Shown here: positions 1-64,000 of the stretch, one piece after another | Position numbering within the stretch: position 1 is the first letter of the stretch | How the letters are laid out: each line of letters starts with the position of its first letter | Source: Legionellales bacterium | Lineage (GTDB): Bacteria; Pseudomonadota; Gammaproteobacteria; JAGOUN01 | Reading direction: 5' to 3' | Assembly (NCBI GenBank): GCA_027486005.1 | Contig: JAIXPZ010000060.1 | Coordinates: forward strand, 3,088 to 67,087 | Length of the DNA: 64,000 nucleotides | Notes under the pieces: generated by a model | The model's database searches: none | What the model was told of the DNA's origin: nothing | What the model saw: only the letters and a program-made list of their open reading frames with translations | Made by a program: the position numbers and the translations under genes

Positions 1-247
1 CATTTACGCCAAATATCAGGCATTTGCTTCATTGCTTCTGCAGATACAGTGAGCTTTCCTGAAAGCGCATATTTCAATCCACTATGAATAATGCCTTGTG
101 AAAAAATTGTTTGTCCGCCGCCTAACTGATTATTCTCAATCAACAAACAAGAAACATCTAACTGCTGCAAGCGATTCAGCAACCACAATCCTGCAACACC
201 ACCGCCAAAAATAGCGACTTGAGCTTTTAACTTTGAAGTTGTGAGCA
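1..247 (-). CDS. FAD-dependent oxidoreductase (DAO/GlpD-like), N-terminal part only; the gene continues beyond the window start
   Basis: The minus-strand reading from the ATG at 247 gives MLTTSKLKAQVAIFGGGVAGLWLLNRLQQLDVSCLLIENNQLGGGQTIFSQGIIHSGLKYAL with no stop before position 1. It contains a GxGxxG FAD-binding fold motif and an IHSGLKY motif resembling the GlpD-type 'IHGGLRY'. It is not in the ORF track because it is partial. Confidence 0.4.
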
Positions 248-1462
248 TGTTACTTTCCGAAATAATGGCGCGCTTATTAAAATAGCAGAGCCTGCTACAA
301 TCAATGGGATAATCAAATTAATATTGACCAATACTCCCAACAACATGCCGTTAAGCATGAATGCAATCGACACCGCGGCGTCTGCGCCGCCCATGACCTT
401 TCCTTGCTCTTGAGGAGTCACGGAGTTTGAAAACAATGTCATGACTGCAGTATATAAAACCATTTGTGTCGCAGGCGCACAAAACGCAACGACCCACTGC
501 ATCCAAACCGATCCAGTATAAGCCGAAGCACTCACTATAACGGCTAAAGCCACCGCAGAAATGACACAACACTGATTCAAACTAAAAGTTTTCAACATAT
601 ATGGCTGTAAAAATAAAATTCCAGCAATATTGCCAAAAGCAAACACAGCAAAAATCACTGCAATTAAACTGGTGTCATAATGAAAATAGCTTGCTAATAA
701 TAATGGTAAATTACAGAAATACGTTCCCCAACCAAAAAACATTAGAAAAAACGCAAATAAACATCGTCTGGTGCGCACATCTGAAAGCACTTCACGAATA
801 ACTAATACGCCACGAAAAAAATGCACTTTATCCACTTTATGAGTTGACACAATTTCTGGCAACCAATACCAAACGCCCAAAAAATTGAACAAAGACAATA
901 CGGTTGCCACATAAAAAGGGGTTGTATAATCAAAAAATCCTGATAAAGACGGCAACGTGCTAATACTCGTAATCAATGGCCCCACCACGAATCCCATCGA
1001 AGCGGCCAGTGTTACTAAACTCAGATTACGCGATTTGGTGCTTTCATCACTAATATCAATCATCGAGGCTTGTGCAATTGGAAAACTGCCGCTAAAAAAA
1101 CCGGCTAAAAAGCGCGCAATAACAAACATGGTTAAGGATTGCATATGCACTGCAATTCCTGAAAACGCATTGCTAATAATCATACCGAACAAGCAAATCA
1201 AAATAACTTTTTTGCGCGATATTTTATCGGAGAGGTCGCCAAGATATGGCGCACCAAAAAAAATTCCCAAAGGCCATGCCGTTAGACATACTCCATAGAA
1301 AAAATTGCGCATGGTTTGACTCATTTCCGGAGGAACAATAGCGTAGGTTTGACTAAAGAATAATCCTGGTAAAACCGGAAAAACTAGTCCAATTCCCATA
1401 ACATCAATAATAATCGTTACCATCAATGCAATAGTCATTGCTAAGTGTTTATTTTTTTGCAT
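227..1462 (-). CDS. MFS family transporter (12-TM efflux/permease type)
   Basis: 411 aa, highly hydrophobic with ~12 predicted TM segments, and MFS-like loop motifs (GxLSDKISRKKV between TM2 and TM3). Confidence 0.75.
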   Translation of the reverse strand: MQKNKHLAMTIALMVTIIIDVMGIGLVFPVLPGLFFSQTYAIVPPEMSQTMRNFFYGVCLTAWPLGIFFGAPYLGDLSDKISRKKVILICLFGMIISNAFSGIAVHMQSLTMFVIARFLAGFFSGSFPIAQASMIDISDESTKSRNLSLVTLAASMGFVVGPLITSISTLPSLSGFFDYTTPFYVATVLSLFNFLGVWYWLPEIVSTHKVDKVHFFRGVLVIREVLSDVRTRRCLFAFFLMFFGWGTYFCNLPLLLASYFHYDTSLIAVIFAVFAFGNIAGILFLQPYMLKTFSLNQCCVISAVALAVIVSASAYTGSVWMQWVVAFCAPATQMVLYTAVMTLFSNSVTPQEQGKVMGGADAAVSIAFMLNGMLLGVLVNINLIIPLIVAGSAILISAPLFRKVTCSQLQS

Positions 1463-1552
1463 GACTTTCTCTATTTTTTGTAGCCAGCAAATGATAGCTC
1501 AAATATAGCTCAATAAATAGAGCTCTTCACCTCTAAACTGAAATCCCGTACA

Positions 1553-2149
1553 ATGCCGATACGATCACTAACATACTTGGTTTCCATGGCAACTTATAGC
1601 ACAAATGAATTTAAAAACGGCATGAAAATCATGCTTGACGGCTCGCCTTTCAACATCCTTGATGTTGACTTTGTAAAGCCTGGAAAAGGGCAAGCGTTTA
1701 CTCGCGTCAGAATTAAAAATCTTAAAACGGACCGCGTCATTGAAAAGACTTTTAAGGCGAATGATTCAGTAGAAGCGGCAGACATTACAGAAGTTGATGC
1801 ACAATATTTGTATTCCGATGGCGACCAATGGCATTTCATGGCCAATGAAACTTTTGAACAACATGCAGTTGGTAAAGCTGCTGCCAGCGATGCTGTGCAA
1901 TGGCTAAAAGAAGAAGACGTGTGCACATTACTGTTGTGGAATAACGAGGTCATCAGCATAACCCCTCCTAACTTTGTGACCTTGAAAGTTGTAGAAACAG
2001 ATCCTGGTCTACGCGGTGACACTTCTGGTGGCGGCGGAAAACCGGCAACACTAGAAACTGGGGCCGTTGTTCGCGTTCCATTGTTTATTAATATTGGCGA
2101 TGTACTGAGGATTGATACTCGCACTGGCGAATACTCGTCAAGAGCATGA
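1553..2149 (+). CDS. efp: Translation elongation factor P
   Basis: 198 aa with the conserved VKPGKGQAF loop carrying the modifiable lysine. It is translationally coupled (ATGA overlap) to the downstream epmA. Confidence 0.95.
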
Positions 2150-3087
2150 ACATGAATTGGCAACCTTCTGCAACGGTTGACGCTTTGAGAAAACGCGCAG
2201 ATATTTTACGAACACTGCGCGATTTTTTTTATCAGCGTCACATCACCGAAGTCGAAACCCCGCTTTTATGTGTCGCTGGCACCACCGATGCTTATTTAGA
2301 CAGCATCACTGCGACAATTAGCCATGAAATAAGATATCTACAGACTTCGCCCGAATATGCTATGAAGCGTTTATTAGCAGCGGGAATTGGCGATTGTTAT
2401 CAAATCTGCAAAGCTTTTCGTTGTGATGAATCTGGGCGTTATCATAACCCTGAGTTCACCATGCTAGAATGGTATCGCTTGGATTTTGACCATCATCAAT
2501 TGATGAACGACATGGATGATTTATTACAAACAATTTTAAAATGCTTGCCTGCTAAACGAATCAGTTATCGGCAACTTTTTTTTGAACATTTGAATGTTGA
2601 TCCACATCTTGCTTCGATCAATGAGTTAAAAGCAATAGCTCCTGAGTTATGTGCAGCACTGAATGCTGAAACAGACACTAAAGATGATTATTTAATGCTG
2701 TTACTGTCTCATCTTATCGAACCGAAAATTGGCTTTGATCGCCCGTGTTTTATTTATGATTACCCTGCATCACAAGCAGCACTCTCCAAAATTCAAAATA
2801 ATGTCGCAGAACGTTTTGAAGTGTATGTGAATGGCATTGAGCTCGCGAATGGTTTTCATGAATTACAAAGTGCAGACGAGCAGCGCAAACGCTTTCTACA
2901 CGATAATGAAAAACGTAAACAATTGAATAAACCAGAGGTGCCAATTGATCAACGTTTATTAGAAGCATTAAAACATGGTTTGCCGGCTTGCGCAGGTGTG
3001 GCATTAGGCGTTGATCGATTGATCATGCTGGCGTTGAAAAAAAATAATTTGCAGGCTGTGTTAAGTTTTGACATTAATAAAGTTTAA
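2146..3087 (+). CDS. epmA: EF-P lysine-lysyltransferase (EpmA/PoxA/GenX, truncated class II LysRS paralog)
   Basis: 313 aa with class II aaRS core motifs (ETPLL, FRCDE, GxALGVDRL) and no anticodon-binding domain. It is adjacent to and overlaps efp. Confidence 0.9.
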
Positions 3088-3178
3088 TAAAAATTATTAA
3101 CAACTCCCTGACGCTATAATTTCTGGATAGATTGCTTCGAGTACTCGCAATGACGACAATAAGGGTTTGGAAAGAGCT

Positions 3179-3646
3179 CTATTGGGAAAAACTCTGTTTC
3201 ACTTGAAAGAAAATTGCGGCTAATTGGGTATAGGAAGCATAAACAAGGTTTAATGCATTACACATAGCAAATGGATCATCTTCATATTCGTGAGAAACTT
3301 TATTGCGGAGATTCCTGATATTTAACCATTGATCTTTGTCTGGAATTATACCTAGCTGCTCTAGCCGATTTAATTTATCTAAAAACGATAAATGTTTGAC
3401 CGGCTCTTCTTGCGCCTCTAACAGATAGGAAAATAGACGCTGCCCTATAGAATCTTGTAGCTTAGAAAAGCGAAACAAAAATTGATCTAGCGCCTCAACC
3501 TGTTCATCATGAAGCACTTTATATTTTTTAGCATCAAGTGGCATAAATTTTTTTAATTTTTCTAATGCATATTCAATGCGCTTTTGATGAAGCTCACACT
3601 CTGAAATAACATTTTTAATTTTAGTAGCTATCAGTGAATTGCTCAT
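3179..3646 (-). CDS. HepT-like HEPN toxin (HI0074-family nucleotidyltransferase substrate-binding protein)
   Basis: 155 aa with the Rx4-6H HEPN motif (RNKVSHEY). It overlaps the upstream MNT gene by 4 nt. Confidence 0.8.
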   Translation of the reverse strand: MSNSLIATKIKNVISECELHQKRIEYALEKLKKFMPLDAKKYKVLHDEQVEALDQFLFRFSKLQDSIGQRLFSYLLEAQEEPVKHLSFLDKLNRLEQLGIIPDKDQWLNIRNLRNKVSHEYEDDPFAMCNALNLVYASYTQLAAIFFQVKQSFSQ

Positions 3647-3933
3647 AGTAATTCTCCATTGCGCCTAGCTTCTTGCTCAATTAAGCGGTTGGGGTCTCTG
3701 GCGATAATAATATCGATTTTCTGATCACCCAGTACAAATTGTAATTTTGTTAACAATTGTATCTCTTGTTCAACTGGGTTAAAAATACACTCCGGCTCAA
3801 TGAATAAATCAATATCGCCACCCTTCTTTGCGTCATCCACCCGACTTCCAAATAGAAATACGCGGCTTTGCGCACCAAATATGCTGCTAACGTGATGTTT
3901 AATGTGACTTCGTTCTTCTTGACTTAAACGCAT
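3643..3933 (-). CDS. MntA-like minimal nucleotidyltransferase antitoxin (HI0073 family)
   Basis: 96 aa with the GSxx...DIDL polymerase-beta-type NTase motif (LFGSRVDDAKKGGDIDL). It is paired with the HepT gene. Confidence 0.8.
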   Translation of the reverse strand: MRLSQEERSHIKHHVSSIFGAQSRVFLFGSRVDDAKKGGDIDLFIEPECIFNPVEQEIQLLTKLQFVLGDQKIDIIIARDPNRLIEQEARRNGELL

Positions 3934-4002
3934 GCCAATGTCTGCTCATATTCAATCTTTCAATGATTATAGCATAGGGCGAAAACGAGTCGAATAAATA
4001 GG

Positions 4003-4025
4003 CTTTCCCGCGGTCGAGCCGCGGG
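4003..4025 (-). terminator. Perfect GC-rich hairpin (cccgcgg-tcgag-ccgcggg) directly downstream of the OPT transporter gene, followed by a T-rich stretch on the minus strand
   Basis: Inverted repeat seen directly in the sequence between the OPT stop (4041) and the mntA start (3933). Confidence 0.4.
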
Positions 4026-4040
4026 ACGACGAACACCCAG

Positions 4041-6083
4041 TTAGCGTTTTATTTTCCCTAACCATGTGATTTTTAAAAACATCCATAAACACAGCAAGAA
4101 AGTCGCAAGTCCACCGAGAAGATTAGCGATTGGCACAAATCCCGGCCCTACTAAACTCCAAGCATCTGAACTTTTTTCAATCGCAAAGGGAATTGCTAGT
4201 AACACCCCCACTAAAGAAGAGCCTGCAACTAATCCGCACGCCAAGGTTAGTCCACGATGTTTATTCACCGCGATTTTCTTATCAAAAATCGCTTTACGAT
4301 TGGCGCGTAATCGTAGCTTTTTAAAACGACGATATACCAGATATTGCACCAAGCCTCCAAACAGCACTGGAATAGACGCGCTAAATGGTAAGTAAATCCC
4401 CAATCCTACCGCTAAAACTGGCAAACGCATGTTATACGGCTTTAAACATTCATCGATGAAAATTGCCACAAAAGCAACACATCCACCAGCGATGATCATG
4501 GCCCACGGAAGTTGATGCGTAAACGCTCCTTTCGCTATGGCAGCCATTAACCCCGCTTGAGGTGCAGGCAACATTTGCTTCACGTCCATACCTGGATGCG
4601 GGAAAACCCCCGCCATACCATAAGCGTGATAAAGCAGACTCAATACCAAAGGTATAATCGTCGCAGAAACGCACACGCCAATAATCAGCATGACTTGCTG
4701 TTTCCAAGGAGTTGCCCCAACCATTTGACCTACTTTTAAATCTTGAATGGTTTCATTTGCAATCACGATCGCCGCACTAATGATGGCCGTAATGAAAACC
4801 GCATATCCTGCAGAAGTCAATTCAGCCTGAGTCACCTGACCAACAAACTTAATATCAATTCCAAAAATGGCTAATAAAAGCAACGCCAACAGCAACAATA
4901 CGGATACCGTTAGACCTGAACCAGGACTGTTAGTCGAGCCAATTAAACCTGCAAAATAAGCGGAAATAGAAGAAAAGGCAAAACCGACTACTAAAATATA
5001 GATCAAGCTAAATATAGCCACGAACCAACGAATCCAAGGAGAAACCGGAATTAAAGTCGGATTCAACAAGGAATAAGCGAAAACAAACGTTGGAATCGCT
5101 AATAAAGCCAATAACCACATAACCGTCGTCAAGGGAATATCACGCTCCGTGCGCGGTAACTCAATCGCACCATGTAAACGTGCAGAGCGAATTGAGTTCC
5201 AAGAGGTTTTTAAGCTTTGTACCACAGGCTTCATCAAACAGATAAGCGTCCAAATACCGCCCACTAACATAGTGCCCACACCAATATATCGGATATGATG
5301 ACTCCAAATTGTTTGCGCTGCCGCAATCGGATCAGCAATATCAGGCACACCATAAAAATAGGTCAAAATCGGTACGCCTGCAATCCAGCCGACAATAACG
5401 CCAACAAACATACTTAAACCGACATTAATCCCAACGATATATCCTGCCGCTATCAAAGCGGGGGAAAATCCAAGCCCGAGACCAAACAACGTTCCTTTCA
5501 CACGCCACCAGTAATCCGCACTATCAGAAAATATGCGAAACCCAGTTTGAAATAGGGTGATCACAGCGCCAATAATTCCGCCCTTTACCAACATACTTAA
5601 ATCAGCCGAGTCTTGAGTAGCGCTCGCTTTCAACACATTTCCGATGGCAACACCCTCTGGAAAACGCAATTCAGGGCTATTAATTAACGCACGACGAATC
5701 GGAATAGAATACAACACGCCTAATAGCCCACCGATTAACCCCACCATGACTGTTTCAAAGTAGTTAAAATCAGTCCAAAATCCCAACACCAACATCGCGG
5801 GCACCACAAAAGACAAACCTGCGGTTAATCCCTCGCCTGCTGATGCCGCTGTTTGTACCATAGTACTTTCCAAGACATTATGCGTTTTAAACATCCGCAA
5901 AACACCCAATGAAATCACCGCAGCGGGAATAGAGGCTGATACCGTTGCACCAACTTTTAGCCCTAGAAAAGCATTTGCTGCGGCTAACACTAAAGTCAAA
6001 ATAATGGCTAAAATTACAGACTTAAAGGTAATTTCTGGTAATATTTTAGACGCCGGGATCAAAGATTCAGTCAGCTTAGACAT
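4041..6083 (-). CDS. OPT family oligopeptide transporter
   Basis: 680 aa, ~16 TM segments; length and composition are typical of bacterial OPT/YgjI-like proteins. Confidence 0.8.
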   Translation of the reverse strand: MSKLTESLIPASKILPEITFKSVILAIILTLVLAAANAFLGLKVGATVSASIPAAVISLGVLRMFKTHNVLESTMVQTAASAGEGLTAGLSFVVPAMLVLGFWTDFNYFETVMVGLIGGLLGVLYSIPIRRALINSPELRFPEGVAIGNVLKASATQDSADLSMLVKGGIIGAVITLFQTGFRIFSDSADYWWRVKGTLFGLGLGFSPALIAAGYIVGINVGLSMFVGVIVGWIAGVPILTYFYGVPDIADPIAAAQTIWSHHIRYIGVGTMLVGGIWTLICLMKPVVQSLKTSWNSIRSARLHGAIELPRTERDIPLTTVMWLLALLAIPTFVFAYSLLNPTLIPVSPWIRWFVAIFSLIYILVVGFAFSSISAYFAGLIGSTNSPGSGLTVSVLLLLALLLLAIFGIDIKFVGQVTQAELTSAGYAVFITAIISAAIVIANETIQDLKVGQMVGATPWKQQVMLIIGVCVSATIIPLVLSLLYHAYGMAGVFPHPGMDVKQMLPAPQAGLMAAIAKGAFTHQLPWAMIIAGGCVAFVAIFIDECLKPYNMRLPVLAVGLGIYLPFSASIPVLFGGLVQYLVYRRFKKLRLRANRKAIFDKKIAVNKHRGLTLACGLVAGSSLVGVLLAIPFAIEKSSDAWSLVGPGFVPIANLLGGLATFLLCLWMFLKITWLGKIKR

Positions 6084-6275
6084 TGCTACATAGCTCCGAT
6101 TTAAGAAAAAGAAGATAAATATACAGGAATACCAAGCGCGAGGCTACTTGGAGTTTCTGCCACCCCATAGTTATAAGCCTTCCACATTAAGAGATAATTA
6201 AGTGTTAAATATTTATTCATCATTCGTTAAATGAAACAATTCATCTATTAGTATATACTCGCTACAATATTTTTA

Positions 6276-6902
6276 TTGAGAAATTCTATGTCTTCGCTGT
6301 TTCGAAATGTTGAATTCATGACAAGCGCCGCAAAACTTGAACAATGCCCTGAAGATGCAGGCATAGAAATTGCTTTTGCGGGACGTTCTAATGCTGGAAA
6401 ATCCAGCGTTTTGAATACATTATGTGGCCAAAAGAAGCTAGCGCGCGCCAGCAAAACACCTGGACGTACGCGATTACTTAACTTTTTTTCTCTGGATAAT
6501 GAACAATTCTTCCGTTTAGTGGATTTACCTGGTTATGGTTATGCCAAAGTGTCACACGCAATGCGTGCCGACTGGGATATCATGCTGGATGAGTACCTAT
6601 CCCATCGTGCAAGCTTAAGAATGGTGGTTCTCATTATGGACATTCGCCATCCATTACAACCGTTTGATCTGCGCATGATTCATTGGGCGATTGATGCAAA
6701 AATCGCGATTCATCTGACCTTCACCAAAGCGGATAAAATAACCCGAGGCGCAGCAACCAATACATTACTAAATTCGATGAAGCCTTATAAAGGCCGTCCA
6801 CTCATCACCGGCCAAACGTTTTCATCATTGAAAAAAAGTGGAATCGATACTTTAACTGATCGATTACAAAATCTTTTTGGAATTTCACAAGAAACCTCTT
6901 AA
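6276..6902 (+). CDS. engB: Ribosome biogenesis GTP-binding protein YihA/EngB
   Basis: Contains GIEIAFAGRSNAGKSSVLNTL (G1) and DLPGYGYA (G3), with strong similarity to E. coli YihA. The true start may be the internal Met at ~6318. Confidence 0.9.
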   Translation: MRNSMSSLFRNVEFMTSAAKLEQCPEDAGIEIAFAGRSNAGKSSVLNTLCGQKKLARASKTPGRTRLLNFFSLDNEQFFRLVDLPGYGYAKVSHAMRADWDIMLDEYLSHRASLRMVVLIMDIRHPLQPFDLRMIHWAIDAKIAIHLTFTKADKITRGAATNTLLNSMKPYKGRPLITGQTFSSLKKSGIDTLTDRLQNLFGISQETS

Positions 6903-6977
6903 AATGGAACAGTTTTTTGTCAAAAAAAACAGTGGCGCAAGTGGCTATGTCTTGCTACAATGCAGTGGATCATTTAA

Positions 6978-7235
6978 GTGAGCGCTATAAATATGAACGC
7001 CTTTTACAACACGAAAGAAGCACGTAATCAGTTTAACCAAATCATTAACCATGTCATAGAAACAAGGGAATCGGTTTGGATCACCAAAGACAAAAAGCTA
7101 GCGGCAAAAATTGTACCCATTGAAATAAAACCACGGCAGTTAGGGCTGCTAAAACAATCAGACTTTTGGATTGCTGATGATTTTGATGACGTCGATGAAG
7201 AAATTGAAACCCTTTTCTACGGTGAAAAAGAATGA
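6978..7235 (+). CDS. Phd/YefM-type antitoxin (VapB-like)
   Basis: 85 aa, overlaps the downstream PIN gene by 4 nt. It is a paralog of the 29548..29802 product, sharing the C-terminal DDFDxxxxEIExLFxGE motif. Confidence 0.75.
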   Translation: MSAINMNAFYNTKEARNQFNQIINHVIETRESVWITKDKKLAAKIVPIEIKPRQLGLLKQSDFWIADDFDDVDEEIETLFYGEKE

Positions 7236-7615
7236 TTCTTTTAGATACGCACTATCTTATTTGGGCAATGTTTGAACCAGAAAAGTTAAGCACGCAAGCA
7301 CAAATTCTTTTGACAGATTCTGCAACACTCACTTTCTTCAGTGCAGCAAGTATTTGGGAAATAGAGATTAAACAGTGTAAAGGAAAAATACGTTTACCTA
7401 ACAATTTTTACGATAAATTGGAAGAAACAGGCTTTCTTGAGCTTCCCATCCATGCTGCTCACGCAACAACTACACGACATTTGCCTGATATACACAAAGA
7501 TCCTTTTGATCGCCTGCTTTTAGCTCAAGCAATTTATGAAAAATGGACCCTTCTTACTGCTGACGCTGTATTACTGCGATATCAACCCCATTACAGTAAA
7601 ATTACCCAAATCTAA
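7232..7615 (+). CDS. vapC: VapC PIN-domain ribonuclease toxin
   Basis: 127 aa; LLDThxLIW N-terminus, acidic PIN residues (E, D) and the C-terminal HKDPFDRLL motif. Paralog of 29165..29551. Confidence 0.85.
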   Translation: MILLDTHYLIWAMFEPEKLSTQAQILLTDSATLTFFSAASIWEIEIKQCKGKIRLPNNFYDKLEETGFLELPIHAAHATTTRHLPDIHKDPFDRLLLAQAIYEKWTLLTADAVLLRYQPHYSKITQI

Positions 7616-9783
7616 TGATGAACACTTTAACTCACCACCTCAACACAGCACAACAACACGCAGTTTGTGCGCCACTCGGTAATTTATTAGTACTTGCAGG
7701 AGCAGGCAGCGGTAAAACACGGGTATTGGTGCATCGGATTGCCTGGTTGATGCAACAAGAACATGCATCTCCGTTCAGTATTCTTGCCGTTACTTTTACC
7801 AACAAAGCCGCGAATGAAATGCGCACTCGCGTTGAGTCTTTATTGGGAAGTTCAGTAAACGCCATGTGGCTAGGTACTTTTCATGGTTTAGCACATCGTT
7901 TATTGCGCACACACTGGAAAGATGCCGGCTTATCTGAAAATTTTCAGATTTTGGATAGTAGCGACCAACAACGTTTAGTTCGCCGTGTCATGCGTGATTT
8001 AAATATTGATGAAGAACGATTCCCTTACAAGCAAGCACAATGGTTTATTAACAAAAAGAAAGATGAAGGATTTCGTGCACAGCATTTATCCGCACACCAC
8101 CAACCACAAGAAGAAATGTTTATTCGCATTTATGCTGCTTATGAAGAGGCCTGTGCACAAAGTGGATTAGTCGATTTTGCAGAATTATTATTACGCAGCT
8201 ATGAGCTGTGGCGAGACCACGATGAATTACGCCAGCATTATCGCAATCGATTTCGTCATATTCTGGTTGATGAATTTCAAGATATTAATGGCGTTCAATA
8301 TGCATGGCTGCGTTTATTAGCTGGCGAGAATAATTTTTTTACGGTGGTGGGTGATGATGATCAATTAATTTATAGTTGGCGCGGCGCATGTGCGGATAAT
8401 TTGCATAAATTTAAAAAAGATTTTCCACATGTTTGCACTATTACATTGGAACAAAATTATCGTTCTACGAGTACAATACTGAGCGCAGCCAATGCCCTTA
8501 TTGACTTCAATCGGGATCGTTTCGGAAAAGAATTATGGACGGATGGCGCAATTGGCGATCCTATTCGTATTTATGCTGCTTATAATGAAATCGATGAAGC
8601 GAGATTTATTGCAAGCGAATGCCTGAGTTGGATAGACCAAGGAAACACGTTCAATGATGTCGCTGTGTTATATCGCTCCAACGCGCAATCACGAGTACTA
8701 GAAGAAGCATTGCTACAACAAGGTATTGCGTATCGTATTTTTGGTGGTTTACGATTTTTTGAACGCGCTGAAATTAAAGATGCGCTTGCCTATTTGCGTT
8801 TAGTGAATAATCGCTTTGACGATACTTCGTATGAACGCATTGTCAATTTGCCGCCACGCGGCATTGGCAATAAATCATTAGAAACGGTGCGTCAACATGC
8901 GCGAGAAAAGAGCATTTCTCTCTGGCAAGCAACACACGACGTCATTACACATGCATTGCTGCCGGCACGCGCACTCACTGCTCTTGAAAGTTTTCTTGCA
9001 ATGATTGACGATCTTGACAACCAAACTAAGAATCTCGCTTTACTGGAATCAACAGAAGCCATTGTTAATGCCTCTGGGCTAATTGGGCATTTTCAAAAAG
9101 AAAAGGGTGAAACTGGTCGCACGCGCATTGATAATTTACGCGAATTAATTTCCGCTGCTGGTGAGTTTAACTTCGACTCTGTATCTCCAGAAGAAAAAGA
9201 AACACTCACTCCCATTACCGCATTTCTTAGTCATGCCACCCTTGAAGCAGGTGAACATCAAGCCGATGCCATGTCAAATTGCGTTAAACTCATGACCATT
9301 CATGCCGCAAAAGGCTTAGAATTCCCATTTGTAATTTTATGTGGCATGGAAGAAGGATTGTTCCCACACCAAATGAGTAAGGGCGACCCTAAAGGCATAG
9401 AAGAAGAACGCAGATTATGCTACGTAGGCATGACGCGGGCAATGCGTCAATTATTGCTCAGCTACGCGGAATCACGTCGCGTCTATGGCCAAACCCATAT
9501 GGCCTCGCCGTCGCGTTTTATTCGTGAGATTCCCCAGCAGTATTTACAAGAAATTCGCATGCAAAGTAAAATTAGCCGGCCAGCCAGCCTAGCGGAATCA
9601 TCGTCCTTTTTAAATCAAAAAGAGACGAGCTTTAGATTAGGGCAATACGTAAGACATACCAGCTTTGGCGATGGGGTTATTCTCGATATAGAACCCAATG
9701 GCGAAAAAACACGAGTGCAAATAAGATTCAAAACCGGGACTAAGTGGCTTATTGCTAGTCTAGCCAAATTGGAGTCAATATAA
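7615..9783 (+). CDS. uvrD: DNA helicase II (UvrD)
   Basis: 722 aa with a near-identical N-terminal region to E. coli UvrD (NLLVLAGAGSGKTRVLVHRIAWLM, TFTNKAANEMR, DEFQDIN). Confidence 0.9.
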   Translation: MMNTLTHHLNTAQQHAVCAPLGNLLVLAGAGSGKTRVLVHRIAWLMQQEHASPFSILAVTFTNKAANEMRTRVESLLGSSVNAMWLGTFHGLAHRLLRTHWKDAGLSENFQILDSSDQQRLVRRVMRDLNIDEERFPYKQAQWFINKKKDEGFRAQHLSAHHQPQEEMFIRIYAAYEEACAQSGLVDFAELLLRSYELWRDHDELRQHYRNRFRHILVDEFQDINGVQYAWLRLLAGENNFFTVVGDDDQLIYSWRGACADNLHKFKKDFPHVCTITLEQNYRSTSTILSAANALIDFNRDRFGKELWTDGAIGDPIRIYAAYNEIDEARFIASECLSWIDQGNTFNDVAVLYRSNAQSRVLEEALLQQGIAYRIFGGLRFFERAEIKDALAYLRLVNNRFDDTSYERIVNLPPRGIGNKSLETVRQHAREKSISLWQATHDVITHALLPARALTALESFLAMIDDLDNQTKNLALLESTEAIVNASGLIGHFQKEKGETGRTRIDNLRELISAAGEFNFDSVSPEEKETLTPITAFLSHATLEAGEHQADAMSNCVKLMTIHAAKGLEFPFVILCGMEEGLFPHQMSKGDPKGIEEERRLCYVGMTRAMRQLLLSYAESRRVYGQTHMASPSRFIREIPQQYLQEIRMQSKISRPASLAESSSFLNQKETSFRLGQYVRHTSFGDGVILDIEPNGEKTRVQIRFKTGTKWLIASLAKLESI

Positions 9784-9863
9784 TGTCAATTTACCGCAAA
9801 GAATTGCACTTTTAGCAAAGTCTTACTATAGTTAGACCAAGCTGACAGGGAAGATGCAAAATT

Positions 9864-10409
9864 ATGATACGCTTAAAGTTGAACGGATTAGTGATGCTTG
9901 GCTTGATGGTAATGGGCCTTAATAGCCATGCCGGTGGTTTATCAAGCATTACGGATGGCGCAAATAATTACCAAATTATTTTTCTGAATAAAACAGTGAC
10001 CTTTGTTTCTACTGACTGGTCTATGCTCACCAATTACTACAGTCAAAACTCAACTTTTCCTCAAGCAAACGCGTATTCGATTGACACTTCTTTTCTCCCT
10101 GGAGTCAGTTCAATAACCAATTCTGCGTCAGGAACCCTGGAGGTCAGGTTTGGTACAACAGCACCAGGGCCTATTGCAAATAATGGATTTGCAATAGCAC
10201 CAACCCGAGTGTCACTTAGAGGCAACACGTTCTATGTCTACCAATTGCCTCAATGCTACACCAATATTACTGACTCAATGACTAACCAGCAAGCCCCTGC
10301 CCCCGGAACACTGATTAGTTTATTTAGCAACTCCGCCCTTGGAACCAATTGCATGTATGCCCCTGATCCGTACGCCACTGCCATTAACCAAGTCAACGGT
10401 GTCGTTTAA
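9864..10409 (+). CDS. Secreted protein of unknown function (Sec signal peptide, S/T/N-rich, 2 Cys)
   Basis: Signal peptide MIRLKLNGLVMLGLMVMGLNSHA; no recognisable domain. It is followed by a second secreted protein 1 nt downstream. Confidence 0.5.
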   Translation: MIRLKLNGLVMLGLMVMGLNSHAGGLSSITDGANNYQIIFLNKTVTFVSTDWSMLTNYYSQNSTFPQANAYSIDTSFLPGVSSITNSASGTLEVRFGTTAPGPIANNGFAIAPTRVSLRGNTFYVYQLPQCYTNITDSMTNQQAPAPGTLISLFSNSALGTNCMYAPDPYATAINQVNGVV

Positions 10410-10410
10410 A

Positions 10411-11037
10411 ATGAAACGCTTAATTTCATTGATGCTCTTAAGCTGTTCTTTATGTCTTATTTTACCCAGCACAGCAACCAGTACAACATTAGCGACAGGA
10501 GGCTTACAAAGCACAAGCACCTCGGGCCCAGAGACAATTGTTCTGAATATTGCTGCTAACGCGATGAAAATAACAATGCTTAAATCGAGTAATTATTTCA
10601 CAAAAAACGGCAAACTTGCTCCTGCTAACCTGTTTTTACAAAAACCTAAATCACCAAGCCCTATCAAACTGATTACGAATGATGCGAAGGGCGCTGTGAT
10701 TTTAGTCTTTAGTCAAAATGTTCCTGGTGGGCTTAAAGGAAAAAAAATTCGGTGTGTCATTCAGACCTCACCTCCTAACTTTATATCGCCAATTTGTGTC
10801 ACCGACATTGATCAGAACAACAGCGGCCAACCTTTTTTCTCAAACCCCATTCAAAATTTCACTCCATCGATAACAATCATGGGAACTGATCTGGGCACTG
10901 TCTATACGGCACCGTCAAGCGCGGTAACAAGCATGAATTACAATAGTATTGATAGCAACGTTAACAGTGCATCTCATGGGTCTAGCAATGCCCCGGGATC
11001 AAGTTCTTCAAGCAGTAGCATAGGTTCAATATTATGA
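10411..11037 (+). CDS. Secreted/lipoprotein-like protein of unknown function with a Ser-rich C-terminus
   Basis: I moved the start to the ATG at 10411 (MKRLISLMLLSCSL..., a signal peptide with a possible LLSC lipobox). The ORF-track start at 10339 would overlap the upstream gene out of frame. Confidence 0.5.
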   Translation: MKRLISLMLLSCSLCLILPSTATSTTLATGGLQSTSTSGPETIVLNIAANAMKITMLKSSNYFTKNGKLAPANLFLQKPKSPSPIKLITNDAKGAVILVFSQNVPGGLKGKKIRCVIQTSPPNFISPICVTDIDQNNSGQPFFSNPIQNFTPSITIMGTDLGTVYTAPSSAVTSMNYNSIDSNVNSASHGSSNAPGSSSSSSSIGSIL

Positions 11038-11063
11038 CACAGTTGATACGAGCAATATGACTT

Positions 11064-12281
11064 TCAGTGTATTCCTGGGTAGAAAAAAAGCGTTTCAGCT
11101 ACATAGACCAGGAAGAAAAACAACGCTGTATTAAACAAATACAAACCTAATCGAACAAACTCTATCAATAACAATAAACGTTTTTCTAAAATCATCTGAC
11201 TAACGCCATAAATACGCTTAAACGATGCTGATAAGTTATTTGACAGCGCGCCCAAAGTAATCATCTGCACCTCTGCAGCACTAAAAATATGAAAATGCTT
11301 CAAGGTGTTAGAAAAAACTTCTCCTCGAATAATCGCAGCTGACATTGCTTGTACACGCCGTTTAAAAAATAAATTACCAATCACCGCGACACTATATAAC
11401 GCGCATTTTTGAGCGCTTGCCCCTCCTTTCAATAACACACTATAAAGCAAAGATAGACGTTCACGCTCAATCGCCAACACCACGCCGCTAACAACAGGGA
11501 GGTAACATAAAACCGCATCATAAATAAGCCTAGCTTTTTTATAAAAGCGAATAAGTAATTTTAAACTAATCAGTAAAAAAAATATCACTACTACTGTTCT
11601 GAATAAATGAACGGTAAATAATGCGGTTAACATATCGAAAAATTCGATTAATTGTGGCGTTGGGTTACGAAAAACATAAAGCGCATAATAAAAATCTTTT
11701 AAATAATGTAAACGTAGAAAAAATAGGCCACTGAATAACACCACCGCAATCGATAACTGAGGCATAGCCACAAGAAATATTTTCTGTGAAAATGAAACTC
11801 TTTTGGTAGATTGATCGCAATATTGCAAAATAGCAGAAAGCTCTTCTCGAGTATGTGCAAAAGAAATTAATTGCAATGTGGACGAGGAAAACAGCCATTC
11901 ATGTTTCTGCAATGCTTCAGAAAAAGAAAACCCTTTTGAAAGCTTCTCTATTATATCCCGAAGCACATGCGCCAACCTCGGGTTGCTTAAATGCGCGGCA
12001 ATAATAAACAAAGCATTTTTTATAGGTATGCCTATATCCAACATCCCTGCTAATTGATAATAAAACATGGAAAGATCAAATTTTCGAACTGGAAAGAATC
12101 GACTACTAAATTGCTTTAACACAACACACATCACTTGAAGAAAAGCCATTTTTTCAATAGACAACACCAAAATACCAGCAGACTGCAACCGACTTCTTAA
12201 TGTTAACTCAGATTCAGCATTGTATCGACCCTGCACTAAATGCTCTGATGCGTTTTTTCCCTTGAAGTTATACCAAGTCAT
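11064..12281 (-). CDS. Type IV pilus / T2SS inner-membrane platform protein (GspF/PilC/MshG family)
   Basis: 405 aa with two repeated GspF-type domains and 3 TM segments. It lies downstream of the GspE-like ATPase. Confidence 0.8.
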   Translation of the reverse strand: MTWYNFKGKNASEHLVQGRYNAESELTLRSRLQSAGILVLSIEKMAFLQVMCVVLKQFSSRFFPVRKFDLSMFYYQLAGMLDIGIPIKNALFIIAAHLSNPRLAHVLRDIIEKLSKGFSFSEALQKHEWLFSSSTLQLISFAHTREELSAILQYCDQSTKRVSFSQKIFLVAMPQLSIAVVLFSGLFFLRLHYLKDFYYALYVFRNPTPQLIEFFDMLTALFTVHLFRTVVVIFFLLISLKLLIRFYKKARLIYDAVLCYLPVVSGVVLAIERERLSLLYSVLLKGGASAQKCALYSVAVIGNLFFKRRVQAMSAAIIRGEVFSNTLKHFHIFSAAEVQMITLGALSNNLSASFKRIYGVSQMILEKRLLLLIEFVRLGLYLFNTALFFFLVYVAETLFFYPGIH

Positions 12282-12289
12282 TTTATTCC

Positions 12290-13954
12290 TTAATCGTTCT
12301 CCATACGCATCACTTCACTGATTGCAATGGTTCCTTGGGAAGCCAATATAAATGCATGATCCAAAATCGTTCGGCCCAACATCGCCTGCTTAACCAACTC
12401 CATGTACTCTGGAATAGAATTTTGCGCAAGGCAAGTAATCATTTCCGCAGTCATGTGTAACACTTCAAAAATAGCTTCTCTTTGAGACAAGCCTGTTTCT
12501 TGACAGTAATAACATCCTTTACCATGATAGAAAGTCAGATTATTTGTTGTGTTTTTCGAATAACGTTCAACAAATTTTTTTTCAGTTTCTGTCAAAACAC
12601 AAACCTCTTTACAGTTTGGACATATTTTTCTTACTAAACGCTGCGAAACTGTCAAACGTAATGCTGAAGCCAACAAATAAGGATCCACTTTCAAATTCAA
12701 CAAGCGGAGAGGGATTTCAGATACTCCTCGCGCATGCACCGTTGATAACACTAAGTGTCCGGTGATAGCTGCGCGCACGGCCATATTTGCCGTTATTTCA
12801 TCCCGAATCTCACCAACCATGATAATATCTGGGTCTTGACGCAATGCCGCACGAATACCATCCGCAAAACTATAATTAATCGCTTCATTGACTTGCACTT
12901 GATTTGCGCCAGGAATCTTTGCCTCCACAGGGTCTTCTAATGTAATAATGTTTCTATCAAACTTATTCACTTCTTGAAGCGCGCTGTAAAGCGTTGTTGT
13001 CTTTCCGCTTCCGGTGGGTCCAGATACCAAAAACATTCCATAACTTCTTGCAAGATAATCTTGAATTTCATTGAGATACTCAGGGCTTTTTATTTTATCT
13101 GCGAGAACATAGGATGCTGCTTTTCCTAAAATACGTATAACAACAGATTGTCCATCATAGGTTGGCATAAAAGAAATTCTAAGATTAATATCTTCTTGAC
13201 CAACGATTAAATCTACTTTTTTCCCTTCACTAGGTTTCTGATCTTGGGTGATATCTACATCAGCAAGAAGTTTGAAATAACGCACCAAGTGATCACCAAC
13301 ACTAACATTCGGTAACGAGTATTTTTGCAACATTCCATCAATGCGAAGCCTAACATCTACTGTATGGCGATTCATTTCAATGTGAATATCAGATGCATCA
13401 ATTTCAAATGCATCTCTTAAAATAAGATTGGCAAGCTCAGAAATTTGGCCGTCTTCTTCGACGTCAATCAATTCAAACGTATCTACTATTTCATATTGTT
13501 TTTGCGCATAACTCGCAACTTTTTGAATTTCGTCAATTTTTCTATAAGTTAATCGAAGTAATCGTTTCAAATCTTTAGCCTTGACCATCACAGGTTTTAA
13601 ATAAGCATTGACTATACTTTCTGCAGAACGAACCACTTCTTGATCAAACGGATTTGAAAAACCAACAATAACACCATCAGGTGAACTTCCAATGACAATA
13701 GCATTAAATGCATAAGCATTTTTTTCAGGCAACTGCATATCACGATCGATAGTGATAGCCTCTTTGCTTAAGTCAAAAAAAGATACTTGTTTATAATTTT
13801 CATATTCTGCAGCAAACATGCTCGCTGTCAACACAGCTGATTGACTCAAATCCTTTGATAGCTCCTCAACTGGCAGCTCAGGATGAATTTGCAACAAGAA
13901 ATCAAAAAAACTAAATCCCTCGTGCAACGTACGATATTGACCATACATATCCAT
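12290..13954 (-). CDS. GspE/PilB/MshE-family secretion ATPase
   Basis: Walker A LVSGPTGSGKTTTLYS, Asp/His boxes and a C-terminal tetracysteine (CPNC...CYYC). The start was moved to the ATG at 13954, which is preceded by an AAAGG ribosome-binding site (RBS). The ORF-track start at 14029 would overlap the upstream gene. Confidence 0.9.
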   Translation of the reverse strand: MDMYGQYRTLHEGFSFFDFLLQIHPELPVEELSKDLSQSAVLTASMFAAEYENYKQVSFFDLSKEAITIDRDMQLPEKNAYAFNAIVIGSSPDGVIVGFSNPFDQEVVRSAESIVNAYLKPVMVKAKDLKRLLRLTYRKIDEIQKVASYAQKQYEIVDTFELIDVEEDGQISELANLILRDAFEIDASDIHIEMNRHTVDVRLRIDGMLQKYSLPNVSVGDHLVRYFKLLADVDITQDQKPSEGKKVDLIVGQEDINLRISFMPTYDGQSVVIRILGKAASYVLADKIKSPEYLNEIQDYLARSYGMFLVSGPTGSGKTTTLYSALQEVNKFDRNIITLEDPVEAKIPGANQVQVNEAINYSFADGIRAALRQDPDIIMVGEIRDEITANMAVRAAITGHLVLSTVHARGVSEIPLRLLNLKVDPYLLASALRLTVSQRLVRKICPNCKEVCVLTETEKKFVERYSKNTTNNLTFYHGKGCYYCQETGLSQREAIFEVLHMTAEMITCLAQNSIPEYMELVKQAMLGRTILDHAFILASQGTIAISEVMRMEND

Positions 13955-13964
13955 ATTAAACCTT

Positions 13965-15377
13965 TTATGTCGCTTGCAATGTACGAAGTTGTTGATTAAT
14001 AAACAATAAAACTTGAGGATTACTTTCACTTAACTGTGCCGCGCGACGATAGGCAATCAACGCACTATTAACATCACCAGATTTTTGATAGGCTAAAGCT
14101 AAACCCAGCCAATAATTTGGTGAAGTCGGAAATTTCGCTACAATTTGTTGAAAAATAGAAACCGCATTGCTTGGCTGATCTAAACGCATATAAGCCGCTG
14201 CTAACAAAGCATAATATCCAGGAAAACTCGACAAATCAGGTGATTGCGGCGCCAAAATATTGACCGCTTGCTGATACTGCTGTTGCATAAACTTCGATTG
14301 GGCTCTCAATGCTACAACTTCCACACTAGACCCCGCATTAAGTTGCGTCGAGTGCTCAAGAACATCATCTGCCAAATTATATTGACTTGTCATTATATAA
14401 ATTTTTGCCAATAGTAATGCCGATAACCCCTGAGTTTCTATAATTAACTTATCATTGTTTACAAGCAAAGGAATCGCTTTGTCGTATTGCGTCAGTTGGG
14501 TAAAATTAAGCGCTTGCTGATACGTTGGATTATTAGCACCTATTTGACTAGATACTTTTTGGATACTTACCGTGCCGCGCTGGTCACTACTTGTATCCTC
14601 AACAGATTCAACATCAGAACTAGTCTCTTCAAGACTTGGATCAGAAGAAGATGCAGTATCAGAGCTGGCATCTTCAGCACCAGTATCTTCAGAGCTCGCA
14701 TCATCAGCGCTAGCATCTTCAGCGCCAGTATCTTCAGAGCTCGCATCATCAGCGCTAGCATTTTCAGCGCCAGTATCTTCAGAACTCGCATCATCAGCGC
14801 TAGCATCATCAACGTTTGAGTCATCAGAAGACGCAGTATCAGAGATAGGATTCGTTGAATTTACACTGTCAGAATTCGTATCTGCAGCACTACTGTTCAC
14901 ATTACTTTGAGCACTGCCGCCGCGCTGCTTCGTCTTGCCGAAACCAGCGCCACCTGGCTCTGCTGGCTTGGCTTGCAATCCACTAGCTTTTGGTTGACTC
15001 GCTGGTGAGGTGGCAATATTGGCAGCAGCACCTCTCTGCATTTTTTGTTGCAATTGTGCTCTCAAATCTACTTTACCTTCTGCGCTAGGTTCAGCCGCAT
15101 GACCACCTTGGCCACCCACCATCAATGCTTGAATTTTCTGTATTTTCGCCGATTCTCCCTGCATTGACTTTGCTATGCGAGCTTTCTCCATATGTTTAAA
15201 TATCAAAATGCTTGCCACCGCTGTTATCGCGATTAACGCGACCGCAGAAGAACTAATTAGCACTATTTTTGCTACTTTTCCCAGCTTCGTCACTTGCTTA
15301 AGCCCACTATTCTCTAGAGGCAATGATGGAGCAGACTCGTGACGAAATTTTTTCAATGCATTAATTAAAAGACTCAT
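13965..15377 (-). CDS. Membrane-anchored TPR-repeat protein (MshN-like) with an internal acidic tandem repeat
   Basis: N-terminal TM anchor, C-terminal TPR repeats and a central DASSEDTGAEDASAD x3 low-complexity block. Its position between the ExeA-like ATPase and GspE matches the MSHA operon order. Confidence 0.6.
   Translation of the reverse strand: MSLLINALKKFRHESAPSLPLENSGLKQVTKLGKVAKIVLISSSAVALIAITAVASILIFKHMEKARIAKSMQGESAKIQKIQALMVGGQGGHAAEPSAEGKVDLRAQLQQKMQRGAAANIATSPASQPKASGLQAKPAEPGGAGFGKTKQRGGSAQSNVNSSAADTNSDSVNSTNPISDTASSDDSNVDDASADDASSEDTGAENASADDASSEDTGAEDASADDASSEDTGAEDASSDTASSSDPSLEETSSDVESVEDTSSDQRGTVSIQKVSSQIGANNPTYQQALNFTQLTQYDKAIPLLVNNDKLIIETQGLSALLLAKIYIMTSQYNLADDVLEHSTQLNAGSSVEVVALRAQSKFMQQQYQQAVNILAPQSPDLSSFPGYYALLAAAYMRLDQPSNAVSIFQQIVAKFPTSPNYWLGLALAYQKSGDVNSALIAYRRAAQLSESNPQVLLFINQQLRTLQAT
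14681..14815. repeat. 45-nt tandem repeat x3 (cagtatcttcagagctcgcatcatcagcgctagcatcttcagcgc) inside the TPR gene
   Basis: Identical 10-mers recur at 14681, 14726 and 14771 (period 45 nt = 15 aa). Confidence 0.8.
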
Positions 15378-15388
15378 GAAACAACTAC

Positions 15389-16318
15389 CTAATCAATAAA
15401 AAAAACTGAACCCAAAACAAACGTTACCAAAACAACAAGTAAAATAATAAATCCGTGCTTTTTACTCAAAATATTTTTCTTCTTAGAGCAAGAATCTAAG
15501 GTTTCTTTGGAATCCAAAATAGCCGCCCGCATTGCTTCTTTGTCTACCAGCAGCTTTCCTTGTACGTAAGAAGCCAGCAATGCTTTGTAAGCAACAATAT
15601 TAATTACTCGAGGAATGCCATGACTTACTTTAAAAATCAATTTACTCGCCGCTTCTGAAAATAATTTTCCATTAGCATGGCCTGCAGAAAGCAATCGCTG
15701 TTGTAAATAAGGAGAAACTTGAGTGGCGTGCAAAGCGGTCAATCTAACATTAAAACCAATGCGTTGTTTTAGCTGTCTAAATTTTTTCAATGAAAGCCTC
15801 TCATCTAACTCAGGCTGGCCCAATAAAATAATTTGTATTAATTTTTTATGTTCCGATTCTAGGTTAGTCAGCAAGCGTAGCGCTTCTAGGGAAGCATCTG
15901 ACAAAGTTTGTGCTTCATCAACTAGCAAAACAACATGTTTGTTTTCATGATAGTAAGCAAGCAATTTGTCTGTAATATTTTTATAAAGATAATACTCTGC
16001 ATCAGTTTCAACATGAGGTACGGCCAGTTCATCAGCAATCAAACGAAACAATGTTTCTGTATTCAATAGTGGATTATGGATATATAAAGTCACCATATCT
16101 TGCTGATCTAACGCATCAATCAATTTGCGGCATAACAATGTTTTTCCAGTGCCCACTTCGCCAACCACCTTAATAATTGGCTCTCCTTTCTCCAGGCTGT
16201 GAACAATTGTATCCAAAGCATCACGATACAACTCAAAACCACAAAAAAACTTCAAGTTTGGGGTTTGTTCAAACGGCAAGTCATGCAGTTGAAAATAGCG
16301 CTTAATTTCAGTGTGCAT
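15389..16318 (-). CDS. ExeA/GspA-like AAA ATPase (MshM-like) with a C-terminal TM segment
   Basis: Walker A GEVGTGKT, Walker B LLVDEAQ and a C-terminal hydrophobic anchor. Confidence 0.75.
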   Translation of the reverse strand: MHTEIKRYFQLHDLPFEQTPNLKFFCGFELYRDALDTIVHSLEKGEPIIKVVGEVGTGKTLLCRKLIDALDQQDMVTLYIHNPLLNTETLFRLIADELAVPHVETDAEYYLYKNITDKLLAYYHENKHVVLLVDEAQTLSDASLEALRLLTNLESEHKKLIQIILLGQPELDERLSLKKFRQLKQRIGFNVRLTALHATQVSPYLQQRLLSAGHANGKLFSEAASKLIFKVSHGIPRVINIVAYKALLASYVQGKLLVDKEAMRAAILDSKETLDSCSKKKNILSKKHGFIILLVVLVTFVLGSVFFID

Positions 16319-17963
16319 TATTCAAAAACTCCCTATCCGCCTTTTCTGAATATGCTGTTTTTGCAATACTATCAAGCTCTTTCTTCCAAACGTCATCCTC
16401 AACAATAATGGGTCGAAGCAGAATAACCAGCTCAGTTTTACCATTAACTTGTAACTTAGAGGTCGTAAGCGCACCGAACGAATTCTGATACTCAGGTTTA
16501 ATGGGTAACCCAGAAGAACCGTCACTCATGTTCACTTGCATTAAGCCTCCTAAAATAATCACTTGCCCATTTTTCGCATGCACAACCGTATCTGTTTCTC
16601 GAATAACTGATTTTGCTACTGGAAGAGTTGAAACCTCATCGTTGACTTCAACGGTCAATGTATCTTCGCTGACCTCACTCACCGCTGGGTGAATATGCAA
16701 ATTAACCTCACCTTGATCTGTAATTTGAGGGGTAACATACAAAGAAATTCCAGAAAAAAACGCTTCTAAATCAATAGTTGATGTTGTGGTATTATCACCA
16801 TCACCTGAAGTGACTTGACTATCGACATTTGTCACATAGTAGTTGTCTGTTCCCACTTTAATAATTGCGCTTTGATTATTAATAGCAGAAACGCGCGGTT
16901 TTGAAAGGATGGATACCCTTCCTTGGGTCGACAGCAAACTCACCGCATAAGTAAAATTATTCCGATCTCCCGACATACTCAACGTATAGACACTACTTAG
17001 CTCAGCTGTTGATACTGGCACACTAGACACTCCACCAGCAGTTAACGCACTCCAATCGATACCCGCGCTGTATTCACTCGCAAGCTGTACATCTAAAATT
17101 TCCGCCTCAATAATCACTTGTCTACCTAATATGTTTTGGGTTTTTGCAATATATTGCTCAACCATTTGCATATTTTTAGGAAATGCACGCACAACGATCA
17201 CGCCTGTTTCTGGATTAATCTGTGCCATTGGGGTGTCTGCCGTGCCACCTTTTTCATTAGAATTACCATCAATTAAAGCACCAATGGTCGATGAAAGATC
17301 CGTCCAAAAGGTATCTTTCTGTGAAGCTTGGATTGTAACAGTAGAAGCATTAGAACCACCGCCACTATCACCGCCGCCAGAAGCAGACCCTGCTGTTGTT
17401 AAAGAGCTACCAGAACTATTTACTAGGGTACTGGTTTGTAACGTTCTTTCTAACGTCAATTTATCAATCATGAAAATACGCGTTTCTAATTGTTTTGGAT
17501 AAATGTTATACCCGTAGCTGGTTTTTTCATAATGGTAACCATATAAATCGGATACAGCGTCCAGAGCTTCTTGTAACGTTACTTGTTTTAAATTGAGAGT
17601 GACATTGCCCGCGACCCCTGGAGAAAGCACTAAACTGCAATTTGAGCCTTGCGCTAAGCCAGCAAAAAACTCTTTCGCGGAAACATTATTCACAGCAACA
17701 TCAAATTTTTCTGAAAAATTACTATTTTGTGGGGCAGAAAGAAGATTTGCCGCAGGCATCATCTGTTCAGCGACTGAATTGGGTAGTGATAAATTCTTTG
17801 CATCATCCATCACTCTCTTCTGAATCATAGAATTTTTCGTCAATGCATCGTTTGAATCTTGTAGATTTTTATTATAATTATTATCCGTTGGCCGCACGCA
17901 CCCAACTAGAAAGGCAGCTATCAAGCTTGCGACAACTATTCTATAAAACCTCTGACGCCTCAT
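16308..17963 (-). CDS. Secretin (PilQ/MshL/GspD family), lipoprotein type
   Basis: Lipobox LVGC near the N-terminus. The conserved C-terminal secretin domain (VVHAKNGQVIILGGL...LPIKPEY...TELVILLRP) is present. Confidence 0.85.
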   Translation of the reverse strand: MRRQRFYRIVVASLIAAFLVGCVRPTDNNYNKNLQDSNDALTKNSMIQKRVMDDAKNLSLPNSVAEQMMPAANLLSAPQNSNFSEKFDVAVNNVSAKEFFAGLAQGSNCSLVLSPGVAGNVTLNLKQVTLQEALDAVSDLYGYHYEKTSYGYNIYPKQLETRIFMIDKLTLERTLQTSTLVNSSGSSLTTAGSASGGGDSGGGSNASTVTIQASQKDTFWTDLSSTIGALIDGNSNEKGGTADTPMAQINPETGVIVVRAFPKNMQMVEQYIAKTQNILGRQVIIEAEILDVQLASEYSAGIDWSALTAGGVSSVPVSTAELSSVYTLSMSGDRNNFTYAVSLLSTQGRVSILSKPRVSAINNQSAIIKVGTDNYYVTNVDSQVTSGDGDNTTTSTIDLEAFFSGISLYVTPQITDQGEVNLHIHPAVSEVSEDTLTVEVNDEVSTLPVAKSVIRETDTVVHAKNGQVIILGGLMQVNMSDGSSGLPIKPEYQNSFGALTTSKLQVNGKTELVILLRPIIVEDDVWKKELDSIAKTAYSEKADREFLNNAH

Positions 17964-18322
17964 TGACTTCCCTCACTTAAAATTTTCCGCAATTGCTCTA
18001 ACTTTGACTGCATGGCATCAATCACTACGACGCGTTTTTGACCGTTAGGCGATACTAAAACAACGCGTTGATTATCAATACTCAATACTTTCATACTACT
18101 AAACTTATCGCCCTCTGAAACAAACCTATCATTAAGCAATGCCGTTATTTTTCCACCACTCTGCATGTACATTTTATACAAAATAGGCATTTGTTTATCA
18201 TCTGGATAAACCACCTGATAAAAAAGCTGCACTTTTTCCGGAGGCACAAAAGGATTAGCGGCCCAAACCGGAAAAAACAGCATCACTAAAGTTGTAGCAC
18301 TTAATTTTCGCATCAAACGCAT
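17960..18322 (-). CDS. Small periplasmic pilus-assembly protein (MshK/PilP-like)
   Basis: 120 aa with a signal peptide; called from its position between the PilO-like gene and the secretin. Confidence 0.4.
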   Translation of the reverse strand: MRLMRKLSATTLVMLFFPVWAANPFVPPEKVQLFYQVVYPDDKQMPILYKMYMQSGGKITALLNDRFVSEGDKFSSMKVLSIDNQRVVLVSPNGQKRVVVIDAMQSKLEQLRKILSEGSQ

Positions 18323-18327
18323 GTGCT

Positions 18328-18885
18328 CTATTCTCCCAACGTAAACACTTTCATCGTCACCACCGCCGTTGGATAACGTCGCATATCAAAACTAAGACTT
18401 TCATAAGCAATAGCATTATCATTGCTTTGTAGTATTTTTAAATAAGCAACAAAGGCATCAAAGCTCCCAGAAAATGTCACTACCGCAGAATATTTTTTTA
18501 TGCTTTCCAACAAGGATAGATTCAGTGCCTTTTTGGCTTGCGCAAACTGATCCGCCCCCATAGACAACACCACCGCAGGTTGATCTTTAAAATCTGTCAT
18601 TTCTAAATCTAGCGTGCTTGTTATAGGCTTTTGTAACACTAACCTTAACTGAACCGGTTGCAGGCTATCTGCATAAACAAAACGTTGCTGTTGTTGCGCT
18701 AATGCATTGATTTGCTGCAGTGTCTCTTTGGCCTGCATTTGCTTTTCGGTAATCGCAATGTTCGCTTGAAACAAAGGCTTCTCTAGAAAAAAATATATCC
18801 CCACTAAGATAAAAAGTGTTCCCAGCAATAATGAAAATCGGCGCCCAGCACTCCATTGGTTGATATGCCTCATCCACAACGTCAT
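18328..18885 (-). CDS. PilO/MshJ-like bitopic inner-membrane pilus-assembly protein
   Basis: 185 aa with a single N-terminal TM segment and a coiled-coil region; operon position. Confidence 0.5.
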   Translation of the reverse strand: MTLWMRHINQWSAGRRFSLLLGTLFILVGIYFFLEKPLFQANIAITEKQMQAKETLQQINALAQQQQRFVYADSLQPVQLRLVLQKPITSTLDLEMTDFKDQPAVVLSMGADQFAQAKKALNLSLLESIKKYSAVVTFSGSFDAFVAYLKILQSNDNAIAYESLSFDMRRYPTAVVTMKVFTLGE

Positions 18886-19511
18886 AAATATTTCTCCTGC
18901 TGGTTGAGCGCCGTTGTTTGAATCACAAAATTATAAAAACTTGGCATTTTTATCTTTTGCGCCGTCGCCTTCGCTTGCTCTTGATATTTTGACGGAAGAC
19001 CAGGAAGAAATCCTTTTTCAACATTGATTCCAATAAAACTGACATTCTTAAACGCAGATTGTAATGACAGTTGTTTTAATAATTGATCCAATTTATCCGG
19101 CGTATCCATAGAACCAGTTATCTTTATAGCAACAGGGTTACGTGTAATTTCTACTGTTTTCAACCATAAACCCTGCACTTGAATATGAGTCAATGCGTTA
19201 AACTCAGAATAAAACCCCTTTGCATTCAAACGCGGATCTGCAGGCAAAATTCCTGTTAAAAAATTTCCAGCTCCTTGCTGTAAAAATGGCTGAAATGTTA
19301 ATGTCGCCTGAGCAATTTCTTGCTCTAATTCTTTAATCACTGCTGCATGATGACGAAATTGGTTCCATTGAAAAAGCAAGTGGGTCAACATAATAGCAAC
19401 TACCAAAATAATAATTCCGGCAATTTTATTCGCCGTCAACATCGGCTGACGTTCAACAAATTTTAATAGATTAAATTGTGAAGCAGAATTACTCATGTGC
19501 CAACATCCCAT
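18882..19511 (-). CDS. PilN/MshI2-like bitopic inner-membrane pilus-assembly protein
   Basis: 209 aa with a single TM segment near the N-terminus; overlaps its neighbours by 4 nt. Confidence 0.5.
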   Translation of the reverse strand: MGCWHMSNSASQFNLLKFVERQPMLTANKIAGIIILVVAIMLTHLLFQWNQFRHHAAVIKELEQEIAQATLTFQPFLQQGAGNFLTGILPADPRLNAKGFYSEFNALTHIQVQGLWLKTVEITRNPVAIKITGSMDTPDKLDQLLKQLSLQSAFKNVSFIGINVEKGFLPGLPSKYQEQAKATAQKIKMPSFYNFVIQTTALNQQEKYL

Positions 19512-20298
19512 AATAAGCGTGACTCACTGCAGAATGATTATAGCGCTCTAAAGCTTTGCGATAATGTTGTGACCCCTGCTCCACGCCAAGCCATTCTACA
19601 CGTCCATTTATCTGACTTAAAATGGACTCTTCAATCGTGAACACGCCATTCATTAACCATAAAGGCGAGCTTGAAAAAGGTTTTATCTCTGCAAGATAAA
19701 ATAAATTCAAAGCTGTCATACAAGCCTCAGACATCACCGCTGTTTCTATTTTCGGAAGCTTTAACGTGGCCACCAACTCTCCCTGATAAAATGCAAATAC
19801 TTGTGGAGCATCTTGAAAATAATTAACCCAAATAAGCGCTGACTCAGAGGAATAATTTTGAGACACATATTGTGCGTAGATAAACTCGCACACACTTAGT
19901 TTGATCGGTCTAAGATGAACATCTATAAGGGTTTGAAAACGGTCTTTCAGCGCTCGCTTCGCAACTGCTACGACATAAATACGCTTTTCATTCGAAGCCG
20001 AAGGGCTTTCCACATAGTCTATAACAAGCTGATCGATTGGCAAAGAAAATCTTGCTTGTTCTTTCCAAAGAATCGCGGATAGCATTTCACGCGCAGGTAC
20101 ATTGGGTCTAGCGATTCTGAGTAATTGGTAGTCCAGCGGGCTTAAAATTCCAACTGTTTTTTTTCCGCGCAAGCCATTTTGGCTAACGCACTGTCCAAGC
20201 GCATTATTTAACTCAAACGATTGTAACAACTGAGATTCACCAACATCTGATACAGTCGCTGACATCTGATGAAAAGCAAGAGCACAACACTTAGACAC
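19489..20298 (-). CDS. PilM/MshI-like cytoplasmic actin-fold pilus-assembly protein
   Basis: 269 aa, first gene of the cluster. Its size and position match PilM-like proteins. Confidence 0.5.
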   Translation of the reverse strand: MSKCCALAFHQMSATVSDVGESQLLQSFELNNALGQCVSQNGLRGKKTVGILSPLDYQLLRIARPNVPAREMLSAILWKEQARFSLPIDQLVIDYVESPSASNEKRIYVVAVAKRALKDRFQTLIDVHLRPIKLSVCEFIYAQYVSQNYSSESALIWVNYFQDAPQVFAFYQGELVATLKLPKIETAVMSEACMTALNLFYLAEIKPFSSSPLWLMNGVFTIEESILSQINGRVEWLGVEQGSQHYRKALERYNHSAVSHAYYGMLAHE

Positions 20299-20468
20299 AT
20301 CGACTCCTTCGGAAAAAACTCCATAGAAAAATTGGCTTACTAACCATAATCACGTGCAAGGTTACAACGAAAATTTTCAGAAGGCAAAGACTTCAAGAAT
20401 AAGGTTTTTTCTGGATAAAATGTAAACTAAACATTACACTACGCTTATGTTTATCCCCGAAGAATCTG

Positions 20469-21479
20469 ATGAAAAAAACATTAAGCGACATCCCTGTAGT
20501 GATGCAAAAAAGCCCCGCCATAGAGAGTGGGCAAAAATATCTTACTGAGCAAGGTTTTAGCGCAATCAAGGATGGCATCAAAATACGCGATCATTCTTCT
20601 GACCATGTTAAAAAACCAGGCTGGCTGAAAATTCGCCTGGCTTCAAGTCCAAAATATACTCAAGTGAAACAGCGCGTCCGCGATCTGAAACTCAGCACCG
20701 TTTGCGAAGAAGCAAAATGCCCGAATATTAGCGAATGCTGGAGCCATGGCACCGCAACCATTATGTTAATGGGCTCGGTTTGTACACGCGCCTGTCAGTT
20801 TTGCTCTGTGGACACCGGCAATCCCGGCGGATGGTTAGATAAAAACGAACCTCTCAACACGGCGACCACCGTTCAGGCGATGGAGCTGCAATATGTCGTG
20901 TTAACTTCCGTTGATCGCGATGACCTTCCCGATGGCGGCGCGCTACACTATGCGACCACCATTCAATGCATCAAAACGCTTTGTCCATCCACAAAAGTAG
21001 AAGCATTGACCAGCGATTTCCAAGGCAGCCACGCATCTGTTCAAACGATTTTAGACAGCGGAGTCGATGTTTACGCGCAAAACATGGAAACCGTCAAACG
21101 CCTCACTTATCCGGTGCGCGATCCACGCGCCAGTTATGAGCAAACCCTGTCGGTGCTTGCCTATGCCAAAAAATCAAAACCGGATGTCATCACTAAAACC
21201 AGCTTAATGTTAGGATTAGGAGAAACCGAAGAAGAAATTTTACAAACCATGGATGATCTTCGCGCGATTAATGTTGATGTCTTAACTCTTGGCCAATATT
21301 TACAACCAACCCGCAATCATTACCCTGTCGCGCGTTACGTTCCGCCAGAGGATTTCAAAAAATATCGCGAATGGGGATTAGCAAAAGGATTCCTGGAAGT
21401 CGCTTCTGGGCCGATGGTACGCTCAAGTTATCGTGCGGATCGGATTTTCGCGAAGGATAACTTAGGCATGGATGAATAA
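20469..21479 (+). CDS. lipA: Lipoyl synthase
   Basis: Contains [12 protein letters not shown] and the radical-SAM CTRACQFC cysteine clusters; 336 aa. Confidence 0.95.
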
Positions 21480-21495
21480 AAAATAAGGAGGCTAT

Positions 21496-21831
21496 ATGAA
21501 ACGACGAATCACAAGCCTCTTCATCGCCGCATACGCTTATGCTTTATGCGCGTATGGCACTAACTATTCTTGTGATATTCTCAAGGGAACAGAAAAAATT
21601 ATGACTCTTCCAGGCTCATTGCCTGACACTAACACCATAGGCCAATCCGTCAGTGGTCCGCCAATCGATCCTAATATTGCACTTTCTTATACCCTGTGCC
21701 AACAAGCGGGATTTAAGCTTATTAGTGTACAAACTTCCATTACGGGCATGAGGAGTTCGACTAGTGTGACAAAAATTCAGCAATACCCCAATCCTTTATG
21801 CACACTTAAATGTACTTCGATGCCACCATAA
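21496..21831 (+). CDS. Small secreted cysteine-rich protein of unknown function
   Basis: Strong RBS (AAGGAGG) 8 nt upstream, a signal peptide and 6 Cys. Confidence 0.4.
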   Translation: MKRRITSLFIAAYAYALCAYGTNYSCDILKGTEKIMTLPGSLPDTNTIGQSVSGPPIDPNIALSYTLCQQAGFKLISVQTSITGMRSSTSVTKIQQYPNPLCTLKCTSMPP

Positions 21832-21836
21832 AATTT

Positions 21837-23150
21837 TCAGCCTGGATTTTCCAGGCTTAAAACTCCAGAATTGAAATCATACGCAAATAATTCCGCATAT
21901 CGGCCCCAACCAATCATTACTGTCAGCACTCGCTCAGCTTCTTGTTCTGTAAAATACTCTTCAAGCTCTTTCAAAAAAATTTCTTCAGACAAACTATGTT
22001 TGCTTTCTTGATCTAAAAGATCGCAGATATGTTTCGCCAAAGGTATATAACGTAGAATATGTTTTGAAAATAATTTTTTTCTTTCCAACATATCTGCATT
22101 TGCAAATGTGATACCCTCAGGTGTCATAGTAATATCACCTTGTGAGACACGAGCAAAATTCAAAATTTCCAATACTTCTGTCAGCGGAAATAAATCATCA
22201 CCATCCAAAAATACTTTTTCGGAAAGCTCGGGTAAATCCATGCGGCCTTTATTTTCAGGCTCGTTTAATGTCTCTAAAATACCTGCAAGATCAGAAGTTT
22301 GCACATCCGGCAAACGATAACCCAAGCCAATGGCTCGAGGCTGCATACGTGCTGCGGCAAAACCTTTACCAAGTTCTCGTGTTGTCATCAAAGTATAAAT
22401 CTTATCAACAATTTGTCGAAACTCCTTAGATTGGCTATGACGTGGATGTGGAAGATCAACTGCAAGCTCCGCTTTAATGGTTCCAGGATTGTTGTGAAAA
22501 ATAATAATTCTATCCGCCATCTCCACTGCTTCATCAATATCATGCGTCACCAAAAGAATGCCGTTCAAGCGCGTTTTTTTGGTATACCAAAGATCCAGCA
22601 AGTCGCCGCGTAAATTTTCTGAGGTTAATACATCAAGCGCTGAAAATGGTTCATCCATCAATAAAATATCTGGATTAACCACCAGTGCGCGCGCAAACCC
22701 AACGCGTTGACGCATACCACCGGACAATTCTTTTGGAAACGCCGATTCAAATCCATCCAATCCAATGGTATCTATCGCACGCAATGCACGTTTGCGACGC
22801 TCATGAATACTAATCCCTTGCGCTTCTAACCCCAGCTCTACATTTTGCAATACGGTTAACCACGGCATCAACGCAAACGATTGAAACACCATCGAAATAC
22901 CTTGCACTGGCTCTGAAATTTTATGTCCGCGATAAAACACCTCACCCTCTGAAGGCTCAATTAATCCCGCCATAATACGTAACAGCGTTGATTTTCCACA
23001 GCCTGACTTTCCCAGCAACGCAACAATTTCACCTGGTTTAATTTCAAAATTAATATTCTCAATCACTTTTAGTGGTTGTTTTTTTCCTTTTTGAAAGGAT
23101 TTACTCACGTGTGAAACATGAATGATGCTGGAGACTTCGTGTTTATTCAT
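21837..23150 (-). CDS. ABC transporter ATP-binding protein (NitT/TauT-type) with a C-terminal extension domain
   Basis: Walker A GKSGCGKST, signature LSGGMRQRV and Walker B LLMDEPFSALD. There is a ~180-aa extra C-terminal domain. Confidence 0.85.
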   Translation of the reverse strand: MNKHEVSSIIHVSHVSKSFQKGKKQPLKVIENINFEIKPGEIVALLGKSGCGKSTLLRIMAGLIEPSEGEVFYRGHKISEPVQGISMVFQSFALMPWLTVLQNVELGLEAQGISIHERRKRALRAIDTIGLDGFESAFPKELSGGMRQRVGFARALVVNPDILLMDEPFSALDVLTSENLRGDLLDLWYTKKTRLNGILLVTHDIDEAVEMADRIIIFHNNPGTIKAELAVDLPHPRHSQSKEFRQIVDKIYTLMTTRELGKGFAAARMQPRAIGLGYRLPDVQTSDLAGILETLNEPENKGRMDLPELSEKVFLDGDDLFPLTEVLEILNFARVSQGDITMTPEGITFANADMLERKKLFSKHILRYIPLAKHICDLLDQESKHSLSEEIFLKELEEYFTEQEAERVLTVMIGWGRYAELFAYDFNSGVLSLENPG

Positions 23151-23155
23151 TTATT

Positions 23156-24898
23156 TTATTCCACATGAAACCGCTCTTCAGCCAAAGCATATAATGGCTT
23201 CCAAATTAATCGATTAATAATCACCACAAGAAGACACATCACCACAATACCTAACGCTTCTTGCGCGGGCTTGCCTGCTCGTGTCATTTCAGAAATATAG
23301 GCACCTAATCCAATTGCATGAAAAGTTTGTCCGCCCCAATTAAACACTTCAGCAACAATACTGGCATTCCAAGCACCACCAGCAGCAGCTACTGCTCCAG
23401 TAATGTAATACGGAAAAATTACTGGCAAAATCACCGCTCTCCATTTCAACCAGCCTCGCACTCGAAATAATTTTGCGGCCATCAATAATTCTTTTGGCAA
23501 AGTTGTCGTTCCCGCAATTACATTAAATAAAATATACCACTGCGTTCCAAGAATCATGAGTGGCGCCGTCCAAATCGTAATATTCGCATGATAATGCACA
23601 ATACTAATTACCACGATGGGGTAAAGTAAATTTGCGGGAAATGCCGCGAAAAACTGTGCAATCGGTTGAATAATAGCCGCTGCTTTTGGACGCAAGCCCA
23701 CCCAAACGCCAATCGGAATCCAAATCACAGAACAAATAATAATTAATACTAAAATTTTGATTGCGGTAACTAAACCAAGCCCGATAACCATAAACACTTC
23801 CTTTAAAGAAGTTTGTTGCGCAATAAATTTTACTAATAATCCTAACGCCATAAAAATAGCTAAATAAATCGCAACATGGCAAACCCAAGTGAGGACAAAT
23901 AATATTTTATTGCTTTTCTTAAGCACTGAGTTTGAAGAAAGCTCTCTTCGAGGTGCCAAGCGAATGTTAATAACAATATCACGCAATATTGCAAGAAAAT
24001 ATCCGATGCGTTCGAACCATTTTCCTTGACGAAACATATCTACAACCCATGACTCGGCCATATGATCATTCGGTTCTAGATCAGTTCTAAATTTTTCTGA
24101 CCACGCCATTAGCGGACGAAATAACAATTGATCGTAAAGCATGATCACACCCAACATCATTGCAATCGCGTAAAAAATTGCCTGCATATCTGAATGTTCA
24201 ATCGCCACTGCGATATACGACCCAATTCCTGGCAACATAATCGATTGATTGGCAACAGAAATAGCTTCTGATGCCACCACAAAAAACCATCCTGCAGACA
24301 TTGACAACATCATATTCCATAGCAAACTTGGAATTGTCATCGGAACCTCTACACGCCAAAAACGTTGCCACGCATTTAAATGAAATAATCGTGATGCATC
24401 TTTTAAATCACTCGGCACCATTTTTAATGATTGGTAAAAACCCAACAACATATTCCAGGCTTGTGACGTCACGATGGCAAAAATTGCCGCACATTCTGGC
24501 CCTAACATGCTTTTAGGAAAAAGGCCTATAAAGGTTGGAACACTAATGGATAGAAAACCTAAAATAGGCACAGATTGCAGGATATCGACAGTAGGAATAA
24601 TAATGCGTTCGGCATGACGACTTTTCGCCGCCCATGTACCAAAAATAAATGTAATCAATAGTGACACACCCATGGCAATGAACATGCGCATCACAGTTCT
24701 TAGAGCATAATCCGGAAGATACAAAGTCGACAAATGAATCGCAATCGGCTCACCTAAATCGAATGGGCTACTCATTTGCTTCGCGGCTATCGCCAGCACC
24801 ACAATAATCGCTAATACCACAACTAAAGCCGCTATATCCCAAAGATTGGGATACGCATGACGGTAGTTTGTAGCAAAAACGCTTTTTCTTAGGCGCAT
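23156..24898 (-). CDS. ABC transporter permease, fused duplicated transmembrane domains
   Basis: 580 aa with two tandem BPD-transporter-like halves. It is immediately upstream of the ATPase gene, and no substrate-binding protein gene is adjacent. Confidence 0.75.
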   Translation of the reverse strand: MRLRKSVFATNYRHAYPNLWDIAALVVVLAIIVVLAIAAKQMSSPFDLGEPIAIHLSTLYLPDYALRTVMRMFIAMGVSLLITFIFGTWAAKSRHAERIIIPTVDILQSVPILGFLSISVPTFIGLFPKSMLGPECAAIFAIVTSQAWNMLLGFYQSLKMVPSDLKDASRLFHLNAWQRFWRVEVPMTIPSLLWNMMLSMSAGWFFVVASEAISVANQSIMLPGIGSYIAVAIEHSDMQAIFYAIAMMLGVIMLYDQLLFRPLMAWSEKFRTDLEPNDHMAESWVVDMFRQGKWFERIGYFLAILRDIVINIRLAPRRELSSNSVLKKSNKILFVLTWVCHVAIYLAIFMALGLLVKFIAQQTSLKEVFMVIGLGLVTAIKILVLIIICSVIWIPIGVWVGLRPKAAAIIQPIAQFFAAFPANLLYPIVVISIVHYHANITIWTAPLMILGTQWYILFNVIAGTTTLPKELLMAAKLFRVRGWLKWRAVILPVIFPYYITGAVAAAGGAWNASIVAEVFNWGGQTFHAIGLGAYISEMTRAGKPAQEALGIVVMCLLVVIINRLIWKPLYALAEERFHVE

Positions 24899-25052
24899 GG
24901 GTCAATCTCAAATTCAATGATGTATTGTGCAGAGGTTGGTCTATTTTTTCACAGCTTTAGTGTCAGGTAAATAATTATTTTTAAGCCTAATCTTGCCTTA
25001 AGCTTAATGAAGGATACTATGCATATTCAATTCATAATAATAAAAAATACTC

Positions 25053-26897
25053 ATGCAGACAGTTGAGAACAATTCTCTGGAGCGATTATTATCCCCGCCT
25101 TCTGAACTCTCAAACAACAGCAAGAAACAACATTTAATTGTTGAACTTGAGCGCGCGAAAGAACTCCTTGAACAATTAAGTGGCAATCGTGATGAAAACA
25201 TTGCATCTCGAGAGAATAATTACATTGCTTGTGTCGGTTATTTTTTGTCTGCCTCAACTTCTCTATGGCTTGGCGGAGCTGCCTATTGTTTTTTTCAATA
25301 TAATTCCTCTAGCCACGGCATTTTTGATCTTGGAGTCCCCATAATCGCTGCAAAAATTTTTAGCGCATTTTTCACTGCAGGCGATTGGGTTAACAATAGC
25401 TTTGGCATTAGCCCAACAAATGACTCAGATAAATTAGCACTTTCTCATGTGGAGAGCGAACCAAGCCATATATTAGCAAAATTACGTTTGATTTCTAAAT
25501 ATATTGTAAACAACCCTGTAAACTTGGCGTTAATTGACATTCCTTTTTTTATTGCCTACTTCACTGGATCTTCGGCAAGTTTTTCTAGCATATTACCTTA
25601 TTTGTTACAGGCAAGTGGCCACCCCAAGTTTGGCACTTTGCCGTATTATAGTGTGATTGCCTTTGACTGTATTATCACGATTGCGCCCGGTTTAGTGTAT
25701 TATTATGCGTTCAATTCACGCCCCCTCGAAAAAACACAAACAGCATGGCAAGCGTTTAGAAGCAAACGCTGGGACGAATGCGACATCAATGTTTATCGAA
25801 TAGTTGAAGCACTTTGTGATAGCGCAGTTGTGATTTTTTATCGCTCAATATGGCTTGCTGGAATTTCGACAATATTTTTCGAAGCTTTAGAAATACCCAT
25901 TACGCCATCTCAAAAATTCTTTGCGACAATGGTTGTATTGCTTTGTGCGATGATCAATGTCACTCTGACGCGATGCGTTAACACCGCCGCTCCTTATTTT
26001 GACTATGATTTTGCCACTCTTTCAACGCAAGAAAAGAAAAATGCTCTAAACGACCTATCTTATAATGAACTTTATTGGAACTTAAATATTGTTTCAGGAT
26101 TAACGACTTCAGCGGGCATTGCCTTAATGACTTACTCGTCTATTTCAAAAAATAAAAATATTGCTTTACCTTTCGCTGTTGTATTGGGTTTATGTAAACT
26201 CTTTATTTCAATCATGGCACAACGTGACTTGGCCTCCTGTCAAAAAGCTTTACATAAAGATAGTAGTCACTCAAGCTCTCAAGTGCTAGCAGGAGATCGC
26301 AGGGAGATAGCAAAAAATGGTTTTGCCGCACTGGCCAATACCTTTAAAGAAGATGCGTGGATAGGGTGGTTTATTACCATTAGCACTTTGCTTGGTCGAG
26401 GAGCAAAACTGTCAGGTTTTGAGCACTTCACTGTATCTGTGTCAACTCTTGCTGAGATTGAATTATCATTTTTTGCGATGATTGCTCTGCTTCTTATTGT
26501 AGTGATAGCGAATGCACGCAATGAATTTAGAACCTACCGCCATATCATGAGCGAAATTATTTCTCAAAAAATTGCAGAGGCTTATGTCCAACATCATGCA
26601 GCGCCCGTTGATAGTGTGAATATACCTTTATTAGCTGACATCGAGTCCGCCGACAGCGAGTCCGCCGACAGCGAGTTCAACAGTGTGCAGACACCTTTAT
26701 CAGTCGGCAAGAAGTCGACCGACAGTGAGTGCGACGAAAGATTAGCTCCTAGTCGACCAGCTCAAACTGAGCCATTTAATTCAATTTGTGTTTTGTTTCC
26801 ATGGAAACTAACACTTTATTGCACAGGCATGATCGATACCACTCCTAACGAATTGGCGCGAGCAGTCGATGCAAGAATCCATGAGTTAACAACATGA
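25053..26897 (+). CDS. Polytopic membrane protein of unknown function with an acidic C-terminal tandem repeat
   Basis: 614 aa with ~10 hydrophobic segments, preceded by an AT-rich region. It contains a SADSE-encoding 15-nt repeat (26643..26672). No recognisable domain. Confidence 0.45.
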   Translation: MQTVENNSLERLLSPPSELSNNSKKQHLIVELERAKELLEQLSGNRDENIASRENNYIACVGYFLSASTSLWLGGAAYCFFQYNSSSHGIFDLGVPIIAAKIFSAFFTAGDWVNNSFGISPTNDSDKLALSHVESEPSHILAKLRLISKYIVNNPVNLALIDIPFFIAYFTGSSASFSSILPYLLQASGHPKFGTLPYYSVIAFDCIITIAPGLVYYYAFNSRPLEKTQTAWQAFRSKRWDECDINVYRIVEALCDSAVVIFYRSIWLAGISTIFFEALEIPITPSQKFFATMVVLLCAMINVTLTRCVNTAAPYFDYDFATLSTQEKKNALNDLSYNELYWNLNIVSGLTTSAGIALMTYSSISKNKNIALPFAVVLGLCKLFISIMAQRDLASCQKALHKDSSHSSSQVLAGDRREIAKNGFAALANTFKEDAWIGWFITISTLLGRGAKLSGFEHFTVSVSTLAEIELSFFAMIALLLIVVIANARNEFRTYRHIMSEIISQKIAEAYVQHHAAPVDSVNIPLLADIESADSESADSEFNSVQTPLSVGKKSTDSECDERLAPSRPAQTEPFNSICVLFPWKLTLYCTGMIDTTPNELARAVDARIHELTT

Positions 26898-26905
26898 TGG
26901 CAACT

Positions 26906-29152
26906 TTAAACTGCCGTCATGCTTTCAACCCGCTGAAATCCTTTCGGTAATTTGTTGCCTCTGCGGCCACGCTCGCCATGATAATGTTCGAGATCTTTTG
27001 GCTTTAACACTAATTTTCTTTTTCCAGAAAATAACTCTAATGATTGACCCGCATTAATAATTTGCATATCCGTCACAAACTCTTCACGTGCTTCAGCGCG
27101 TTTCGGATTAATACTAATCATTTTATTACCTTTGCCTTTGGAAAGCTCTGGCAATTCTTTTACAGGGAAAATTAACATACGTCCTTCATTCGTGATTAAC
27201 GCAATTAATGCAGAATCAAGATTCGACACAAGTTGCGGAACAAGTACTTGCGCAGCAAGTGGTAATTTTAATAACACTTTTCCAGCTTTGTTGCGTGAAT
27301 AAAGTTCTTGAAGTTTAACCATAAATCCATAACCGGCATCCGACGCAATAATATAATGTTGATTATCTGCGCCCATCATTGCTGCGATAAATGTCGCGCC
27401 GGCGGGTGGCGTAACATGCCCTGATAATGGCTCGCCTTGTCCACGCGCTGACGGCAATGTATTCGCCAGTAATGAATAGGCTCGCCCGGTACTATCTAAA
27501 AAAACCACTTGCTCTTGACTGCGCCCATAAACCGCAGATAAAAATGAATCACCCGATTTATAATTTAATACTTTGGGGTCAATTTCATGACCCTTGGCTT
27601 GGCGCACCCAGCCCATCTTCGATAAAATCACAGTCACCGGCTCTGAAGGCAACAAGTCAGTTTCTTTAATAATTTGCGCTTCTGCTCGCACAACTAATGC
27701 TGATTTTCGATTATCACCATATTTTTCTGCATCTTCTAACATTTCTTTTTTGATTAATGTCGTTAAACGCGCTTCTGATCCTAAGGTTTTCTCAAGCCCA
27801 TCACGCTCAGTCGCTAACTCATCTTGCTCGCCACGAATTTTCATTTCTTCAAGTTTTGCTAGATGACGTAATTTTAATTCTAAAATCGCTTCGGCTTGTA
27901 GATCTGATAAAGCAAAACGCTGGATTAAAATTGGCTTAGGCGTTTCTTCCTCACGAATAATTCGAATTACTTCGTCCAGATTAAGATACGCAATTAATAA
28001 TCCTTCTAACAAATGCAATTTTGCGAGCACTTTATCCAAGCGATATTGTAAACGTCGACGAACAGTGATTCTACGAAAAACCAACCACTCTTGAATAATT
28101 TCCAATAAATTTTTAACGCGTGGGCGGCCATCCAAACCAATCATATTTAAATTAATGCGGTAACTGCGCTCTAAATCGGTGGATGCAAATAAATGTGCCA
28201 TGACGCTATCAACATCAGTGCGATTTGATTTTGGAACAATCACCAAACGTGTTGGATTTTCATGATCTGATTCATCACGCAGATCTTCAATCATCGGTAA
28301 TTTTTTTGCGCGCATTTGTGCAGCAATTTGTTCTAATACTTTTGCGCCTGAAGTTTGATAGGGCAATGCAGTCACCACAATATCATTGTCTTCTCTAATA
28401 TAAGTTGCGCGCATTCTTAACGACCCACCACCTTTTCTATAAATTTCTGCAATTTCTGCGCGTGGCGTAATGATTTCTGCACGAGTGGGATAATCTGGCG
28501 CTGGGACATATTGCAAAACATCATCCAAAGTTGCTTTTGGTGTTTCTAAGACATGAACACACGCTGCAACTAACTCACGAATATTATGCGGTGGAATATC
28601 GGTTGCCATTCCCACGGCAATACCACTGCCACCATTTAATAAAATATTGGGCAATCGTGCCGGCAATTGCATCGGTTCATTCAATGTGCCATCAAAATTC
28701 GGCATCCAATCAGTGGTGCCTTGATCGAGTTCTTTTAATAACACGTCAGCATATTTAGAAAGCTTAGATTCCGTGTAACGCATCGCAGCAAAGGATTTTG
28801 GATCATCCGGCGAACCCCAGTTGCCTTGACCATCCACTAAAGGATGACGGTAGGAAAAATCCTGCGCCATCAGCACCATGGCTTCGTAACACGCACTGTC
28901 ACCATGCGGATGAAACTTACCCAAAACATCACCGACAGTACGCGCCGACTTTTTATGCTTAGCAATTGCACTCAATCCAAGCTCAGACATCGCATAAACA
29001 ATGCGTCGTTGCACAGGTTTTAGTCCATCGCCAATATGCGGCAACGCGCGATCTAAAATCACGTACATCGAGTAATCCAAATACGCTTTTTCGGTAAATT
29101 CATGTAAGGGTTGTTGTTCAACACCCTGAAGATTCATTAATGGTAAGGTCAT
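26906..29152 (-). CDS. parC: DNA topoisomerase IV subunit A
   Basis: 748 aa, collinear with E. coli ParC ([22 protein letters not shown]..., and the active-site region AAMRYTE). Confidence 0.93.
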
Positions 29153-29164
29153 TTTTTTCCTATT

Positions 29165-29551
29165 TTAAATCTTTTTTATAGGCCCAGGATACGCTGCAAC
29201 GAGCTTATCTTTGGTTAATAAAGTAATTCCTTCGACAGTTGCTTGTGAGATAAGTAATCGATCAAAAGGATCTTTATGTAATAATGGTAAACTATCAATC
29301 GAGACTACATGTTCACTCGTTATTCCCAACTCTTTATAACCTTCATCACATAATGCACGATGCAATACCCTTGCATCTACTTGAAAATTTTCACGCCCAA
29401 GACTGTTTTTGATTGCTATCTCCAAAAGACTCACAATACTGAAATAAATTTCATTGTCACTATCTTGAAGCAAGTCACAAACGGCACGAGACAAACGTTC
29501 TGGAGAATTCGCAACCCACAGTAACACATGTGTATCAAGCAAAAATCTCAT
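29165..29551 (-). CDS. vapC: VapC PIN-domain toxin
   Basis: 128 aa with LLDThVLLW and a C-terminal HKDPFDRLL motif. Paralog of 7232..7615. Confidence 0.85.
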   Translation of the reverse strand: MRFLLDTHVLLWVANSPERLSRAVCDLLQDSDNEIYFSIVSLLEIAIKNSLGRENFQVDARVLHRALCDEGYKELGITSEHVVSIDSLPLLHKDPFDRLLISQATVEGITLLTKDKLVAAYPGPIKKI

Positions 29552-29802
29552 TCTTCACCATGAAAAAGACGCTCAATCTCTCCCTGACTTATTGTATCAA
29601 AATCGTCAGGCACTTGCATTTGTCCTGCCATAAAACCAAGCTTACGCTTCTTTTTCTCAGGGGCTTCTAACCGCTCCACTTTAACCAAAGGTTTGCCGGC
29701 TTTTGCAATAATAAAAGGCTCACCCTTCACCGCCAAATCAATCAAGCGCGATAATTGTGTTTTTGCTTCATGAATATTAACCGTTTGCATAACGCGCCCC
29801 AC
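29548..29802 (-). CDS. Phd/YefM-type antitoxin
   Basis: 84 aa, overlaps vapC by 4 nt. Paralog of 6978..7235. Confidence 0.75.
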   Translation of the reverse strand: MGRVMQTVNIHEAKTQLSRLIDLAVKGEPFIIAKAGKPLVKVERLEAPEKKKRKLGFMAGQMQVPDDFDTISQGEIERLFHGEE

Positions 29803-29876
29803 ATATCAAACTAAGTTTATCAGACTTAGTTTACTTTATGGGCGCTAGAATTTCAATCCAACATATTCACTTCCTG

Positions 29877-31133
29877 TTATAAATTTAATACGGCATGTAC
29901 TAGAGGATCAACTATTTGATAGTAACCTTCTTCATTTTCATAAATATAATCCTTGTTTCTAAGTGCCGTCGCAGCTCTGGGTATGCTTCCAGGGACGATG
30001 GATAGGGCGTGACTAAACTCTTTAGAAAGCAACTCTTTTGTTTCTTTGTTTCGCGCAATAGCAAATAACAATTTTCTTTGGTTAACTGCCAATAAACTAA
30101 CCTCACCTTCTACGGACGTTCTGTTTTCCAATACGTAATTTTCCCATACGCTCAAAATTATCGTGTCTGATACGATCTCTTGAAAACTTAATAGGGTACA
30201 CAGTTTATTGACATAGTAAGGATGTCTTTGAGTAAGGCTGAATATGAGGTGAAGATCCTTATCGGATATAGAGGATCCCCATATTTCTTGAGAAACTGCT
30301 TGTATATATTTGATATAATGCTCGGGTTGAATACGTTTTAAGTAAATTGTGTGGCACAGTTTATAAAGCGGTCTTTTTCTATCTTGAAACATTTCTTTTA
30401 ACAAATAACGATTGCTACCTGAAAAAAGATAACAAACATGTTTGGATTCTTGCGCTGCATGACGAATAGCTGCCTCGATCCCATGATGACTTGTGGCTTC
30501 TGCAAGCGTTTGAAATTCATCCATGAATAGAACCAGTTTTTTTTGTTTCTTTACGGCAAGCTCTTCAAGCTTTTCCAGTGCTTCCGCAATAATATTAATG
30601 GGGCTTTTTTGTTTTTGTTCAAATTCAATTTCTATGCCAACCGTTTTAATGGCCGCGCGGATATGGAAGCTAGAAAAAAAATCTTTGGCTAGAGTTAAGA
30701 TTTTCTCTGGAGTATCTTCTATTTTACCTAATAGCCTGCCAATTCCATTAAGGATGGCGCTTGCGATGTCTTCTTCACTCAATTCTTTATAAAAATCGAT
30801 GTGTACATAGAGAAAATTGTTTTTATCTAAAACGTGAATGGCAAGACTTGTTTTTCCATAACGTCTCGGGGAAATCAAAAGCACAGGGCTGACGTTGTTG
30901 AGACAACGCAGTAGCTCTTCTTGTTCTTTTTCGCGATTACAGAAAGCCGCTCCAGCCGCTAGTTTTGTCGGAAAATAATCCACTTTTCTTGCTCCTATCT
31001 CTTGATTATACATATTGTATAATACAAAATGTATAACGTCAAATAGTCGAACAATCAGAGGCATATTATCATCTGGAACCTGCTGAAAAATCTCAAAAAT
31101 ATCGCTTTCACGATCACCTACTACGGTAATCAT
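29877..31133 (-). CDS. Arch_ATPase-family P-loop ATPase (ATPase_2 + DUF234-like C-terminal region)
   Basis: Walker A SPRRYGKTSL and Walker B LVLFMDEFQ. The characteristic RE(K/E)E...L lead-in (NREKEQEELLRCL) suggests the true start may be an internal Met (~31010). Confidence 0.55.
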   Translation of the reverse strand: MITVVGDRESDIFEIFQQVPDDNMPLIVRLFDVIHFVLYNMYNQEIGARKVDYFPTKLAAGAAFCNREKEQEELLRCLNNVSPVLLISPRRYGKTSLAIHVLDKNNFLYVHIDFYKELSEEDIASAILNGIGRLLGKIEDTPEKILTLAKDFFSSFHIRAAIKTVGIEIEFEQKQKSPINIIAEALEKLEELAVKKQKKLVLFMDEFQTLAEATSHHGIEAAIRHAAQESKHVCYLFSGSNRYLLKEMFQDRKRPLYKLCHTIYLKRIQPEHYIKYIQAVSQEIWGSSISDKDLHLIFSLTQRHPYYVNKLCTLLSFQEIVSDTIILSVWENYVLENRTSVEGEVSLLAVNQRKLLFAIARNKETKELLSKEFSHALSIVPGSIPRAATALRNKDYIYENEEGYYQIVDPLVHAVLNL

Positions 31134-31139
31134 TTGGAA

Positions 31140-31210
31140 ATTCCGATAAATTACTTTTTTTCTCTAACCATGTCTTTCAATAGCCAGCGCGTTTTTTGGC
31201 CAGCAACATT
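31140..31210 (-). repeat. Decayed ~70-nt duplicate of the parE 3' end (last 24 codons), a direct repeat of 32323..32393
   Basis: The minus-strand reading gives MLLAKKRAGY*KTWLEKKSNLSEF, compared with the authentic ParE C-terminus MLLAKKRAGDRKSWLEEKGNLSEL* at 32319..32393. That is ~80% nt identity over 70 nt. The two copies flank the Rpn gene. Confidence 0.65.
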
Positions 31211-31281
31211 GTCAGCGTTCAGAGCGTTATGAAATGTAAACATAGGCCGCAGTGGCGGGAGTCAAAAATCGATAAAATTTA

Positions 31282-32202
31282 TTATTCTTTCAAACATTCG
31301 ATTTCTTCTTCTGTCAACTCCGTCGCTTCAACAATAGTAGTAACAGAAAAATTCAACGTTAGCATTTTTCTTGCGATTTCTATTTTTCCCTCGACTTTAC
31401 CTTCCGCTTTACCTCTCGCCTCACCTTCCGCCAAACCTTCCGCTTTTCCTTCCGCTTTTCCTTCCGCTTTTCCCGCTTCTAACCCTTTAGTATACTTTTC
31501 CGACATCAGTGTTTTTTCTCGCCTTACTTGATCCCAATAACTTTCATAAAAAGCGAGTTCTGCTTGTGTGTAAGCGGATTCTTCCGCCAATTCCACCGCT
31601 TCGGCAATTTCAGGCACTTCGAGTAATTCGTGAGAGACCGTCTTGGTTTTTTCATCAATTTCACGTAAAAACCGTAACCATAACAGTCTTAATGTCTTTT
31701 CTTCCGCAGAATGAACAGGAAATTTGGGTAACTCAATAAAAATTAATTGAAGATGATCAATAATATCGCCATCCTGACCGCCTTTCTTAACCAGTTGATA
31801 ATCATGGTACCAATCCGGACTCAGCCTATCGTAAATTTCTGCAACTAACCCTAATCCATACACCGGTTGCAGTAACACATAGTCTTTTCCTTTATCCAGT
31901 TGCTTTACAAAAGCTTGGCTTGCACCAAAAAGTAAGCGCTGTTTAAAACTGTCTGTCCAATTCATCTGCATTTCGACGACAAAAGCCCTTCCCTTCGCAT
32001 CTTTGCACTTCGCATCAGCAATCGTACGATTGAATTCAGGAATTGCCGGCACTTGTTCGCTGGGCAAATACGTGAGTTCTACAATCGGACTATCTACGGG
32101 CAAAGGCAAAACAGCATTTAAAAAACTCATCAGCAAATGCGGATGATCGCCAAAAATCTTTTTAAATACCACATCGGCTTTCGGATCTAAATAGCGTGAC
32201 AT
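31282..32202 (-). CDS. Rpn-family recombination-promoting nuclease (YhgA-like, PD-(D/E)xK 'transposase_31')
   Basis: The N-terminus DVVFKKIFGDHP matches the E. coli RpnA N-terminus DAVFKTFMFTPE. The C-terminal tail has the family-typical short tandem peptide repeats (EGKAEGKAEGKAEG) followed by LTEEEIECL. Confidence 0.85.
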   Translation of the reverse strand: MSRYLDPKADVVFKKIFGDHPHLLMSFLNAVLPLPVDSPIVELTYLPSEQVPAIPEFNRTIADAKCKDAKGRAFVVEMQMNWTDSFKQRLLFGASQAFVKQLDKGKDYVLLQPVYGLGLVAEIYDRLSPDWYHDYQLVKKGGQDGDIIDHLQLIFIELPKFPVHSAEEKTLRLLWLRFLREIDEKTKTVSHELLEVPEIAEAVELAEESAYTQAELAFYESYWDQVRREKTLMSEKYTKGLEAGKAEGKAEGKAEGLAEGEARGKAEGKVEGKIEIARKMLTLNFSVTTIVEATELTEEEIECLKE

Positions 32203-32318
32203 AATCCTGGACCTCTTAATAATACACTAAACATTGTTTTTTATTATACAATACCACCTCACTCAAGCCTACTTCGTTTGCAGTTTGGGATATTATTAAT
32301 TTTCTGTTGAAGTACAGG

Positions 32319-34211
32319 CTATAATTCCGATAAATTACCTTTTTCTTCTAGCCAAGATTTTCTATCTCCAGCGCGTTTTTTAGCAAGTAACATATCCATA
32401 CGAGATTCTGTCAATATCGGATCATCCATGCTTAACCGCACTAAGCGCCGAGTATCGACCGCCATGGTGGTTTCACGTAATTGCAATGGATTCATTTCCC
32501 CTAATCCTTTGAAGCGTAACACATTTGGTTTGCCTTTTTTCTTTTCCGCTTCTAAGCGATCTAATATTCCTTGTTTCTCGGCCTCATCTAAGGCGTAATA
32601 CACTTCTTTGCCCATATCAATCCGATAAAGTGGTGGCATCGCAACAAACACATGACCGGCTAAAACTAACGCTCGAAAGTGTTTAACGAATAATGCACAA
32701 AGCAAAGCAGCGATATGCGCGCCGTCAGAATCTGCATCGGCAAGAATGCAGATTTTTCCATAACGCAATCCAGTGAGATCGGTTGAGTTTGGATCTACGC
32801 CAATAGCCACAGCGATATCGTGCACTTCTTGTGATGCTAATACTTGCGCCGAATCAACTTCCCAGGTATTTAAAATCTTTCCACGCAATGGCATCACTGC
32901 TTGAAATTCTTTTTCACGCGCTTGTTTTGCAGAACCACCTGCGGAATCTCCTTCCACCAAAAACAATTCTGTTTGCCTTGGATCTTGCGCAGAACAATCG
33001 GCCAACTTTCCAGGCAATGCGGGTCCTTGCGTGACTTTTTTACGCAATACTTTCATTGCGCTTTTTAAACGACGTTGCGCATTATTAATCGCTAATTCTG
33101 CAATTTTTTCACCCAAGGCGACATGCTGATTGAGCCATAAACTAAAAGAATCTTTAACCACGCCCGACACAAAACTCGCACATTCACGCGAAGATAAACG
33201 CTCTTTGGTTTGCCCTGCAAATTGTGGATCATGCAGTTTTACTGACAAAATATAACAACAGTTTTCCCACAAATCTTCTGCGGTTAATTTAACACCACGT
33301 GGCAACAAATTTCTAAATTCACAAAAATCGCGCAAAGCTTCTAATGATCCAGTACGCAAACCATTTACATGCGTTCCCCCTTGTGCGGTAGGAATCAAGT
33401 TGACATAACTTTCAGTTAACAATTCACCGCCTTCTGGCAACCATACAATGGCCCAATCCGCCATTTCTTTTCCGCCCTCGGCGTGACCTAAAATAGGCTC
33501 TACTGGCAAAAGCTCTAAACCATTCAGCGCATCTAATAAATAACCGGCCAAGCCCATTTCAAAATGCCATTCGACTTTTTCATTATGAATTTTGTCATCT
33601 AAAATGACTTTAAGCCCTGGGCATAATACAGCCTTGGCACGTAAAATATGTTTTAGCCTGCTGATAGAAAAGTTTGCAGAGTCGAAATATTTGGGCTCGG
33701 GCAAAAATCTGACACTCGTGCCAGTGTCACGCTTATTCACTTCTCCGATAACTTTTAATTCGGATTTTTTTGCGCCATGCTCAAAGCGCATGTGATAAAT
33801 TTTTCCATGCTGACGAATAGTCACTTCCAGCCATTGCGATAAGGCATTCACTACGGAAATGCCCACGCCGTGTAAACCGCCAGAAAATTTATAACTATCG
33901 TTGGAAAATTTTGCGCCCGCATGTAATCGCGTTAAAATTAATTCCACGCCCGTGACTTTTTCTTCTAAATGCACATCTGTTGGCATGCCACGACCATCAT
34001 CAGTGACCTCGACAGACCCGTCTTGATGAATAATCACCTCAATTTTCGTCGCGTGCCCTGCCAATGCTTCATCGACACTATTATCAATGGCTTCGCACGC
34101 CAAATGATTGGGGCGTGTGGTATCGGTGTACATCCCGGGACGTTTTTGTACCGGCTCTAATCCACTTAAAACCTCAATGGATTGAGCATTATAATTTTTT
34201 TCTGCCATCAC
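32319..34211 (-). CDS. parE: DNA topoisomerase IV subunit B
   Basis: 630 aa, collinear with E. coli ParE (IEVLSGLEPVQKRPGMYTDTTRPNHL...). Confidence 0.95.
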   Translation of the reverse strand: MMAEKNYNAQSIEVLSGLEPVQKRPGMYTDTTRPNHLACEAIDNSVDEALAGHATKIEVIIHQDGSVEVTDDGRGMPTDVHLEEKVTGVELILTRLHAGAKFSNDSYKFSGGLHGVGISVVNALSQWLEVTIRQHGKIYHMRFEHGAKKSELKVIGEVNKRDTGTSVRFLPEPKYFDSANFSISRLKHILRAKAVLCPGLKVILDDKIHNEKVEWHFEMGLAGYLLDALNGLELLPVEPILGHAEGGKEMADWAIVWLPEGGELLTESYVNLIPTAQGGTHVNGLRTGSLEALRDFCEFRNLLPRGVKLTAEDLWENCCYILSVKLHDPQFAGQTKERLSSRECASFVSGVVKDSFSLWLNQHVALGEKIAELAINNAQRRLKSAMKVLRKKVTQGPALPGKLADCSAQDPRQTELFLVEGDSAGGSAKQAREKEFQAVMPLRGKILNTWEVDSAQVLASQEVHDIAVAIGVDPNSTDLTGLRYGKICILADADSDGAHIAALLCALFVKHFRALVLAGHVFVAMPPLYRIDMGKEVYYALDEAEKQGILDRLEAEKKKGKPNVLRFKGLGEMNPLQLRETTMAVDTRRLVRLSMDDPILTESRMDMLLAKKRAGDRKSWLEEKGNLSEL

Positions 34212-34330
34212 ACATCCTCATTTATATTTTTTCATTAGCCAATGATTTTTCCTGATGACGTAAAAAGCTCAAATATGCGCATAAAATGACCGGAATTCTG
34301 TAAAGAAAATACGGTAAAATTTACAACATA

Positions 34331-34966
34331 TCAAGAAAATTTGCTGATAAACTGCAAAATATCTGGGATAACCTCTACAAAATCTGTAAATTGATGCCCG
34401 CCCCCGGCACGAACTATATGCCGTGAATCCGGGAATGCTTTTAATGCAATGCGATGATCAATCACATCATCATCGGTTTGTAATAATAATAAAAAGCGTT
34501 CTGGATTTTTATTTTCTGAACAGCCAAACGCTTTTAAGCTAGAAACAAAATGCTCTGTCACTTCAAATTTTTCGCCAGTGGCCGCATTTTCATAGTGACC
34601 ATAATAGCCATGCATCGATTCCCAAGGACTGATCGCTGGATTAATTAATACTGCTTTAGAAGTTGGATAACGATTCGCAAAATAAATCGCAAAAAATCCT
34701 CCCAATGAACTTCCTACAAAACAAAAATCATAGACGTCTGCTTGCTGATTAAGATACGCTTGTAATTCGCTTATCGCTTTTTGAGGATGATGAATTAAGG
34801 TTGGAGAATAATATGCCAGCTCTGGCGCATGCGCATCTACTGCTGCTCGCAAAAGTTGAGATTTCTGCGCATTACCAGAACTATTGAAACCATGAAGATA
34901 AACAACACACAACTTTTTTTCATCCGAGCGAGCGCCACTCGCCCCTACAACATCATTTTTTATCAT
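34331..34966 (-). CDS. yqiA: YqiA-like alpha/beta-hydrolase esterase
   Basis: 211 aa with a GSSLGG nucleophile elbow. It lies directly downstream of parE, as in E. coli. Confidence 0.7.
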   Translation of the reverse strand: MIKNDVVGASGARSDEKKLCVVYLHGFNSSGNAQKSQLLRAAVDAHAPELAYYSPTLIHHPQKAISELQAYLNQQADVYDFCFVGSSLGGFFAIYFANRYPTSKAVLINPAISPWESMHGYYGHYENAATGEKFEVTEHFVSSLKAFGCSENKNPERFLLLLQTDDDVIDHRIALKAFPDSRHIVRAGGGHQFTDFVEVIPDILQFISKFS

Positions 34967-35204
34967 GCAATTTTTCTTCTAACTGCTGCAATAATTCTGT
35001 CAATTGTTGAATATGTTCTTGCGCACGCGCTAGAATTTTTTTCTGCACCTCAAAGTCTTCGCGCGTCACTAAATCCATACGCTCAAAGATCGATTGCAAA
35101 ACAACGCGCATATTTTTACACGTGTCGTCTTTAAGACCTTGCCACTCTTGGGGTAACACCGCGGCTATTTTTGCGAGTATGTCTTCAACAAAAGCAGATT
35201 CCAT
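34953..35204 (-). CDS. ubiK: UbiK/YqiC family coiled-coil accessory protein
   Basis: 83 aa coiled-coil protein (LTREDFEVQKKILARAQEHIQQLTELLQQLEEKL) typical of BMFP/UbiK. Confidence 0.6.
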   Translation of the reverse strand: MESAFVEDILAKIAAVLPQEWQGLKDDTCKNMRVVLQSIFERMDLVTREDFEVQKKILARAQEHIQQLTELLQQLEEKLHDKK

Positions 35205-36049
35205 TATAAGCCTTCCATCATCGTTGGCATTGCTCTAGATGCTTTATGAATATGTTCATTGTAATATTTTGTTTTAAATCGTCGCGCCACGGCTTCTGCT
35301 TCACGAAACGCAGAGATATCGCCATTTTTAATCGCCATCGTTGCTGTCCACCAACCAGACGGATAAGTCGGCTGAGGAAATTGCAAAGTAATCACTTCAC
35401 TAAAGCCAGCTTTTTTCATGTTTCTGTGCATGGGTTTAATAATCGCATCTAAATGAAATAAAGGAGATTCGCTTTGATGAACCACCAGGCCATGATCACG
35501 CAACATATGAAAACAATCGGCGTAAAATTTATCGGTAAATAAACTTTCGCCTGGCCCAAAAGGATCAGTAGAATCAACAATCACGATATCAGAAGATCGT
35601 GCAGGAGCATCTTTAACCCACTTGACACCATCACCAAAATAAAAATTCGCTCTCGGATCATTATTGGCTTCGCAAAGCTCTGGAAAATATTTTTCTGCTA
35701 ATCGCGTAACGCGCTCATCAATATCAATTTGCCAAACAGAGTCTAAATCTTTGTGCTTCAACACTTCTTTGAGCGTTCCACAATCACCTCCGCCAATAAT
35801 CACCACTTCTTTAGGATGTGGATGGGTGAAAATCGCTGGATGAGACATCATTTCGTGATAAAGGAAATTGTCACGACTGGTCAACATAACAAAACCATCA
35901 ATGCTCATCATATAACCATAATGTTCAGTGTCGAAAATTTCTATTTTCTGATAAGGCGTTTGTTCTTCATGCAATTTCGCTTTGATCTTTAGACCAAAGG
36001 CACTTCCCTGACCGGGATGTTCTTCTAAAAAATATTGGCGGGTATCCAT
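35204..36049 (-). CDS. speE: Spermidine synthase
   Basis: 281 aa with VVIIGGGDCGTLKEVLKH and a DSTDPFGPGESLF substrate-binding region. Confidence 0.85.
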   Translation of the reverse strand: MDTRQYFLEEHPGQGSAFGLKIKAKLHEEQTPYQKIEIFDTEHYGYMMSIDGFVMLTSRDNFLYHEMMSHPAIFTHPHPKEVVIIGGGDCGTLKEVLKHKDLDSVWQIDIDERVTRLAEKYFPELCEANNDPRANFYFGDGVKWVKDAPARSSDIVIVDSTDPFGPGESLFTDKFYADCFHMLRDHGLVVHQSESPLFHLDAIIKPMHRNMKKAGFSEVITLQFPQPTYPSGWWTATMAIKNGDISAFREAEAVARRFKTKYYNEHIHKASRAMPTMMEGL

Positions 36050-36161
36050 GGTACTACAACTCCTGAAACTGCGCTAAAAATGGACTGTCAATTAACGCCA
36101 TCATTGTAGCGCAGTCTAATCCAGGAACAAACTATTTTCGAGCCATCCATTCTCACGCCAT

Positions 36162-38753
36162 CTATTTCTTCTTTGTCGGCCAAATACTGATCAACATTAC
36201 AATAAATGTCGCTAGGTAAGGCACCATCTGCACCACTAAAATGGTGATCCAACGTTGACCAACTGGATTATTAAAATGCTCCGTAAAACTCATTGCAGCC
36301 ACCGCCACTATCAACGCCAGTAAAATTACAAGTTCTTGGCGAATACTCATTAAACCTGCAAATAGCGCCCCTCGTTTTTCATTTTTTGGGGTGCGCAAAA
36401 AAGGTAAATTATTGGTGAATAACCCTCTGAGCGTTCCCCTAGCGATAGTATGCGTGAGTGATAAACCTGCCAAAAATGCACCAAAGGTTTGCCCAATAGT
36501 GCACGGCACACGCGCACGATAAAGCCACAGGCTTCGTAAAATCTTAAAGCTGAATATTCCAATAGTTGGCAACAAAAATGCGCCGGCAGGCACTTCATAG
36601 TGAATAGGATCGTACAACAGAAGCGCGGTGAGAGATAAACTCATTAGGGTAAATATCAACGCTAATGCATCTGAAAACCACGGCAACCAACCCGCTAAAA
36701 AATAATAACGCTGCGCTGCTGTTAAAGGCGATTTTCTGAAGGGTAAAAAATTACGCCAATGTTTTTTAAGAATCTGCATTGCGCCATAGACCCAACGAAA
36801 TCTTTGTCCTCGATAAGCAGAGAACGTATCTGGCATTAAGCCTTGCCCCAAGGATTTATTGGCATAAACAGAATCATAACCGGCTTCATACAAACTCAAT
36901 CCCAATTCGCTATCTTCAGTAATACACCATTGTGCCCAACCACCCATTTGTATTAATGCAGTCTTGCGAATCAAGGTCATTGTACCATGTTGAATAATGG
37001 CGTTATATTCATTGCGCTGTACCATACCAATATTAAAAAATCCCGCATATTCCCAATAGCAACAGGCTTTAAATCCATTTTCTTTGCTATCGCGATAATC
37101 TTGCGGCGATTGCACAAACGCGACTTTTTCATTATCGAAATATGGCACCATTGACCTCAACCAATCCGGTGACACTTTATAATCACTATCAATCACTGCA
37201 ATAATTTCTACATCGTTTGACGTTTGTTCTAACGCGTAATTCACCGCACCCGCTTTAAAACCTGGCCAATTGTCCAAATGGAAAAAGCGGAAATTCAATC
37301 CTAATCGGGCACAATCTTCTCGCACCGGCTCCCATATTGCTGGATCTTTGGTATTGTTATCAATGACCAACACTTCAAAATTAGGGTAATCCAAACGCGC
37401 GGCTGCTTCTAATGTTTCACGCACCATATCTGGCGGTTCATTATGAATCGGGATATGAATAGAGACTTTAGGATAGCGAAAATTCTCAGGCGGCGATAAT
37501 GGTTGGAACAATCGCACCGTTTTTCGATACCAAATAACGTCGACAATTTCTAAACTTTCCACCAATAAAATTAACACGGCGATAACTTGCATCAACAAAG
37601 TGAGGCCAACAAAAATCAATGATAATTTTGTTTGATAGCGATGGGCCATCACTGAAATAGACCATAATAGCGTTGAAGCGCCTAAATTAGTGACCAAACC
37701 TAAAAATAGTAGCCCAGGTAATTTGATACTACGTCTAGCAAATACAAAAATACCCATCATCACTGCGCTCAATACCGATGCCCATATGGCCCAATACTGC
37801 CATCCAGGAACCGTCAACACATTGCCATTCAAAGGATATTTTGCTTGTCGGTCAGAATCAAAAATACCCCAATACGCACCGACAGAGCCTTCCATAGATA
37901 TTTTCCAAGGCTGGTCAAAGGCTTCAAGAATATAATAATTCACTTGTTCTTTTTCCGCGCGTCGTATCATTTCACGTAAAAAGGTAGCTTGATTTGCACG
38001 TGACGGAATTGAGTGACCAAACGGTTGCCCATCCGATGGCCAGCCCACTTCAGTAATTACGATAGGTTTAGCAGGATATGCTTTTTGTAATTGCATATAC
38101 TGGTCAAAAACAAGATCAACCGCATCATCAACAGCAACACCTGACCAATACGGTGCGAGATGCACCGCAATATAATCGACCTCTGCCACAAGCTTTGGAT
38201 GCGACATCCAATTAAACCATGTTTCTGAGGTGCTCACCGGTCGCTGTTCATACTGTTTCACCTCACGAATATAGTCTATTAGCTGCTGCTCAGAGGTATC
38301 TTTTCGTAGCAGCACTTCATTCCCCACTAAAACACGTACAATATTCTGGGTATTGTTTTGCAAGGTTGCTCGTAGTAAGTCCATTTCTTGGCGATTTTGC
38401 TCTAAATTTTCTCCAATCAATGCCCCAAGCGCCACATTAAGATTATGTTTCGCGGCTAATTGGGGCACTTGGTTCAAACCTCGAGAAACGCTAAAAGTTC
38501 TAACTGAATGCACTTTATTCTCTAGCAAAGCTAAATCACTTTCGATATCAGCAGCACTTGGATATTTATCATTGGTTTGAGTGTCATTTTTACGCATAGG
38601 ATCAAAATCCACACCCATGGTTGTTTTCGTCCAAGGCTGTAATTGCAATGGATTATTGACATAACTCCAAATACTGAAGTTAAGAATAACCAATAAAACG
38701 ATGGCTATTAACGCGGTTAAGATTGCGACTTTTTTTTTCATTGAGGTTGCCAA
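36162..38753 (-). CDS. Bifunctional glycoside hydrolase family 17 / glycosyltransferase family 2 membrane protein (NdvB-like beta-1,3-glucan synthase)
   Basis: 863 aa. The N-terminal periplasmic GH17 domain has LVGNEVL and ITEVGWPS (catalytic Glu pair). The C-terminal GT2 has VIDSDY/DXD and the Q(R)xRW motif (RGQRFRW), flanked by TM helices. The true start is probably the ATG at 38741. Confidence 0.7.
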   Translation of the reverse strand: MATSMKKKVAILTALIAIVLLVILNFSIWSYVNNPLQLQPWTKTTMGVDFDPMRKNDTQTNDKYPSAADIESDLALLENKVHSVRTFSVSRGLNQVPQLAAKHNLNVALGALIGENLEQNRQEMDLLRATLQNNTQNIVRVLVGNEVLLRKDTSEQQLIDYIREVKQYEQRPVSTSETWFNWMSHPKLVAEVDYIAVHLAPYWSGVAVDDAVDLVFDQYMQLQKAYPAKPIVITEVGWPSDGQPFGHSIPSRANQATFLREMIRRAEKEQVNYYILEAFDQPWKISMEGSVGAYWGIFDSDRQAKYPLNGNVLTVPGWQYWAIWASVLSAVMMGIFVFARRSIKLPGLLFLGLVTNLGASTLLWSISVMAHRYQTKLSLIFVGLTLLMQVIAVLILLVESLEIVDVIWYRKTVRLFQPLSPPENFRYPKVSIHIPIHNEPPDMVRETLEAAARLDYPNFEVLVIDNNTKDPAIWEPVREDCARLGLNFRFFHLDNWPGFKAGAVNYALEQTSNDVEIIAVIDSDYKVSPDWLRSMVPYFDNEKVAFVQSPQDYRDSKENGFKACCYWEYAGFFNIGMVQRNEYNAIIQHGTMTLIRKTALIQMGGWAQWCITEDSELGLSLYEAGYDSVYANKSLGQGLMPDTFSAYRGQRFRWVYGAMQILKKHWRNFLPFRKSPLTAAQRYYFLAGWLPWFSDALALIFTLMSLSLTALLLYDPIHYEVPAGAFLLPTIGIFSFKILRSLWLYRARVPCTIGQTFGAFLAGLSLTHTIARGTLRGLFTNNLPFLRTPKNEKRGALFAGLMSIRQELVILLALIVAVAAMSFTEHFNNPVGQRWITILVVQMVPYLATFIVMLISIWPTKKK

Positions 38754-38818
38754 GTGTTCGTATAATGATATTGATAAGTATTCCCGAGTCTAAATGACCT
38801 AAGAAGGCATTACAACAC

Positions 38819-40144
38819 TTAGGAAGTCATGCGCATATTCAACCATTGCTCCAATTCTTTCACAGTCACTCCAAGCCCAGCAATACGAGGCGGCGCGAGC
38901 TCAGCAAGATCTTCCATCAAATCTTCTTTAAAATTTATTTGATCTTTTTCTGGAATATGTTCTTTCGTTTGTAGATCCGCATATGCCTTAAGATTATCTC
39001 CAATTAATTGTTGTAGAATAATCTCACGGATCACCTTTCTACGCTGAGTTCGATAACGTACGCGAATTTCATCAAATCCTATTACCTCAAGCGTCACAGC
39101 ATATTCTTCACTGGTTTTCTGATACGAAGAAGCAAATATATTTGCAAGCGGGCCCACTTCATTCAATTCATAAATGGCAATCATTGCAGAAATATAATCT
39201 TCTTTATTAATGTAATTAAAAGAAAGCGGCACTAAATTGTTTTTAATCAAAGGAATATTTGCGCTTAATCGAGCGGTTCGCTTATTCACATCAGCAAAAG
39301 CTTGCAAATACGCAACATGCACTAAAAGAAAAAAACTCTGCTCATAAGGATCCGTAATTTTATTGGCTGTCTCACAGATATAATATAACTCATCCACCAG
39401 AGGATCACGCCCTTCTAAGGTCATATATGTCGTTCCATAAACACGCACTGCATGATCTCGAACATTTCCAACTGAAGATGATGGTTGAAGCAAGCCGTCG
39501 GATAATAAGTAATGCAGTGTACAAATTTCATCATAATTAATTTGAAGTCTATGAGCGTTATCTACAAGATGTCGAATAGCCTCTTTATGATTAAGAATCA
39601 TAACTTTTTCTTCATCTAACTTATCTGTATTCGCCACACCTTCTATAATTAATTTCTCAGTTTCTAGCAACGAATAAGTATTACCCTCTAAGCGTGATGA
39701 GTTATACGATAAATCAATTAACAAACGGTTATAAATTCTTCTCGCATAAGTTCCAGCCGGATCTTTTGAGGTGCTCTGCTCCGCGTGCATGGCACGCAAA
39801 AGAGCCCATGTGCCTTGAGGCAAATAACGATCAATATTGGGTCGATAAGCGTGCACCCATTCTATATTATAAGCAACAGGTTGACGTTGATATAACGGCT
39901 TTTTGATTTGCTCCAAAATACTATGACTCTGAGCAGTAAAACTTGATGGTTTTATTGATAGATAAGTAGTATTACGTTTTTCCCCTATTTTTATTATCAT
40001 TCCCGCACGAACGAACTGCTCAAGCCATCGCCTAACCGTACGCTCAGGAAAATCAGGCCCTAATTGTTGCAATAACACTGATAAACCTACAGGTGATAAT
40101 TGGTTGTTAAGCACCCTGAAAAGAGCATTTTTTTTTGAATTCAT
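38819..40144 (-). CDS. Fic/Doc-fold protein with an N-terminal winged-helix and a degenerate catalytic motif
   Basis: Contains the Fic-family SRLEGNTYS motif. The core-motif position reads QAFADVNKRTAR instead of HPFx(D/E)GNGRxxR, so the catalytic His is replaced by Gln. The N-terminal ~70 aa look like a winged helix-turn-helix (wHTH). I chose the start at the ATG at 40144 because the ORF-track 5' extension is built from the direct repeats. Confidence 0.5.
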   Translation of the reverse strand: MNSKKNALFRVLNNQLSPVGLSVLLQQLGPDFPERTVRRWLEQFVRAGMIIKIGEKRNTTYLSIKPSSFTAQSHSILEQIKKPLYQRQPVAYNIEWVHAYRPNIDRYLPQGTWALLRAMHAEQSTSKDPAGTYARRIYNRLLIDLSYNSSRLEGNTYSLLETEKLIIEGVANTDKLDEEKVMILNHKEAIRHLVDNAHRLQINYDEICTLHYLLSDGLLQPSSSVGNVRDHAVRVYGTTYMTLEGRDPLVDELYYICETANKITDPYEQSFFLLVHVAYLQAFADVNKRTARLSANIPLIKNNLVPLSFNYINKEDYISAMIAIYELNEVGPLANIFASSYQKTSEEYAVTLEVIGFDEIRVRYRTQRRKVIREIILQQLIGDNLKAYADLQTKEHIPEKDQINFKEDLMEDLAELAPPRIAGLGVTVKELEQWLNMRMTS

Positions 40145-40146
40145 GG

Positions 40147-40218
40147 ATACGGCCAATTTCCAATAAAGATACGGCCATTTTACCCCTGATACGGCCAAAT
40201 TTTCAATAGATACGGCCA
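40147..40218. promoter_or_regulatory. Four direct repeats of GATACGGCCA at 21/20/21-bp spacing (iteron/operator-like) immediately 5' of the Fic-like gene
   Basis: Exact 10-mers at 40147, 40168, 40188 and 40209. The spacing is about two helical turns and is not a multiple of 3 throughout, which argues for a DNA-level repeat rather than a protein-level one. Confidence 0.6.
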
Positions 40219-40340
40219 TTTTTAGGTTTTTTTAATCAATAAGTCGATTATGCTTAAAAAACTGTAAAGACTAAAGTCATACCATTCTAAGACTTCACCG
40301 ATTATACTCACGAGATAGACATTTTTTTGATATAATTTTT

Positions 40341-40943
40341 ATGGAACTTCTTAAACAGGCGCTAGATACTAATTGTATTACACTCACTGAGCAACAGATT
40401 GAAAAGCTCGCGGCTTATTTGGACCAACTTAATCGTTGGAACAAGACTTATAATTTGACAGCGATCACCGACCACAAAGAGCAAGTATATAAACATATTG
40501 TTGATAGTTTGAGCATACGTGACGCTATTAGGGGGCCAAAAGTGTGCGATGTCGGCACAGGGCCGGGTTTACCCGGAATTCCCTTGGCGATTGCTCTACC
40601 AGATATCCATTTTACTTTAGTCGACAGCAGCCAAAAACGAATCATTTTTATTCAACACACCTTGATGAAACTTGGCATTACGAATGTGACCGCATTGCAT
40701 GAGCGAATTGAAGAAAATACAGATACGTTTAATACCCTTATTTCTCGCGCCTTCAGCTCAATTCAAGATTTTGTCGAAAAAACTCGACATTTACTTGCTA
40801 ATAACGGTCAATTATTGGCCATGAAAGGCGCTTATCCAACAGAAGAATTAACCCAAATCCCACAAGACTTTATTGTCGAAGATGTGCGAAAATTGACGAT
40901 TAACGGACTAGGTGCAGAACGACATCTAGTGATTATTAAATAA
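40341..40943 (+). CDS. rsmG: 16S rRNA m7G527 methyltransferase RsmG (GidB)
   Basis: 200 aa with a SAM-binding motif (VCDVGTGPGLPGIPLAI) and a conserved RsmG C-terminus. Confidence 0.9.
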   Translation: MELLKQALDTNCITLTEQQIEKLAAYLDQLNRWNKTYNLTAITDHKEQVYKHIVDSLSIRDAIRGPKVCDVGTGPGLPGIPLAIALPDIHFTLVDSSQKRIIFIQHTLMKLGITNVTALHERIEENTDTFNTLISRAFSSIQDFVEKTRHLLANNGQLLAMKGAYPTEELTQIPQDFIVEDVRKLTINGLGAERHLVIIK

Positions 40944-40951
40944 GGTGCTTC

Positions 40952-41755
40952 GTGGGGAAAATAATTGCAATCGCTAACCAAAAAGGCGGAGTAGGAAAAA
41001 CCACTACAACCGTCAATCTTGCCGCAGCATTGGCGAAGATGGGACGCAAAGTATTATTGGTAGACCTTGATCCACAAGGCAATGCCTCTATGGCATGTCG
41101 CATGGACCGTGATAATTTATCGCTAACATGCAACGAAGTTTTACTTGGCGAAACGAATATTCGCTCGGCAATTGTTCTAACCCCCGAAAATTTTAATCTA
41201 CTTCCCTCTAATGCGGATTTAACAGAAGCTGAAATTCGTTTAGTTCAATTTGATCAACGCGAAATACAATTACGCCAACATCTTTCCATCGTTAAATCTG
41301 AATATGATTACGTTCTTATTGATTGCCCACCTTCGCTTAACATGTTAACAGCTAATGCATTAGTCGCCGCTGACTCGGTGCTCATCCCTATTCAGTGTGA
41401 ATATTATGCACTAGAAGGTCTTTCAAGTTTACTCGACACTATTGAACAATTAAAAAAAGCGGCGAATCCTTATTTGAAAATTGAGGGATTGTTGCGCACA
41501 ATGTTTGATAATCGTAGTCGATTAACTCAAGATATTTCCGCACAGTTACATGAACATTTTCCAAGTCTCGTTTATCGCACCGCCATTCCAAGAAATATTC
41601 GTCTTGCAGAAGCGCCTAGTCATGCGCAGTCGATTATTGCTTATGATATTGGATGCACAGGCGCTGCAGCTTATTTAGCATTAGCGGGAGAAGTGTTACG
41701 GCGCGATCAAGAATTAGTAGCACAAACTCCATTGCAGAATTTGATTAAAAGCTGA
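40952..41755 (+). CDS. parA: Chromosome-partitioning ATPase ParA/Soj
   Basis: The deviant Walker A KGGVGKTT is present. It is 267 aa and sits immediately downstream of rsmG, as in the gidAB-parAB arrangement. Confidence 0.85.
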   Translation: MGKIIAIANQKGGVGKTTTTVNLAAALAKMGRKVLLVDLDPQGNASMACRMDRDNLSLTCNEVLLGETNIRSAIVLTPENFNLLPSNADLTEAEIRLVQFDQREIQLRQHLSIVKSEYDYVLIDCPPSLNMLTANALVAADSVLIPIQCEYYALEGLSSLLDTIEQLKKAANPYLKIEGLLRTMFDNRSRLTQDISAQLHEHFPSLVYRTAIPRNIRLAEAPSHAQSIIAYDIGCTGAAAYLALAGEVLRRDQELVAQTPLQNLIKS

Positions 41756-42164
41756 CTTCTTGCAACCATGTTTCTAAAATAACTTTGGCTGCCATCGCAT
41801 CAACCGCTTCTTTTGCCAAAGAACGATAGCCGCCTTGCTCAAATAAAGATTGCCTCGCTTCAATCGTGCTTAAGCGTTCGTCAATCGTATGCACAATACA
41901 TTTTGTTTCTAAAGCAAGCTGTTCTGCAAACGCTTTTGCTTTTTCTGTAATCCATTGATTTGGCCCAGTTTCGTGTGTAGGAATCCCCACAATAATTGCG
42001 GCAGGCGTCCATTGTTCAATAAGTTTTTTTATTGCATGCCAATCAGGCTCTTGCGCTTGTTGCTTAAACGTCGTTAACGGACGCGCGGTTCGCGTGACAT
42101 CTTGCCCAACGGCAACACCGATATAGCGAGTGCCAAAATCAAATGCTAAATATTGTTGACTCAT
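41745..42164 (-). CDS. ruvX: Holliday-junction-resolvase-like pre-16S rRNA nuclease YqgF/RuvX
   Basis: Conserved N-terminus MSQQYLAFDFGTRYIGVAVG. The start was moved to the ATG at 42164, which overlaps the stop of the upstream ygfA by 4 nt. The ORF-track start at 42260 adds 32 non-conserved residues. Confidence 0.85.
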   Translation of the reverse strand: MSQQYLAFDFGTRYIGVAVGQDVTRTARPLTTFKQQAQEPDWHAIKKLIEQWTPAAIIVGIPTHETGPNQWITEKAKAFAEQLALETKCIVHTIDERLSTIEARQSLFEQGGYRSLAKEAVDAMAAKVILETWLQEVSF

Positions 42165-42748
42165 GGTTTCCCCGAAAACATTAATAATTCTTTTTCTGTC
42201 AACACGCCATCCAAAGGCACATCCCATGGATCGACTGGCAACTGTTGCGCACACTGACACGCATAAGCAACACCGATGAGCAAAGGCTTGTTGTGTTTAT
42301 CACGACAAAACTCAAAAACTCTATCATAAAATCCTTTACCCATTCCTAAGCGAGAACCTAAAAGGTCAAACGCAACTAAAGGCATAAGCACAATATCTAA
42401 ATCTTCAGGAAGAAGGTTGCTAGAAATATTTTCTGGCTCTTCAATGCCATATTGATTTTTTTTCATAGTGGTTGATGCATTATATTGGACAAAACTCAAC
42501 ATCTGAGTATTAATATCAATGACAGGGAGGAAAACATTATACTGTAATTGCCATAACGCGTTGATTAATGGTTGTAGATTTATTTCGCCATCAACAGCCA
42601 AATAAACTGCAATATTTTTTTGAGATTTATCTCTGCTTGCATTTAAAAAAATGTCTGCCAAAGAACAAGAAGCTAATAATTTTTTTTCGGCGGGAATGTG
42701 TCGTCTAAGAGTGCGATAATATTGCCGAATAGTGGCTTTGGTTTCCAA
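42161..42748 (-). CDS. ygfA: 5-formyltetrahydrofolate cyclo-ligase family protein
   Basis: 195 aa; motifs LLPLVAFDxxGxRLGMGKGFYDR match the MTHFS family. It probably uses a TTG start. Confidence 0.75.
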   Translation of the reverse strand: METKATIRQYYRTLRRHIPAEKKLLASCSLADIFLNASRDKSQKNIAVYLAVDGEINLQPLINALWQLQYNVFLPVIDINTQMLSFVQYNASTTMKKNQYGIEEPENISSNLLPEDLDIVLMPLVAFDLLGSRLGMGKGFYDRVFEFCRDKHNKPLLIGVAYACQCAQQLPVDPWDVPLDGVLTEKELLMFSGKP

Positions 42749-42799
42749 AGGGACTCATCTCTTTTGCTTTTAGAAAAGAATTTAGCGGATGTAAACACG

Positions 42800-42983
42800 C
42801 AAATATAAAAGACCCATTGTGCCAGATAAGGTTTTTTTAAGACCCTGTTTCCCCAGGTTGGATTCTAAGTTATCGCATCAGGCTTCTCATTCAAGATGAG
42901 CATGCACAACAGCGATCAATCCCAGATTCCGTCTTTATAAGTATCGGTCAAAAAACACATGATCTGCTTGTCACAACGGGTAC
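42800..42983 (-). ncRNA. ssrS: Candidate 6S RNA (ssrS)
   Basis: A ~290-nt non-coding gap lies immediately upstream of ygfA, the conserved 6S RNA locus in gammaproteobacteria. There is an extended -10 (tgcTATAAT at ~42990..42998). The predicted 5' end GUACCCGUUGUGACAAGCAGAU can pair with the 3' end AUCUGGCACAAUGGGUC (42811..42827) to form the closing stem of an ~185-nt rod-like RNA. Confidence 0.5.
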
Positions 42984-43039
42984 AGTTTGATTATAGCATA
43001 AAGTATTTTTTCTGCAGCTAATCCACAGTTATTTTTTTA

Positions 43040-43624
43040 TCAATGAAACGCCGCATTAATCCCTGCGCGAATAACAGGCTGAACCATCAACATTTCAATC
43101 ACTTGAATGACTACTAAGATTACCACAGGTGATAAATCCATACCGCCGAGCAAGGGAACAATTCTTCTAACAGGCTGCAAAATTGGTTGCGTCACTTGCA
43201 TAAGTAAACCATAAAGTGCGGGCTGTGCATTTGGCATCCAACTTAAGATAGCCATGATTATCATTAAATAAAACGCAGCATCTAAACACACCTCAACTAA
43301 ACTCGCCAAGGCCCAAACAAACAAACCTCCAATAGAAGGAATATGGCCGGCAATCAAACTAATCAAAAATAACTTTACTAAGATTAATAACAACAGCAAC
43401 ACAACGCTGGCAGTTTCAACACCACGTATATCAGGAATGTATTTTTTTAATTTACGCACCAAGGGCGTTGTCGCTTTTGCAATTCCGGCAACAAAAGGAT
43501 GATTATAGTCTGCATAAACAGCACGTAACCATAAACGCAATACGATAACAAAAGTATATAGCCCAAAAATAAATTGAACTAGAAACATTAGTGTTTGTTG
43601 CACAGCTGATCCCATATAATCCAT
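43040..43624 (-). CDS. yggT: YggT family (Ycf19) inner-membrane protein
   Basis: 194 aa with 4-5 TM segments. Its position next to proC and yggS matches the conserved yggS-proC-yggT synteny. Confidence 0.7.
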   Translation of the reverse strand: MDYMGSAVQQTLMFLVQFIFGLYTFVIVLRLWLRAVYADYNHPFVAGIAKATTPLVRKLKKYIPDIRGVETASVVLLLLLILVKLFLISLIAGHIPSIGGLFVWALASLVEVCLDAAFYLMIIMAILSWMPNAQPALYGLLMQVTQPILQPVRRIVPLLGGMDLSPVVILVVIQVIEMLMVQPVIRAGINAAFH

Positions 43625-43638
43625 TCCTTAACTTTAAT

Positions 43639-44472
43639 CTACTCTTCTTGTTCTAACGACGCCGTCAACGCTTGTGCGCGCAAAATAGTTGCTCGCATCG
43701 CTGCCTCCATAATACTCGGAAGCCCTTTTTCATCAAACACTTTAATCGCCTGCTCAGTCGTACCTTTTGGAGAGGTGACTTTTTTGCGCAAAGTTAACAC
43801 ATCATCGTCGCTTTCAAGCGCCAAACGGCTCGCTCCTAATGCTGTTTGCAGCGCCAATTCGCTCGCTTCTTTTTCTGGCAATCCCAACTTCACCGCCGCA
43901 GATTGCATTGCTTCAATAATATAAAAAAAGTAAGCCGGACCAGAGCCTGACAGTGCTGCCACCACATCGATTAACGATTCTTTTTCTACCCAAATTGTAA
44001 TACCAACAGCACGATGGAGAGATTCTGCAAATTCTTTTTGTGATTCTGTGACATGCACATTCGCATAAAGCCCACTTGCTCCGGCAGAAACAAGCGCAGG
44101 CGTATTCGGCATACTTCGCACCAACGCCACATCACCCCCCAACCAACGGGATAACATTGCCGTACTAATACCAATCGCCACGGAAATAACTAATGGTTTT
44201 TTTTCTTGCACAACCAACGCAATATCTTTTGCAACGCCCTGCATTTGCTGCGGCTTTACACCCAGCACAATAACTTCTGCATGCTGTGCGGCTTTGTGAT
44301 TGTCCTCGCTCACATGAATACCCAGAGAATCATGAAGCAACTTATTTTTTTCTGCGTTACGATTGGTTGCCCAAATTTTTTCTTTGGGATAGCCAGACTC
44401 TAAAAGCCCACGCACCAAACTTGTGGCTAAATTACCACAGCCAATAAAAGCAATGCTTACATGTTTTTTCAT
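43639..44472 (-). CDS. proC: Pyrroline-5-carboxylate reductase
   Basis: N-terminal Rossmann motif IAFIGCGNLATSL and a conserved C-terminal dimerisation region (SPKGTTEQAIKVFDE). Confidence 0.9.
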   Translation of the reverse strand: MKKHVSIAFIGCGNLATSLVRGLLESGYPKEKIWATNRNAEKNKLLHDSLGIHVSEDNHKAAQHAEVIVLGVKPQQMQGVAKDIALVVQEKKPLVISVAIGISTAMLSRWLGGDVALVRSMPNTPALVSAGASGLYANVHVTESQKEFAESLHRAVGITIWVEKESLIDVVAALSGSGPAYFFYIIEAMQSAAVKLGLPEKEASELALQTALGASRLALESDDDVLTLRKKVTSPKGTTEQAIKVFDEKGLPSIMEAAMRATILRAQALTASLEQEE

Positions 44473-45185
44473 TTTTTGCGCTCCCCAAAAATTGCCGTGC
44501 CAATTCGCACCATGGTTGAACCACAGGCAATTGCTAATGCCATGTCGCCGCTCATTCCCATCGACAATGTATCGACAGTTGCATACTGTTTTTTTAATAC
44601 ATCATAACAAGATCTTAACTGAGAAAACATCTGTTTTAAAAGCTTTTGATCTTGCGTGTCTAATCCAATAGCCATTAAGCCTCGCAAACATAAGCAGGGG
44701 CACTTCTCAACGATATGTTTTGCAAGAACCTCTAAGGGCGACCAACCGGTAGCGCCTACATTTTCTATTAACAGGACTCCATTTTTTTGGGGCTCACAAC
44801 CAATATTAACTTGCAAACAAATATTAATCTTACGATTTATTTTTTCACAAGCTTGATTTAATTTTTCAGCAACTTCTTTAGTTTCAATCGTTTGCACCCA
44901 ATCAAAATGTTGGGCCAAACTTCTTACTTTGTTTTTTTGAACTCTGCCAATATAGTACCACTCTAGATTAGAATATTTTGTTAATGCTTGAATTTTTTCA
45001 ATAGCTTCTTGCACATAATTTTCACCAAAGAAATATTGACCGACATGAATTGCCTCTTCAATTTCTGCAATTGATTTTGTTTTTGAGACCGCCAAAAGAC
45101 GAATGGAATTCAATAGACGTTTGCTTTCTTTCCCAGCTGAATCTATTTGATTTTTTATTTGAAACAAATTATCGGCAATACTCAC
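44469..45185 (-). CDS. yggS: YggS family PLP homeostasis protein (alanine-racemase-fold PLP-binding protein)
   Basis: 238 aa, with the PLP-lysine region LLAVSKTKSI and conserved HFIGxLQxNK and SMGMSxD motifs. Confidence 0.85.
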   Translation of the reverse strand: MSIADNLFQIKNQIDSAGKESKRLLNSIRLLAVSKTKSIAEIEEAIHVGQYFFGENYVQEAIEKIQALTKYSNLEWYYIGRVQKNKVRSLAQHFDWVQTIETKEVAEKLNQACEKINRKINICLQVNIGCEPQKNGVLLIENVGATGWSPLEVLAKHIVEKCPCLCLRGLMAIGLDTQDQKLLKQMFSQLRSCYDVLKKQYATVDTLSMGMSGDMALAIACGSTMVRIGTAIFGERKK

Positions 45186-45400
45186 GAAAAAAACGCCTTC
45201 AAACCTAAATTTAACGTCATCAATATAACAACAATAACAAATGCAACTTGAATAAATTTTTTTCCTCGGGTTAACACTAAACGCGCGCCAATAGATGCCC
45301 CCAGAATTTGTCCGAACGACATAGTCAATGCAACGCTATACATTACATTCCCTTGCAACACAAACCAAAACACCGAAACAAGGTTTCCAGCAATATTCAC
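45182..45400 (-). pseudogene. C-terminal remnant of a TauE/SafE (DUF81) family membrane transporter
   Basis: 72 aa that correspond only to the last two TM helices of ~250-aa TauE/SafE proteins (GASIGARLVL...). No N-terminal portion is present upstream. Confidence 0.35.
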
Positions 45401-45425
45401 CGGCTATACATTGAAACATCTGCAA

Positions 45426-46817
45426 CTAGAAAGGCAATTGCAAACTAGGATCTAACTCAAGCAAGTGATTGCGGAATTTGCATTTCACCATACTCAATGC
45501 AGCTTCGTCATCGGCTTCAAAACGCACTACAAGATAAGGTGTGGTATTGGAGCAGCGCACTAACCCCCATGCATTAGGATAATCAATCCGCAACCCATCA
45601 ATGGTATTAATCTTGGCAGTAGCGCCAAAATCAGCCTTCCTAATTAACTCATCAACAAAAGCAAACTTTCTATCGTCCGACATGCTAATTTTTAATTCTG
45701 GCGTACTGATACTGTTGGGGATTTCAGAGAAAATAGTTTCAACGTCTCGGCCATCATTCGCAATAATCTCTAACAAGCGCGCTGCGGTATAAATAGCATC
45801 ATCAAAACCATACCAACGATCATTAAAAAATACATGACCACTCATTTCTCCACCTAATGCGGCATTTTCTTCTTTGATTTTGGCTTTAACTAATGAATGA
45901 CCAGTTTTATACATGATCGGTATGCCGCCGTGTTGGCTGACCACTTCAGCTAAAAAACGTGTGGATTTCACGTCATAAATAATTTTTGCGCCTGGATTTG
46001 TTTTTAATACATTGATCGCAAATAAAATCAGTTGACGATCTGGCCAAATGACATCGCCGGCAGCCGTAACCACACCAAGACGATCTCCATCACCATCAAA
46101 CGCCAAGCCAATATCAGCTTTTTTACGTATAACTGTCTGGATTAAATCAGATAAATTTTCTTCTTGACTAGGATCAGGGTGATGATTAGGGAAATTGCCA
46201 TCAACTTCACAAAATAACTCATGCACTTCGCAGCCTAATTTTTGTATAAGGGCTGGAGCTATCACGCCAGCAACACCGTTACCGCAATCCACAACCACTT
46301 TTAATTTCTTTTTAAGTTTTACATCTGATAAAATTCTGGCCTCATAGCGCGGGAGCATTTCTTCATGAGTTAGCGTCCCTTTGCCCACCGCAAAATTTCC
46401 CTGCTCGATTCGCTCGTATAAACGTAAGATATCGTCACCATGAATGGCACGGCCCTTAATGACCATTTTGACGCCATTATGATTCACGGGATTATGGCTG
46501 CCGGTTAACATTGCGCCAGAGGTAGTATTCAATACATGTGTCGCGTAATAAAGAACAGGCGTTGGCACTCGTCCAATATTGATCACATTAATGCCAGTCG
46601 CTAACAAGCCCTCTATAAGCGCTTTAGAAAGCGCAGGGCCAGATAAGCGGCCATCGCGCGCCACAATAATACTTGTCTCACCCTGAGCTAAAGCTTCAGA
46701 GCCAATCGCTTGACCAATCGCATAAACAATCTCAGCGTTGAATGTTTCGCCAACAACCCCGCGAATATCATAAGCTCTGAAGATAGTCGCCGAAATGGCT
46801 TGCGTATTTTTTGACAC
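45426..46817 (-). CDS. algC: Phosphomannomutase/phosphoglucomutase (AlgC/ManB type)
   Basis: 463 aa with the active-site region TGSHNP, a Mg-binding motif DGDGDR and a sugar-binding motif GEMSGH. It is adjacent to dut, as in Pseudomonas. Confidence 0.9.
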   Translation of the reverse strand: MSKNTQAISATIFRAYDIRGVVGETFNAEIVYAIGQAIGSEALAQGETSIIVARDGRLSGPALSKALIEGLLATGINVINIGRVPTPVLYYATHVLNTTSGAMLTGSHNPVNHNGVKMVIKGRAIHGDDILRLYERIEQGNFAVGKGTLTHEEMLPRYEARILSDVKLKKKLKVVVDCGNGVAGVIAPALIQKLGCEVHELFCEVDGNFPNHHPDPSQEENLSDLIQTVIRKKADIGLAFDGDGDRLGVVTAAGDVIWPDRQLILFAINVLKTNPGAKIIYDVKSTRFLAEVVSQHGGIPIMYKTGHSLVKAKIKEENAALGGEMSGHVFFNDRWYGFDDAIYTAARLLEIIANDGRDVETIFSEIPNSISTPELKISMSDDRKFAFVDELIRKADFGATAKINTIDGLRIDYPNAWGLVRCSNTTPYLVVRFEADDEAALSMVKCKFRNHLLELDPSLQLPF

Positions 46818-46819
46818 TT

Positions 46820-47272
46820 TTACTGACCTCCTGTATGACCAAAACCACCTTCGCCCCGTTCCGTTCTATTAAAATCGGAAACCAAGTTAAACGAAGCCTT
46901 AAGTGTAGAGATAAAAACCAATTGAGCAATGCGCTCACCAGGAGCTATTGTATAGCTCTCTGCGCTACGATTCCAGCAAGAGATCTTAATTTCACCCTGA
47001 TAATCAGAGTCTATTAACCCAACAAGGTTTCCTAGCACAATACCATGCTTATGACCCAATCCAGATCGAGGCAAAATCATAGCTGCCATGTGTGGATCTC
47101 GCATATAAATCGCTATTCCTGTTGGAATCAGTACGGTTTCGCCTGCCGCAACCGTTAATGAAGTTTCTAAACAAGCACGTAAATCCATTCCAGCAGACCC
47201 AGTAGTCGCATACTCTGGTAATGGAATTTTATCGCCGACAAGTGGATTGATTATTTTTAACTCAACTTGCAT
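46820..47272 (-). CDS. dut: dUTP diphosphatase
   Basis: 150 aa with conserved dUTPase motifs ([33 protein letters not shown]). Confidence 0.95.
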
Positions 47273-47359
47273 TGCCGTTCCTTTTATAAATAATTTTTTA
47301 ATACCAAATTTAGATAGTAACAGTATAATCTTCGATCATCAAAAAAATCAGAGTGGATA

Positions 47360-47977
47360 ATGGGAACAAGCTTCCTTACCTTAGGCATAATAATGCTACT
47401 TGGTGCGATGTTGCCAGGCCCGGATTTTGCCATCGTCACCAAAAACGCGCTGCTACATTCTCGAAAAGCCGGTTTTTACACCGCTCTAGGCATAGGCGCA
47501 GCCACGTGGGTGCACATGACTTATTGCATACTCGGCCTGGCCGTTATCATTCAAAAATCGTACTGGGTTTTTCACACTATCCAATATGCTGGCGCCCTCT
47601 ATTTAACTTATTTAGGAATCATGTTACTTAAACCACATGCGACCGCAACCATTCAGGCAACGTCAGAATGCAACGCAAACCCTCTATCCAATAGTAAAGC
47701 TTTTCGGCAAGGATTTATCTGCAATTTACTAAATCCAAAAGCTACGTTATTTTTTCTAACTCTTTTTAGCGCCGTTGCTAGCACAAACACAACGTTTTTA
47801 ACCAATCTTGCCTATGCAGTTGAAATGTTTATTATTGCCATGCTGTGGTTTTGCTCATTAGTCTATTTAATTTCACATCAAAAAGTTGCCAGCTGGCTAA
47901 ACCGATCAAAAACAGTAGTAGAAAAAGTTCTGGGCATTATGCTCCTGGGATTGGCTGCGTTTGTCATTTTCTGTTAA
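47360..47977 (+). CDS. LysE/RhtB family amino-acid exporter
   Basis: 205 aa with 6 TM segments and the N-terminal LPGPDF motif typical of RhtB/LysE translocators. Confidence 0.8.
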   Translation: MGTSFLTLGIIMLLGAMLPGPDFAIVTKNALLHSRKAGFYTALGIGAATWVHMTYCILGLAVIIQKSYWVFHTIQYAGALYLTYLGIMLLKPHATATIQATSECNANPLSNSKAFRQGFICNLLNPKATLFFLTLFSAVASTNTTFLTNLAYAVEMFIIAMLWFCSLVYLISHQKVASWLNRSKTVVEKVLGIMLLGLAAFVIFC

Positions 47978-48062
47978 AATAGCCACAGAAAAGTAAAACG
48001 CAACCACCAGAACCTAATTGGTGCGTGATCTTCTCCATATACATGCGCCACCAGCTCACACA

Positions 48063-48890
48063 CTAGGGGGTACTATAAACCCAGCTAGAGCTAGAGGAGA
48101 AATTGGCGTAAGAAGATGTCTGATTAACTCCGTTTTGGTAAAAAGCAGAAAAGCTGGGCCTCTGCGGAGAGGCTGGCGGGGAAGCATTAACTGCCGTTTG
48201 GTTGTTGGAGGTTGCCTGACCAAAATCTTCTATGCGTCCTGTGCTAGGATAAACGAATGTTTCTCCCACTGGATTGCACGAATGAGCAATAACTGTTTCT
48301 CCATCGAGAATCCCGGCATGAGTGTAAGCGCCTTCATAAAAAGCTTGAATTTGTTCAAGCGTATACCCCAAGATATCGATTAAGTAGGGGTATACCCTTT
48401 CGGCTAAACTTTCAGGCGGTACACAGTAATGGCCAGTGCGATTGCTGACGTAGAGAATATTACCCTGTTTATCTGCTCCAAATTCTCCTGCAGCAAATAC
48501 AGCGGCGTAGTCAACCATTGCGCCATGAGAATATTCTTCTCCAATGCAGTTGGCACCACAAGCCAGCTCCCCTGATTCTTTAATAATGAATCGAAATAAT
48601 TTAACATGAACACCATTTGGAAGCTTTTTGTAATTGCGAGGATCACTCGTTTCATCTTGCCAAAATAAGTCTTGTGCGCATTTTTTTGGAATACTCTCTA
48701 TTGTATAAAATTTAACATTAAAGCGCTTAGGGCAGATCCTCTTCTCTGCAATTTTCTGCGCATGCTGCGGTAATGGATTAAAAGAATAAAGAGGCTTGCT
48801 TTGAAGGGTGGATAGCACTTCTCTGCGTATCTTTTTAATTGGATTCTCTAAGCCGCGATCTGGCGTTTGATGCCTGGGTGGGGTGAACAT
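48063..48890 (-). CDS. Hypothetical protein with a low-complexity S/N/Q-rich C-terminal tail
   Basis: 275 aa; no recognisable domain. There are candidate Cys (LACGANC) and His (NRTGHYC) positions. The overlapping plus-strand ORF at 48018..48383 is Arg-rich and probably spurious. Confidence 0.4.
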   Translation of the reverse strand: MFTPPRHQTPDRGLENPIKKIRREVLSTLQSKPLYSFNPLPQHAQKIAEKRICPKRFNVKFYTIESIPKKCAQDLFWQDETSDPRNYKKLPNGVHVKLFRFIIKESGELACGANCIGEEYSHGAMVDYAAVFAAGEFGADKQGNILYVSNRTGHYCVPPESLAERVYPYLIDILGYTLEQIQAFYEGAYTHAGILDGETVIAHSCNPVGETFVYPSTGRIEDFGQATSNNQTAVNASPPASPQRPSFSAFYQNGVNQTSSYANFSSSSSWVYSTP

Positions 48891-49109
48891 ATTTTTTGCC
48901 TCACTTATTGTTATTTTTTAAACAATAAATGTATAGTATGTGAACCTTAAGAGAATGTTATGACTCAAAAAAAACGCAGACTCCAATGTTCAGCGAGTCC
49001 ATATAAGACCCTAATTTCTCTCCAAAAATAATTATTCTCCCTGGAATCACAGGTGTTGAAAGTCAATTTTTTTCAAATAGCATCGATATTAGAGCTTGTA
49101 AAAAAATAG

Positions 49110-50933
49110 CTAGCTCTTAGTCTTAAGCCTAACCGTTGCAAACAGCGGCGAATCAGTCACTGCAAGATTAGGCGCAGTTTCTAGTGTTTCGATTAAAGGA
49201 CGTAACGTTTCTTTATACGGTAACAGACACACATATGGATCTTCTGCAAGAAGATTACGCTCCCTGCTGCCACAAGGCCATGCGTGAGCAGCCCATAGCA
49301 TATCAAAATATGGCAACACTAAAACATCCGCCGTTCCATCGGTGAGCATCTTTACTCCAGCAGAAATTTTTTCAGCATCCAACGGTTCGCCTGTGTCTCC
49401 TGACGCAACCATTTCTGCTGGCCAATACTCTTTTGCATCTATCAAATTCTTATCTCCGCCAATATTGAAAGTGCGAAAACCTGCTGTTGGCGCTAAATAA
49501 TTCGCAAAAAAATCATTTCTCCAAGGAATAAAAGCAACTATTTTATTTTTATTGATTCGTTGTTTTAGCTCAGAAATAAGCATTTGGTCAATATTAAAAA
49601 ACTGCGTTCGTTGATCAATATTGAGCCGAACTTTTTGTGAAAGATTGGGCAGATTAAGCAAAATGATAATAAAGATTACGCCACTCCAAATCCTCTTACC
49701 TCTTCTTTGCGTCTTCGCAACACAAATCATGACTAACCACCATAACGCGAAAATTTCAAGCGCAGACCAGCGATAAGTCGAACGCATATTGTTGAATCCT
49801 GGCAAAGCTTTAGACATCCAGGCATTTCCTGTTGGCATCACCGCAAGACTGGCCGGCATTGCCGAACCAAGTTGCTGATCTTGTGGCTTGACTGAGTTAA
49901 TTTTTAATGAAGGACCAAGTGACATATAAAATCCAAATACTGCAATCAGGATAATGCCTTTAGCTAGCTTGATGTTTTTCCTGGTCAAACACCATGCAAT
50001 AAGCCCTGCAAGAATAATCGGCAAAGAAAATGTAGTCAGCCATGCAGATGCATCACCAAAATAGAGTTTATCGGAGCGCTCCACACTCAAGCCAAGCACA
50101 TCAAACAGCCAATGAACCCCTTGTGTTGGAATAGCAATAAAAGAGAGATCCAACCCAAATCCTCTGAAGATATCAATCGGCGACTTAGTAAAATGTGCTC
50201 GGCCAATAAAAATACTGTAAAGTGTATAAGCAAAAATAAAACTAGCAATGTGCACAGGTAAAACTATGCGCTTGTAGATCGGACGAAGCTCAACGCGCGT
50301 CTTCATCATAAACGCCAATAAAATAGTGGCGCCAGTGAAAAACATCATGAAGGTATATCCATCCATAAAAACAGATAGAATCACCGCTAACAAATAAAAA
50401 AGAATAACTGATCGAGAAGGTTTATCTAGGGAAGATTCAATCAAAAAAAGCTTCATCGCGGCAAGAAAATAACAAGACAGAAGACCCATGCCTAAAGACA
50501 GCATGCTATATCCTGAATGATTCCAAATAACTGGCATACTCATCCATGCAACCGCTCCCAGCAAAGCCAGCGATCGCGTGTTACCAAATTTGCGCGCAAT
50601 CATATAAGCAGAGCAAAAGGCAACCGTTATCCAAAGCATAACCATAGTAGCATAAGCATCCGGCGCAGCAAAACCTAGTCGAAGTAATAGACTGGCTGGC
50701 CAAGCTCCTGCCAATCCAAAGGCAATCGCCGCCGGCTTGGGAATACCAAAATCATGCGCGTAAATAGTGAAAAAAGAACCATGGGTAAACGACTCGGCAA
50801 ACCCCATAGTCCACACTGCTTGACCTAAGGTGGGAATCATTAAAAAAGGAACTGCGCCTTGTAAAAACACTATAAAAACAAGCGCTATTACTGCGAAAAC
50901 CACTTCCCAAACTGTCCACTTTTGATAACTCAT
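49110..50933 (-). CDS. GT-C-like polytopic membrane glycosyltransferase candidate (11-12 TM plus a ~200-aa C-terminal periplasmic domain)
   Basis: 607 aa with the ArnT/PMT/GtrC-like architecture and a first-loop acidic motif (YAHDFGIP). It is the last gene of the GT2-flippase-like operon. Confidence 0.5.
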   Translation of the reverse strand: MSYQKWTVWEVVFAVIALVFIVFLQGAVPFLMIPTLGQAVWTMGFAESFTHGSFFTIYAHDFGIPKPAAIAFGLAGAWPASLLLRLGFAAPDAYATMVMLWITVAFCSAYMIARKFGNTRSLALLGAVAWMSMPVIWNHSGYSMLSLGMGLLSCYFLAAMKLFLIESSLDKPSRSVILFYLLAVILSVFMDGYTFMMFFTGATILLAFMMKTRVELRPIYKRIVLPVHIASFIFAYTLYSIFIGRAHFTKSPIDIFRGFGLDLSFIAIPTQGVHWLFDVLGLSVERSDKLYFGDASAWLTTFSLPIILAGLIAWCLTRKNIKLAKGIILIAVFGFYMSLGPSLKINSVKPQDQQLGSAMPASLAVMPTGNAWMSKALPGFNNMRSTYRWSALEIFALWWLVMICVAKTQRRGKRIWSGVIFIIILLNLPNLSQKVRLNIDQRTQFFNIDQMLISELKQRINKNKIVAFIPWRNDFFANYLAPTAGFRTFNIGGDKNLIDAKEYWPAEMVASGDTGEPLDAEKISAGVKMLTDGTADVLVLPYFDMLWAAHAWPCGSRERNLLAEDPYVCLLPYKETLRPLIETLETAPNLAVTDSPLFATVRLKTKS

Positions 50934-51820
50934 GATTTTTCTCTGATAATTGATCGTTGATAATATTTCGCTGGGATTAAAAAAGCCATCATAAAAAATA
51001 ATAGATCACCAAGCACCGTAATTATTCGCCCAAGCACCACGGCAACGAGCAAGTCAGCTTCTTTTACAATACTTTTAAGCAATAATAATAAAATTAATTC
51101 TCTGACGCCGGCGCCAGCAGGAGCCCCTGGCGTTACCAACCCGACTAGCCAAGCAATGATATAGGACCCGCCTATCAACAAATATGTTTGCGGAGAAAAT
51201 AGTGAACCGTGCGCAATCACATCGAGAAGAATAATAAATATGCCGCCAGAAATTGCTTGCAACAACAGTAAACTGCCAAATGCTTTTGACACCAATAAAC
51301 CAAACAATCTACTTAGCAAAAAGACGGCCACACCAACAGAAATAACTAATAAAATAATACTTAATAAAGATGAAAACTCAGGCAATATGGCGGGTAAAAT
51401 TAACCAACCATACATGCTTCCCGCAGTGGCAGCTAAACCTAACTCCCAAATTATCGACTTAAGCAATTTTCCACTGGGGGCGCCTACCGACATGCCCATC
51501 ACCTGTCGCCCAGCAAGATGAAAAATATTACCCGGAACATATTTAGCAAGTTGAGAAACACCATACACATGGAACGCCCATAGTCGCGCAACATGAATAT
51601 CAAACGATTTTAGTAAATTCCACCACGTCAGTGTAAACAGTAGACTGCTGGCTAACCCATAAAGTATGGCTAGTCCTGCAATCACTAACCAAGCCACTGG
51701 AGAAATCTGCGAGAGATCAAGACTGCTCCAATGATCATGCAAACGCAAGGCAACAAAACCAACACCTACTATTGCAAAGCCGCTGCCTGCACAATGGAGG
51801 ATTCTTTTTTTTGCGATCAT
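50930..51820 (-). CDS. Flippase-like membrane protein (lysyl-phosphatidylglycerol-synthase TM-region / UPF0104 family)
   Basis: 296 aa with ~8 TM segments. It overlaps both neighbours by 4 nt, and this family is commonly partnered with polyprenyl-phosphate GT2 enzymes. Confidence 0.5.
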   Translation of the reverse strand: MIAKKRILHCAGSGFAIVGVGFVALRLHDHWSSLDLSQISPVAWLVIAGLAILYGLASSLLFTLTWWNLLKSFDIHVARLWAFHVYGVSQLAKYVPGNIFHLAGRQVMGMSVGAPSGKLLKSIIWELGLAATAGSMYGWLILPAILPEFSSLLSIILLVISVGVAVFLLSRLFGLLVSKAFGSLLLLQAISGGIFIILLDVIAHGSLFSPQTYLLIGGSYIIAWLVGLVTPGAPAGAGVRELILLLLLKSIVKEADLLVAVVLGRIITVLGDLLFFMMAFLIPAKYYQRSIIREKS

Positions 51821-52776
51821 TTTTTTAGATCAACATTTTCATTCTTCGATAAATTAGCCGCTTTAATACGAATATCTTCCAGTAGCTGTCGATTCGCAGA
51901 TAACAAATCCGCGACAAAAGCGATAAGTATGGTTTGGAAGCCAATACCTAATAACACTGAGGCCAAGATGAGCGATTGAATATGGCCCTGCCCCGCGCCG
52001 GAAAAATATTTCCATAAAAAATCTAAACCGATTAAAAATCCAGCACCAAATAACAACACTCCAATGGTGCCAAAAAAAGCAAAAGGACGATAAATCACAA
52101 AAATACGAACAATCGTCACAATACTGCGCTTGATGTAAGAAGGAATATTTTTCACTAAGCGAGATTCACGCAAATCTGCATTGACTCGAATCGGCACCGA
52201 GGTAATAGCGATATTTCTTCGCCCTGCTTGAATGATAGTCTCTAAGGTGTAGGTGTAATCATTGAAAACAATCAATTGTTGCGCAGCAACTCGGCTAATC
52301 GCACGAAACCCACTGGGCGCATCAGGAATGTCAGTTTTACTCGCCACCCGAACCGCCCAACTCCCCAATTTTTGTAATAGTTTTTTAATCGGTGAAAAAT
52401 GCCCTATCGTTGAAATCGGTCGCGCTCCAACCACTAAATCCGCTCGGCCTTCAACAATTGGCGAAACAAGCGCGGGAATATCGCTAGCATTGTATTGATT
52501 ATCAGCATCTGTATTAACAATAACGTCCGCGCCAAAATGTAAACATGCATCAATGCCGGACATAAATGCTCGAGCTAAACCTTTATTACCCGCATGCCGT
52601 ACGACATGATCTACTCCATGCGCCTTAGCAACCTCAATGGTATTATCGCTACTTCCATCATCAATAATTAACCACTCAACGCTATCAAACCCTGGAACGG
52701 AGCGAGGTAAGGCAGCTAAAGTAATCGGCAATGATTGCGCTTCATTGAGGCAAGGTATTTGGATGATCAGTTTCAA
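51817..52776 (-). CDS. GT2 polyprenyl-phosphate glycosyltransferase (DPM1/GtrB/ArnC-like)
   Basis: The N-terminus has a CLNEA...IIDDGSSD...TDAD DXD-type GT-A fold. Two C-terminal TM helices are present, as in GtrB/ArnC. Confidence 0.8.
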   Translation of the reverse strand: MKLIIQIPCLNEAQSLPITLAALPRSVPGFDSVEWLIIDDGSSDNTIEVAKAHGVDHVVRHAGNKGLARAFMSGIDACLHFGADVIVNTDADNQYNASDIPALVSPIVEGRADLVVGARPISTIGHFSPIKKLLQKLGSWAVRVASKTDIPDAPSGFRAISRVAAQQLIVFNDYTYTLETIIQAGRRNIAITSVPIRVNADLRESRLVKNIPSYIKRSIVTIVRIFVIYRPFAFFGTIGVLLFGAGFLIGLDFLWKYFSGAGQGHIQSLILASVLLGIGFQTILIAFVADLLSANRQLLEDIRIKAANLSKNENVDLKK

Positions 52777-52920
52777 TGGTTAAAACCCAATCTTTTATAA
52801 ATAAGTCGCCCATTCTAATCTGCGGACATAGGGAAGAGCAACGTTAAATCCGCTAGTTATCTATTTGATCGCCACGATTTCAAAAAGGACACCTAAAGGA
52901 AGTCATAGTAAGCAAATAGT

Positions 52921-53985
52921 TTAAGGTCTAGGCAAACCTCTTTTAATCATAAACTCCACCTCCTCATTTGCATTCATGTATCGAATGACCACTTGAGCAT
53001 TTTTTAACGGATATACTCGAAAAATTTCATCCACAAATCCTTGTCCGATAGCTTTAACCTTTGAAAAATCCAACATAATCCGCGTGAAAGGTTCGAGCCT
53101 AGATAAGAGACGCTTTGCCTGGGATCGCGAGATTAAGCGCTCACCTTCCAACTGACTTAAATCCACCAACAAATCTGTCGCTACAAATGCATAATCTTCT
53201 TGCTCAGTATAGTCATTAAAAATATGCGTAATTTTTCTAGTACTATTTACATTAATTAACATGGAAATTTTTGACCCATTTTTAACGTCACTTTTTTCTA
53301 AAGTCCAATCTTTCTCAAGATTATTTCTATAAAAACATAATTCATTAGCTTCTAAATAAAATTCATCAAAAATACGGGAAGTGAAAAATATCCCCTCGCC
53401 AGTGTGGTTAATTGGATCTGTAGTTAGCTTACCCTTTGTCAAGTGTAACAAGCATTCTCTGTAACTATCAAAATGATAACTCTGTTTAATGCGAGAAAAA
53501 ACCCCAATCCCGTCATCTTGAATCACTAGCGAAAGAGTTTCGCCTACTCGCTGAAATGAGATATCAATTTTTTTTCCCTGTGAATGATCAATGGCATTAT
53601 TTAAAATTTCTGTAAATCCATATTCAAGAATTGAAACAACGCTCTGGTTTAAGCCAATAGTTGGCTTGGCCATGTGAGCCTCCCAAATGCTTACCTCTTG
53701 TAATGCCTTGGTTAACTTTAATGAAAAATGAATAGAATTCGAACTATTTATTTCGTAGCAAGCCTTACGTGTAGTACCTGTTTTTATGATTTTATTCTGC
53801 TGCTGTAACCAATTAAGATGTCGATGAACTGTCATACGACTTACGTTGAACTTTTCCATTGTTACAGTAATAATTTCAACAGGGTGTTTAGGAATAATTT
53901 TAAGCAAAAATGCTCGTATTTCCTCAGGTGACGGAATCATAATCTCTTCTTTTATTTGTAACATGTTACATATAAATAATAACAT
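52921..53985 (-). CDS. Fusion protein: N-terminal winged HTH + GHKL (HATPase_c/RsbW-like) ATPase-kinase domain + C-terminal STAS-like (DUF4325-like) domain
   Basis: HTH: FNVSRMTVHRHLNWLQQQNKI. GHKL N-box/G-box-like: LNNAIDHS...DDGIGVF...GEGIFF. The C-terminal ~100 aa (FSKVKAIGQGFVDEIFRV) resemble STAS-like domains. Confidence 0.45.
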   Translation of the reverse strand: MLLFICNMLQIKEEIMIPSPEEIRAFLLKIIPKHPVEIITVTMEKFNVSRMTVHRHLNWLQQQNKIIKTGTTRKACYEINSSNSIHFSLKLTKALQEVSIWEAHMAKPTIGLNQSVVSILEYGFTEILNNAIDHSQGKKIDISFQRVGETLSLVIQDDGIGVFSRIKQSYHFDSYRECLLHLTKGKLTTDPINHTGEGIFFTSRIFDEFYLEANELCFYRNNLEKDWTLEKSDVKNGSKISMLINVNSTRKITHIFNDYTEQEDYAFVATDLLVDLSQLEGERLISRSQAKRLLSRLEPFTRIMLDFSKVKAIGQGFVDEIFRVYPLKNAQVVIRYMNANEEVEFMIKRGLPRP

Positions 53986-53986
53986 G

Positions 53987-54283
53987 TTACCAAAATAGAT
54001 TCAAGGCGCTGCACTGAAGCTCAGGGACTTTTTGTATCTCATCGATAATAATCGGATAGGTCAATTTATTTTTATTTTGAGCAAGAATTTCCTCGCGCAT
54101 TAAATAGGGCGAATGAGTAAACCTTGTCAATTGGCGTGTATCAAGCAAGTCATAATAAAGTGAGGATGGATATTTTTCTTTTAAAAACAGCGACTTACCA
54201 GTCTGCCTTGCTCCCCATAAAAAAATTGACTGCTTTTCAGGCAAGTGTAGGCTTAAAATTCTTTTATACATTTGACTGTCCAT
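53987..54283 (-). pseudogene. N-terminal fragment of an AAA_14/DUF4143-type P-loop ATPase
   Basis: 98 aa containing Walker A GARQTGKS and Walker B IIIDEIQ, then an immediate stop. Full-length members are ~400 aa. Its stop abuts the start of the HTH-GHKL gene. Confidence 0.5.
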
Positions 54284-54363
54284 TCTTCAAAAAAGACAAC
54301 CAAACGAAATGATGGTAACCAAATGGTTTAAAGTCAACGATTAAAGAAAACAGGCCTTTCATT

Positions 54364-55574
54364 TCAGGATGGCTGCTGCCTACTTGACGATTGAGCCAAT
54401 CTCACCGTTGCAAATAACGAAGAATCAACCACCTCAAGACCAGGTTGCGCCGCCCATAACATATCAAAATAGGGCAACACTAAAACATCCGCCGTTCCAT
54501 CGGTGAGCATCTTTACTCCAGCAGAAATTTTTTTTGCATCTAAAGTGGCGCCTCCTGACGCTAACATTTCCGCAGGCCAATGTTTTTGTGCATCAATCAA
54601 ATTTTTGTCTCCACCAATATTGTAGGCACGAAAACCAGCAGTTGGCGCTAAATAATTGGCAAAGAAAATGTCGTTATCCAAATAGATGCATCGCCAAAAA
54701 AAACACTATCCGATCGTGCTACGCTAAAACCAAGTAAATCTGGCAACCAATGCACCCCTTTCGTTGGGATAGCAATAAAGGAGAGATCAAGCCCCCAACC
54801 TCTAAAGAAATCAATGCTAGCTTTATCGAAATGTGATCGACCAATAAATATTCCATAAAGAGCATACGCTATAATAAAACTTATTATGTGTACCGGCAAA
54901 ACGACTCGCTTCAGCATCGGCCTAAGCTCAATCTGAGTCTTTATCGTAAAAACCAATAAAATAGTTGCGCCAGTGAAAAACATCATGAATGTATATCCAT
55001 CCATAAAAACAGACACTATGGCTGCAAAAAAATATAATATGATTGTTAACCGAGAAGGCTTTTCAGCAGTAGATGTAATTAAAAACAATTTCATTGCCGC
55101 AAGAAAATAAAAAGCCAGCAAACCAATACCTAAAGAAAGCATGCAATAACCTGCATGATTCCAAATAACGGGCATGCTCATCCAGACAATTGCCCCCAGT
55201 AAAGCGGTTGATCGAGTGTTTCCAAACTTACGTGCGATGATATAAGCGGAAAAAAAAGCCACACTTAGCCAAGCCATTATCATGGCTGCATAGACATCTG
55301 GCGCATGCAAACCTAATCGAAGAAATATACTTGCTGGCCAAGCACCCGCTAATCCAAACGCAATAGCCGCGGGCTTGGGGATACCGAAATCATGCGCATA
55401 AATAGTAAAAAAAGAATCATGTACAAACGATGCCGCATATCCCATTGTCCACACTGATTGACCTAAAGTGGGGATCATTAAAAATGGAATAGCTCCTTGT
55501 AGAAACAATACAAAAATATACGCCACCACCGCAAGAATGACTTCCCACGTTTTCCATTTCTGATGATTATCCAT
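54364..55574 (-). pseudogene. Degraded paralog of the GT-C-like membrane protein 49110..50933 (internal deletion plus frameshift)
   Basis: Two overlapping ORFs. The first (54648..55574) matches residues 1-~300 and the second (54364..54681) matches residues ~470-590 of the intact copy. Stretches of >50 nt are identical (e.g. 49321..49372 = 54481..54532). Confidence 0.7.
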
Positions 55575-55702
55575 GATTTTTCTCTGAAAATTGACTTTGC
55601 TTAGCTAGAATTAAAAACGCGAATGCATAGTTGAGCAAGCATTCTAATAAGCAAGCTGTTGAAAAGCAACTTCTAATAAAGCTCTGTTTTTATACTTAGG
55701 CC

Positions 55703-57010
55703 CTATTCTAAGTTCTCAAAAATCTTTAACCGCGACAAAGTCTCTTCATCAAAGAAAAATGCATCAGGAGCCTCAGACCAACGCGAAATAGTATTGGAAA
55801 AATAATGTATTGCATTGAGTATTGGCGCTGACTTACTCAATGCCAGTGCTGTTTCAATTAAACCTGATACATAATTTTCGACAGTAAATGTCATTGATGC
55901 CCATCGTCGCCCTTCTTCGGAAATTGTCTTACAATAAGCTGGATCCTTATACAGTAGCTCTAACGTTTTCTGTAGTTCCGCAAGTTCATTTTTATAATTT
56001 ATTTTTACAACGCAAGAAGATGGCAGCTCACTATAGAAACCAGCATCAGTCACTATTGTTGGCTTTCCATTCAGCAATGCCTCTATAAGAGAAGCTGATG
56101 CTGCTTCGAGACACGGCCAACGCAAGCAACTCATAACATCACATTCTTCAATGGCACTTATCAAGTCATGCTCTTCCAATTCACCAGAGATAACTAAAGT
56201 TACTCCATTCGTTTTAGCTAAATCAGTAAGGCGGGATGCCATATCTTCTTGGATAGCCCCAACTAAATGGTAAATGCAGCGCTTCTTCAATACAGAACTA
56301 TTAGCTATGGCCTTAATAACACTTTCAGCTCGCTTATTAAGGTTAACGTGTCCAATGGTCAACACCACAAATTTATCCAAGCAATCTGAAGCTTGAGTCT
56401 TTGCTTTAGAGCTTATATCCGACGGTTTATTATAGCCTAATGGAAGAAGCCTCACTGGGCCGGCGCATGCTTTTAATACACGTTCGCTTTCCCAACCACT
56501 ATGAGTAATCACTGAATTTGCCATAGAGCAAATCCACTCAGTCATCGGAGCTACCTTTCTTGTACCTTCGATAAAAGCTTCAGAGGAAGAATAATTAAAA
56601 TAGTCATTTGCAACATCTTCACTATACCAAGTGCATAATATTTTTTTTGCTTGCGAATAATCATGCTGAAACCGCGCCCAAAAAAGATGGCCTAGAAAAA
56701 AATCGTGCAAAACAACAGTCCCCATCCATTTTTCTAACCAAGCTAATCCGCCTTGGTGAAATTCATAATTATCCCCAATTTGATAAATCAATGAATCAGC
56801 GTTTCGAACAATATTTTCCACTCTTTGCTTATCAGTCCATTTCATTACAGAAACGCCAAAATTATGCATCGCGCTATCTAAAATTGCCTCTGACTCTGTT
56901 CTAACAATTGTGACTTGATGTCCACGTGTCAAAAGCTCTCCCGAGATTAACGCTGAACATTTCGCTATAGCAGATTTTTTACTTGCCGGGGTAAAAATGA
57001 CTAATTTCAT
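55703..57010 (-). CDS. Glycosyltransferase family 4 (GT-B, 'group 1')
   Basis: 435 aa with a C-terminal Glycos_transf_1-like region containing the E..(8)..E motif. Confidence 0.75.
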   Translation of the reverse strand: MKLVIFTPASKKSAIAKCSALISGELLTRGHQVTIVRTESEAILDSAMHNFGVSVMKWTDKQRVENIVRNADSLIYQIGDNYEFHQGGLAWLEKWMGTVVLHDFFLGHLFWARFQHDYSQAKKILCTWYSEDVANDYFNYSSSEAFIEGTRKVAPMTEWICSMANSVITHSGWESERVLKACAGPVRLLPLGYNKPSDISSKAKTQASDCLDKFVVLTIGHVNLNKRAESVIKAIANSSVLKKRCIYHLVGAIQEDMASRLTDLAKTNGVTLVISGELEEHDLISAIEECDVMSCLRWPCLEAASASLIEALLNGKPTIVTDAGFYSELPSSCVVKINYKNELAELQKTLELLYKDPAYCKTISEEGRRWASMTFTVENYVSGLIETALALSKSAPILNAIHYFSNTISRWSEAPDAFFFDEETLSRLKIFENLE

Positions 57011-58074
57011 CGTAAAAGCTTCTCTATAGTTTGCGGCCAGTTAACCTCTAAACTTTTCCAAAGAGCCTGGGCAGCTAACCCATAACATTTAGTGCGAACG
57101 GTATCGTTGAAAACCGTATTCATTATCTGTGCTAAAGATTCGGGATTAGGCCCAGCCACCCAACCAGTCTCTTCATGTTTAGCAAGACCGAGTATGCCAC
57201 CACTGTCATGTGTAGAAATGAGAGCTTTTGCAGCGGTAGCAGCTTCCATTGCTACATATCCCAAAGAATCTTCATCAAAGGGCAAGTAAGCAACTGCAGC
57301 AGCATTATTAACATAGTTGGCGTAAACTTGCTGAGGCAAAAAACGTAAATCAATTTTTACCCTGTCCCTTAAACCCAAACGCTCCACCATTTGAACAATT
57401 CTTTGCACATCTGCTTGTGTGTCGGGCGGACCCGCAATAATGAGTTTAACGCGTTTGTCAGTAAGAGCTAATGCTTCCAATAAAAGATGCTGGCGTTTCA
57501 TACTACAAATTCGTCCGCCTGCAAAAATATAATCACCAACTTCGCCCCCAATATATATTTCAGGATCATTTACCGGCGGCAGTAAAACTTTTGACTCAAA
57601 TCCATTATATTTAAGCAGCCTTCGCTGAGTAATTTCTGAATTAGTAAAAATGCAGCGGCTTTCTGAGAAACACTCATTATCAGCGTTTTTAATCCAGACT
57701 CGTAATTTTTCACCTTCTGGGCCAGAAGGCAGATTAGTTTGACCCACATCGTATAAATCATATGCTTGACGATATTGATGCAGTAACCACAGCGTTTTTT
57801 GAGAATGACGAATTAAATAGGCTGGAAATTTAAGTGCAATAACATGGTCAACATTAGACAATTCAAATGCACGTACCATTAATGTTTGCGAAAAAATACG
57901 CGACGCAGGCTCCCACTGAAAAGGAATACGCAATATTTCAGCCTCATGCCCGGCAATAACAAGATTTTTTTGCAAATTTACTGCCAGCTCTTCTGCTCCA
58001 CCCCAAATAAATGGCGCCATATTATTCACCACAAGAACTTTCATGCAAGCAACCTCTCTAATACATGCTGCCAA
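57007..58074 (-). CDS. Glycosyltransferase family 4
   Basis: 355 aa with a GT-B fold and a C-terminal ...GGILGLAKHEETGW nucleotide-sugar-binding region. It overlaps its neighbours. Confidence 0.75.
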   Translation of the reverse strand: MAACIREVACMKVLVVNNMAPFIWGGAEELAVNLQKNLVIAGHEAEILRIPFQWEPASRIFSQTLMVRAFELSNVDHVIALKFPAYLIRHSQKTLWLLHQYRQAYDLYDVGQTNLPSGPEGEKLRVWIKNADNECFSESRCIFTNSEITQRRLLKYNGFESKVLLPPVNDPEIYIGGEVGDYIFAGGRICSMKRQHLLLEALALTDKRVKLIIAGPPDTQADVQRIVQMVERLGLRDRVKIDLRFLPQQVYANYVNNAAAVAYLPFDEDSLGYVAMEAATAAKALISTHDSGGILGLAKHEETGWVAGPNPESLAQIMNTVFNDTVRTKCYGLAAQALWKSLEVNWPQTIEKLLR

Positions 58075-59075
58075 GAAATATGTAGTGTTACTACACGCTG
58101 GGCAGCCCTTTTCCCCATCATAATGGTTTTTGCACGATCCAAATATAATTTATCCATTGCTCCTGCTAACGCTTTTGGATCAGCTTCAGTCACATATCCA
58201 TTAACGCCATCTTGTACTAATTCGAGCACGCCGCCAGAATCAAAAGTAGTTAATATTGGCTTTGATGCATGACTTGCTTCTAGACTAGGGTAACCATAAG
58301 AATCTTCATCGATAGGAAGATAAGCTGCTGCTAAACAATGCGCTAGAATTTCTACTTTTTCTTCTTCACTGATCCAACGATTTTCAAGAAAAACACGATT
58401 TTCCAGCCCTAAAACTGTAATTCTTTTAATAAGCTCATCAATATATATTCTACTCTCACCAACACCGCATAACCGTAAATGTATTGGAGTTTTTACATAC
58501 TGCATGGCTTCAATCAAAAGGTGCTGACGCTTATGATGCTCGACTCGACAGATATAAACAATTTCATCATTGAACTTAGCGCAATAAAAACGCTCCGGTT
58601 GAAAGACCGGCGGATACAAAACTTCGCTCTCAATTTTATTATAAGTGCTGAGACGATCAGAAACTATTTGGCTATTAGTAAATATTTTTTTAGCTTCACG
58701 TAACCCAGCAGTATCTACACAGCGTAAAGTATCACGAATCCCTTGATGCTTGAAATCATCTGGAAAACCGCGATAAGGCGTTTCCCACAAGTCGTAAAAA
58801 GCTCGAATATGATGAATAAACCATAAAATTTTATGCGGATGTGAAATCAAATGCGCCTGAGGTCGAAAACAAATAACTCTATCTGCTATGCTTAAATCAA
58901 TCCAACGATAAGCCATCATTTGCTGAACGAGTAAATCAGGAACATCCACCTCAGGCAAATAAATTTTTTCAACCTGATGGCCCTGCTCTTCCAGCATAAT
59001 TTGCAACCAATCAACAATGTTTCTCGCACCGCCATAAATAAAAGGCACAAACGAAGAACATAATGCGATTTTCAT
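58041..59075 (-). CDS. Glycosyltransferase family 4
   Basis: 344 aa; paralogous to the preceding GT (FDSGGVLELVQDGVNGY). Confidence 0.75.
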   Translation of the reverse strand: MKIALCSSFVPFIYGGARNIVDWLQIMLEEQGHQVEKIYLPEVDVPDLLVQQMMAYRWIDLSIADRVICFRPQAHLISHPHKILWFIHHIRAFYDLWETPYRGFPDDFKHQGIRDTLRCVDTAGLREAKKIFTNSQIVSDRLSTYNKIESEVLYPPVFQPERFYCAKFNDEIVYICRVEHHKRQHLLIEAMQYVKTPIHLRLCGVGESRIYIDELIKRITVLGLENRVFLENRWISEEEKVEILAHCLAAAYLPIDEDSYGYPSLEASHASKPILTTFDSGGVLELVQDGVNGYVTEADPKALAGAMDKLYLDRAKTIMMGKRAAQRVVTLHISWQHVLERLLA

Positions 59076-60178
59076 CGTAGCTCCAACACGACAGCAAGGC
59101 TTTCGGCGATACGCTTCACATCTGCTTGTGTTAAATCTTGATGCGTCGGCAAATTAATCCCTCGTTGCGCCCAAAGATCTGCTGCTGGATATAAATTTTC
59201 TTCTTTGTAAGGTGGCAGCACATGCATAGGATAAAAAACAGGGCGTGTTTCAATACCCATTTCATCAAGGCGTCGCATCACTTCATTGCGGCTATGTTCA
59301 TCACCATCACGCAAAAAGATGTTGTACATCCAAAAAACTTGTTTTGCCCAAGGCGCTTCGACAGGAAGAATAATTTTATGCTGTAAATCTGCCAATGCTT
59401 CATTATACCACTGAGCCAAAGTTTCTCGCTCAGATAATGCCTGCTCAATTCCTTCCATTTGCGCTAAACCAATGGCTGCCTGAATATTTGTCATACGATA
59501 ATTATAACCAATAACCGGAAACCAATAACGACGCTGCGGATCCATTCCTTGACCACGATACAAACGTAATTTTTCTGCTAAATTCCCGTCGTTAGTAGTC
59601 ACCATACCACCTTCGCCGGTGGTAATAATTTTATTGCCAAAAAAACTAAACGTAGCACAAGCCCCTAGTCCGCCCACTTTTTTACCTTGCACTTGTGCGC
59701 CGTGCGCTTCCGCTGCATCTTCCACTACCCACAGTCCATGTTTTTGTGCAACTTGATTGACAGCACTCATATCAGCTGGATGTCCATATAAATGGACCGC
59801 AATGATTCCTCGCGTTTTTGCAGTAATCTTTTTTTCAATTTCATTAGGATCAATATTCATTGTATCCGTACAGACATCTACTAACACTGGCGTCGCACCA
59901 CAATAACGAACAGCATTTGCTGTCGCAATATAAGTTACCGTTGGAACAATCACCTCATCGCCTGGCTGCAAATCAAGCGCCACCAAAGCAAGATGCAAAG
60001 CTGTCGTACCATTATTCGTCGCAACTGCATATTTCACATCGCAAAATTTTGCAAAAGCTTCTTCGAATGCACTAATGTATTTCCCATTGGAAGAAATCCA
60101 ATTTGTATCTAAACAGTCCAGAACATATTTGCGTTCATTTCCAATCATTTTAGGTTGTGCAACCATAATTCGTTTCAT
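59072..60178 (-). CDS. DegT/DnrJ/EryC1-family PLP-dependent sugar aminotransferase, GDP-perosamine-synthase-like
   Basis: 368 aa. Its motifs (GNERKY..DCLDTNWISSNGKYI, GDEVIVPTVTYIA, FSFFGNKIITTGEGGMV with the PLP lysine, YNYRMTN) closely follow Per/RfbE-type GDP-4-keto-6-deoxymannose 4-aminotransferases. A Gmd gene lies in the same cluster. Confidence 0.8.
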   Translation of the reverse strand: MKRIMVAQPKMIGNERKYVLDCLDTNWISSNGKYISAFEEAFAKFCDVKYAVATNNGTTALHLALVALDLQPGDEVIVPTVTYIATANAVRYCGATPVLVDVCTDTMNIDPNEIEKKITAKTRGIIAVHLYGHPADMSAVNQVAQKHGLWVVEDAAEAHGAQVQGKKVGGLGACATFSFFGNKIITTGEGGMVTTNDGNLAEKLRLYRGQGMDPQRRYWFPVIGYNYRMTNIQAAIGLAQMEGIEQALSERETLAQWYNEALADLQHKIILPVEAPWAKQVFWMYNIFLRDGDEHSRNEVMRRLDEMGIETRPVFYPMHVLPPYKEENLYPAADLWAQRGINLPTHQDLTQADVKRIAESLAVVLELR

Positions 60179-60197
60179 AACTAACCTTTAAAAAAAT

Positions 60198-61265
60198 CTA
60201 CTTCGATTTTGCTGGCACTCCCTTCACCAAAGCGCCTGCATTGAGATTGCTAACAACCACGCCACCTGCTCCAACATTCACGTTTTCAGCAATAGTTATT
60301 TTTGGAATGACTTTAGAACCAATGCCAAGAAAACTATAATCACCCACCACAACATTTCCTGCTAAAGCACATTGAGGAGCAAGATGTACTGCTTGGCCAA
60401 TGCTGCAATCATGATCTATTGTTGCACCAGTATTAATAATAGCAAAATCGCCAATGCATACTTCTGCATTAATAACTGCACCTGCCATTATTGCAATTCC
60501 AACACCAAGCTTTGCCGTCGGTGAAATGACTGCATAAGGGCTAATGGCATTCACTAGCTTATATCCCAATGACAGTCCTAAGGTCGCCAAACGATCTCGT
60601 AATTGATTTGAACCAATTGCCACAAATAATTTTGAATAACCTTGTGCACGTAATTTAGCGAGATTGTCATCGCCTTGCAACACTGGAACATCAAGACACT
60701 CCTCAATATTATCTATTGCACCAACACTAAAGGCGACACGCTCTCCCATTGCACGCAACAACTCAACGCAAACTTTTGCATGTCCACCAGCCCCAACGAT
60801 AATAACTTCAGCTTTCATCGATGAATCGCAATCTTCTTTAGAGTCACAAGGAGTAACAGCCTTATATGCAGCAGCATGGCAATTTTGCTCCAATAGCTTA
60901 AGACGCGCATTCAACATTTGCATCAATGCTTCCTGCTGTTTAGTAATAACTTCCATTAATGCAGGAAGTGTTTCTTGTTGTAAATCTTGTAAAAAATAGC
61001 GTTTCGCTCTAAATGCAATCGGCCTTAACACAGGCTTAACAAATCGATAACCATATCTCGCTATCTTCTTAAATAGTCTTTTCCCCCAAGCACTATTAAT
61101 TGCTTCACTGCTATTATCAGTTGCAGGAAACAGTTGCTCATTAGCGCTTCGCCTTAAAGAACTATCCACTAAGTGCTTTAGTCGAGAAGAAAACGCAACT
61201 CGTACATCAACACTTTTTCTAAGTTTCTTATTCATCATCTTCTTATCCAAAATATATTGCCGCAA
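60198..61265 (-). CDS. Left-handed beta-helix sugar N-acetyltransferase (NeuD/PglD/PerB-like) with a ~150-aa N-terminal extension
   Basis: The C-terminal ~200 aa carry the Rossmann-like IIVGAGGHAKV motif plus hexapeptide repeats. The N-terminal 150 aa have predicted coiled-coil character and no recognisable domain. Confidence 0.7.
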   Translation of the reverse strand: MRQYILDKKMMNKKLRKSVDVRVAFSSRLKHLVDSSLRRSANEQLFPATDNSSEAINSAWGKRLFKKIARYGYRFVKPVLRPIAFRAKRYFLQDLQQETLPALMEVITKQQEALMQMLNARLKLLEQNCHAAAYKAVTPCDSKEDCDSSMKAEVIIVGAGGHAKVCVELLRAMGERVAFSVGAIDNIEECLDVPVLQGDDNLAKLRAQGYSKLFVAIGSNQLRDRLATLGLSLGYKLVNAISPYAVISPTAKLGVGIAIMAGAVINAEVCIGDFAIINTGATIDHDCSIGQAVHLAPQCALAGNVVVGDYSFLGIGSKVIPKITIAENVNVGAGGVVVSNLNAGALVKGVPAKSK

Positions 61266-61290
61266 TACTTTAACGCAGGGAAATATGCTG

Positions 61291-62136
61291 TCAATTTAGC
61301 ATCCAGCGCAATGTATCTTCTAAACTAAAATTCGTATTTTTTTGGCCAACAATTTTATGAAAATGATCGATATTGCTTTTAAGTATCCGCACCTCATTCG
61401 CTCGAACAAACTGAGGATTAACGCGTATTTCTATTTTATGTTGCGTAATTGTTTCACATAAAGCAATCACTTCGCGCAAAGAATAAGCTTGCCCGGTTCC
61501 AATATTCAACGTTTCTCCACAAGGAACGAGCTCTAACAATTGACGATAGATATCTGCCACTGAACGCACATCACCAAATTCTCGCCAAACATCAAGATTA
61601 CCCAGTTCAATCTGCGTTTTCTGTTGGCGAAAATGCGCGACAATTTTAGGCACCAAGAAATTTTCATCTTGGCCAATACCTGTATAATTAAACGGACGTA
61701 CAATAAATAAGGGTAGCTTATCTTTATAAAGCCCAGCCATTTTCTCCATGGCCCATTTGCTCACCGCATAATCATTAGCAGGATTCAACAGCATGTCCTC
61801 GGATAGCGCACCCTCGGCTTGGTTACCATAAACATTGGCACTGCTGACTAATAAAACGCTACGCACGTTAGGCGCATGCCGTACCAATGCTTCTAACAAG
61901 TGACGAGCACCAATCAAATTCACCTGGTAAAATGCACCCGCATCGCCATGGCCAACAAAAGCAATCGCCGCAAGATGCACAACAGCATCAGGTTGCACTT
62001 GCGCTACTTCAACCGCAACTGCCGCAGAATCCATTAAATTACTTTGTAATGCTGTAACGCGATGGCCGTGCGACTCTAATGCTTCTCGCACATAACGGCC
62101 TGTAAATCCGTGTGCGCCAGTGACTAAAACGTTCAT
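61291..62136 (-). CDS. NAD-dependent epimerase/dehydratase family, GDP-4-keto-6-deoxy-D-mannose reductase (Rmd)-like
   Basis: Contains VLVTGAHGFTGRYV, a YAVSK catalytic motif and RPFNYTGIGQ, compared with RPFNHIGPGQ in Pseudomonas Rmd. It is adjacent to gmd. Confidence 0.65.
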   Translation of the reverse strand: MNVLVTGAHGFTGRYVREALESHGHRVTALQSNLMDSAAVAVEVAQVQPDAVVHLAAIAFVGHGDAGAFYQVNLIGARHLLEALVRHAPNVRSVLLVSSANVYGNQAEGALSEDMLLNPANDYAVSKWAMEKMAGLYKDKLPLFIVRPFNYTGIGQDENFLVPKIVAHFRQQKTQIELGNLDVWREFGDVRSVADIYRQLLELVPCGETLNIGTGQAYSLREVIALCETITQHKIEIRVNPQFVRANEVRILKSNIDHFHKIVGQKNTNFSLEDTLRWMLN

Positions 62137-63170
62137 TACAATGAAACACCTTGTTTATTGCGACGTAAATCAGCCGCAATCATCATTGCACATAGCTCTT
62201 CTAATGTAGTTTTAGCTTCCCAGCCTAATTTTTCTTTCGCCTTACTCGCATCGCCAATAAGAAGCTCCACTTCTGCAGGGCGATAAAATTGTGGATTAAT
62301 CTGCACTATTGTTTTACCTGTGGTTGTATCTACTGCAACTTCATTTTCAGCCTCACCTTTCCATATAATTGAGACATCAGCTGCTTCACAAGACATAGTG
62401 ACAAATTCTCGTACGGTTTGCGTGCGATTTGTCGCCAGCACATAGGTGTCTGGTTCTTGCGCTTGCAACATGAGATACATTCCTTCCACATAATCTTTTG
62501 CAAAGCCCCAATCACGTTTTGCATCTAAGTTGCCTAACTCCAACACATCTTGGATTCCAAGCTTTATTTTAGCAATACTATCCGTAATCTTACGGGTCAC
62601 GAACTCACGTCCACGCAATGGAGATTCATGGTTAAACAAAATCCCACTTGTCGTAAACATATCGTACGATTCACGATAATTAATTGTCATCCAATGCGCA
62701 TATAATTTTGCAATGCCGTAGGGGCTACGCGGATAAAACGGTGTTGTTTCATCCTGAGGAATCGCCTGCACTTTGCCAAACATTTCAGAAGTAGAAGCTT
62801 GATAGAAACGAATTTTAGGATTAACAATGCGAATCGCTTCTAAAAAATTCACGGCGCCCACGCCTGTAATTTCTGCGGTAGTAATTGGTTGATCAAACGA
62901 TACGCCTACAAAGCTCTGCGCAGCTAAATTATAAATTTCTGTGACTTCCGTTTTATGCAACAAACGAATACAACTACTTAAATCCGTTAAATCGAATTCA
63001 ACCAAATGTAAATGAGGATGAAATCGTATTCCCAATTCTTCAATACGCCAAAATTGCACTGATGCTGTACGTCTATAGGCGCCATAAACTTTGTAGCCTT
63101 TCTCTAACAACAGCTGGGCTAAATAAGCACCATCTTGGCCAGTTATTCCCGATATTAATGCGGTTTTCAT
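62136..63170 (-). CDS. gmd: GDP-mannose 4,6-dehydratase
   Basis: 344 aa with strong collinearity to E. coli Gmd ([56 protein letters not shown]). Confidence 0.92.
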
Positions 63171-64000
63171 TTTTCACTCCCGTCAATATTATTTGTCAGC
63201 GCTCGCAACATATTGTTTAGCTGTCTTGCTACTGTTGGATATTTAAATTGCTCTCTTAATCGTTGAGCCGCCTTTGCAATGTCTCTTATAGCTTCGCTAT
63301 TATTTTGTATCTCTTTCATTAAAGCAAGAATTCCTGCCGCTATTTCACTCGCGGTCGTACCAGGCAAATAATGCACCGCCCCAGCCACATCATCAAAAAT
63401 AGACAAAGGAGTTACCGCGACTGGCGCATGAGAAACAATCCCATTACGCACTGCAGCACTCGAAGACTCTGACGTAAATTGATAAGGAAACACCACTAAA
63501 TCTACAGCAGAAAGATTCAACAAGGATTCTTCATCGCTAGTAAACTCAGTAGAAAGATGTATGCAATTCTTTAGGTCGTGAATATTTATATATTCCTTTA
63601 TCCTAAAAATTTCATTAACTGATGCATCCGCGGGATATTCAGCATTATACATCTTAAGTTGAACATTAATCCCCTTATCTCGAAGAACTTTAATCGCCTG
63701 AACCGTTTCAAATAAACCTTTGTGGGGCAATAAAAATCCATAAGTGGCCACAGTAAAACATGATACTGTTTTTTTAACAGGTGGATTCCAAGAAATAATG
63801 CCGTGAGGAAATAAAGCCACGTTATCAATCAATCCTACGCACTTAAGCCTATTGAGATCTGCCACAGAATGAACCAACAGTCGGCTGCATTTTTTAAATG
63901 CCTCAACTAAATAAGTCAGCTTTTTCTTAGGCGCATGCACAGGATCTTGGGTTGCATGCAGAATCACAACGACTTTTATATTATTCTCAGTCAACGCAAA
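63167..64000 (-). CDS. Glycosyltransferase (GT-B, C-terminal half); the 5' end runs off the window
   Basis: Glycos_transf_1-like motifs are present ([15 protein letters not shown]). The reading frame stays open to the window edge, and the ORF-track start at 63994 is a TTG. Confidence 0.5.

Follow-up and report, generated by a model that had tools for sequence, protein, structure and literature searches.

The window analysed here, a stretch of 64,000 nucleotides from a Legionellales bacterium (GCA_027486005.1, JAIXPZ010000060.1:3088-67087), contains an islet of accessory genes between the two topoisomerase IV genes of an uncultured gammaproteobacterium; its ParE shares about 72% identity with the ParE proteins of Coxiellaceae MAGs. 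All islet features lie on the minus strand in the order parE, Rpn, ATPase_2, Phd-VapC (PIN) and parC (Table 1), and the gap between parE and parC amounts to 3166 nt. An earlier note on this DNA had described about 3.1 kb of cargo parting the two genes, which agrees with the measured gap and with the tight spacing in most relatives, and the gene identities it gave are confirmed by profile matches to parE, parC, PIN, Phd, ATPase_2 and Rpn. The toxin, defence and ATPase activities of the encoded proteins are those predicted from family membership. The GC content of the islet is 0.35-0.42 and shows no contrast with the flanks, and scans of the islet for terminators, Rfam families and tRNAs gave no hits.

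Table 1. Features of the parE-parC islet and its borders, in the direction of transcription (positions in the window).
Feature	Position	Strand	Basis
parE (topoisomerase IV subunit B), intact, upstream islet border	32319..34211	-	TIGR01055, 995 bits
DR-L, functional parE 3' end, upstream repeat copy	32323..32393	-	repeat family D3; blastn E 2e-13
Rpn cassette (promoter region + gene)	31274..32279	-	nucleotide match to L170
Rpn-family PD-(D/E)XK nuclease, 306 aa	31282..32202	-	PF12784 1.1e-36; TIGR01784 1.9e-32
Candidate internal ORF in rpn, putative RpnS-like antitoxin, M233 to stop, 74 aa	31282..31506	-	sequence inspection
12-nt (four-residue, GxAE-type) repeat tract inside rpn	31387..31482	-	repeat families D1, D2, D4
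DR-R, decayed parE 3'-end duplicate, MLLAKKRAGY*KTWLEKKSNLSE	31139..31209	-	repeat scan; blastn
Probable IS4-family transposase remnant, 28 residues	31053..31138	-	NF033590 positions 135-162, E 1.1e-3
ATPase cassette promoter-like site TTGACG-17-TACAAT	31014..31042	-	10/12 consensus matches
Orphan ATPase_2 (ORC/Cdc6-like AAA+), C-terminal winged helix, 368 aa, GTG start	29877..30983	-	PF01637
phd-vapC promoter-like site TTGAAA-17-TAAACT + palindrome	29798..29856	-	repeat and promoter scans
Phd/YefM-type antitoxin, 84 aa	29548..29802	-	PF02604, 3.3e-9, above cutoff; TIGR01552
VapC (PIN-domain) toxin, 128 aa	29165..29551	-	PF01850, 8e-12, above cutoff
parC (topoisomerase IV subunit A), intact, downstream islet border	26906..29152	-	TIGR01062, 1150 bits

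Among the 35 relatives that have both genes within 10 kb, 28 show a parE-parC gap of about 240 nt or less, including two Coxiellaceae MAGs (6 nt in L038 and 111 nt in L003) and members of the Nevskiales, Pseudomonadales and other groups. A congener (L172, ParC 93% identical) carries a different gene at this site, its order being parE, a 476-aa protein without any Pfam match, and parC. None of the three islet modules is present there and the parE 3' end is single; homology to the window stops at 32331 and restarts at 29168, which is 16 nt ahead of the first parC codon. From the tight pair in most relatives and the different cargo in the congener it follows that the islet is inserted cargo in an ancestrally tight parE-parC pair. 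The opposite reading, in which the lineage had the islet from the start and the relatives lost or replaced it, so that the tight pair would not be ancestral for the clade, is hardly credible. It could draw on the nearest GTDB representative (L001, ParE 84% identical), whose parE has no parC within 10 kb, on the Alteromonadaceae, where the two genes are unlinked, and on the GC content shared with the flanks, but it has to face the tight pair in all the groups named above, the unrelated cargo at the same two breakpoints in the congener, and a duplicated parE end and an IS scrap as direct insertion scars (see below). Small cargo lands repeatedly at parE-parC, with toxin-antitoxin (TA) pairs there in at least two lineages. 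Another locus (L065), considered as an RHH+PIN pair, was not included among the confirmed TA pairs, as Pfam confirmed the RHH part only. L001, with no parC nearby and a frameshift in an A-run of its parE gene, gave no information on the islet itself.

A sister MAG (GCA_018061255.1) shares both ends of the islet, namely parE-Rpn-DR (L169, 90% nucleotide identity) and Phd-VapC-parC (L171, 95% nucleotide identity). Its assembly breaks exactly between DR-R and phd, with contig 8 beginning at the window equivalent of 29841, and the gene that follows DR-R differs from the one in the window. The idea that this gene is the 476-aa gene of the congener was rejected after comparing the two.

The module next to parC is in itself ordinary. 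As in type II VapBC systems with a Phd/YefM-type antitoxin, phd precedes vapC, the genes overlap by 4 nt, the four acidic residues of the PIN toxin (D6, E44, D94 and D114) can be made out in the sequence, and a palindrome is found at the promoter. This imperfect 19-nt palindrome (29798-29816 / 29824-29842) overlaps the promoter-like part (29828-29856) on its downstream side and, judged from type II TA biology, is likely a putative operator at which the pair would be autoregulated, the PIN ribonuclease being neutralised by the labile Phd antitoxin. What is odd about the pair is only its position inside the former parE-parC operon, with 12 nt between the vapC stop codon and the start of the essential parC gene.

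For the ATPase the gene boundaries had to be revised. The earlier note had given its span as 29877..31133, but in 37 homologues of 367-405 aa the alignment begins at 'M(D/N)YFPT' and the nucleotide homology to the closest relatives ends at 31042-31052, and we therefore moved the start from 31133 to 30983; the extra 150 nt of the longer ORF run into the probable IS4-transposase scrap. The family assignment could be upheld in part: PF01637 was matched above its cutoff (2.4e-12, 47.6 versus 33.2 bits), whereas DUF234 (PF03008), also proposed before, gave no Pfam match at E<=0.01. The Walker A (SPRRYGKTSL) and Walker B (LF(M/L)DEFQ) motifs are invariant in the homologue alignment A1, an N-terminal motif 'YFPxxLAxGxAFCNR' is invariant in the family, and the C-terminus is predicted to form a generic winged helix (AF2 model, pLDDT 87). 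By sequence the protein matched PDB entry 2fna (7e-8), and 2fna and 2qen were also the best Foldseek matches of the model (TM ~0.7, E ~1e-13). With these archaeal proteins, SSO1545 (2fna) and PABY2304 (2qen), it shares the AAA+ core, Walker A/B, the helical lid and the C-terminal winged helix, but the sequence identity is only about 20% and the DUF234 sequence match is missing; a more distant likeness links it to ORC/Cdc6, STAND NTPases and TnsC. Unlike archaeal ATPase_2, the family is bacterial and named in Legionellaceae and Gammaproteobacteria MAGs. The protein is most likely an ATP-switched DNA-binding protein; to our knowledge, no function has been assigned to the archaeal ATPase_2 proteins or to the bacterial family, and the literature searched offered nothing relevant on PF01637 in defence. 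Its promoter-like site lies within the ~60 nt of upstream sequence that travel with the gene in four other loci (L081-L083 and L092).

The short remnant upstream of the ATPase was assigned to the IS4 family as a probable match with marginal E-values. The IS4-like stretch corresponds to residues 2-29 of the longer ORF (31047..31130), and in a tblastn search against plasmids the best matches were annotated IS4 transposases (57% identity, 28/28 residues). The remnant cuts DR-R off at the last parE codon and is joined in frame to the upstream region of the ATPase, and no further copies were found in the window or in any of the fetched loci. With only this 28-residue scrap, no terminal inverted repeats and a repeat of 71/86 nt, the islet does not qualify as an insertion sequence or transposon.

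The Rpn protein exceeds the cutoffs of both profiles (127 versus 27.4 bits for PF12784 and 113 versus 52.1 bits for TIGR01784). D63 and E77-M-Q79, which include the putative catalytic acidic residues of the PD-(D/E)XK type, do not vary among 20 homologues. Its proposed likeness to the Rpn (recombination-promoting nuclease) type with an intragenic antitoxin is supported by sequence hallmarks: as in E. coli RpnL/RpnS (Kingston 2017, PMC5350276; Zhong 2023, PMC10400941), a conserved nuclease core in the form of a COG5464/TIGR01784-type PD-(D/E)XK N-terminal domain is followed by hypervariable four-residue repeats and a small variable C-terminal domain, and the single-gene cassette, the patchy distribution and an internal Met at a comparable position are also shared. 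The window protein differs in belonging to PDDEXK_2 (PF12784), whereas the E. coli proteins belong to Transposase_31 (PF04754). Among homologues of 69-97% identity the number of repeat copies ranges from ~2 to ~14 (alignment A3). The ATG of the internal ORF (31506..31504) is preceded by a purine-rich AAGGCGAG ~11 nt upstream, and most close homologues, though not all, have a Met at 233 or 234. An exact-sequence look-up of the window Rpn protein and of P0127 gave no match, and neither did a PDB sequence search with Rpn yield a meaningful one. The protein would be a DNA endonuclease toxin of the RpnL/RpnS type that its own variable C-terminal part presumably keeps in check, and the analogy with E. 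coli RpnP2 suggests that it may provide abortive-infection-type phage defence. An rpn gene in another context (L170) shows 78-79% nucleotide identity to the window over 31274-32279 only, with unrelated flanks.

Bracketing rpn we found a direct repeat of the parE 3' end, which is absent from the earlier note. It covers 71 nt at 82% identity in the window and 86 nt at 86% in the sister MAG (L169), where it reaches the equivalent of window position 32308, and the copies are spaced by 1184 nt in both genomes. While DR-L is identical in the two (0 differences in 71 nt), the DR-R pseudo-copies carry 7 shared changes, including a common in-frame TGA, plus 6 and 3 lineage-specific ones. Polarising the repeat differences with two outgroups (L001 and L172) gave a mixed picture with sites favouring each copy, the stretch being too short to separate an in-situ duplication from a donor/recipient origin. 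At none of 19 other Rpn loci (L170, L176-L177 and the IMG/VR loci L181-L196) did a flanking direct repeat exceed 12 nt in a search reaching 500 nt from the gene, and the footprint is therefore not a general rpn feature. It also sets the window copy apart from the rpn genes surveyed in the literature, which lack terminal inverted repeats and target duplications and have variable ends (PMC10400941). With no footprints reported there, a long target-end duplication at one rpn insertion is a rare clue to how such a gene was acquired.

It could be argued that Rpn is a true transposase and that the 86-nt repeat is a target-site duplication from staggered cuts, as the repeat brackets rpn alone, with sharp ends and constant spacing in two genomes, the family was first annotated as transposase (TIGR01784) and RpnA is a DNA endonuclease (PMC5350276). 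This is quite improbable given that 86 nt far exceeds known target duplications, that the window rpn has no terminal inverted repeats, that the repeat is missing at the 19 other loci and in the surveyed genes, and that no autonomous PD-(D/E)XK transposase is known (PMC10400941). The bracketing repeat resembles islets that integrate at gene 3' ends (tRNA/tmRNA, protein-gene att) and homology-facilitated illegitimate recombination. As in the gene-3'-end islets, the gene stays functional through the upstream copy and only a remnant is left downstream, but the window insert is a single 1.1-kb rpn cassette without an integrase or recombinase gene.

From the position of the ATPase between a TA module and a nuclease the earlier note had suggested a composite defence locus, and the co-occurrence of the three modules in other genomes does not bear this out. 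The loci of the ATPase homologues P0001, P0002 and P0003 (94-96%, 85% and 80% amino acid identity) match the window only over 29860-31047, which corresponds to promoter and ORF, and the neighbours there are an S24 peptidase, a DUF1761 protein and an RsmD-like protein, all unrelated to the islet; two further loci (L092 and L089) show the same boundaries of cassette homology. In 88 ATPase loci searched by tblastn there were no VapC or Phd homologues and a single Rpn, 5.5 kb from the ATPase. The 129 immediate ATPase neighbours represent 194 Pfam families, the commonest of which (MFS) occurs 5 times, and PIN, Phd and PDDEXK_2 are absent from the 25 most frequent neighbour families listed; PADLOC detected no family in more than 2 of these neighbours and no enrichment. 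This survey is based on crude ORF calling and on homologues of mostly 30-50% identity. The trio was thus not seen outside this lineage and its genes occur elsewhere in unrelated contexts, an outcome that the earlier note had itself named as refuting its reading; the modules part even within the genus.

That VapBC, ATPase and Rpn nevertheless form one composite anti-phage locus, for example with the ATPase as sensor and the nuclease and PIN proteins as effectors, we consider very unlikely. The four genes are co-directional and tightly packed without detectable terminators, Rpn proteins can defend against phage (PMC10400941), the ATPase fold is similar to that of STAND/NLR NTPases and also to that of ORC/Cdc6, and one ATPase homologue (L084) belongs to an island that also carries RES-Xre, AbiEi/AbiEii and further orphan ATPases. 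PADLOC also assigned the ATPase to candidate families, but only weakly (PDC-S27, 1.8e-7, in the P-loop half, and PDC-S01) and confined to the generic P-loop domain; VapC and Phd of the window gave no PADLOC match, and Rpn gave a single one at chance level (C3a178, E 0.009). Against a common locus speak, besides the missing co-occurrence and the lack of any recurrent Pfam or PADLOC neighbour family, the solitary nearest ATPase homologues, the Rpn cassette that is found alone elsewhere and has its own insertion footprint, and the IS scrap and pseudo gene-end standing between Rpn and ATPase. The composite locus is therefore largely refuted by the neighbourhood data. As the ATPase homologues are solitary, Rpn has a footprint of its own and the modules separate within the genus, the three modules are each independent and separately acquired and are not one co-evolved defence system; with conserved neighbours lacking, they may still cooperate functionally in this particular genome. 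As a defence system the islet matters little: its parts belong to known selfish or accessory kinds, and nothing indicates that they cooperate. Of wider use is the finding that solitary ATPase_2/winged-helix proteins form a large bacterial family whose members move as promoter plus ORF without a partner, which argues against annotating such ATPases as defence genes by association.

We consider it likely that the islet is a mosaic of three autonomous modules and two scars, built by separate insertions into the parE-parC spacer. Each module (Phd-VapC, ATPase and Rpn) would bring its own promoter-like region, and the solitary ATPase would move or persist as a promoter-plus-ORF unit without a conserved partner. 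The Rpn cassette would have entered at the extreme 3' end of parE, duplicating the last 71 nt of the gene and at least 15 nt downstream, with DR-L preserving an intact parE and DR-R decaying as a pseudo-end. Most likely this entry used homology to the parE end, in the form either of one-sided homologous recombination whose second join was illegitimate or of a circle with 'parE end + rpn' that integrated in the Campbell manner; a staggered cut of the transposase type has a lower probability. At a later time an IS4 element would have landed, or been deleted, beside the pseudo-end and left the 86-nt scrap. A bolder suggestion, which we regard as doubtful, is that the duplicated parE end might be a footprint of the way in which single-gene rpn cassettes spread, each taking along a piece of the gene next to it, as a popped-out circle or transforming fragment, and integrating by homology to that gene end, possibly aided by Rpn's own RecA-independent recombination activity. 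If true, it would be the first concrete insertion mechanism for a family with documented, unexplained mobility. At the other border of the islet, the essential parC gene has ended up directly behind a TA operon and, since no terminator was detected, is probably now co-transcribed with Phd-VapC. A second, paralogous Phd-VapC pair (41% identity) is located elsewhere in the window.

The islet set into the parE-parC pair is real but of an ordinary kind, a mosaic of selfish or accessory modules already known, with two scars; its only mildly novel element is a duplicated parE end around the rpn cassette. On the minus strand the order is parE, Rpn, ATPase_2, Phd, VapC and parC, with the cargo filling a gap of 3166 nt, as the earlier note had seen. 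Scans of the islet for tRNAs, Rfam families and terminators found none, and its GC content does not set it apart from its surroundings.

Genes of the islet and the two flanking topoisomerase genes
Feature	Position	Strand	Basis
parE	32319..34211	-	gene call
Rpn-family PD-(D/E)XK protein	31282..32202	-	PF12784 1e-36, TIGR01784 2e-32
ATPase_2 protein	29877..30983	-	GTG start, 368 aa
Phd-type antitoxin	29548..29802	-	gene call + profile match
PIN/VapC toxin	29165..29551	-	gene call + profile match
parC	26906..29152	-	gene call

Comparison with other genomes shows that the islet is an insertion. Using ParE as query against 185,579 species representatives we collected 80 loci; parE and parC lie no more than 10 kb apart in 35, and 28 of these have a gap of about 240 nt or less. 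These tight pairs include Coxiellaceae MAGs, the closest named relatives (ParE identity about 72%), with gaps of 6 nt in L038 and 111 nt in L003. A congener, L172 (ParC 93% identical), shows the order parE, a 476-aa protein without a match in a Pfam search, and parC; its homology to the window is lost at 32331 and is back at 29168. As the two breakpoints are shared and the cargo differs inside one genus, the junction is a small variable hotspot. It also looks like a recurrent landing site, because 7 of the 35 linked loci hold cargo of some kind. A Nevskia MAG (L064, 11884-12581) independently has a Pfam-confirmed Phd+PIN pair there, 38% and 34% identical to that of the window, and another MAG (L065, 11989-12731) has an RHH protein and an unassigned ORF. 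The closest GTDB relative by ParE (L001, 84% identity) carries an A-run frameshift near the parE 3' end (11800-11880), which could be genuine or an error of the MAG; no parC was found within 10 kb downstream of its parE, so the link is broken or rearranged in this genome. On the other side of parC lies a second variable spot (25053..26897, plus strand), where a convergent gene encodes an uncharacterised 614-aa multi-pass membrane protein; its place is taken by a 608-aa gene in the sister MAG GCA_018061255.1 and by two genes in L172, one with a Bro-N domain and one of AhpC/Redoxin type.

The earlier note had missed a direct repeat of 71 nt (31139-31209 versus 32323-32393, 82% identity, E 2e-13), whose two copies enclose the Rpn gene. 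The upstream copy is the true parE 3' end and the downstream copy, reading MLLAKKRAGY*KTWLEKKSNLSE, is a decayed parE end. In one contig of the sister MAG (L169, JAGOUN010000004) a stretch that begins upstream of parE, takes in Rpn and stops with the pseudo parE end aligns collinearly to the window (90% nucleotide identity). The repeat has the same spacing of 1184 nt there; it covers 86 nt at 86% identity, namely the final 71 nt of parE and 15 nt past the stop codon, and is followed by another gene than in the window and then by the contig end. A second contig (L171, JAGOUN010000008, 95% nucleotide identity) begins at window position 29841 and bears Phd-VapC-parC. Since VapBC and the Rpn insertion are common to both genomes, both predate their split. 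Between window and sister MAG the functional repeat copies show no difference in 71 nt. Seven changes, one of them a TGA, are common to both pseudo-copies, which have 6 and 3 private ones besides; this is what one expects if a single old event left a downstream copy to decay neutrally. The single parE end in L172, which is without Rpn, indicates that the duplication goes with the Rpn insertion.

No flanking repeat longer than 12 nt was found at 19 other Rpn loci, in agreement with Zhong et al. (PMC10400941), who describe rpn genes as having variable ends and neither terminal inverted repeats nor target duplications, and thus the parE-end footprint is exceptional. Staggered-cut transposition as the source of the duplication is disfavoured, and we favour a homology-assisted route, which could have been either a one-sided homologous crossover in parE whose second join was illegitimate, or a Campbell-type integration of a circle bearing the parE end and rpn. 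Selection would have contributed, as an insertion in the end of an essential gene would survive only with that end restored. Outgroup polarisation of the copies gave a mixed result over this short stretch, with some sites favouring each copy as ancestral.

The Rpn family is large (more than 6000 matches), and in L170 a 78% identical cassette spanning 31274-32279 occurs in a different context. In the homologue alignment residues 1 to about 235 are strongly conserved, with D63 and E77-x-Q79 invariant, and are followed by a hypervariable four-residue repeat tract (12-nt repeats, 31387-31482) and a variable C-terminal domain. Conserved core, repeat tract and variable C-terminus match the RpnL/RpnS toxin-antitoxin/defence architecture (PMC10400941), and the internal Met233 could be the start of a candidate 74-aa RpnS-like protein; the window protein belongs to PF12784 whereas the E. 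coli proteins belong to PF04754. In one organism of the GROS21 metagenome series, a series that also yielded L172, an [Rpn-Fic] unit is directly duplicated in tandem with a period of 2252-2266 nt (L176 2885-6179, L177 713-3961, L178 1-2340). The array adjoins an NTase/HEPN-like pair, and the two Rpn copies of L176 (288 and 308 aa) are unequal in four-residue repeat number.

For the ATPase the earlier note was right about the gene and wrong about its extent, as all 37 aligned homologues (367-405 aa) start at the invariant motif M(D/N)YFPT.LA.G.AFCNR. The 150 nt that it had added include 28 codons resembling the middle of an IS4 transposase (NF033590 positions 135-162, E 1.1e-3), for which annotated IS4 transposases were the top tblastn matches on plasmids (57% identity), and we read this as an 86-nt IS4-like scrap upstream of the gene. 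The three closest homologues (94-96%, 85% and 80% amino acid identity) have their match to the window confined to 29860-31047, which takes in the ORF and about 60 nt with a promoter-like site (TTGACG-17-TACAAT), nucleotide homology ending at 31042-31052; L092 and L089 have the same boundaries. A 17-nt inverted-repeat match (94%) links 31013-31029 and 32237-32253 (TATTGTATAATACAAAA / TTTTTTATTATACAATA), upstream of the ATPase and of the Rpn gene; both copies resemble extended -10 elements, and the match is probably AT-rich promoter similarity, not a mobile-element end. A profile search did not recover the DUF234 domain that had been proposed. The protein combines Walker A and B motifs with an AAA+ fold like that of ORC/Cdc6 and a winged helix at the C-terminal end (AF2 model, pLDDT 87); nearest are two uncharacterised proteins of archaea, 2fna and 2qen (TM about 0.7), followed by ORC/Cdc6, STAND NTPases and TnsC. 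As a best guess it would bind DNA under the control of an ATP switch, and nothing ties it to defence.

The neighbourhoods of the ATPase argue against the three modules being one system. Its closest homologues lie beside unrelated genes (S24 peptidase, DUF1761, RsmD-like protein) and the more distant L087 among housekeeping genes. Searching 88 ATPase loci by tblastn (flanks up to 6-10 kb) we found no relatives of the window VapC or Phd, and Rpn in one case, 5.5 kb off. ORFs were also called around 73 family members and their 129 immediate neighbours scanned: these match 194 Pfam families with a maximum of 5 occurrences (MFS, ankyrin, Toprim/DnaG), and PIN, Phd and PDDEXK_2 do not figure in the list of the 25 most frequent families. 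With PADLOC, every family was hit in at most two neighbours; the window VapC and Phd gave no match, Rpn gave a chance-level match only, and the ATPase matched nothing but candidate families, weakly and at the P-loop level. As VapBC, ATPase and Rpn did not co-occur in the 88 loci, no neighbour family recurs, the arrangement was not seen outside this lineage and each of the genes occurs in unrelated contexts elsewhere, the composite defence locus proposed in the earlier note is not supported. The sole context seen resembling a defence or TA island is L084 (831-12446), where a 55% identical homologue shares an accessory island with two AAA_14+DUF4143 ATPases, a RES-Xre TA pair and AbiEi/AbiEii.

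VapBC itself is a standard type II module, with four acidic residues in the PIN domain, an antitoxin gene overlapping vapC by 4 nt and, at its promoter-like site, a palindrome. As 12 nt separate the vapC stop from the start of parC and a terminator was not detected, parC is probably transcribed from the TA promoter and by upstream read-through. A second, paralogous Phd-like/VapC pair (VapC 41% identical) is located at 6978..7615 on the plus strand, flanked by genes for an engB-like GTPase and a UvrD/Rep-type helicase; the helicase start overlaps the vapC stop at 7615, and the pair parallels the parC case as a TA pair directly upstream of a gene for a DNA enzyme.

Follow-up and report, generated by a model that had tools for sequence, protein, structure and literature searches.

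Genes for Rpn-family PD-(D/E)xK nucleases are reported to move singly and with variable ends, to form arrays by tandem duplication and to be non-autonomous, and the published comparisons found no target-site duplications around them (PMC10400941). Those of the RpnL/RpnS type carry hypervariable repeats, and the start of RpnS follows a rule by which the tetrapeptide repeats begin 8-20 residues after an internal start codon (PMC10400941). Escherichia coli rpnC, located between panC and panD, is inferred to have been inserted twice independently, and since only some relatives have it, a preferred site or self-mobility was suspected (PMC5350276). The spread of rpn genes is debated: they behave as single-gene mobile units without transposon ends, and self-mobility has been argued for by one group and against by another.

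Here we describe an rpn gene between parE and parC of a Legionellales bacterium, within a window of 64,000 nt (the whole stretch of DNA analysed). On either side of the gene lies a copy of the parE 3' end, referred to hereafter as R1 (the living copy) and R2 (the relic). The features of the locus are collected in Table 1.

Table 1 Features of the rpn locus and its surroundings, in window coordinates.
Feature	Position	Strand	Basis or remark
parE (topoisomerase IV subunit B), intact, 630 aa	32319..34211	(-)	ORF; HATPase_c, DNA_gyraseB, Toprim, DNA_gyraseB_C
R1, living repeat copy	32308..32393	(-)	last 62 conserved coding nt of parE, tail (SEL*), stop codon and 12 nt of 3' UTR
rpn 5' flank	32203..32307	(-)	alignment with L081, L082a/b and L083; blastn boundaries
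rpn, Rpn-family PD-(D/E)xK nuclease, 306 aa	31282..32202	(-)	PF12784, TIGR01784; purifying selection
Putative internal RpnS-like antitoxin ORF, Met233 to stop, 74 aa	31282..31506	(-)	inferred
12-nt tandem repeats in rpn encoding (G-K/L-A-E)n tetrapeptides	31387..31479	(-)	repeat search
rpn 3' flank, noncoding	31210..31281	(-)	9.7% divergence from L081
R2, parE 3'-end relic	31139..31209	(-)	in-frame TGA; truncated at 31139
IS4-family transposase remnant, about 28 codons	31047..31130	(-)	tblastn, NF033590
ATPase_2/AAA gene, spacer cargo	29877..30990	(-)	Pfam ATPase_2 over residues 64-311
phd/yefM-vapC (PIN) toxin-antitoxin pair, spacer cargo	29165..29802	(-)	Pfam PhdYeFM_antitox, PIN
parC, conserved far edge of the variable spacer	26906..29152	(-)	ORF

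The duplicated parE 3' end and the decay of its downstream copy

A repeat search of the window aligned 31139-31209 with 32323-32393 over 71 nt without gaps, with 58 of the 71 positions matching (82% identity). The local alignment score of 77 lies about 27 SD above that of shuffled sequences (17.3 +/- 2.2, with none of 500 above 27), and a blastn search of the whole window recovered the pair with E = 1e-13. The first-pass annotation of this DNA had reported a duplicated parE 3' end flanking the rpn gene, to be checked against shuffled controls, and the alignment, shuffle and blastn statistics all bear it out. It had placed the relic at 31140..31210, which is off by one, and its size of about 70 nt holds within the window. 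The natural repeat is at least 86 nt, as revealed by the sister genome L081 (GCA_018061255.1), which has the same rpn gene and an 86-nt relic that continues through the stop codon and 12 nt of the UTR. Ahead of that stop codon, the L081 relic comprises the last 62 coding nt of parE and a lineage-specific tail. The window's relic is cut at 31139, exactly where homology between the window and L081 ends, and the portion of R1 that it matches there is 32323-32393. The unit measures 1,184 bp and consists of rpn with its own promoter and short flanks; no other ORF lies between the copies.

Translated in the same frame, R2 reads MLLAKKRAGY*KTWLEKKSNLSEF and the living copy MLLAKKRAGDRKSWLEEKGNLSEL*. 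The premature stop noted earlier in the decayed copy is an in-frame TGA. Between the window and L081, the relic has diverged by 11.3% and the living copy by 1.2% (1 difference in the 86 nt of R1), compared with 8-13% for intergenic DNA. Because it diverges at the intergenic rate, the downstream copy is a neutrally decaying fossil, to be annotated as a parE pseudo-fragment and not as a gene. The ParE protein of the window has 98% amino acid identity to P0121 and is identical to P0248; an exact look-up gave no match because gene callers use a different start codon, P0248 being the same protein.

Both copies carry the lineage-specific tail TCGGAATTAT[A/C]GCCTATACTTCA, which is absent from relatives without rpn, and relic positions 12, 36 and 43 (and 27) agree with other living parE alleles and not with R1. 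Given the resident tail in both copies and the older synonymous states in the relic, an exact in-place duplication suffices and no foreign att copy is needed, suggesting that the repeat is resident rather than element-derived. The shared tail and the ancestral resident states do not fit a foreign attP arm, with which an element would have brought along the end of the gene, and the earlier proposal that an element restored the parE end from its own sequence is not supported. The differences between R1 and the ancestral relic are concentrated in the left half (8 versus 1, Fisher p = 0.03), a clustering only partly accounted for by synonymous change in R1. Import of the 3' part of parE was rejected as sliding-window divergence is flat along the gene. 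A foreign parE allele as the source of the synonymous-rich differences was also rejected, since the related locus L177 shows several of the derived states to be in the living copy and not in the relic.

An Rpn-family nuclease gene in a unit without defined element ends

Profile searches matched the Rpn protein to PF12784 (PDDEXK_2; 127.2 bits against a cut-off of 27.4, residues 7-223; Pfam) and to TIGR01784 (113.2 bits against a cut-off of 52.1, residues 8-302; NCBIfam), so that the curated cut-off for family membership is exceeded across the whole nuclease domain. The first-pass annotation had named it a 'transposase_31' (YhgA-like) protein; PF04754 (Transposase_31) is absent among its Pfam matches at E <= 0.01, E. 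coli RpnC has no detectable similarity to it (BLASTP E = 0.89), and PF12784/TIGR01784 is its actual family. Residues D63, E77, Q79 and R89 are spaced much like D63, E82, Q84 and R94 of RpnA, a putative equivalence drawn by inspection, pairwise BLASTP against RpnC finding nothing. An exact-sequence look-up of the protein returned no match, and a PDB sequence search found nothing. The gene differs between the window and L081 by 4.3%, with 30 of the 40 differences at third codon positions, and is under purifying selection.

The make-up or number of the tetrapeptide repeats varies between the window, L081 and L082/L083. An in-frame Met233, 11 residues ahead of the first tetrapeptide repeat (the repeats run from residue 244), could start the internal RpnS-like ORF, for which there is a weak ribosome-binding site. 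The variable C-terminal domain and the 12-nt repeats 8-20 residues past an internal start codon agree with the published gene-within-gene rule (PMC10400941), and PF27070 (HTH_Rpn_C) is recorded for homologues 97% identical to the window Rpn. Judged from its sequence, the gene has the layout of the RpnL/RpnS (toxin-antitoxin/defence) type, and a toxin-antitoxin or defence role would be expected.

In the 5' flank, the block from 32203 to about 32281 resembles a promoter, has a TATAAT box and is conserved in rpn paralogues, and 26-29 nt (about 32279-32307) are unique to this locus; the blastn boundaries of paralogue homology fall at 32278-32279. A search with the 29-mer found no further copies, and the unique 72-nt flank likewise has no other copy. 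What paralogues with 93-95% identity at other loci have in common is the gene and about 79 nt of its promoter, with no common ends, terminal inverted repeats or relic-like att. The repeat search detected no inverted repeats at the ends of the unit, nor the defined shared ends of an IS or autonomous transposon. Barring derivatives of the window's own locus, no copy of the repeat or of the unit ends was found at other rpn loci. The duplication is also not short and of fixed length, being at least 86 nt here and elsewhere either missing or 30-200 nt, with mixed causes. A motif next to the relic, CTCTGAACRCTGAC, was dropped as a candidate element end, since apart from L081 a single occurrence in L089 is all there is. 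The unit has no defined element ends, and the earlier idea of a minimal mobile unit is not supported by the comparison of paralogues.

The parE-parC spacer among relatives and the age of the insertion

The insertion is present in three lineages, those of the window, L081 and L177; L177 (parE 93.1% identical in nucleotides) has the same tail, 5' flank and rpn promoter after parE. The next relative, L172 (parE 89.6%), and L164-169 and L170/171 have neither rpn nor relic and carry other, mutually unrelated cargo, and in many gammaproteobacteria parE abuts parC. Loci with a single parE end and no rpn, anticipated in the first-pass annotation, do exist. The anticipated break at the repeat boundaries was not seen: homology to rpn-less relatives ends at 32331, within the repeat, because the ParE tail is variable. 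The insertion is likewise missing from 88 further parE loci. In total, rpn and relic occur together in 2 of 91 parE loci, both from one lineage, and none of about 85 other rpn genes lies beside parE. The insertion is old and single, in the common ancestor of the window, L081 and L177 lineages. The repeat has shared ancestry, no independent genome shows the att site being used again, and targeting of parE, as proposed before, is absent; the suggested search for Rpn genes at other parE 3' ends yielded none outside this lineage among the 91 loci.

No genome with a SEL-type parE tail and without rpn was found, so the exact pre-insertion site is unobserved and one-step insertion is not separable from a duplication with later deletion. 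As an empty site, the closest GTDB genome, L001, was discarded (rearranged, with a parE that looks frameshifted in a poly-A run), and the gene after the relic in L081 (downstream sequence CTTGCTATAGAGG...) was discarded as a route to one, being an orphan with no homologues. Two independent metagenome contigs (L174 and L176) have the same rpn, 3' flank and relic joined to an rfbB 5' flank. Assembly chimerism is unlikely, because no more than about 25 nt are common at the switch and the two samples agree. The history of the locus is more tangled than one simple insertion.

On its other side the relic abuts the remnant of an IS4-family transposase (ITVVGDRESDIFEIF...). Its best tblastn matches are all annotated IS4 transposases (best E = 8e-4), and it aligns to positions 135-162 of the 405 in profile NF033590 (E = 0.0011). 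The remnant marks the site of a later rearrangement, by which the relic was cut. In the mechanically called ATPase ORF it forms an in-frame fusion, and the listed 418-aa 'ATPase' is the remnant plus a shorter ATPase gene, whose true start is probably the GVG near 30990, after an AGGAG motif. This ATPase has a weak PADLOC PDC-S27 match; L170 has an ATPase in the corresponding position, but the two are unrelated. A Pfam scan of 16 neighbouring ORFs found no integrase or recombinase domain, the IS4 remnant is all that is present, and the tRNA and Rfam scans gave no matches at the locus. Of the earlier statement that neither an integrase nor an IS transposase is present, the part on integrases stands for the neighbours scanned, and the part on IS elements is not quite accurate.

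Origin of the scar and comparison with known systems

Direct repeats flank rpn genes in 11 of 62 cases and control genes in 0 of 235 (p = 1.5e-8). This excess is mostly because of tandem arrays, which have already been described and occur in 9 of 84 rpn loci. Several apparent parallels were set aside: the flanking repeats are tandem arrays in L089, L095, L096, L109 and L160 and dispersed or inverted repeats in L142 and L100, and L117 adjoins an IS30 end, which makes it ambiguous and IS30-linked. L162 (48 nt) and L123 (about 200 nt), with long locus-specific direct repeats at single rpn genes, are left as possible parallels. Counted as independent cases, the window lineage, L162, L123 and the ambiguous L117 give 4 of 55, with no case among the 235 control genes (p = 0.001). 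In E. coli K-12, rpnC has no flanking direct repeat.

In our best reading, illegitimate recombination of the duplication type happened once in the variable spacer between parE and parC and left the scar, which would not be due to site-specific integration. We give about an even chance to a single non-site-specific event of this kind having left the rpn cassette bracketed by two resident copies. A single-gene Rpn cassette of the RpnL/RpnS type would have arrived in the hypervariable spacer in the ancestor of the window, L081 and L177 lineages, and the event would have left a resident sequence of at least 86 nt on both sides of it. This may have happened by templated (primer/template-switch) insertion that re-copied the target, or by local tandem duplication of 'parE end + rpn' and subsequent loss of the second rpn; the recombination mechanism is one that we infer. 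The upstream copy would have stayed the working parE end and kept evolving at synonymous sites, and the downstream copy would have become a neutral fossil that gained a TGA and lost the TAG. In the window, the fossil would later have been truncated by the IS4-linked rearrangement, with a change of the downstream cargo as well. A one-step duplicative insertion would be atypical, as the published rpn comparisons are free of target-site duplications (PMC10400941). The first-pass annotation had interpreted the locus as the footprint of a site-specific insertion; its view that an rpn cassette came to lie, or was duplicated, at the parE 3' end is retained, and site specificity, with no integrase in the neighbours scanned and no recurrence, is not.

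Other origins were weighed against this duplication-type event. DNA of a close relative with 'parE end + rpn', as an array-derived circle or a linear fragment, may have recombined through the parE 3' end by a Campbell-type single crossover or with one homologous and one illegitimate end. A repeat of 86 nt is enough for RecA-dependent recombination, the part of ParE encoded by its first 62 nt is among the most conserved, the differences between the copies are rich in synonymous sites, rpn arrays from which circles could be released are common, as counted above, and rpn paralogues in the clade do recombine (L082 versus L083; L174, L176). We nevertheless consider this unlikely: the donor itself would have to have carried rpn beside parE, which pushes the origin back one step, the same fast-evolving tail in both copies would make donor and recipient nearly the same lineage, parE has no divergence step, and continued evolution of the living copy explains the synonymous-rich pattern. 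Quite unlikely, in our view, is a remnant of site-specific integration, in which an element, or a CIME-like satellite without an integrase that was mobilised in trans, had an attP that mimicked the parE 3' end, with the repeats as attL/attR and the integrase lost or never on the unit. Direct repeats that include a conserved gene's 3' end do bracket foreign DNA here, and the spacer cargo differs per lineage, like an integration hotspot, and is of the toxin-antitoxin/defence type. However, there is no integrase between the repeats or in the neighbours scanned, the other cargoes in 89 other parE loci come without a relic or att-like repeat, the variable tail in both copies and the ancestral states in the relic are resident, and the repeat and unit ends recur at no other rpn locus except derivatives of this one.

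Self-mobilisation, the earlier idea, supposes that Rpn cut at or near the parE 3' end and, in the manner of a homing enzyme or a transposase, drove its gene into the site, with a long target duplication as the result. Site-preferring self-mobility was proposed for rpnC between panC and panD (PMC5350276), the window rpn likewise lies between two co-oriented core genes, and the long repeats at L162 and L123, with the count of four cases, could be read in its favour. Against it, the insertion is a single inherited event with no other rpn at parE and no other parE with rpn, the near-identical paralogues share no termini, E. coli rpnC lacks a flanking repeat, and most flanking repeats are tandem arrays, dispersed or IS-linked. 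No autonomous PD-(D/E)xK transposase is known, rpn genes are reported as non-autonomous and without target duplications (PMC10400941), and RpnA shows hardly any sequence specificity, if at all (PMC5350276). There is no sign of the nuclease targeting parE or moving itself, and we regard self-mobilisation as highly improbable. Rpn nucleases may also provoke a duplicative insertion of their genes: breaks made by the enzyme would be repaired by primer or template switching, in the way that Kingston et al. proposed for RecA-independent recombination (PMC5350276), so that an rpn cassette is pasted in and tens to hundreds of target bases are re-copied. We think this very unlikely, but if true, the window locus, L162, L123 and, less clearly, L117 would be the first natural footprints of rpn movement, and the undefined ends of rpn would be explained.

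The locus is a clean and datable example, in which the cassette lies between two essential genes and the fossil target copy shows that resident DNA was duplicated, in an event that was neither cut-and-paste nor an integrase reaction. It supports illegitimate, duplication-type recombination as one route of rpn genes and supplies concrete junctions. Templated insertions or duplications (MMBIR/FoSTeS-type) and tandem-duplication scars likewise have an insertion flanked by re-copied target of arbitrary length, at a position that is not reused and with undefined ends; here, neither a donor locus nor junction microhomologies were found. Genomic islands and CIMEs at gene 3' ends (attL/attR) resemble the locus in the repeats with a conserved gene end that flank foreign DNA and in the decaying displaced copy on the far side, but the window has no recombinase, no recurrence of the site elsewhere, a unit of only 1.2 kb and a resident repeat. 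A homing endonuclease gene would insert at its own site, spread and leave no duplication, whereas the window appears to record a single event with a long one.

E. coli rpnC (yadD; Kingston et al. 2017, PMC5350276) is also an rpn gene between two adjacent conserved core genes and is present or absent among relatives; it differs in its family (PF04754), in having no flanking repeat and in its two inferred insertions as opposed to one. The closest likeness in layout is to RpnL/RpnS (Zhong et al. 2023, PMC10400941; including the TIGR01784/PF12784 branch), as far as the sequence tells: an N-terminal PD-(D/E)xK domain with a putative D...ExQ core, and a small variable C-terminal domain with matching 12-nt/tetrapeptide repeats and an internal Met 11 residues ahead. 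Such genes, like the window rpn, are acquired alone beside toxin-antitoxin or defence genes, with variable ends, nearby paralogues and arrays and no transposase-type termini. The window rpn locus differs from the published survey, which found no target duplications, in the copy of at least 86 nt of an essential neighbour's 3' end that brackets the gene.

The duplicated parE end around the rpn gene

In the window, a gene for an Rpn-family PD-(D/E)xK nuclease (rpn) is bracketed by the living 3' end of parE (32323-32393) and a decayed copy of it (the relic). A repeat search of the window aligned the two over 71 nt without gaps at 82% identity, and blastn against the window recovered the same pair (E = 1e-13). 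The local alignment score of 77 was far above that of shuffled controls (17.3 ± 2.2), so the direct repeat claimed in the first-pass annotation is real, with the interval given for the relic one base off. In the parE frame, the relic reads MLLAKKRAGY*KTWLEKKSNLSEF.

Features of the window and cargo of the parE-parC spacer in the window and in compared loci
Feature	Position	Strand	Description
parE	32319-34211	minus	
rpn	31282-32202	minus	306 aa
Relic	31139-31209	minus	71-nt copy of parE end
ORF as listed	29877-31133	minus	418-aa "ATPase"
phd-vapC	29165-29802	minus	
parC	26906-29152	minus	
Spacer, window	29153-32318		rpn, ATPase_2, phd-vapC
Spacer, L164	9894-11770		476-aa orphan
Spacer, L170	4446-6085		another ATPase_2
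Spacer, L172	9894 onward		MFS-like gene
Spacer, L064 (Nevskia MAG)	11885-12809		phd-vapC

A MAG contig of the sister genome GCA_018061255.1 (L081) is collinear with the window across the speE-parE-rpn region (96% identity over 36099-31139), and the homology ends exactly at 31139. Its relic is 15 bases longer, adding what was once the stop codon and then 12 nt of UTR, thus the ancestral repeat was at least 86 nt. Past this point, the window opens with ~28 codons (ITVVGDRESDIFEIF..., in a DRE-motif region, ~31047-31133), whose sole database matches were IS4-family transposases (best E = 8e-4; NF033590 positions 135-162), contrary to the earlier statement that no IS transposase is present. Together with the homology stop, these matches point to a later IS4-linked rearrangement that cut the relic and swapped the downstream cargo. 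The 418-aa ORF is this IS4 remnant fused in frame to a shorter ATPase_2 gene, whose probable start is a GTG near 30990 behind an AGGAG motif. A near-perfect 15+15-nt palindrome (TTATACATATTGTAT/ATACAAAATGTATAA, 31006-31036) overlaps a promoter-like site upstream of ATPase_2 and may be an operator.

The parE-parC spacer in relatives

The 80 parE loci taken from GTDB species representatives include many with parC directly behind parE and none with rpn. Closer relatives were chosen as a graded series by ParE similarity. The gene after parE is MFS-like in L172 (parE 89.6% nt identity to the window), a 476-aa orphan preceding parC in L164-169 (83%), and an ATPase_2 unrelated to that of the window in L170/171 (80%), revealing a hypervariable spacer. 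No parE relic was found beside the cargoes of L164, L170, L172 and L064. The homology of the rpn-less relatives (L172, L164-169, L170/171) to the window parE stops at 32331-32332, since the extreme C terminus of ParE is variable in all lineages (AEAQ, AESQT, SEL and others); the proposed match of an empty site to the repeat boundaries thus failed, the break lying inside the repeat. Both repeat copies have the lineage-specific tail TCGGAATTAT[A/C]GCCTATACTTCA. As L177 (parE 93.1% identity) has a ParE ending in SEL, and its parE is followed by the same 5' flank and the rpn promoter, the event is dated between the splits of L172 and L177. Of 91 parE loci, just two (those of the window and L081) had rpn with a relic, and none of the other rpn loci contained parE, so the suggested search for Rpn genes at other parE 3' ends yielded no further case.

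Short motifs (CGCGGAATC or GGCGAAATC, 3-4 copies) lie just past parE in L172 (9894-10060), L164 (9894-9960) and L170 (4446-4600), and look like operators of the cargo gene that follows. In L001, the closest GTDB genome, parE does not adjoin parC and seems to have a frameshift within a poly-A run close to the 3' end (11820-11850), probably an assembly error. A 614-aa ORF without Pfam match beside parC (25053-26897, plus strand), a nearby Fic-domain protein (38819-40219, minus strand) and Coxiellaceae MAGs as nearest named relatives suggest an intracellular, Coxiellales-like host.

Mosaic rpn genes and their flanks

The Rpn protein has >6,000 homologues and has D63, E77, Q79 and R89; it matches PF12784/TIGR01784 and not PF04754, so its assignment to "transposase_31" was dropped. 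Paralogues in rfb-type loci (L082, L083, L175) resemble the window from ~79 nt upstream of the ATG (a promoter-like block) to a tract of 12-nt repeats, where similarity breaks: the first ~890 nt of the gene are 93-95% identical, and the last ~110 nt (31282-31389, C-terminal HTH domain) are strongly diverged. A motif, TAATTTTTTT..TTTTTTACAATTCGCCACA.ACA, is conserved directly behind the rpn stop codon, within the first ~40 nt (L091, L110, L113, L146, L095, L139, L111 and others), at some loci in a hairpin taking in the stop codon; the window version is looser (ATCGATTTTTGACTCCCGCCACTGC, 31245-31272).

Two contigs from independent metagenomes, L174 (540-1658) and L176 (496-1614), complicate this picture. 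Both have the parE-type rpn (98.4% identity to L081) followed by its 3' flank and by 53 nt from the start of the relic, where the two contigs end at the same base; upstream of rpn, they continue into an rfb-type promoter and the 3' end of rfbB. These joins are most simply explained by recombination between rpn paralogues, assembly chimerism being a possible but unlikely source. Similarly, L082 has two direct rpn copies (4776-5654, 9317-10219) around a 3.6-kb rfb segment (Bac_transf, rfbC, rfbD, rfbB-like), and L083, from another sample, has a single hybrid copy (563-1465) that shares its upstream flank with the first L082 copy and its downstream flank with rpn in L175; this looks like an insertion/deletion polymorphism via rpn paralogues.

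Flanking direct repeats were surveyed at 62 rpn genes for which sufficient flanking sequence was available and at 235 controls of comparable gene length. Scores of at least 44 were obtained for 11 rpn genes, and no control exceeded 30 (p = 1.5e-8). On inspection, these cases included tandem rpn arrays (L089, L095, L096, L109, L160), repeats of dispersed or inverted type (L142, L100), an IS30 end (L117) and, at single rpn genes, a 48-nt terminator-like hairpin (L162) and a ~200-nt repeat at which the contig ends (L123).

Origin of the duplication

Between the window and L081, divergence was 1.2% in the living copy, 2.3% in parE, 4.3% in rpn (30 of 40 differences at third codon positions), 7.6-12.8% in intergenic stretches and 11.3% in the relic; by these rates, the relic evolves neutrally, and selection on rpn is purifying. 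Nine differences in 86 nt separate the living copy from the reconstructed ancestral relic. The living parE alleles of L177, L172, L164 and L170 have the same base as the relic at positions 12, 36 and 43 (and 27), indicating that the relic is a fossil of older resident sequence and that silent-site drift took place in the living copy. A foreign parE allele, considered from the synonymous-rich differences, was rejected, the living copy being the odd one at these positions. Exact in-place duplication of resident sequence would suffice, and the idea that the element supplied the parE end itself was given up.

The repeat is thus real: a scar left long ago by one event, in which the rpn cassette came to be bracketed by duplicated resident parE sequence. 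Non-site-specific, duplication-type recombination fits the evidence, and we give it about an even chance; it would proceed by templated insertion re-copying the target, as the primer-template-switch idea would predict (PMC5350276), or by tandem duplication and then deletion. Homology-assisted integration of DNA from a close relative gained no support and is unlikely; along parE, divergence shows no jump toward the 3' end. Integrase-mediated integration, equally unsupported, appears quite improbable, with no tRNA or Rfam element at the locus and no recombinase among the neighbor genes scanned. The first-pass annotation envisaged a minimal mobile unit, but the near-identical paralogues share only the promoter block and part of the gene, inverted repeats are absent from the unit ends, and no second copy of its other flanks was found. 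Self-mobilization of Rpn to parE, with rpn and relic at two of 91 parE loci, is likewise unsupported and very improbable.

The locus is of modest value as a test case for how rpn genes move, and is a well-preserved example of known rpn behavior. A possible site-specific insertion has been published for E. coli rpnC (PMC5350276), where we looked for a flanking repeat and found none. Tandem rpn arrays whose end points vary have been reported before (PMC10400941), and the 12-nt repeats of the window gene, which encode tetrapeptides, with the internal Met233 11 residues ahead of them, match the RpnL/RpnS gene-within-gene layout of the same study.

Follow-up and report, generated by a model that had tools for sequence, protein, structure and literature searches.

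A Gln-type Fic protein with an N-terminal winged helix and an array of candidate operator repeats at its own promoter

The stretch of DNA analyzed here (64 kb; hereafter, the window) encodes, at 38819..40144 (minus strand, as is the case for all features described below), a complete protein of 441 aa, followed by a stop codon, as delineated by the ORF list and the sequence; it combines a winged helix-turn-helix (wHTH), a Fic core with Gln in place of the catalytic His (Gln-Fic) and a C-terminal helical domain. The protein begins with MNSKK. An alternative ATG at 40219 opens a longer reading that crosses the upstream repeats; this extension is interrupted by a TAA in L083, an 86%-identical relative, and the homologs, which are about 440-455 aa long, align starting at residue 1-4, so the gene coordinates in the first-pass annotation are right. 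The protein P0001, which is 86% identical, has the same length. The gene is flanked in the window by genes for a glycosyltransferase and RsmG, with rsmG-parA alongside. With a GC content of 0.37, compared with about 0.40-0.42 for the neighbors, it is slightly more AT-rich; given that this difference is modest and that the gene is syntenic in L083, it is not a recent insertion in this lineage.

The Fic core spans approximately residues 130-350 and shares one polypeptide with the wHTH. The Fic family profile (Pfam PF02661) matches residues 227-322 of the 466-aa reading with 35.6 bits (gathering cut-off 24, E=1.8e-8) and matches all 56 aligned homologs as well; the three-dimensional fold matches that of Fic proteins. 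Together with the alignments to FICD, the profile match bears out the original assignment to the Fic fold. The active-site motif, Q281-A-F-A-D-V-N-K-R-T-A-R292, is encoded at 39269..39304, where the reverse complement reads CAA GCT TTT GCT GAT GTG AAT AAG CGA ACC GCT CGA and translates to QAFADVNKRTAR; the translation and the FICD alignments place Gln at the catalytic His position and identify a Doc-type Lys288. In the phmmer comparison with PDB sequences, 'ylqafadvnkrtarl' is found opposite 'lvhpftdgngrtarl' of Caenorhabditis elegans FICD and 'yihpfidgngrtsrl' of human FICD, and a profile of 56 sequences yields the identical register to FICD (E=3.4e-11). Thus, whether the alignment is pairwise or profile-based, Gln281 lies opposite the catalytic His of FICD, and the first position of the motif is not occupied by the canonical His. 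The register from which the first-pass annotation read the replacement of His by Gln, and which it proposed to verify by alignment to Pfam Fic, holds; with Gln281 at the catalytic position, the eventuality that it named as fatal to its proposal, a His at this very position, does not materialize. The residues D285, N287, R289 and R292 are present and conserved, whereas Val286 and Lys288 replace both Gly residues of the G-N-G signature. Among 117 diverse representatives, the Q, F, D, N and last R of the motif are at least 95% conserved.

The sequence S149-S-R-L-E153-G-N, encoded at 39680..39700, fits the class II inhibitory motif (S/T)xxxE(G/N) and aligns with TVAIEGN of FICD. The 'SRLEGNTYS' segment that had been described as a Fic family helix does belong to such a helix but, more precisely, this is the (S/T)xxxE(G/N) autoinhibitory helix. 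The motif (S149-G154) is located ahead of the Fic core, as in other class II proteins, and a helix is predicted at residues 138-151 in the AF2 model. Glu153 aligns with the gatekeeper Glu of FICD, the residue that is mutated in the E274G entry 5jj7, and the conservation of S149 and of E153 in the same 117 representatives reaches at least 95%, as does that of G226 and R229. R229 belongs to a flap-like beta-hairpin at approximately residues 229-242 (39419..39460; R229...R234...Y240) that is delineated by strands in the AF2 model, with strand residues at about 235 and 240-241, and by alignment of this region with 'GRFRTTQVLVG' of FICD. By analogy with known Fic structures, this hairpin probably is a target-docking element. 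In addition, N185 and H186 are conserved in the Gln-Fic family, whereas Gly and Met are found in the respective positions of the FICD alignments.

The N-terminal winged helix reported in the first-pass annotation is real and covers approximately residues 1-66 (39947..40144). Its predicted recognition helix, at about residues 34-47 (ERTVRRWLEQFV), includes R35, R38, R39 and W40, all invariant in close homologs. At the opposite end of the protein, an all-helical domain (approximately residues 355-441; 38822..39082) contains an Arg-rich helix with R361, R365, R368 and R369 that are also invariant in close homologs.

The upstream direct repeats noticed earlier are real as well. The sequence TGGCCGTATC is present in exactly four copies in the 64 kb, all of them within 40146-40218, with spacings of 22, 20 and 21 bp. 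These candidate operator repeats are interleaved with a sigma-70-like promoter that was identified by a consensus scan (40177..40206) and consists of a -35 hexamer TTGAAA (40206-40201), an 18-nt spacer and a -10 hexamer TAAAAT (40182-40177). The first repeat (40209..40218) is located just upstream of the -35-like hexamer and is conserved in L083; the second one (40188..40197) lies within the spacer, in a position that is conserved across homologs of the TGGCCG class; the first T of the third repeat (40168..40177) is the last T of the -10-like hexamer; and the fourth repeat (40146..40155) ends one base ahead of the ATG start codon. Proximal repeats that precede the start codon by 2-17 nt are present in many homologs as well. 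The promoter matches the consensus in 10 of 12 positions, and one such match alone is not significant; the call gains support from L083 and from distant homologs, in which the TTGAAA...TAAAA-TGGCCGTAT layout is conserved. In L083, the layout of repeats and promoter is identical.

Similar arrays are found across the family. Among 77 homolog loci, the spacings of exact 8-mer repeat pairs upstream of the gene peak at 11-12, 20-21, 31, 41-42 and 61-62 bp, whereas shuffled controls contain about zero phased pairs. At least two phased pairs were detected in 56 of 74 homolog loci compared to 5 of 100 other intergenic regions of the same loci; about a quarter of the homolog loci show no clear phased repeats under the criteria used. 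Beyond the upstream 228 bp, the repeat density is at the background level (0.13 per kb). Furthermore, the core of the repeat changes with the recognition helix: the xRRW helix pairs with a GGCC core in 22 of 29 loci, KT-LQRR with GTCC, KRT-LQRR with GTGCC (5 of 5), and RRT-LQR(R/W) with GTCGC or GGCGC, and the architecture of the array is maintained within each class of recognition helices. Paralogs that share one genome (L013/L038 and L074/L080) have different operators. This covariation is confounded by shared ancestry because the upstream DNA is inherited along with the protein. Altogether, comparison across the homologs strongly supports the conclusion that the winged helix and the upstream repeats belong together. 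A metagenome scan for TGGCCGTATC-N9-12-TGGCCGTATC was tried as a test of operator exclusivity and discarded: 3 of the 80 loci adjoin a Gln-Fic gene, and the scan is uninformative because the remaining loci consist for the most part of tandem 21-nt repeats within coding sequences of high-GC DNA.

The replacement of the catalytic His is by no means peculiar to one gene but rather is the hallmark of a very large clade, which was described in 2015 (PMC4454073). Gln occupies the His position in each of the 120 closest homologs and, at 50% clustering, in 134 of the 135 cluster representatives that bear the motif, with identity down to about 31%. A score of E<=1e-30 is reached by at least 456 clusters at 50% identity, and at least 600 loci were detected in species-representative genomes. 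The family spans many phyla and is also found on plasmids; cultured carriers include Aromatoleum aromaticum EbN1, with gene EBN1_RS22055 on plasmid 2, and Cereibacter, in which the family is found on plasmids and is represented by LV780_RS20680 of Cereibacter azotoformans. Conservation is centered on two elements, the inhibitory helix and the loop of the active site, the active-site region being the most conserved part of the protein.

The genomic neighborhoods of the Gln-Fic genes are diverse. When ORFs of 70 aa or longer were clustered all against all, no partner gene was conserved in more than 5 of 80 loci, and the most common neighbor families (up to 5 loci) are generic ABC, two-component and AAA_14 genes. 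Plasmid-borne members adjoin an integrase fragment, ParDE and HipA; some members adjoin Phd/PIN and AAA_14 genes; and in L173, the gene is part of a cassette located between mnmE and a duplicated 3' fragment of mnmE. Prophages encode a short form of 259 aa that is devoid of any DNA-binding domain. The possibility that the long form originated in phages was considered and rejected: only 5 loci were found in 2.9 million viral contigs, and the phage records match the core-only short form alone. The protein has no match in NCBIfam, and the PADLOC matches (PDC-S04, SoFic) as well as most of the PHROG matches reflect generic Fic-core similarity, so that no defense family can be assigned.

These features are probably best accounted for by an autorepressed, stand-alone, one-gene module in which the Gln-Fic domain is the payload. 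The N-terminal winged helix would bind the four helically phased TGGCCGTATC units, as the comparison of homologs strongly suggests. Because these units flank the -35 hexamer, fill the spacer and abut the -10 hexamer and the start codon, their occupancy would block RNA polymerase, resulting in negative autoregulation. Judging from the gene context, DNA binding would control the dose of the protein itself rather than a regulon, given that the operator copies in the 64 kb are located only at its own promoter and that no neighbor gene is conserved. The proposal that this is a Fic-derived DNA-binding regulator is therefore valid inasmuch as the winged helix and the repeats are linked, but probably is not the whole story: DNA binding looks like self-control of the payload. 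The conservation pattern suggests that the payload, a Fic domain that keeps the pocket residues Asp285, Asn287, Lys288, Arg289 and Arg292 along with the class II gatekeeper Glu153 and the flap-like hairpin, most likely still binds a nucleotide or a phosphorylated ligand, as well as a target. Its output could be tight binding or sensing or, alternatively, hydrolysis assisted by Glu and Gln. From its distribution, the module would appear to act as a mobile accessory element of the toxin-antitoxin or defense-island type, in analogy to the His-type HTH-Fic proteins CccR, SoFic and CbFic2. To our knowledge, all characterized Fic enzymes have a catalytic His, and every characterized Fic activity, namely AMPylation, UMPylation, phosphocholination, phosphorylation by Doc and deAMPylation, depends on it. 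His-dependent transfer of AMP or phosphate by the Gln-Fic domain is unlikely; the expectation in the first-pass annotation that canonical AMPylation or phosphorylation could hardly occur is upheld by the mechanism of FICD, which requires His363 for AMPylation as well as for deAMPylation (PMC8373988).

An alternative, which we regard as possible but unlikely, is that the protein is a one-component transcription factor in which the Gln-Fic domain is a ligand-sensing pseudoenzyme that tunes DNA binding, and which controls distant genes in addition to itself. The winged helix and the operator arrays are real, the loss of the catalytic His with retention of the pocket residues suits a sensor, and CccR also affects other genes (PMC9755527). 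However, there are zero further operator copies in the 64-kb window, no regulated neighbor is conserved among the 80 loci, and the repeat density drops to background outside the upstream 228 bp. The retention of the flap-like docking hairpin and the gatekeeper Glu also speaks against a mere sensor, and the existence of the prophage form without a DNA-binding domain implies that the Gln-Fic core is functional by itself.

The strict invariance of Gln and of the ligands of Mg and phosphate is no less compatible with an active enzyme than with a binder. Ras-like GTPases, in which a Gln orients the water or the scissile phosphate, provide an analogy for Gln281. It is possible, although not likely, that the Gln-Fic proteins constitute a distinct catalytic class in which Glu153 positions the water, Gln281 orients the water or the scissile phosphate and Lys288 contributes to a hydrolase, either an NTPase or a de-modifying phosphodiesterase, as opposed to a transferase, with the activity switched on or off by assembly on the operator array, by analogy with CbFic2; the family then could be a very widespread, mobile, single-gene conflict or addiction system.

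It appears quite improbable that the protein is still a transferase, that is, an AMPylase or a Doc-like kinase toxin, that employs a different base, such as the clade-specific, invariant His186, or a nucleophile that needs no deprotonation. Such an activity would be compatible with the invariance of Lys288, which is of the Doc type, of the gatekeeper Glu, of the flap-like hairpin and of all ligands of Mg and phosphate, as well as with the conservation of N185 and H186 in place of the Gly and Met of FICD; the predicted tight self-repression and the toxin-antitoxin-island contexts would suit a toxic enzyme, and possible residual activity has been argued for by Khater and Mohanty (PMC4454073). 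Against these considerations, the His mutants CccR H192A, FICD H363A and Fic3 H147A are inactive, and the similarity to Doc is confined to the motif (E=0.3).

There is very little chance that the repeats function as iterons and that the protein is a DNA-binding factor related to an origin or to partition. Phased direct repeats of 20-22 bp do look iteron-like, the gene lies beside rsmG-parA, some homologs are found near mnmE or parB, and a group of Rep_3 plasmids has iterons with an identical 10-mer core. The arrays, however, are always located directly upstream of the Fic gene and interleaved with its promoter, in genomic contexts that are otherwise unrelated, and the carrier plasmids possess RepC or RepABC and Par genes of their own. 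A BLASTP comparison of the Gln-Fic N-terminus with the Rep_3 protein that is associated with the shared iteron 10-mer yielded E=1.6, and no Rep domains from Pfam were detected in the Gln-Fic protein or in the aligned homologs; a role in replication is rejected given this lack of homology between the winged helix and the Rep_3 protein. Finally, the absence of the catalytic His could be taken to indicate a decaying, non-functional Fic remnant that lost this residue by chance, but this reading is effectively refuted by the intact, homolog-length ORF, the family-wide fixation of Gln, the number of clusters and loci, and the conservation peak in the active-site region.

The interleaving of four TGGCCGTATC repeats with a promoter-like site appears to be new, as do the phased arrays upstream of the homologs, with a core that covaries with the recognition helix. 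The fixation of Gln in hundreds of species, under strong constraint on the rest of the pocket, implies an undescribed function of the Fic fold. Beyond the 2015 survey, the present analysis offers several handles: a candidate operator (the four TGGCCGTATC copies) with a predicted recognition helix; the expectation of negative autoregulation; the point mutants E153G, Q281H/A, K288G and R38A/R39A; and the Aromatoleum and Cereibacter plasmids as carriers in culture. If the protein is only a self-regulated binding protein, it is a modest addition to the diversity of Fic proteins; if the new chemistry or a role in defense is true, a large uncharacterized family is opened.

Among the characterized systems, the closest in the core domain are FICD/HYPE and the class II Fic AMPylases and deAMPylases (PDB 4u04, 6i7k, 5jj6), which show approximately 17-19% identity to the Gln-Fic protein. 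FICD has the catalytic His and GNG, as opposed to Gln and the Val and Lys that replace both Gly residues here, and contains N-terminal TPR repeats instead of the winged helix and lacks the extra C-terminal helical domain. The Doc kinase of phage P1 (PDB 3k33), with its HxFx(D/N)(A/G)NKR motif, is a small, single-domain protein that is not known to have a cis inhibitory helix, and the Lys of its N-K-R signature leads to inverted ATP binding and kinase activity. This signature is shared with the Gln-Fic protein (N287-K288-R289), but Doc retains the His, and the alignment does not extend beyond the motif region (E=0.3-0.9), which does not indicate an overall relationship. The resemblance to Doc proposed in the first-pass annotation thus holds for the NKR motif and ends there, the fold being FICD-like. 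A Phd-type antitoxin partner is not conserved across the 80 loci, and the neighbors in the window are the glycosyltransferase and rsmG.

The only report on Gln-type Fic proteins found in the literature is the in silico note of 2015, in which the His-to-Gln clade 'D2', with the motif Qx[F|Y]x[D|E][G|V]NKR, was defined from sequence alone, exclusively in bacteria and with no function given (PMC4454073); the degenerate Fic2 of C. fetus is a variant other than the Gln type. The Q-A-F-A-D-V-N-K-R sequence matches the D2 motif exactly, so the protein described here belongs to the same clade. Khater and Mohanty included 45 sequences in D2, placed it in the Doc subfamily and described it as 'usually single-domain' (PMC4454073). 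In contrast, the clade analyzed here is far larger, its core is FICD-like, and the common long form consists of three domains, with a winged helix and cognate predicted operator arrays; the single-domain form does occur, as the 259-aa protein of prophages.

With respect to the overall organization, close counterparts are CccR, SoFic and CbFic2, which, like the Gln-Fic protein, are single-gene modules that combine Fic and wHTH in one polypeptide. In these proteins, the HTH is C-terminal, as opposed to the N-terminal winged helix described here; the His is canonical, and its mutation abolishes AMPylation, whereas the Gln-Fic protein has Gln; and the predicted Gln-Fic operator, unlike those of CccR, SoFic and CbFic2, is a multi-copy, helically phased array. 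The activity of CbFic2 is switched by DNA binding (PMC10628234), and CccR of Yersinia pseudotuberculosis represses its own promoter via the HTH domain (PMC9755527). Binding and repression of its own promoter by the Gln-Fic protein, in a CccR-like manner, is predicted from the comparison of homologs, namely from the phased repeats that overlap the promoter, the conserved architecture of the array and a core that follows the recognition helix.

The minus strand holds a single long ORF that ends at 38819 and whose first in-frame ATG, at 40219, corresponds to a protein of 466 aa. The start chosen in the first-pass annotation, at 40144 (MNSKK..., 441 aa), is the true one because P0001, the nearest homolog at 86% identity, has exactly 441 residues, the alignments of the remaining homologs begin at residue 1-4 and, in a syntenic relative (L083; GCA_018061255.1), a TAA breaks the upstream extension, with the DNA repeats inside the extension conserved. 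The 25 additional codons are therefore translated repeats ('AVS' being GCC GTA TCn). The upstream direct repeats noticed earlier are indeed present: four exact copies of the 10-mer TGGCCGTATC occur in the 64-kb window, all within 40146-40218 on the strand of the gene (minus), with spacings of 22, 20 and 21 bp. In the direction of the gene, repeat 1 is followed by a -35-like hexamer (TTGAAA), repeat 2 inside the 18-nt spacer, and a -10-like hexamer (TAAAAT) whose last T is the first base of repeat 3; repeat 4 ends one base 5' of the ATG. The arrangement in the syntenic relative is the same.

Such arrays are a feature of the whole family. Within the 200 nt that precede each of 77 homologs, the spacings of exact 8-mer direct-repeat pairs peak at 11-12, 20-21, 31, 41-42 and 61-62 bp, which are multiples of the helical turn; shuffled and coding controls contain essentially no such pairs. 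At least two phased pairs are found at 56 of 74 homolog loci, compared to 5 of 100 other intergenic regions of the same loci. The repeat core differs among the homologs and partitions with the recognition helix: (V/L)RRW is found with TGGCCG(T/A)A (22 of 29 loci), KT-LQRR with TGTCC(C/A/T)TAAA, KRT-LQRR of Verrucomicrobiota with AATCGTGCCA (5/5 loci), and RRT-LQR(R/W) with TGTCGCGA or TGGCGCG. Each class retains the architecture, with units 5' of the -35 element, in the spacer, at the -10 element and close to the start codon, often including one inverted copy. Paralogs in the same genome differ in the core (L013/L038 and L074/L080). The association has the look of cognate DNA-binding domain and operator pairs, with the caveat that it is not phylogenetically independent, the protein and its upstream DNA being co-inherited. 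Other operator classes are represented on Aromatoleum aromaticum EbN1 plasmid 2 (L178:2880-2995), with an array of TGGCGCGA and the inverse TCGCGCCACATAAAA and an integrase fragment next to the gene, and on Cereibacter azotoformans plasmid p1 (L179:2900-2965), with ATCGCGACATGG-type units spaced by 11-12 bp and ParDE and HipA as neighbors. Both carriers are cultured and have clear arrays, which makes them handy experimental systems.

The genomic context varies widely. In the window, the gene lies among housekeeping genes, between a GH17-GT2 glycosyltransferase and rsmG-parA, with synteny in L083; other contexts include plasmid accessory regions with integrase fragment, ParDE, HipA, Phd/PIN and AAA_14 genes. 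A search for recurrent neighbor families in 80 loci found none present in more than five. Given these varied contexts and the lack of a recurrent neighbor, it is the operator array together with the gene that moves and persists as a unit.

Several loci display additional features. On a 2.6-Mb contig (L173:6496-10078), the gene for a relative with the same Gln substitution lies with its operator between full-length mnmE and an mnmE fragment of 123 aa whose last 78 residues are 92% identical, an arrangement suggesting that insertion of the cassette duplicated the mnmE 3' end and left a scar. In the window, rsmG (40341-40943) and parA (40952-41755) are directly followed by a convergent ruvX (region 40341-42260), and a parB-like gene is absent; in the 86%-related genome L083, parA is followed by a 239-aa gene without a Pfam match, and an MFS transporter separates rsmG from the Fic gene, neither of which the window has. 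On the same strand, 65 bp downstream of the Fic gene, an 863-aa membrane protein with a TTG start is encoded (36162-38753), the L083 ortholog of which combines GH17 and GT2 glycosyltransferase domains. The two genes might be co-transcribed in this lineage; the pairing is not conserved in others.

The comparison of homologs supports binding of the winged helix to the phased units; as these lie across both core promoter and initiation region, the protein very probably represses its own synthesis. Exactly such self-repression is known for CccR, a His-type Fic protein with a C-terminal HTH (PMC9755527). A sensor transcription factor that controls a regulon is an unlikely alternative; no operator copies were found elsewhere in the 64-kb window. 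Since there is neither another operator nearby nor a conserved partner gene, self-repression would probably serve for dosing the Fic payload.

The Pfam Fic profile matches the protein above the gathering threshold. In a phmmer search against PDB sequences, the top matches are FICD homologs, across residues 131-348, with 'ylqafadvnkrtarl' opposite FICD 'lvhpftdgngrtarl', and a profile built from 56 family members gives the identical register (E=3.4e-11). The two agree in placing Gln281 at the position of the catalytic His, as originally proposed. The 'SRLEGNTYS' segment, first described as a Fic family helix, is more specifically the (S/T)xxxE(G/N) inhibitory-helix motif (S149-xxx-E153-G154), which matches FICD TVAIEGN residue by residue, Glu153 taking the position of the gatekeeper Glu mutated in PDB 5jj7. 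The counterpart of the FICD flap region is the G226-x-x-R229 element with the hairpin after it. Of the proposed resemblance to Doc, the NKR loop stands and nothing beyond it (E=0.3-0.9 over ~40 residues). Both fold and sequence thus identify the domain as class II and FICD-like, with a Doc-type Lys.

Since the payload has kept the gatekeeper Glu, a flap-like hairpin and the residues of the Fic pocket motif, binding of a target and of a nucleotide-like ligand is probably retained. FICD uses its His as base in AMPylation and as acid in deAMPylation, with the hydrolytic water positioned by the Glu (PMC8373988); with Gln instead of the His, neither canonical reaction would be expected, in line with the doubt initially raised about AMPylation. 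The domain would then act either by stoichiometric binding or sensing, or as a hydrolase of a good-leaving-group substrate via Glu153, Gln281 and Lys288. The M-I-L-N-H segment (39586-39600, residues 182-186; the motif extends into K187) contains N185 and H186, at least 95% conserved among 117 diverse Gln-clade members, opposite which FICD alignments have Gly and Met; His186 may be a stand-in catalytic residue or a ligand contact. A transferase employing another base, such as this conserved His, is quite improbable. In CbFic2 (PMC10628234) and FICD (PMC8373988), activity is switched by DNA binding or oligomeric state; by analogy, assembly on the array might, speculatively, also determine which state the Fic domain adopts.

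Low-GC metagenome contigs (L095:6740-6960 and also L093, L098, L111, L118 and L129) carry 3-7 copies of 22-bp iterons ACCGAAATTGGCCGTATCTTTT, adjoining a Rep_3 initiator (PF01051 + PF21205) and a ParA, with a 10-mer core identical to the window operator. An iteron or origin-related function could be read from this identity but is very improbable, considering the lack of homology and the invariable embedding of the Gln-clade arrays in promoters. Comparison of the initiator on these contigs with the Gln-clade winged helix revealed no protein similarity, so that the shared 10-mer is probably a coincidence.

The motif Q-x-F-x-D-V-N-K-R-T-[AS]-R is present in 120/120 best homologs (90% clustering); among the best 150 representatives at 50% clustering, down to ~31% identity, 134 of the 135 motif-bearing sequences have the Gln, with the consensus Q[PA]FxD[VG]NKR[TV][SA]R. 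Given that the Gln is strictly fixed, with no drift at this position, we favor a specific chemical or ligand-contact role for Gln281. The clade includes at least 456 clusters at 50% identity with E<=1e-30; at least 600 loci occur in species-representative genomes (Chlamydiota, Gamma-, Beta- and Alphaproteobacteria, Verrucomicrobiota, Bdellovibrionota, Desulfobacterota, Bacteroidia, Acidobacteriota and one cyanobacterium), and 84 plasmid records have a match. In 117 diverse full-length members, the conserved positions cluster in the inhibitory helix, the M-I-L-N-H-K helix (182-187) that is specific to this clade, the active-site loop and the base of the flap (G..R), in contrast to a variable winged helix and C-terminal domain. 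This pattern indicates purifying selection on the pocket rather than decay; a decayed remnant is extremely improbable. A Helicobacter bizzozeronii prophage (BK070048.1; L177:1384-2163) encodes a 259-aa core-only member (SSAQIEGNTY, MILN, YLQFFEDCNKRTAR), lacking both winged helix and C-terminal domain, under the annotation 'Huntingtin interacting protein E-like'; the match of phrog_11900 to the window protein has E=1.5e-31.

The His-to-Gln clade is already known from the in silico survey of Khater & Mohanty (Sci Rep 2015, PMC4454073), as clade 'D2' of the Doc subfamily (45 sequences, motif Qx[F|Y]x[D|E][G|V]NKR), mostly single-domain and with no function assigned; the window gene is an ordinary member. 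Our literature search found no characterization of the clade after 2015. The papers searched do not mention the architecture of three domains, the affinity to FICD rather than to Doc, or the helically phased operator arrays that occur throughout the family and change along with the recognition helix. The Gln-Fic family is widespread, well defined and testable, and is no surprise to those who know the 2015 survey; the kin of the window protein are the autoregulated HTH-Fic modules and the Fic enzymes.

Follow-up and report, generated by a model that had tools for sequence, protein, structure and literature searches.

The window, by which is meant the whole 64-kb stretch of DNA analysed, carries on its minus strand a gene of 441 aa (38819..40144; delimited as an open reading frame and characterised through Pfam Fic, an AF2 model and Foldseek). 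Its product joins an N-terminal winged helix (wHTH) to a Fic domain with glutamine in place of the catalytic histidine, and is here called wHTH-Fic(Gln). Upstream of the ATG at 40144 lie four exact copies of the 10-mer GATACGGCCA, and a scan of the whole 64-kb window places every exact copy, all on the plus strand, inside this array. On the minus strand the repeats read TGGCCGTATC, with site 1 at 40146..40155, site 2 at 40168..40177, site 3 at 40188..40197 and site 4 at 40209..40218. Adjoining the array is rsmG (40341-40943), with parA (40952-41755) next to it. The earlier note had described this neighbourhood correctly, as it had the four perfect 10-bp direct repeats (exact matches at 40146, 40168, 40188 and 40209) and their abutment on the ATG, from which site 1 ends 1 nt away. 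Two details needed correction: the first base of the array is 40146 rather than 40147, and the start-to-start spacing is 22, 20 and 21 bp, which upholds the last two of the proposed intervals (20 and 21) and changes the first from 21 to 22.

Chance predicts approximately 0.12 occurrences of any given 10-mer in 128 kb of two-strand sequence; the presence of four copies in 73 bp therefore lies far beyond it. With one mismatch allowed, GATACGGCCA has six matches against approximately 2.2 expected from shuffles; the two one-mismatch copies in the 64-kb window that fall outside the array are at 16017 and 56110. The relaxed pattern TGGCCGNAT gives one extra match only in the window, and no second repeat cluster was found in the 64 kb with either the exact or the relaxed pattern. 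Repetition is limited to a 10-bp core and a W-rich flank, and the spacers differ; compared over 17 nt, the repeats of the window are 76-88% identical. TRF reports a period of 20-21 and 3.7 copies.

The sites interleave with a predicted promoter. A consensus scan places a -35 hexamer, TTGAAA, at 40201..40206 and a -10 hexamer, TAAAAT, at 40177..40182, both on the minus strand, and the combination TTGAAA-18-TAAAAT (40206-40177) agrees with a sigma-70-like consensus at 10 of 12 positions. Every promoter call here rests on matching to consensus, and the region has no more consensus promoters than shuffles lead one to expect. Site 4 stands directly upstream of the -35 hexamer, site 3 falls inside the 18-nt spacer, and the -10 hexamer ends on the first T of site 2, the remainder of which covers the predicted transcription start. 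Site 1 follows the predicted start point and stops 1 nt short of the ATG, over the ribosome-binding region. By prediction the gene thus has its operator within its own promoter, as expected of an HTH-Fic autorepressor, with sites over the spacer, -10/+1 and the ribosome-binding site. Behind the gene, terminator prediction found nothing on the gene's strand, and transcription from this promoter may therefore continue into downstream genes.

The winged-helix/Fic-like protein

The Fic fold proposed earlier for the gene at 40144 is borne out by a Pfam PF02661 (Fic) match (E = 1.5e-8, 35.8 bits against a cut-off of 24) and by an AF2 model built from a 121-sequence alignment (mean pLDDT 92.8), in which a winged helix, a Fic core and a helical C-terminal extension follow one another from the N-terminus. 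The best PDB matches of this model in Foldseek are FICD chains, over approximately 250 residues with an rmsd of 3.0-3.7 Å and a probability of 1.00. By sequence, a PDB search returned generic Fic cores only and an NCBIfam search of the protein gave no matches.

The N-terminal winged helix likewise stands, residues 2-63 adopting an H-H-H-beta-beta order in the model (H2-13, H21-28, H34-46, E50-53 and E60-63) within a wHTH domain of residues 1-63 (39956..40144, minus strand). The modelled recognition helix is ERTVRRWLEQFVR (40007-40045) and the wing is GEKRNTTY (39962-39985), both on the minus strand. Across the 121-sequence alignment, R35, R39, G54 and Y61 are invariant and R38 and W40 are conserved in at least 90% of members.

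Further along the same chain, and N-terminal to the Fic motif as in class II Fic proteins, residues 149-155 (39680..39700, minus strand) form an inhibitory-helix motif, SSRLEGN, of the [S/T]xxxE[G/N] type. This motif is identical in 121 of 121 family members and aligns with the alpha-inh motif of FICD. The Fic motif itself is degenerate: QAFADVNKRTAR (39269..39304, minus strand), aligned to HPFTDGNGRTAR of FICD, departs from the canonical HxFx(D/E)GN(G/K)RxxR signature with its catalytic His by His to Gln and Gly to Val changes. QxFxD[V/I]NKR is nonetheless present in every one of the 121 members, and likewise in plasmid homologues of 33-49% identity. Since the alpha-inh motif, with its inhibitory glutamate, and the Asp, Asn, Lys and Arg of the nucleotide pocket are all retained and invariant, the Gln-type Fic domain is unlikely to be decayed and instead appears strongly constrained.

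The start of the gene was compared over homologues with a placed start. In these, the initiating Met mostly lies 39 residues before a conserved RRW, agreeing within two residues with ATG 40144, which on this alignment is the true start. A longer ORF of 466 aa, starting at 40219, reads through the repeats as MAVS...LAVS and is an artefact of that read-through. Because the repeats translate as MAVS..., gene callers extend starts into the putative operator (P0002, P0003 and the 466-aa ORF of the window), a point of practical relevance to annotation.

Distribution of the array across the protein family

A homologue search in which 8000 candidates were examined scored at least 7979 homologues of the window protein. 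From genomes, 80 loci were collected by Fic-core peptide patterns alone, the DNA motif not being used; they belong to Chlamydiota, Verrucomicrobiota, Legionellales, Francisellaceae, Microbulbifer, Alloalcanivorax and Thiothrix, with approximately 50% protein identity to the window protein. TGGCCGTA was counted on either strand in the 65 loci with a placed start: 253 copies fall within -200 to +40 of the start (15.5 kb in total, 16.4/kb), against 11 in the remaining 412 kb of those loci (0.027/kb), an enrichment of approximately 600-fold.

The arrays of the family comprise 3-8 sites in both orientations, the W-tract flank being always on the TGGCC side of the site. A typical chlamydial layout places sites at -110, -93, -72, -50, -30, -8 and +22 relative to the ATG, and a site at -8 to -11 is common across the family. 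Adjacent sites are spaced 20-21 bp apart when direct-direct, 22-24 bp when inverted-direct and 17-18 bp when direct-inverted, and all three pair types converge on approximately 20.5 bp once the centre of the site is set on GGCC. As this distance corresponds to two helical turns, all sites would face one side of the helix, in keeping with the earlier proposal of a multi-site operator on one DNA face. When the window was aligned with its four closest relatives, of 68-86% identity, all four sites had kept their positions and the spacers had diverged.

The predicted promoter overlap also recurs. A sigma-70-like promoter whose -10 ends on the T of a site is found at 27 of 60 loci (45%), against 0.7% of random anchors, and a second site falls within the promoter spacer in 24 of those 27. 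TTGAAA is the commonest -35 hexamer among these family promoters, and the -10 next to a site reads TAAAAT or TATAAT in the relatives.

A further site, at +22, is present inside the gene in many relatives, over codons 8-10 (Met-Ala-Val). Among N-terminal Met-Ala-Val tripeptides, mostly at codons 8-10, 17 of 22 are encoded by ATGGCCGTA, where the Ala and Val codon usage of the same genes predicts approximately 4%. Such an excess over codon usage argues for selection on the DNA sequence itself. The window gene is without an in-gene site and reads KKNALF at this place.

Repeat and protein vary together. The recognition helix ERSVRRWL accompanies the repeat TGGCCGTAT in the majority of loci, and ERTLNRWL accompanies TGGC[G/T]GATAA on a Thiothrix plasmid. 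At 33-36% identity, PRRTLQRRL occurs with TGGCGC in beta/gamma-proteobacterial homologues and PRRTLQYRL with TTGCGC in alphaproteobacterial homologues; TGGCGC was found in L207, L208 and L211, the last having ARRTAQRLI as its own helix. Similarly, a change of wing Lys56 to Thr goes with the sites TGGCCGAAT or TGTCCGAAT (L048, L055, L067 and L069), and a change to Gly goes with TGGCC[G/A]GAT (L078 and L035). Two paralogues within one MAG, L021 and L055, have different motifs, TGGCCGTAT and TGTCCGAAT respectively.

These patterns bear on whether the sites might be bound by another host factor, or might be the functionless product of chance or of a recent tandem duplication. The scoring of the region by TRF as a 20-21-bp tandem array would suit duplication, but the core is conserved over three phyla and the spacers are not, the motif co-varies with the adjacent protein and differs between paralogues of the same genome, and the in-gene site carries codon-level selection. 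Such explanations are accordingly given very little credence. An RNA element was also considered and rejected, there being no credible Rfam match and the sites occurring in both orientations, some of them upstream of the promoter.

A role in replication or partition, which the earlier note had left standing on account of rsmG-parA and a resemblance to iterons, would make the repeats replication-origin iterons or a centromere-like partition site. Direct repeats of approximately 21 bp beside a winged-helix protein do look like an iteron-Rep layout, and the parA at 40952-41755 has no adjacent parB. Against this, GC skew is negative across the full window without a sign change, no DnaA-box match (up to one mismatch) occurs in 40145-40340, and the window protein has neither a Rep nor a ParB domain (Pfam, Fic only; NCBIfam, no match). 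Conservation is confined to the 10-bp core and does not extend over a whole 17-22-bp unit as in iterons; by comparison, the iterons of the Rep_3 plasmid L179 are conserved over their whole 22-bp unit. An iteron origin would thus be missing whole-unit conservation, an adjacent Rep gene, and DnaA boxes or a GC-skew switch, and a parS-like or centromere site would be missing a linked operon of ParA and a centromere-binding protein that travels with it. The L179 iterons happen to contain the same 10-mer, GATACGGCCA.

Genomic context points the same way, since the array tracks the Fic gene into unrelated neighbourhoods from which parA is absent, and only in this lineage does parA lie close by. The 86% orthologue (GCA_018061255.1) retains synteny, except that rsmG and the Fic gene are separated by an MFS transporter gene. 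In relatives of 68-70% identity the gene and array sit between ubiC and ubiA (L204 and L205) or directly upstream of ubiA (L206). An all-against-all comparison of flanking ORFs among 81 loci found no conserved neighbour gene. Homologues also occur on plasmids and beside integrases, and the plasmids that bear them carry their own RepABC. We consider a replication or partition function highly improbable on this evidence.

The idea of a plasmid initiator had arisen from some homologues located close to the beginning of plasmid records. It was rejected, as the 22-kb plasmid pLA6_011 encodes its own RepC, RepA and RepB.

By the comparisons above, the array belongs to the Fic gene and not to the locus, the adjacency of rsmG-parA is incidental, and gene and array together are probably a self-contained, horizontally spread one-gene module.

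Arrays also occur outside this arrangement. In the metagenomic array L158, the repeats are followed by a 74-residue wHTH stub that matches the family wHTH profile with E = 1.4e-19; this stub lies upstream of a putative IS-derived ORF. Contig L121 (2.9 kb) has an array of 8 sites ahead of an AsmA-like gene, and no Fic gene was detected on it. Arrays without a detectable Fic gene raise the possibility that the sites may have other targets or binders. Viral contigs were searched for the protein family, which was not found in them. Two phage contigs (L226 and L228) have short arrays within a metallophosphoesterase ORF, with no wHTH ORF beside them, and these may reflect a coding constraint (a putative GHIH-type motif).

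In a metagenome scan for two sites 10-14 bp apart, a tblastn-detectable Fic gene accompanied 10 of 120 among the matches listed, a figure that carries little weight as to exclusivity, given that the pattern has 18 specified bases and chance matches are expected at that collection size. Most of the listed matches were chance, coding repeats, unrelated 22-bp tandem repeats or a Rep_3 iteron set. The coding repeats were Tyr-Gly-Gln repeats in GC-rich DNA.

Predicted regulation and its alternatives

The reading that we favour, with a probability of roughly three in four, is that the array is a phased multi-site operator through which the adjacent winged-helix/Fic-like protein would regulate its own promoter. 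Autoregulation by this protein had been raised in the earlier note as the alternative to a replication role, and it has gained support from the co-occurrence of gene and array across phyla, the overlap with the predicted promoter and the co-variation with DNA-binding residues.

In the model that we infer for physical binding, cooperativity, the sign of regulation and the role of the Fic domain, each N-terminal winged helix would read one site of the form (W-tract)TGGCCGTAT. Protomers would be lined up on one DNA face approximately 70 Å apart (two turns, or approximately 20.5 bp), where their bulky Fic and C-terminal domains could touch and thereby make binding cooperative. Direct repeats are a misfit to a simple two-fold-symmetric dimer. 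Occupied sites would cover the promoter spacer, the -10 and start point, and the ribosome-binding region, and full occupancy of the array would exclude RNA polymerase, resulting in negative autoregulation. Repression is expected because the sites fill precisely these three positions, and the autoregulation is probably of this sign. In relatives, sites further upstream, at -70 to -110, could activate rather than repress.

Those upstream sites raise the alternative that positive autoregulation, or a conventional regulon over downstream or distant genes, is the main role and self-repression is not. Sites that reach -110 and beyond in relatives, upstream of the -35, would be consistent with activation. 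Control of further genes would accord with the predicted absence of a terminator downstream of the gene on its strand, with the overlap of the Fic gene stop and the ubiA start in L205 and L206, and with the orphan 8-site array before the AsmA-like gene of L121. However, the core sites occupy the spacer, -10/+1 and ribosome-binding site, which are positions typical of repression, no functionally consistent downstream gene emerges among the loci, and there is no second cluster within the 64-kb window. Activation or a wider regulon is thus considered unlikely as the principal function.

Under the operator reading, the Gln-type Fic domain is probably a ligand-sensing or effector domain that modulates DNA binding or is modulated by it. 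As speculation, it may sense a nucleotide or hold a non-canonical, DNA-linked activity, by analogy with CbFic2, which DNA stimulates (PMC10628234). The family also bears on the role of a His-less Fic domain, and this is the more interesting question.

A further proposal places the array in the service of that domain, as a DNA scaffold. Protein bound to the phased sites would be assembled or restrained as an oligomer, and DNA would turn its non-canonical, Doc-like Gln active site on or off. Gene and array would then be a toxin, an addiction module or an anti-phage module consisting of one gene, with autoregulation in addition; this proposal adds to the operator reading and the two are not mutually exclusive. 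Compatible with such a module are the solitary state of the gene, its changing contexts (plasmids and the vicinity of integrases among them), its approximately 50% identity across phyla, and the distinct operator specificities of paralogues in the same genome. The activity of CbFic2 is stimulated by DNA binding (PMC10628234), and invariance of the alpha-inh motif and the pocket residues throughout the 121 members suggests a constrained rather than a decayed site. PADLOC gave weak matches to SoFic (E = 1.4e-9, 35.8 bits) and to the PDC-S04 models (E = 6e-13), but these span the generic Fic core only, residues 139-355 in the case of SoFic. In addition, the catalytic His is Gln in every member, the family was not found in viral contigs, and a partner gene is absent. 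We know of no activity for the Gln-type Fic clade, and the scaffold proposal is regarded as doubtful.

A more elaborate version would have the phased array template a pseudo-Fic/Doc-like oligomer, such that DNA binding both closes the promoter and gates a His-independent activity. The module would then be a mobile addiction or defence switch in which divergence of the operators insulates co-resident copies from one another. This version is possible but similarly doubtful.

Autoregulation by HTH-Fic proteins and phased multi-site operators are both already known. A literature search on the motif sequence and on wHTH/Fic operators turned up no account of the array. Judged from sequence, it exemplifies a widespread operator array that accompanies the wHTH-Fic(Gln) family. 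Fic proteins have been studied mainly as AMPylating toxins and effectors. A large uncharacterised branch of the fold with Gln for His would gain a molecular handle here, in the form of a wHTH domain and a predicted operator, (W-tract)TGGCCGTAT. Moreover, since the motif is found across phyla, co-varies with wing and recognition helix and is specific to paralogues, the family lends itself well, as a natural system, to work on protein-DNA recognition codes and on cooperative assembly on one face of DNA.

Comparison with known systems

The motif of the window protein, QAFADVNKR, fits the consensus Qx[F/Y]x[D/E][G/V]NKR of clade D2 of the Doc subfamily, which was defined in an in-silico survey from 45 sequences that are usually single-domain (PMC4454073). 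The likeness lies in the His-to-Gln active-site variant together with a Doc-like NKR, and the survey mentions neither a wHTH domain nor upstream repeats for this clade (PMC4454073).

CbFic2 of Coxiella burnetii and SoFic (SO_4266; PDB 3eqx) belong, like the window protein, to the class II Fic proteins and also contain a winged-helix domain. DNA binding changes the oligomeric state and the activity of CbFic2; the binding was measured on generic dsDNA oligonucleotides and is partly non-specific and HTH-independent (PMC10628234). In both proteins, however, the wHTH domain is C-terminal, whereas that of the window protein is N-terminal. CbFic2 keeps the catalytic His where the window protein has Gln, an operator array has been described for neither CbFic2 nor SoFic, and the Foldseek similarity to them is low (E = 1e-4).

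A functional parallel is found in CccR of Yersinia pseudotuberculosis, a class II Fic protein with an HTH that represses its own promoter (PMC9755527). As in the window protein, a Fic domain with an N-terminal inhibitory helix and a DNA-binding domain are combined in one polypeptide. The DNA-binding helices of CccR are 70.2 Å apart and its half-sites are separated by an unusually long spacer (PMC9755527). That distance is close to the length of 20.5 bp of B-DNA found between sites here, but this parallel is an analogy only, because the HTH of CccR is C-terminal, in contrast to the N-terminal position in the window protein, and CccR has one palindrome as its operator where the wHTH-Fic(Gln) family has 4-8 sites in either orientation. 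Furthermore, CccR has the canonical HPFGNGNGRTVR motif and AMPylates FtsZ, whereas the window protein has Gln for His. A CccR-like chain, 7xux, ranks only 28th by fold in Foldseek and did not come up in the PDB sequence search, so that there is no sequence match beyond the Fic core.

Beyond Fic proteins, the arrangement can be set against two well-known kinds of repeat array. In iteron-Rep origins of the Rep_3/RepA type, a winged-helix protein is encoded beside direct repeats of approximately 21-22 bp, and these repeats autoregulate the adjacent gene. In iterons, conservation spans the whole 17-22-bp unit, with an AT-rich unwinding element and the Rep gene alongside, whereas the present array has a 10-bp core, occurs in both orientations in the family, overlaps a predicted promoter and belongs to a Fic-fold protein. 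The heptad arrays of the omega repressor, the ParR-parC system and the direct-repeat binding of BldC are also comparable, in that short direct or inverted repeats over a promoter are bound cooperatively by several protomers. There the binders are small RHH or MerR-like proteins on repeats that are contiguous or spaced by approximately 10 bp; here a protein of 50 kDa would be accommodated at sites two helical turns apart.

Repeats and coding sequence

The repeats at 40145-40219 in the window are free of stop codons, and their translation reads MAVS.../LAVS...; therefore ORF finders and public gene calls push the start codon of the winged-helix (wHTH)-Fic gene into the putative operator. Extending the start in this way yields a 466-aa ORF in the window and the 455-aa calls found in relatives (P0002, P0003). 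In several relatives (L004, L006, L007, L011, L014 and others), a putative operator site also lies inside the coding sequence itself, at +22 from the start (codons 8-10); the window gene has no site at these codons. Since Met-Ala-Val is encoded by ATGGCCGTA in 17 of 22 cases, compared to approximately 4% predicted from codon usage, the protein N-terminus is constrained by the DNA site.

Paralogous loci and arrays lacking a full-length Fic gene

Two paralogues, L021 and L055, are carried by a single metagenome-assembled genome (MFD09286.bin.2.11), and their array repeats (TGGCCGTAT and TGTCCGAAT, respectively) differ along with residues of the wing and helix. This difference suggests that the copies are insulated from each other. 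Arrays also occur apart from a full-length Fic gene. For example, at least seven TGGCCGTAT sites are found at positions 55-209 of contig L121 in the layout typical of the wHTH-Fic family, with an AsmA/DUF748-like gene 67 nt downstream and no Fic gene on the 2.9-kb contig; this array could be a remnant or an orphan operator, or it may mark a regulon target. Similarly, a four-site array in L158 (269-581) is followed by a stand-alone wHTH stub of 74 residues that matches the wHTH profile of the family (E = 1.4e-19). The L158 gene is probably truncated, as we take the ORF upstream to be a putative transposase C-terminus.

Genes around the module

Among relatives with 68-70% protein identity, L204 and L205 carry the module as an insertion between ubiC and ubiA, and in L206 it lies directly upstream of ubiA. 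Because the Fic stop codon overlaps the ubiA start in L205 and L206, ubiA may be transcribed there from the putative array-controlled promoter. In the window, the gene directly downstream of the Fic gene (36162-38753, minus strand) encodes an 863-aa protein in which a GH17-like glycosyl hydrolase is fused to a family-2 glycosyltransferase, and no minus-strand terminator was predicted between this gene and the Fic gene. Next after the Soj-like parA (267 aa, 40952-41755) comes a convergent ruvX-like gene rather than parB, and a crude search of the 64-kb window found no ParB GERRxRA motif.

Similar repeats in phages and plasmids

Three to four ATACGGCCA sites at approximately 20-bp spacing were found on the IMG/VR phage contigs L233 (3177-3225), L226 (4196-4245) and L228 (8315-8381), with no wHTH-Fic gene nearby. 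Those of L226 and L228 fall within a metallophosphoesterase ORF, where coding constraint may account for them. A genuine Rep_3 (WH1/WH2) plasmid replicon, L179, carries 22-bp iterons (ACCGAAATTGGCCGTATCTTTT; 6795-6952) that also include the 10-mer of the window array; this is a coincidence, and the replicon provides a useful contrast to the window array.
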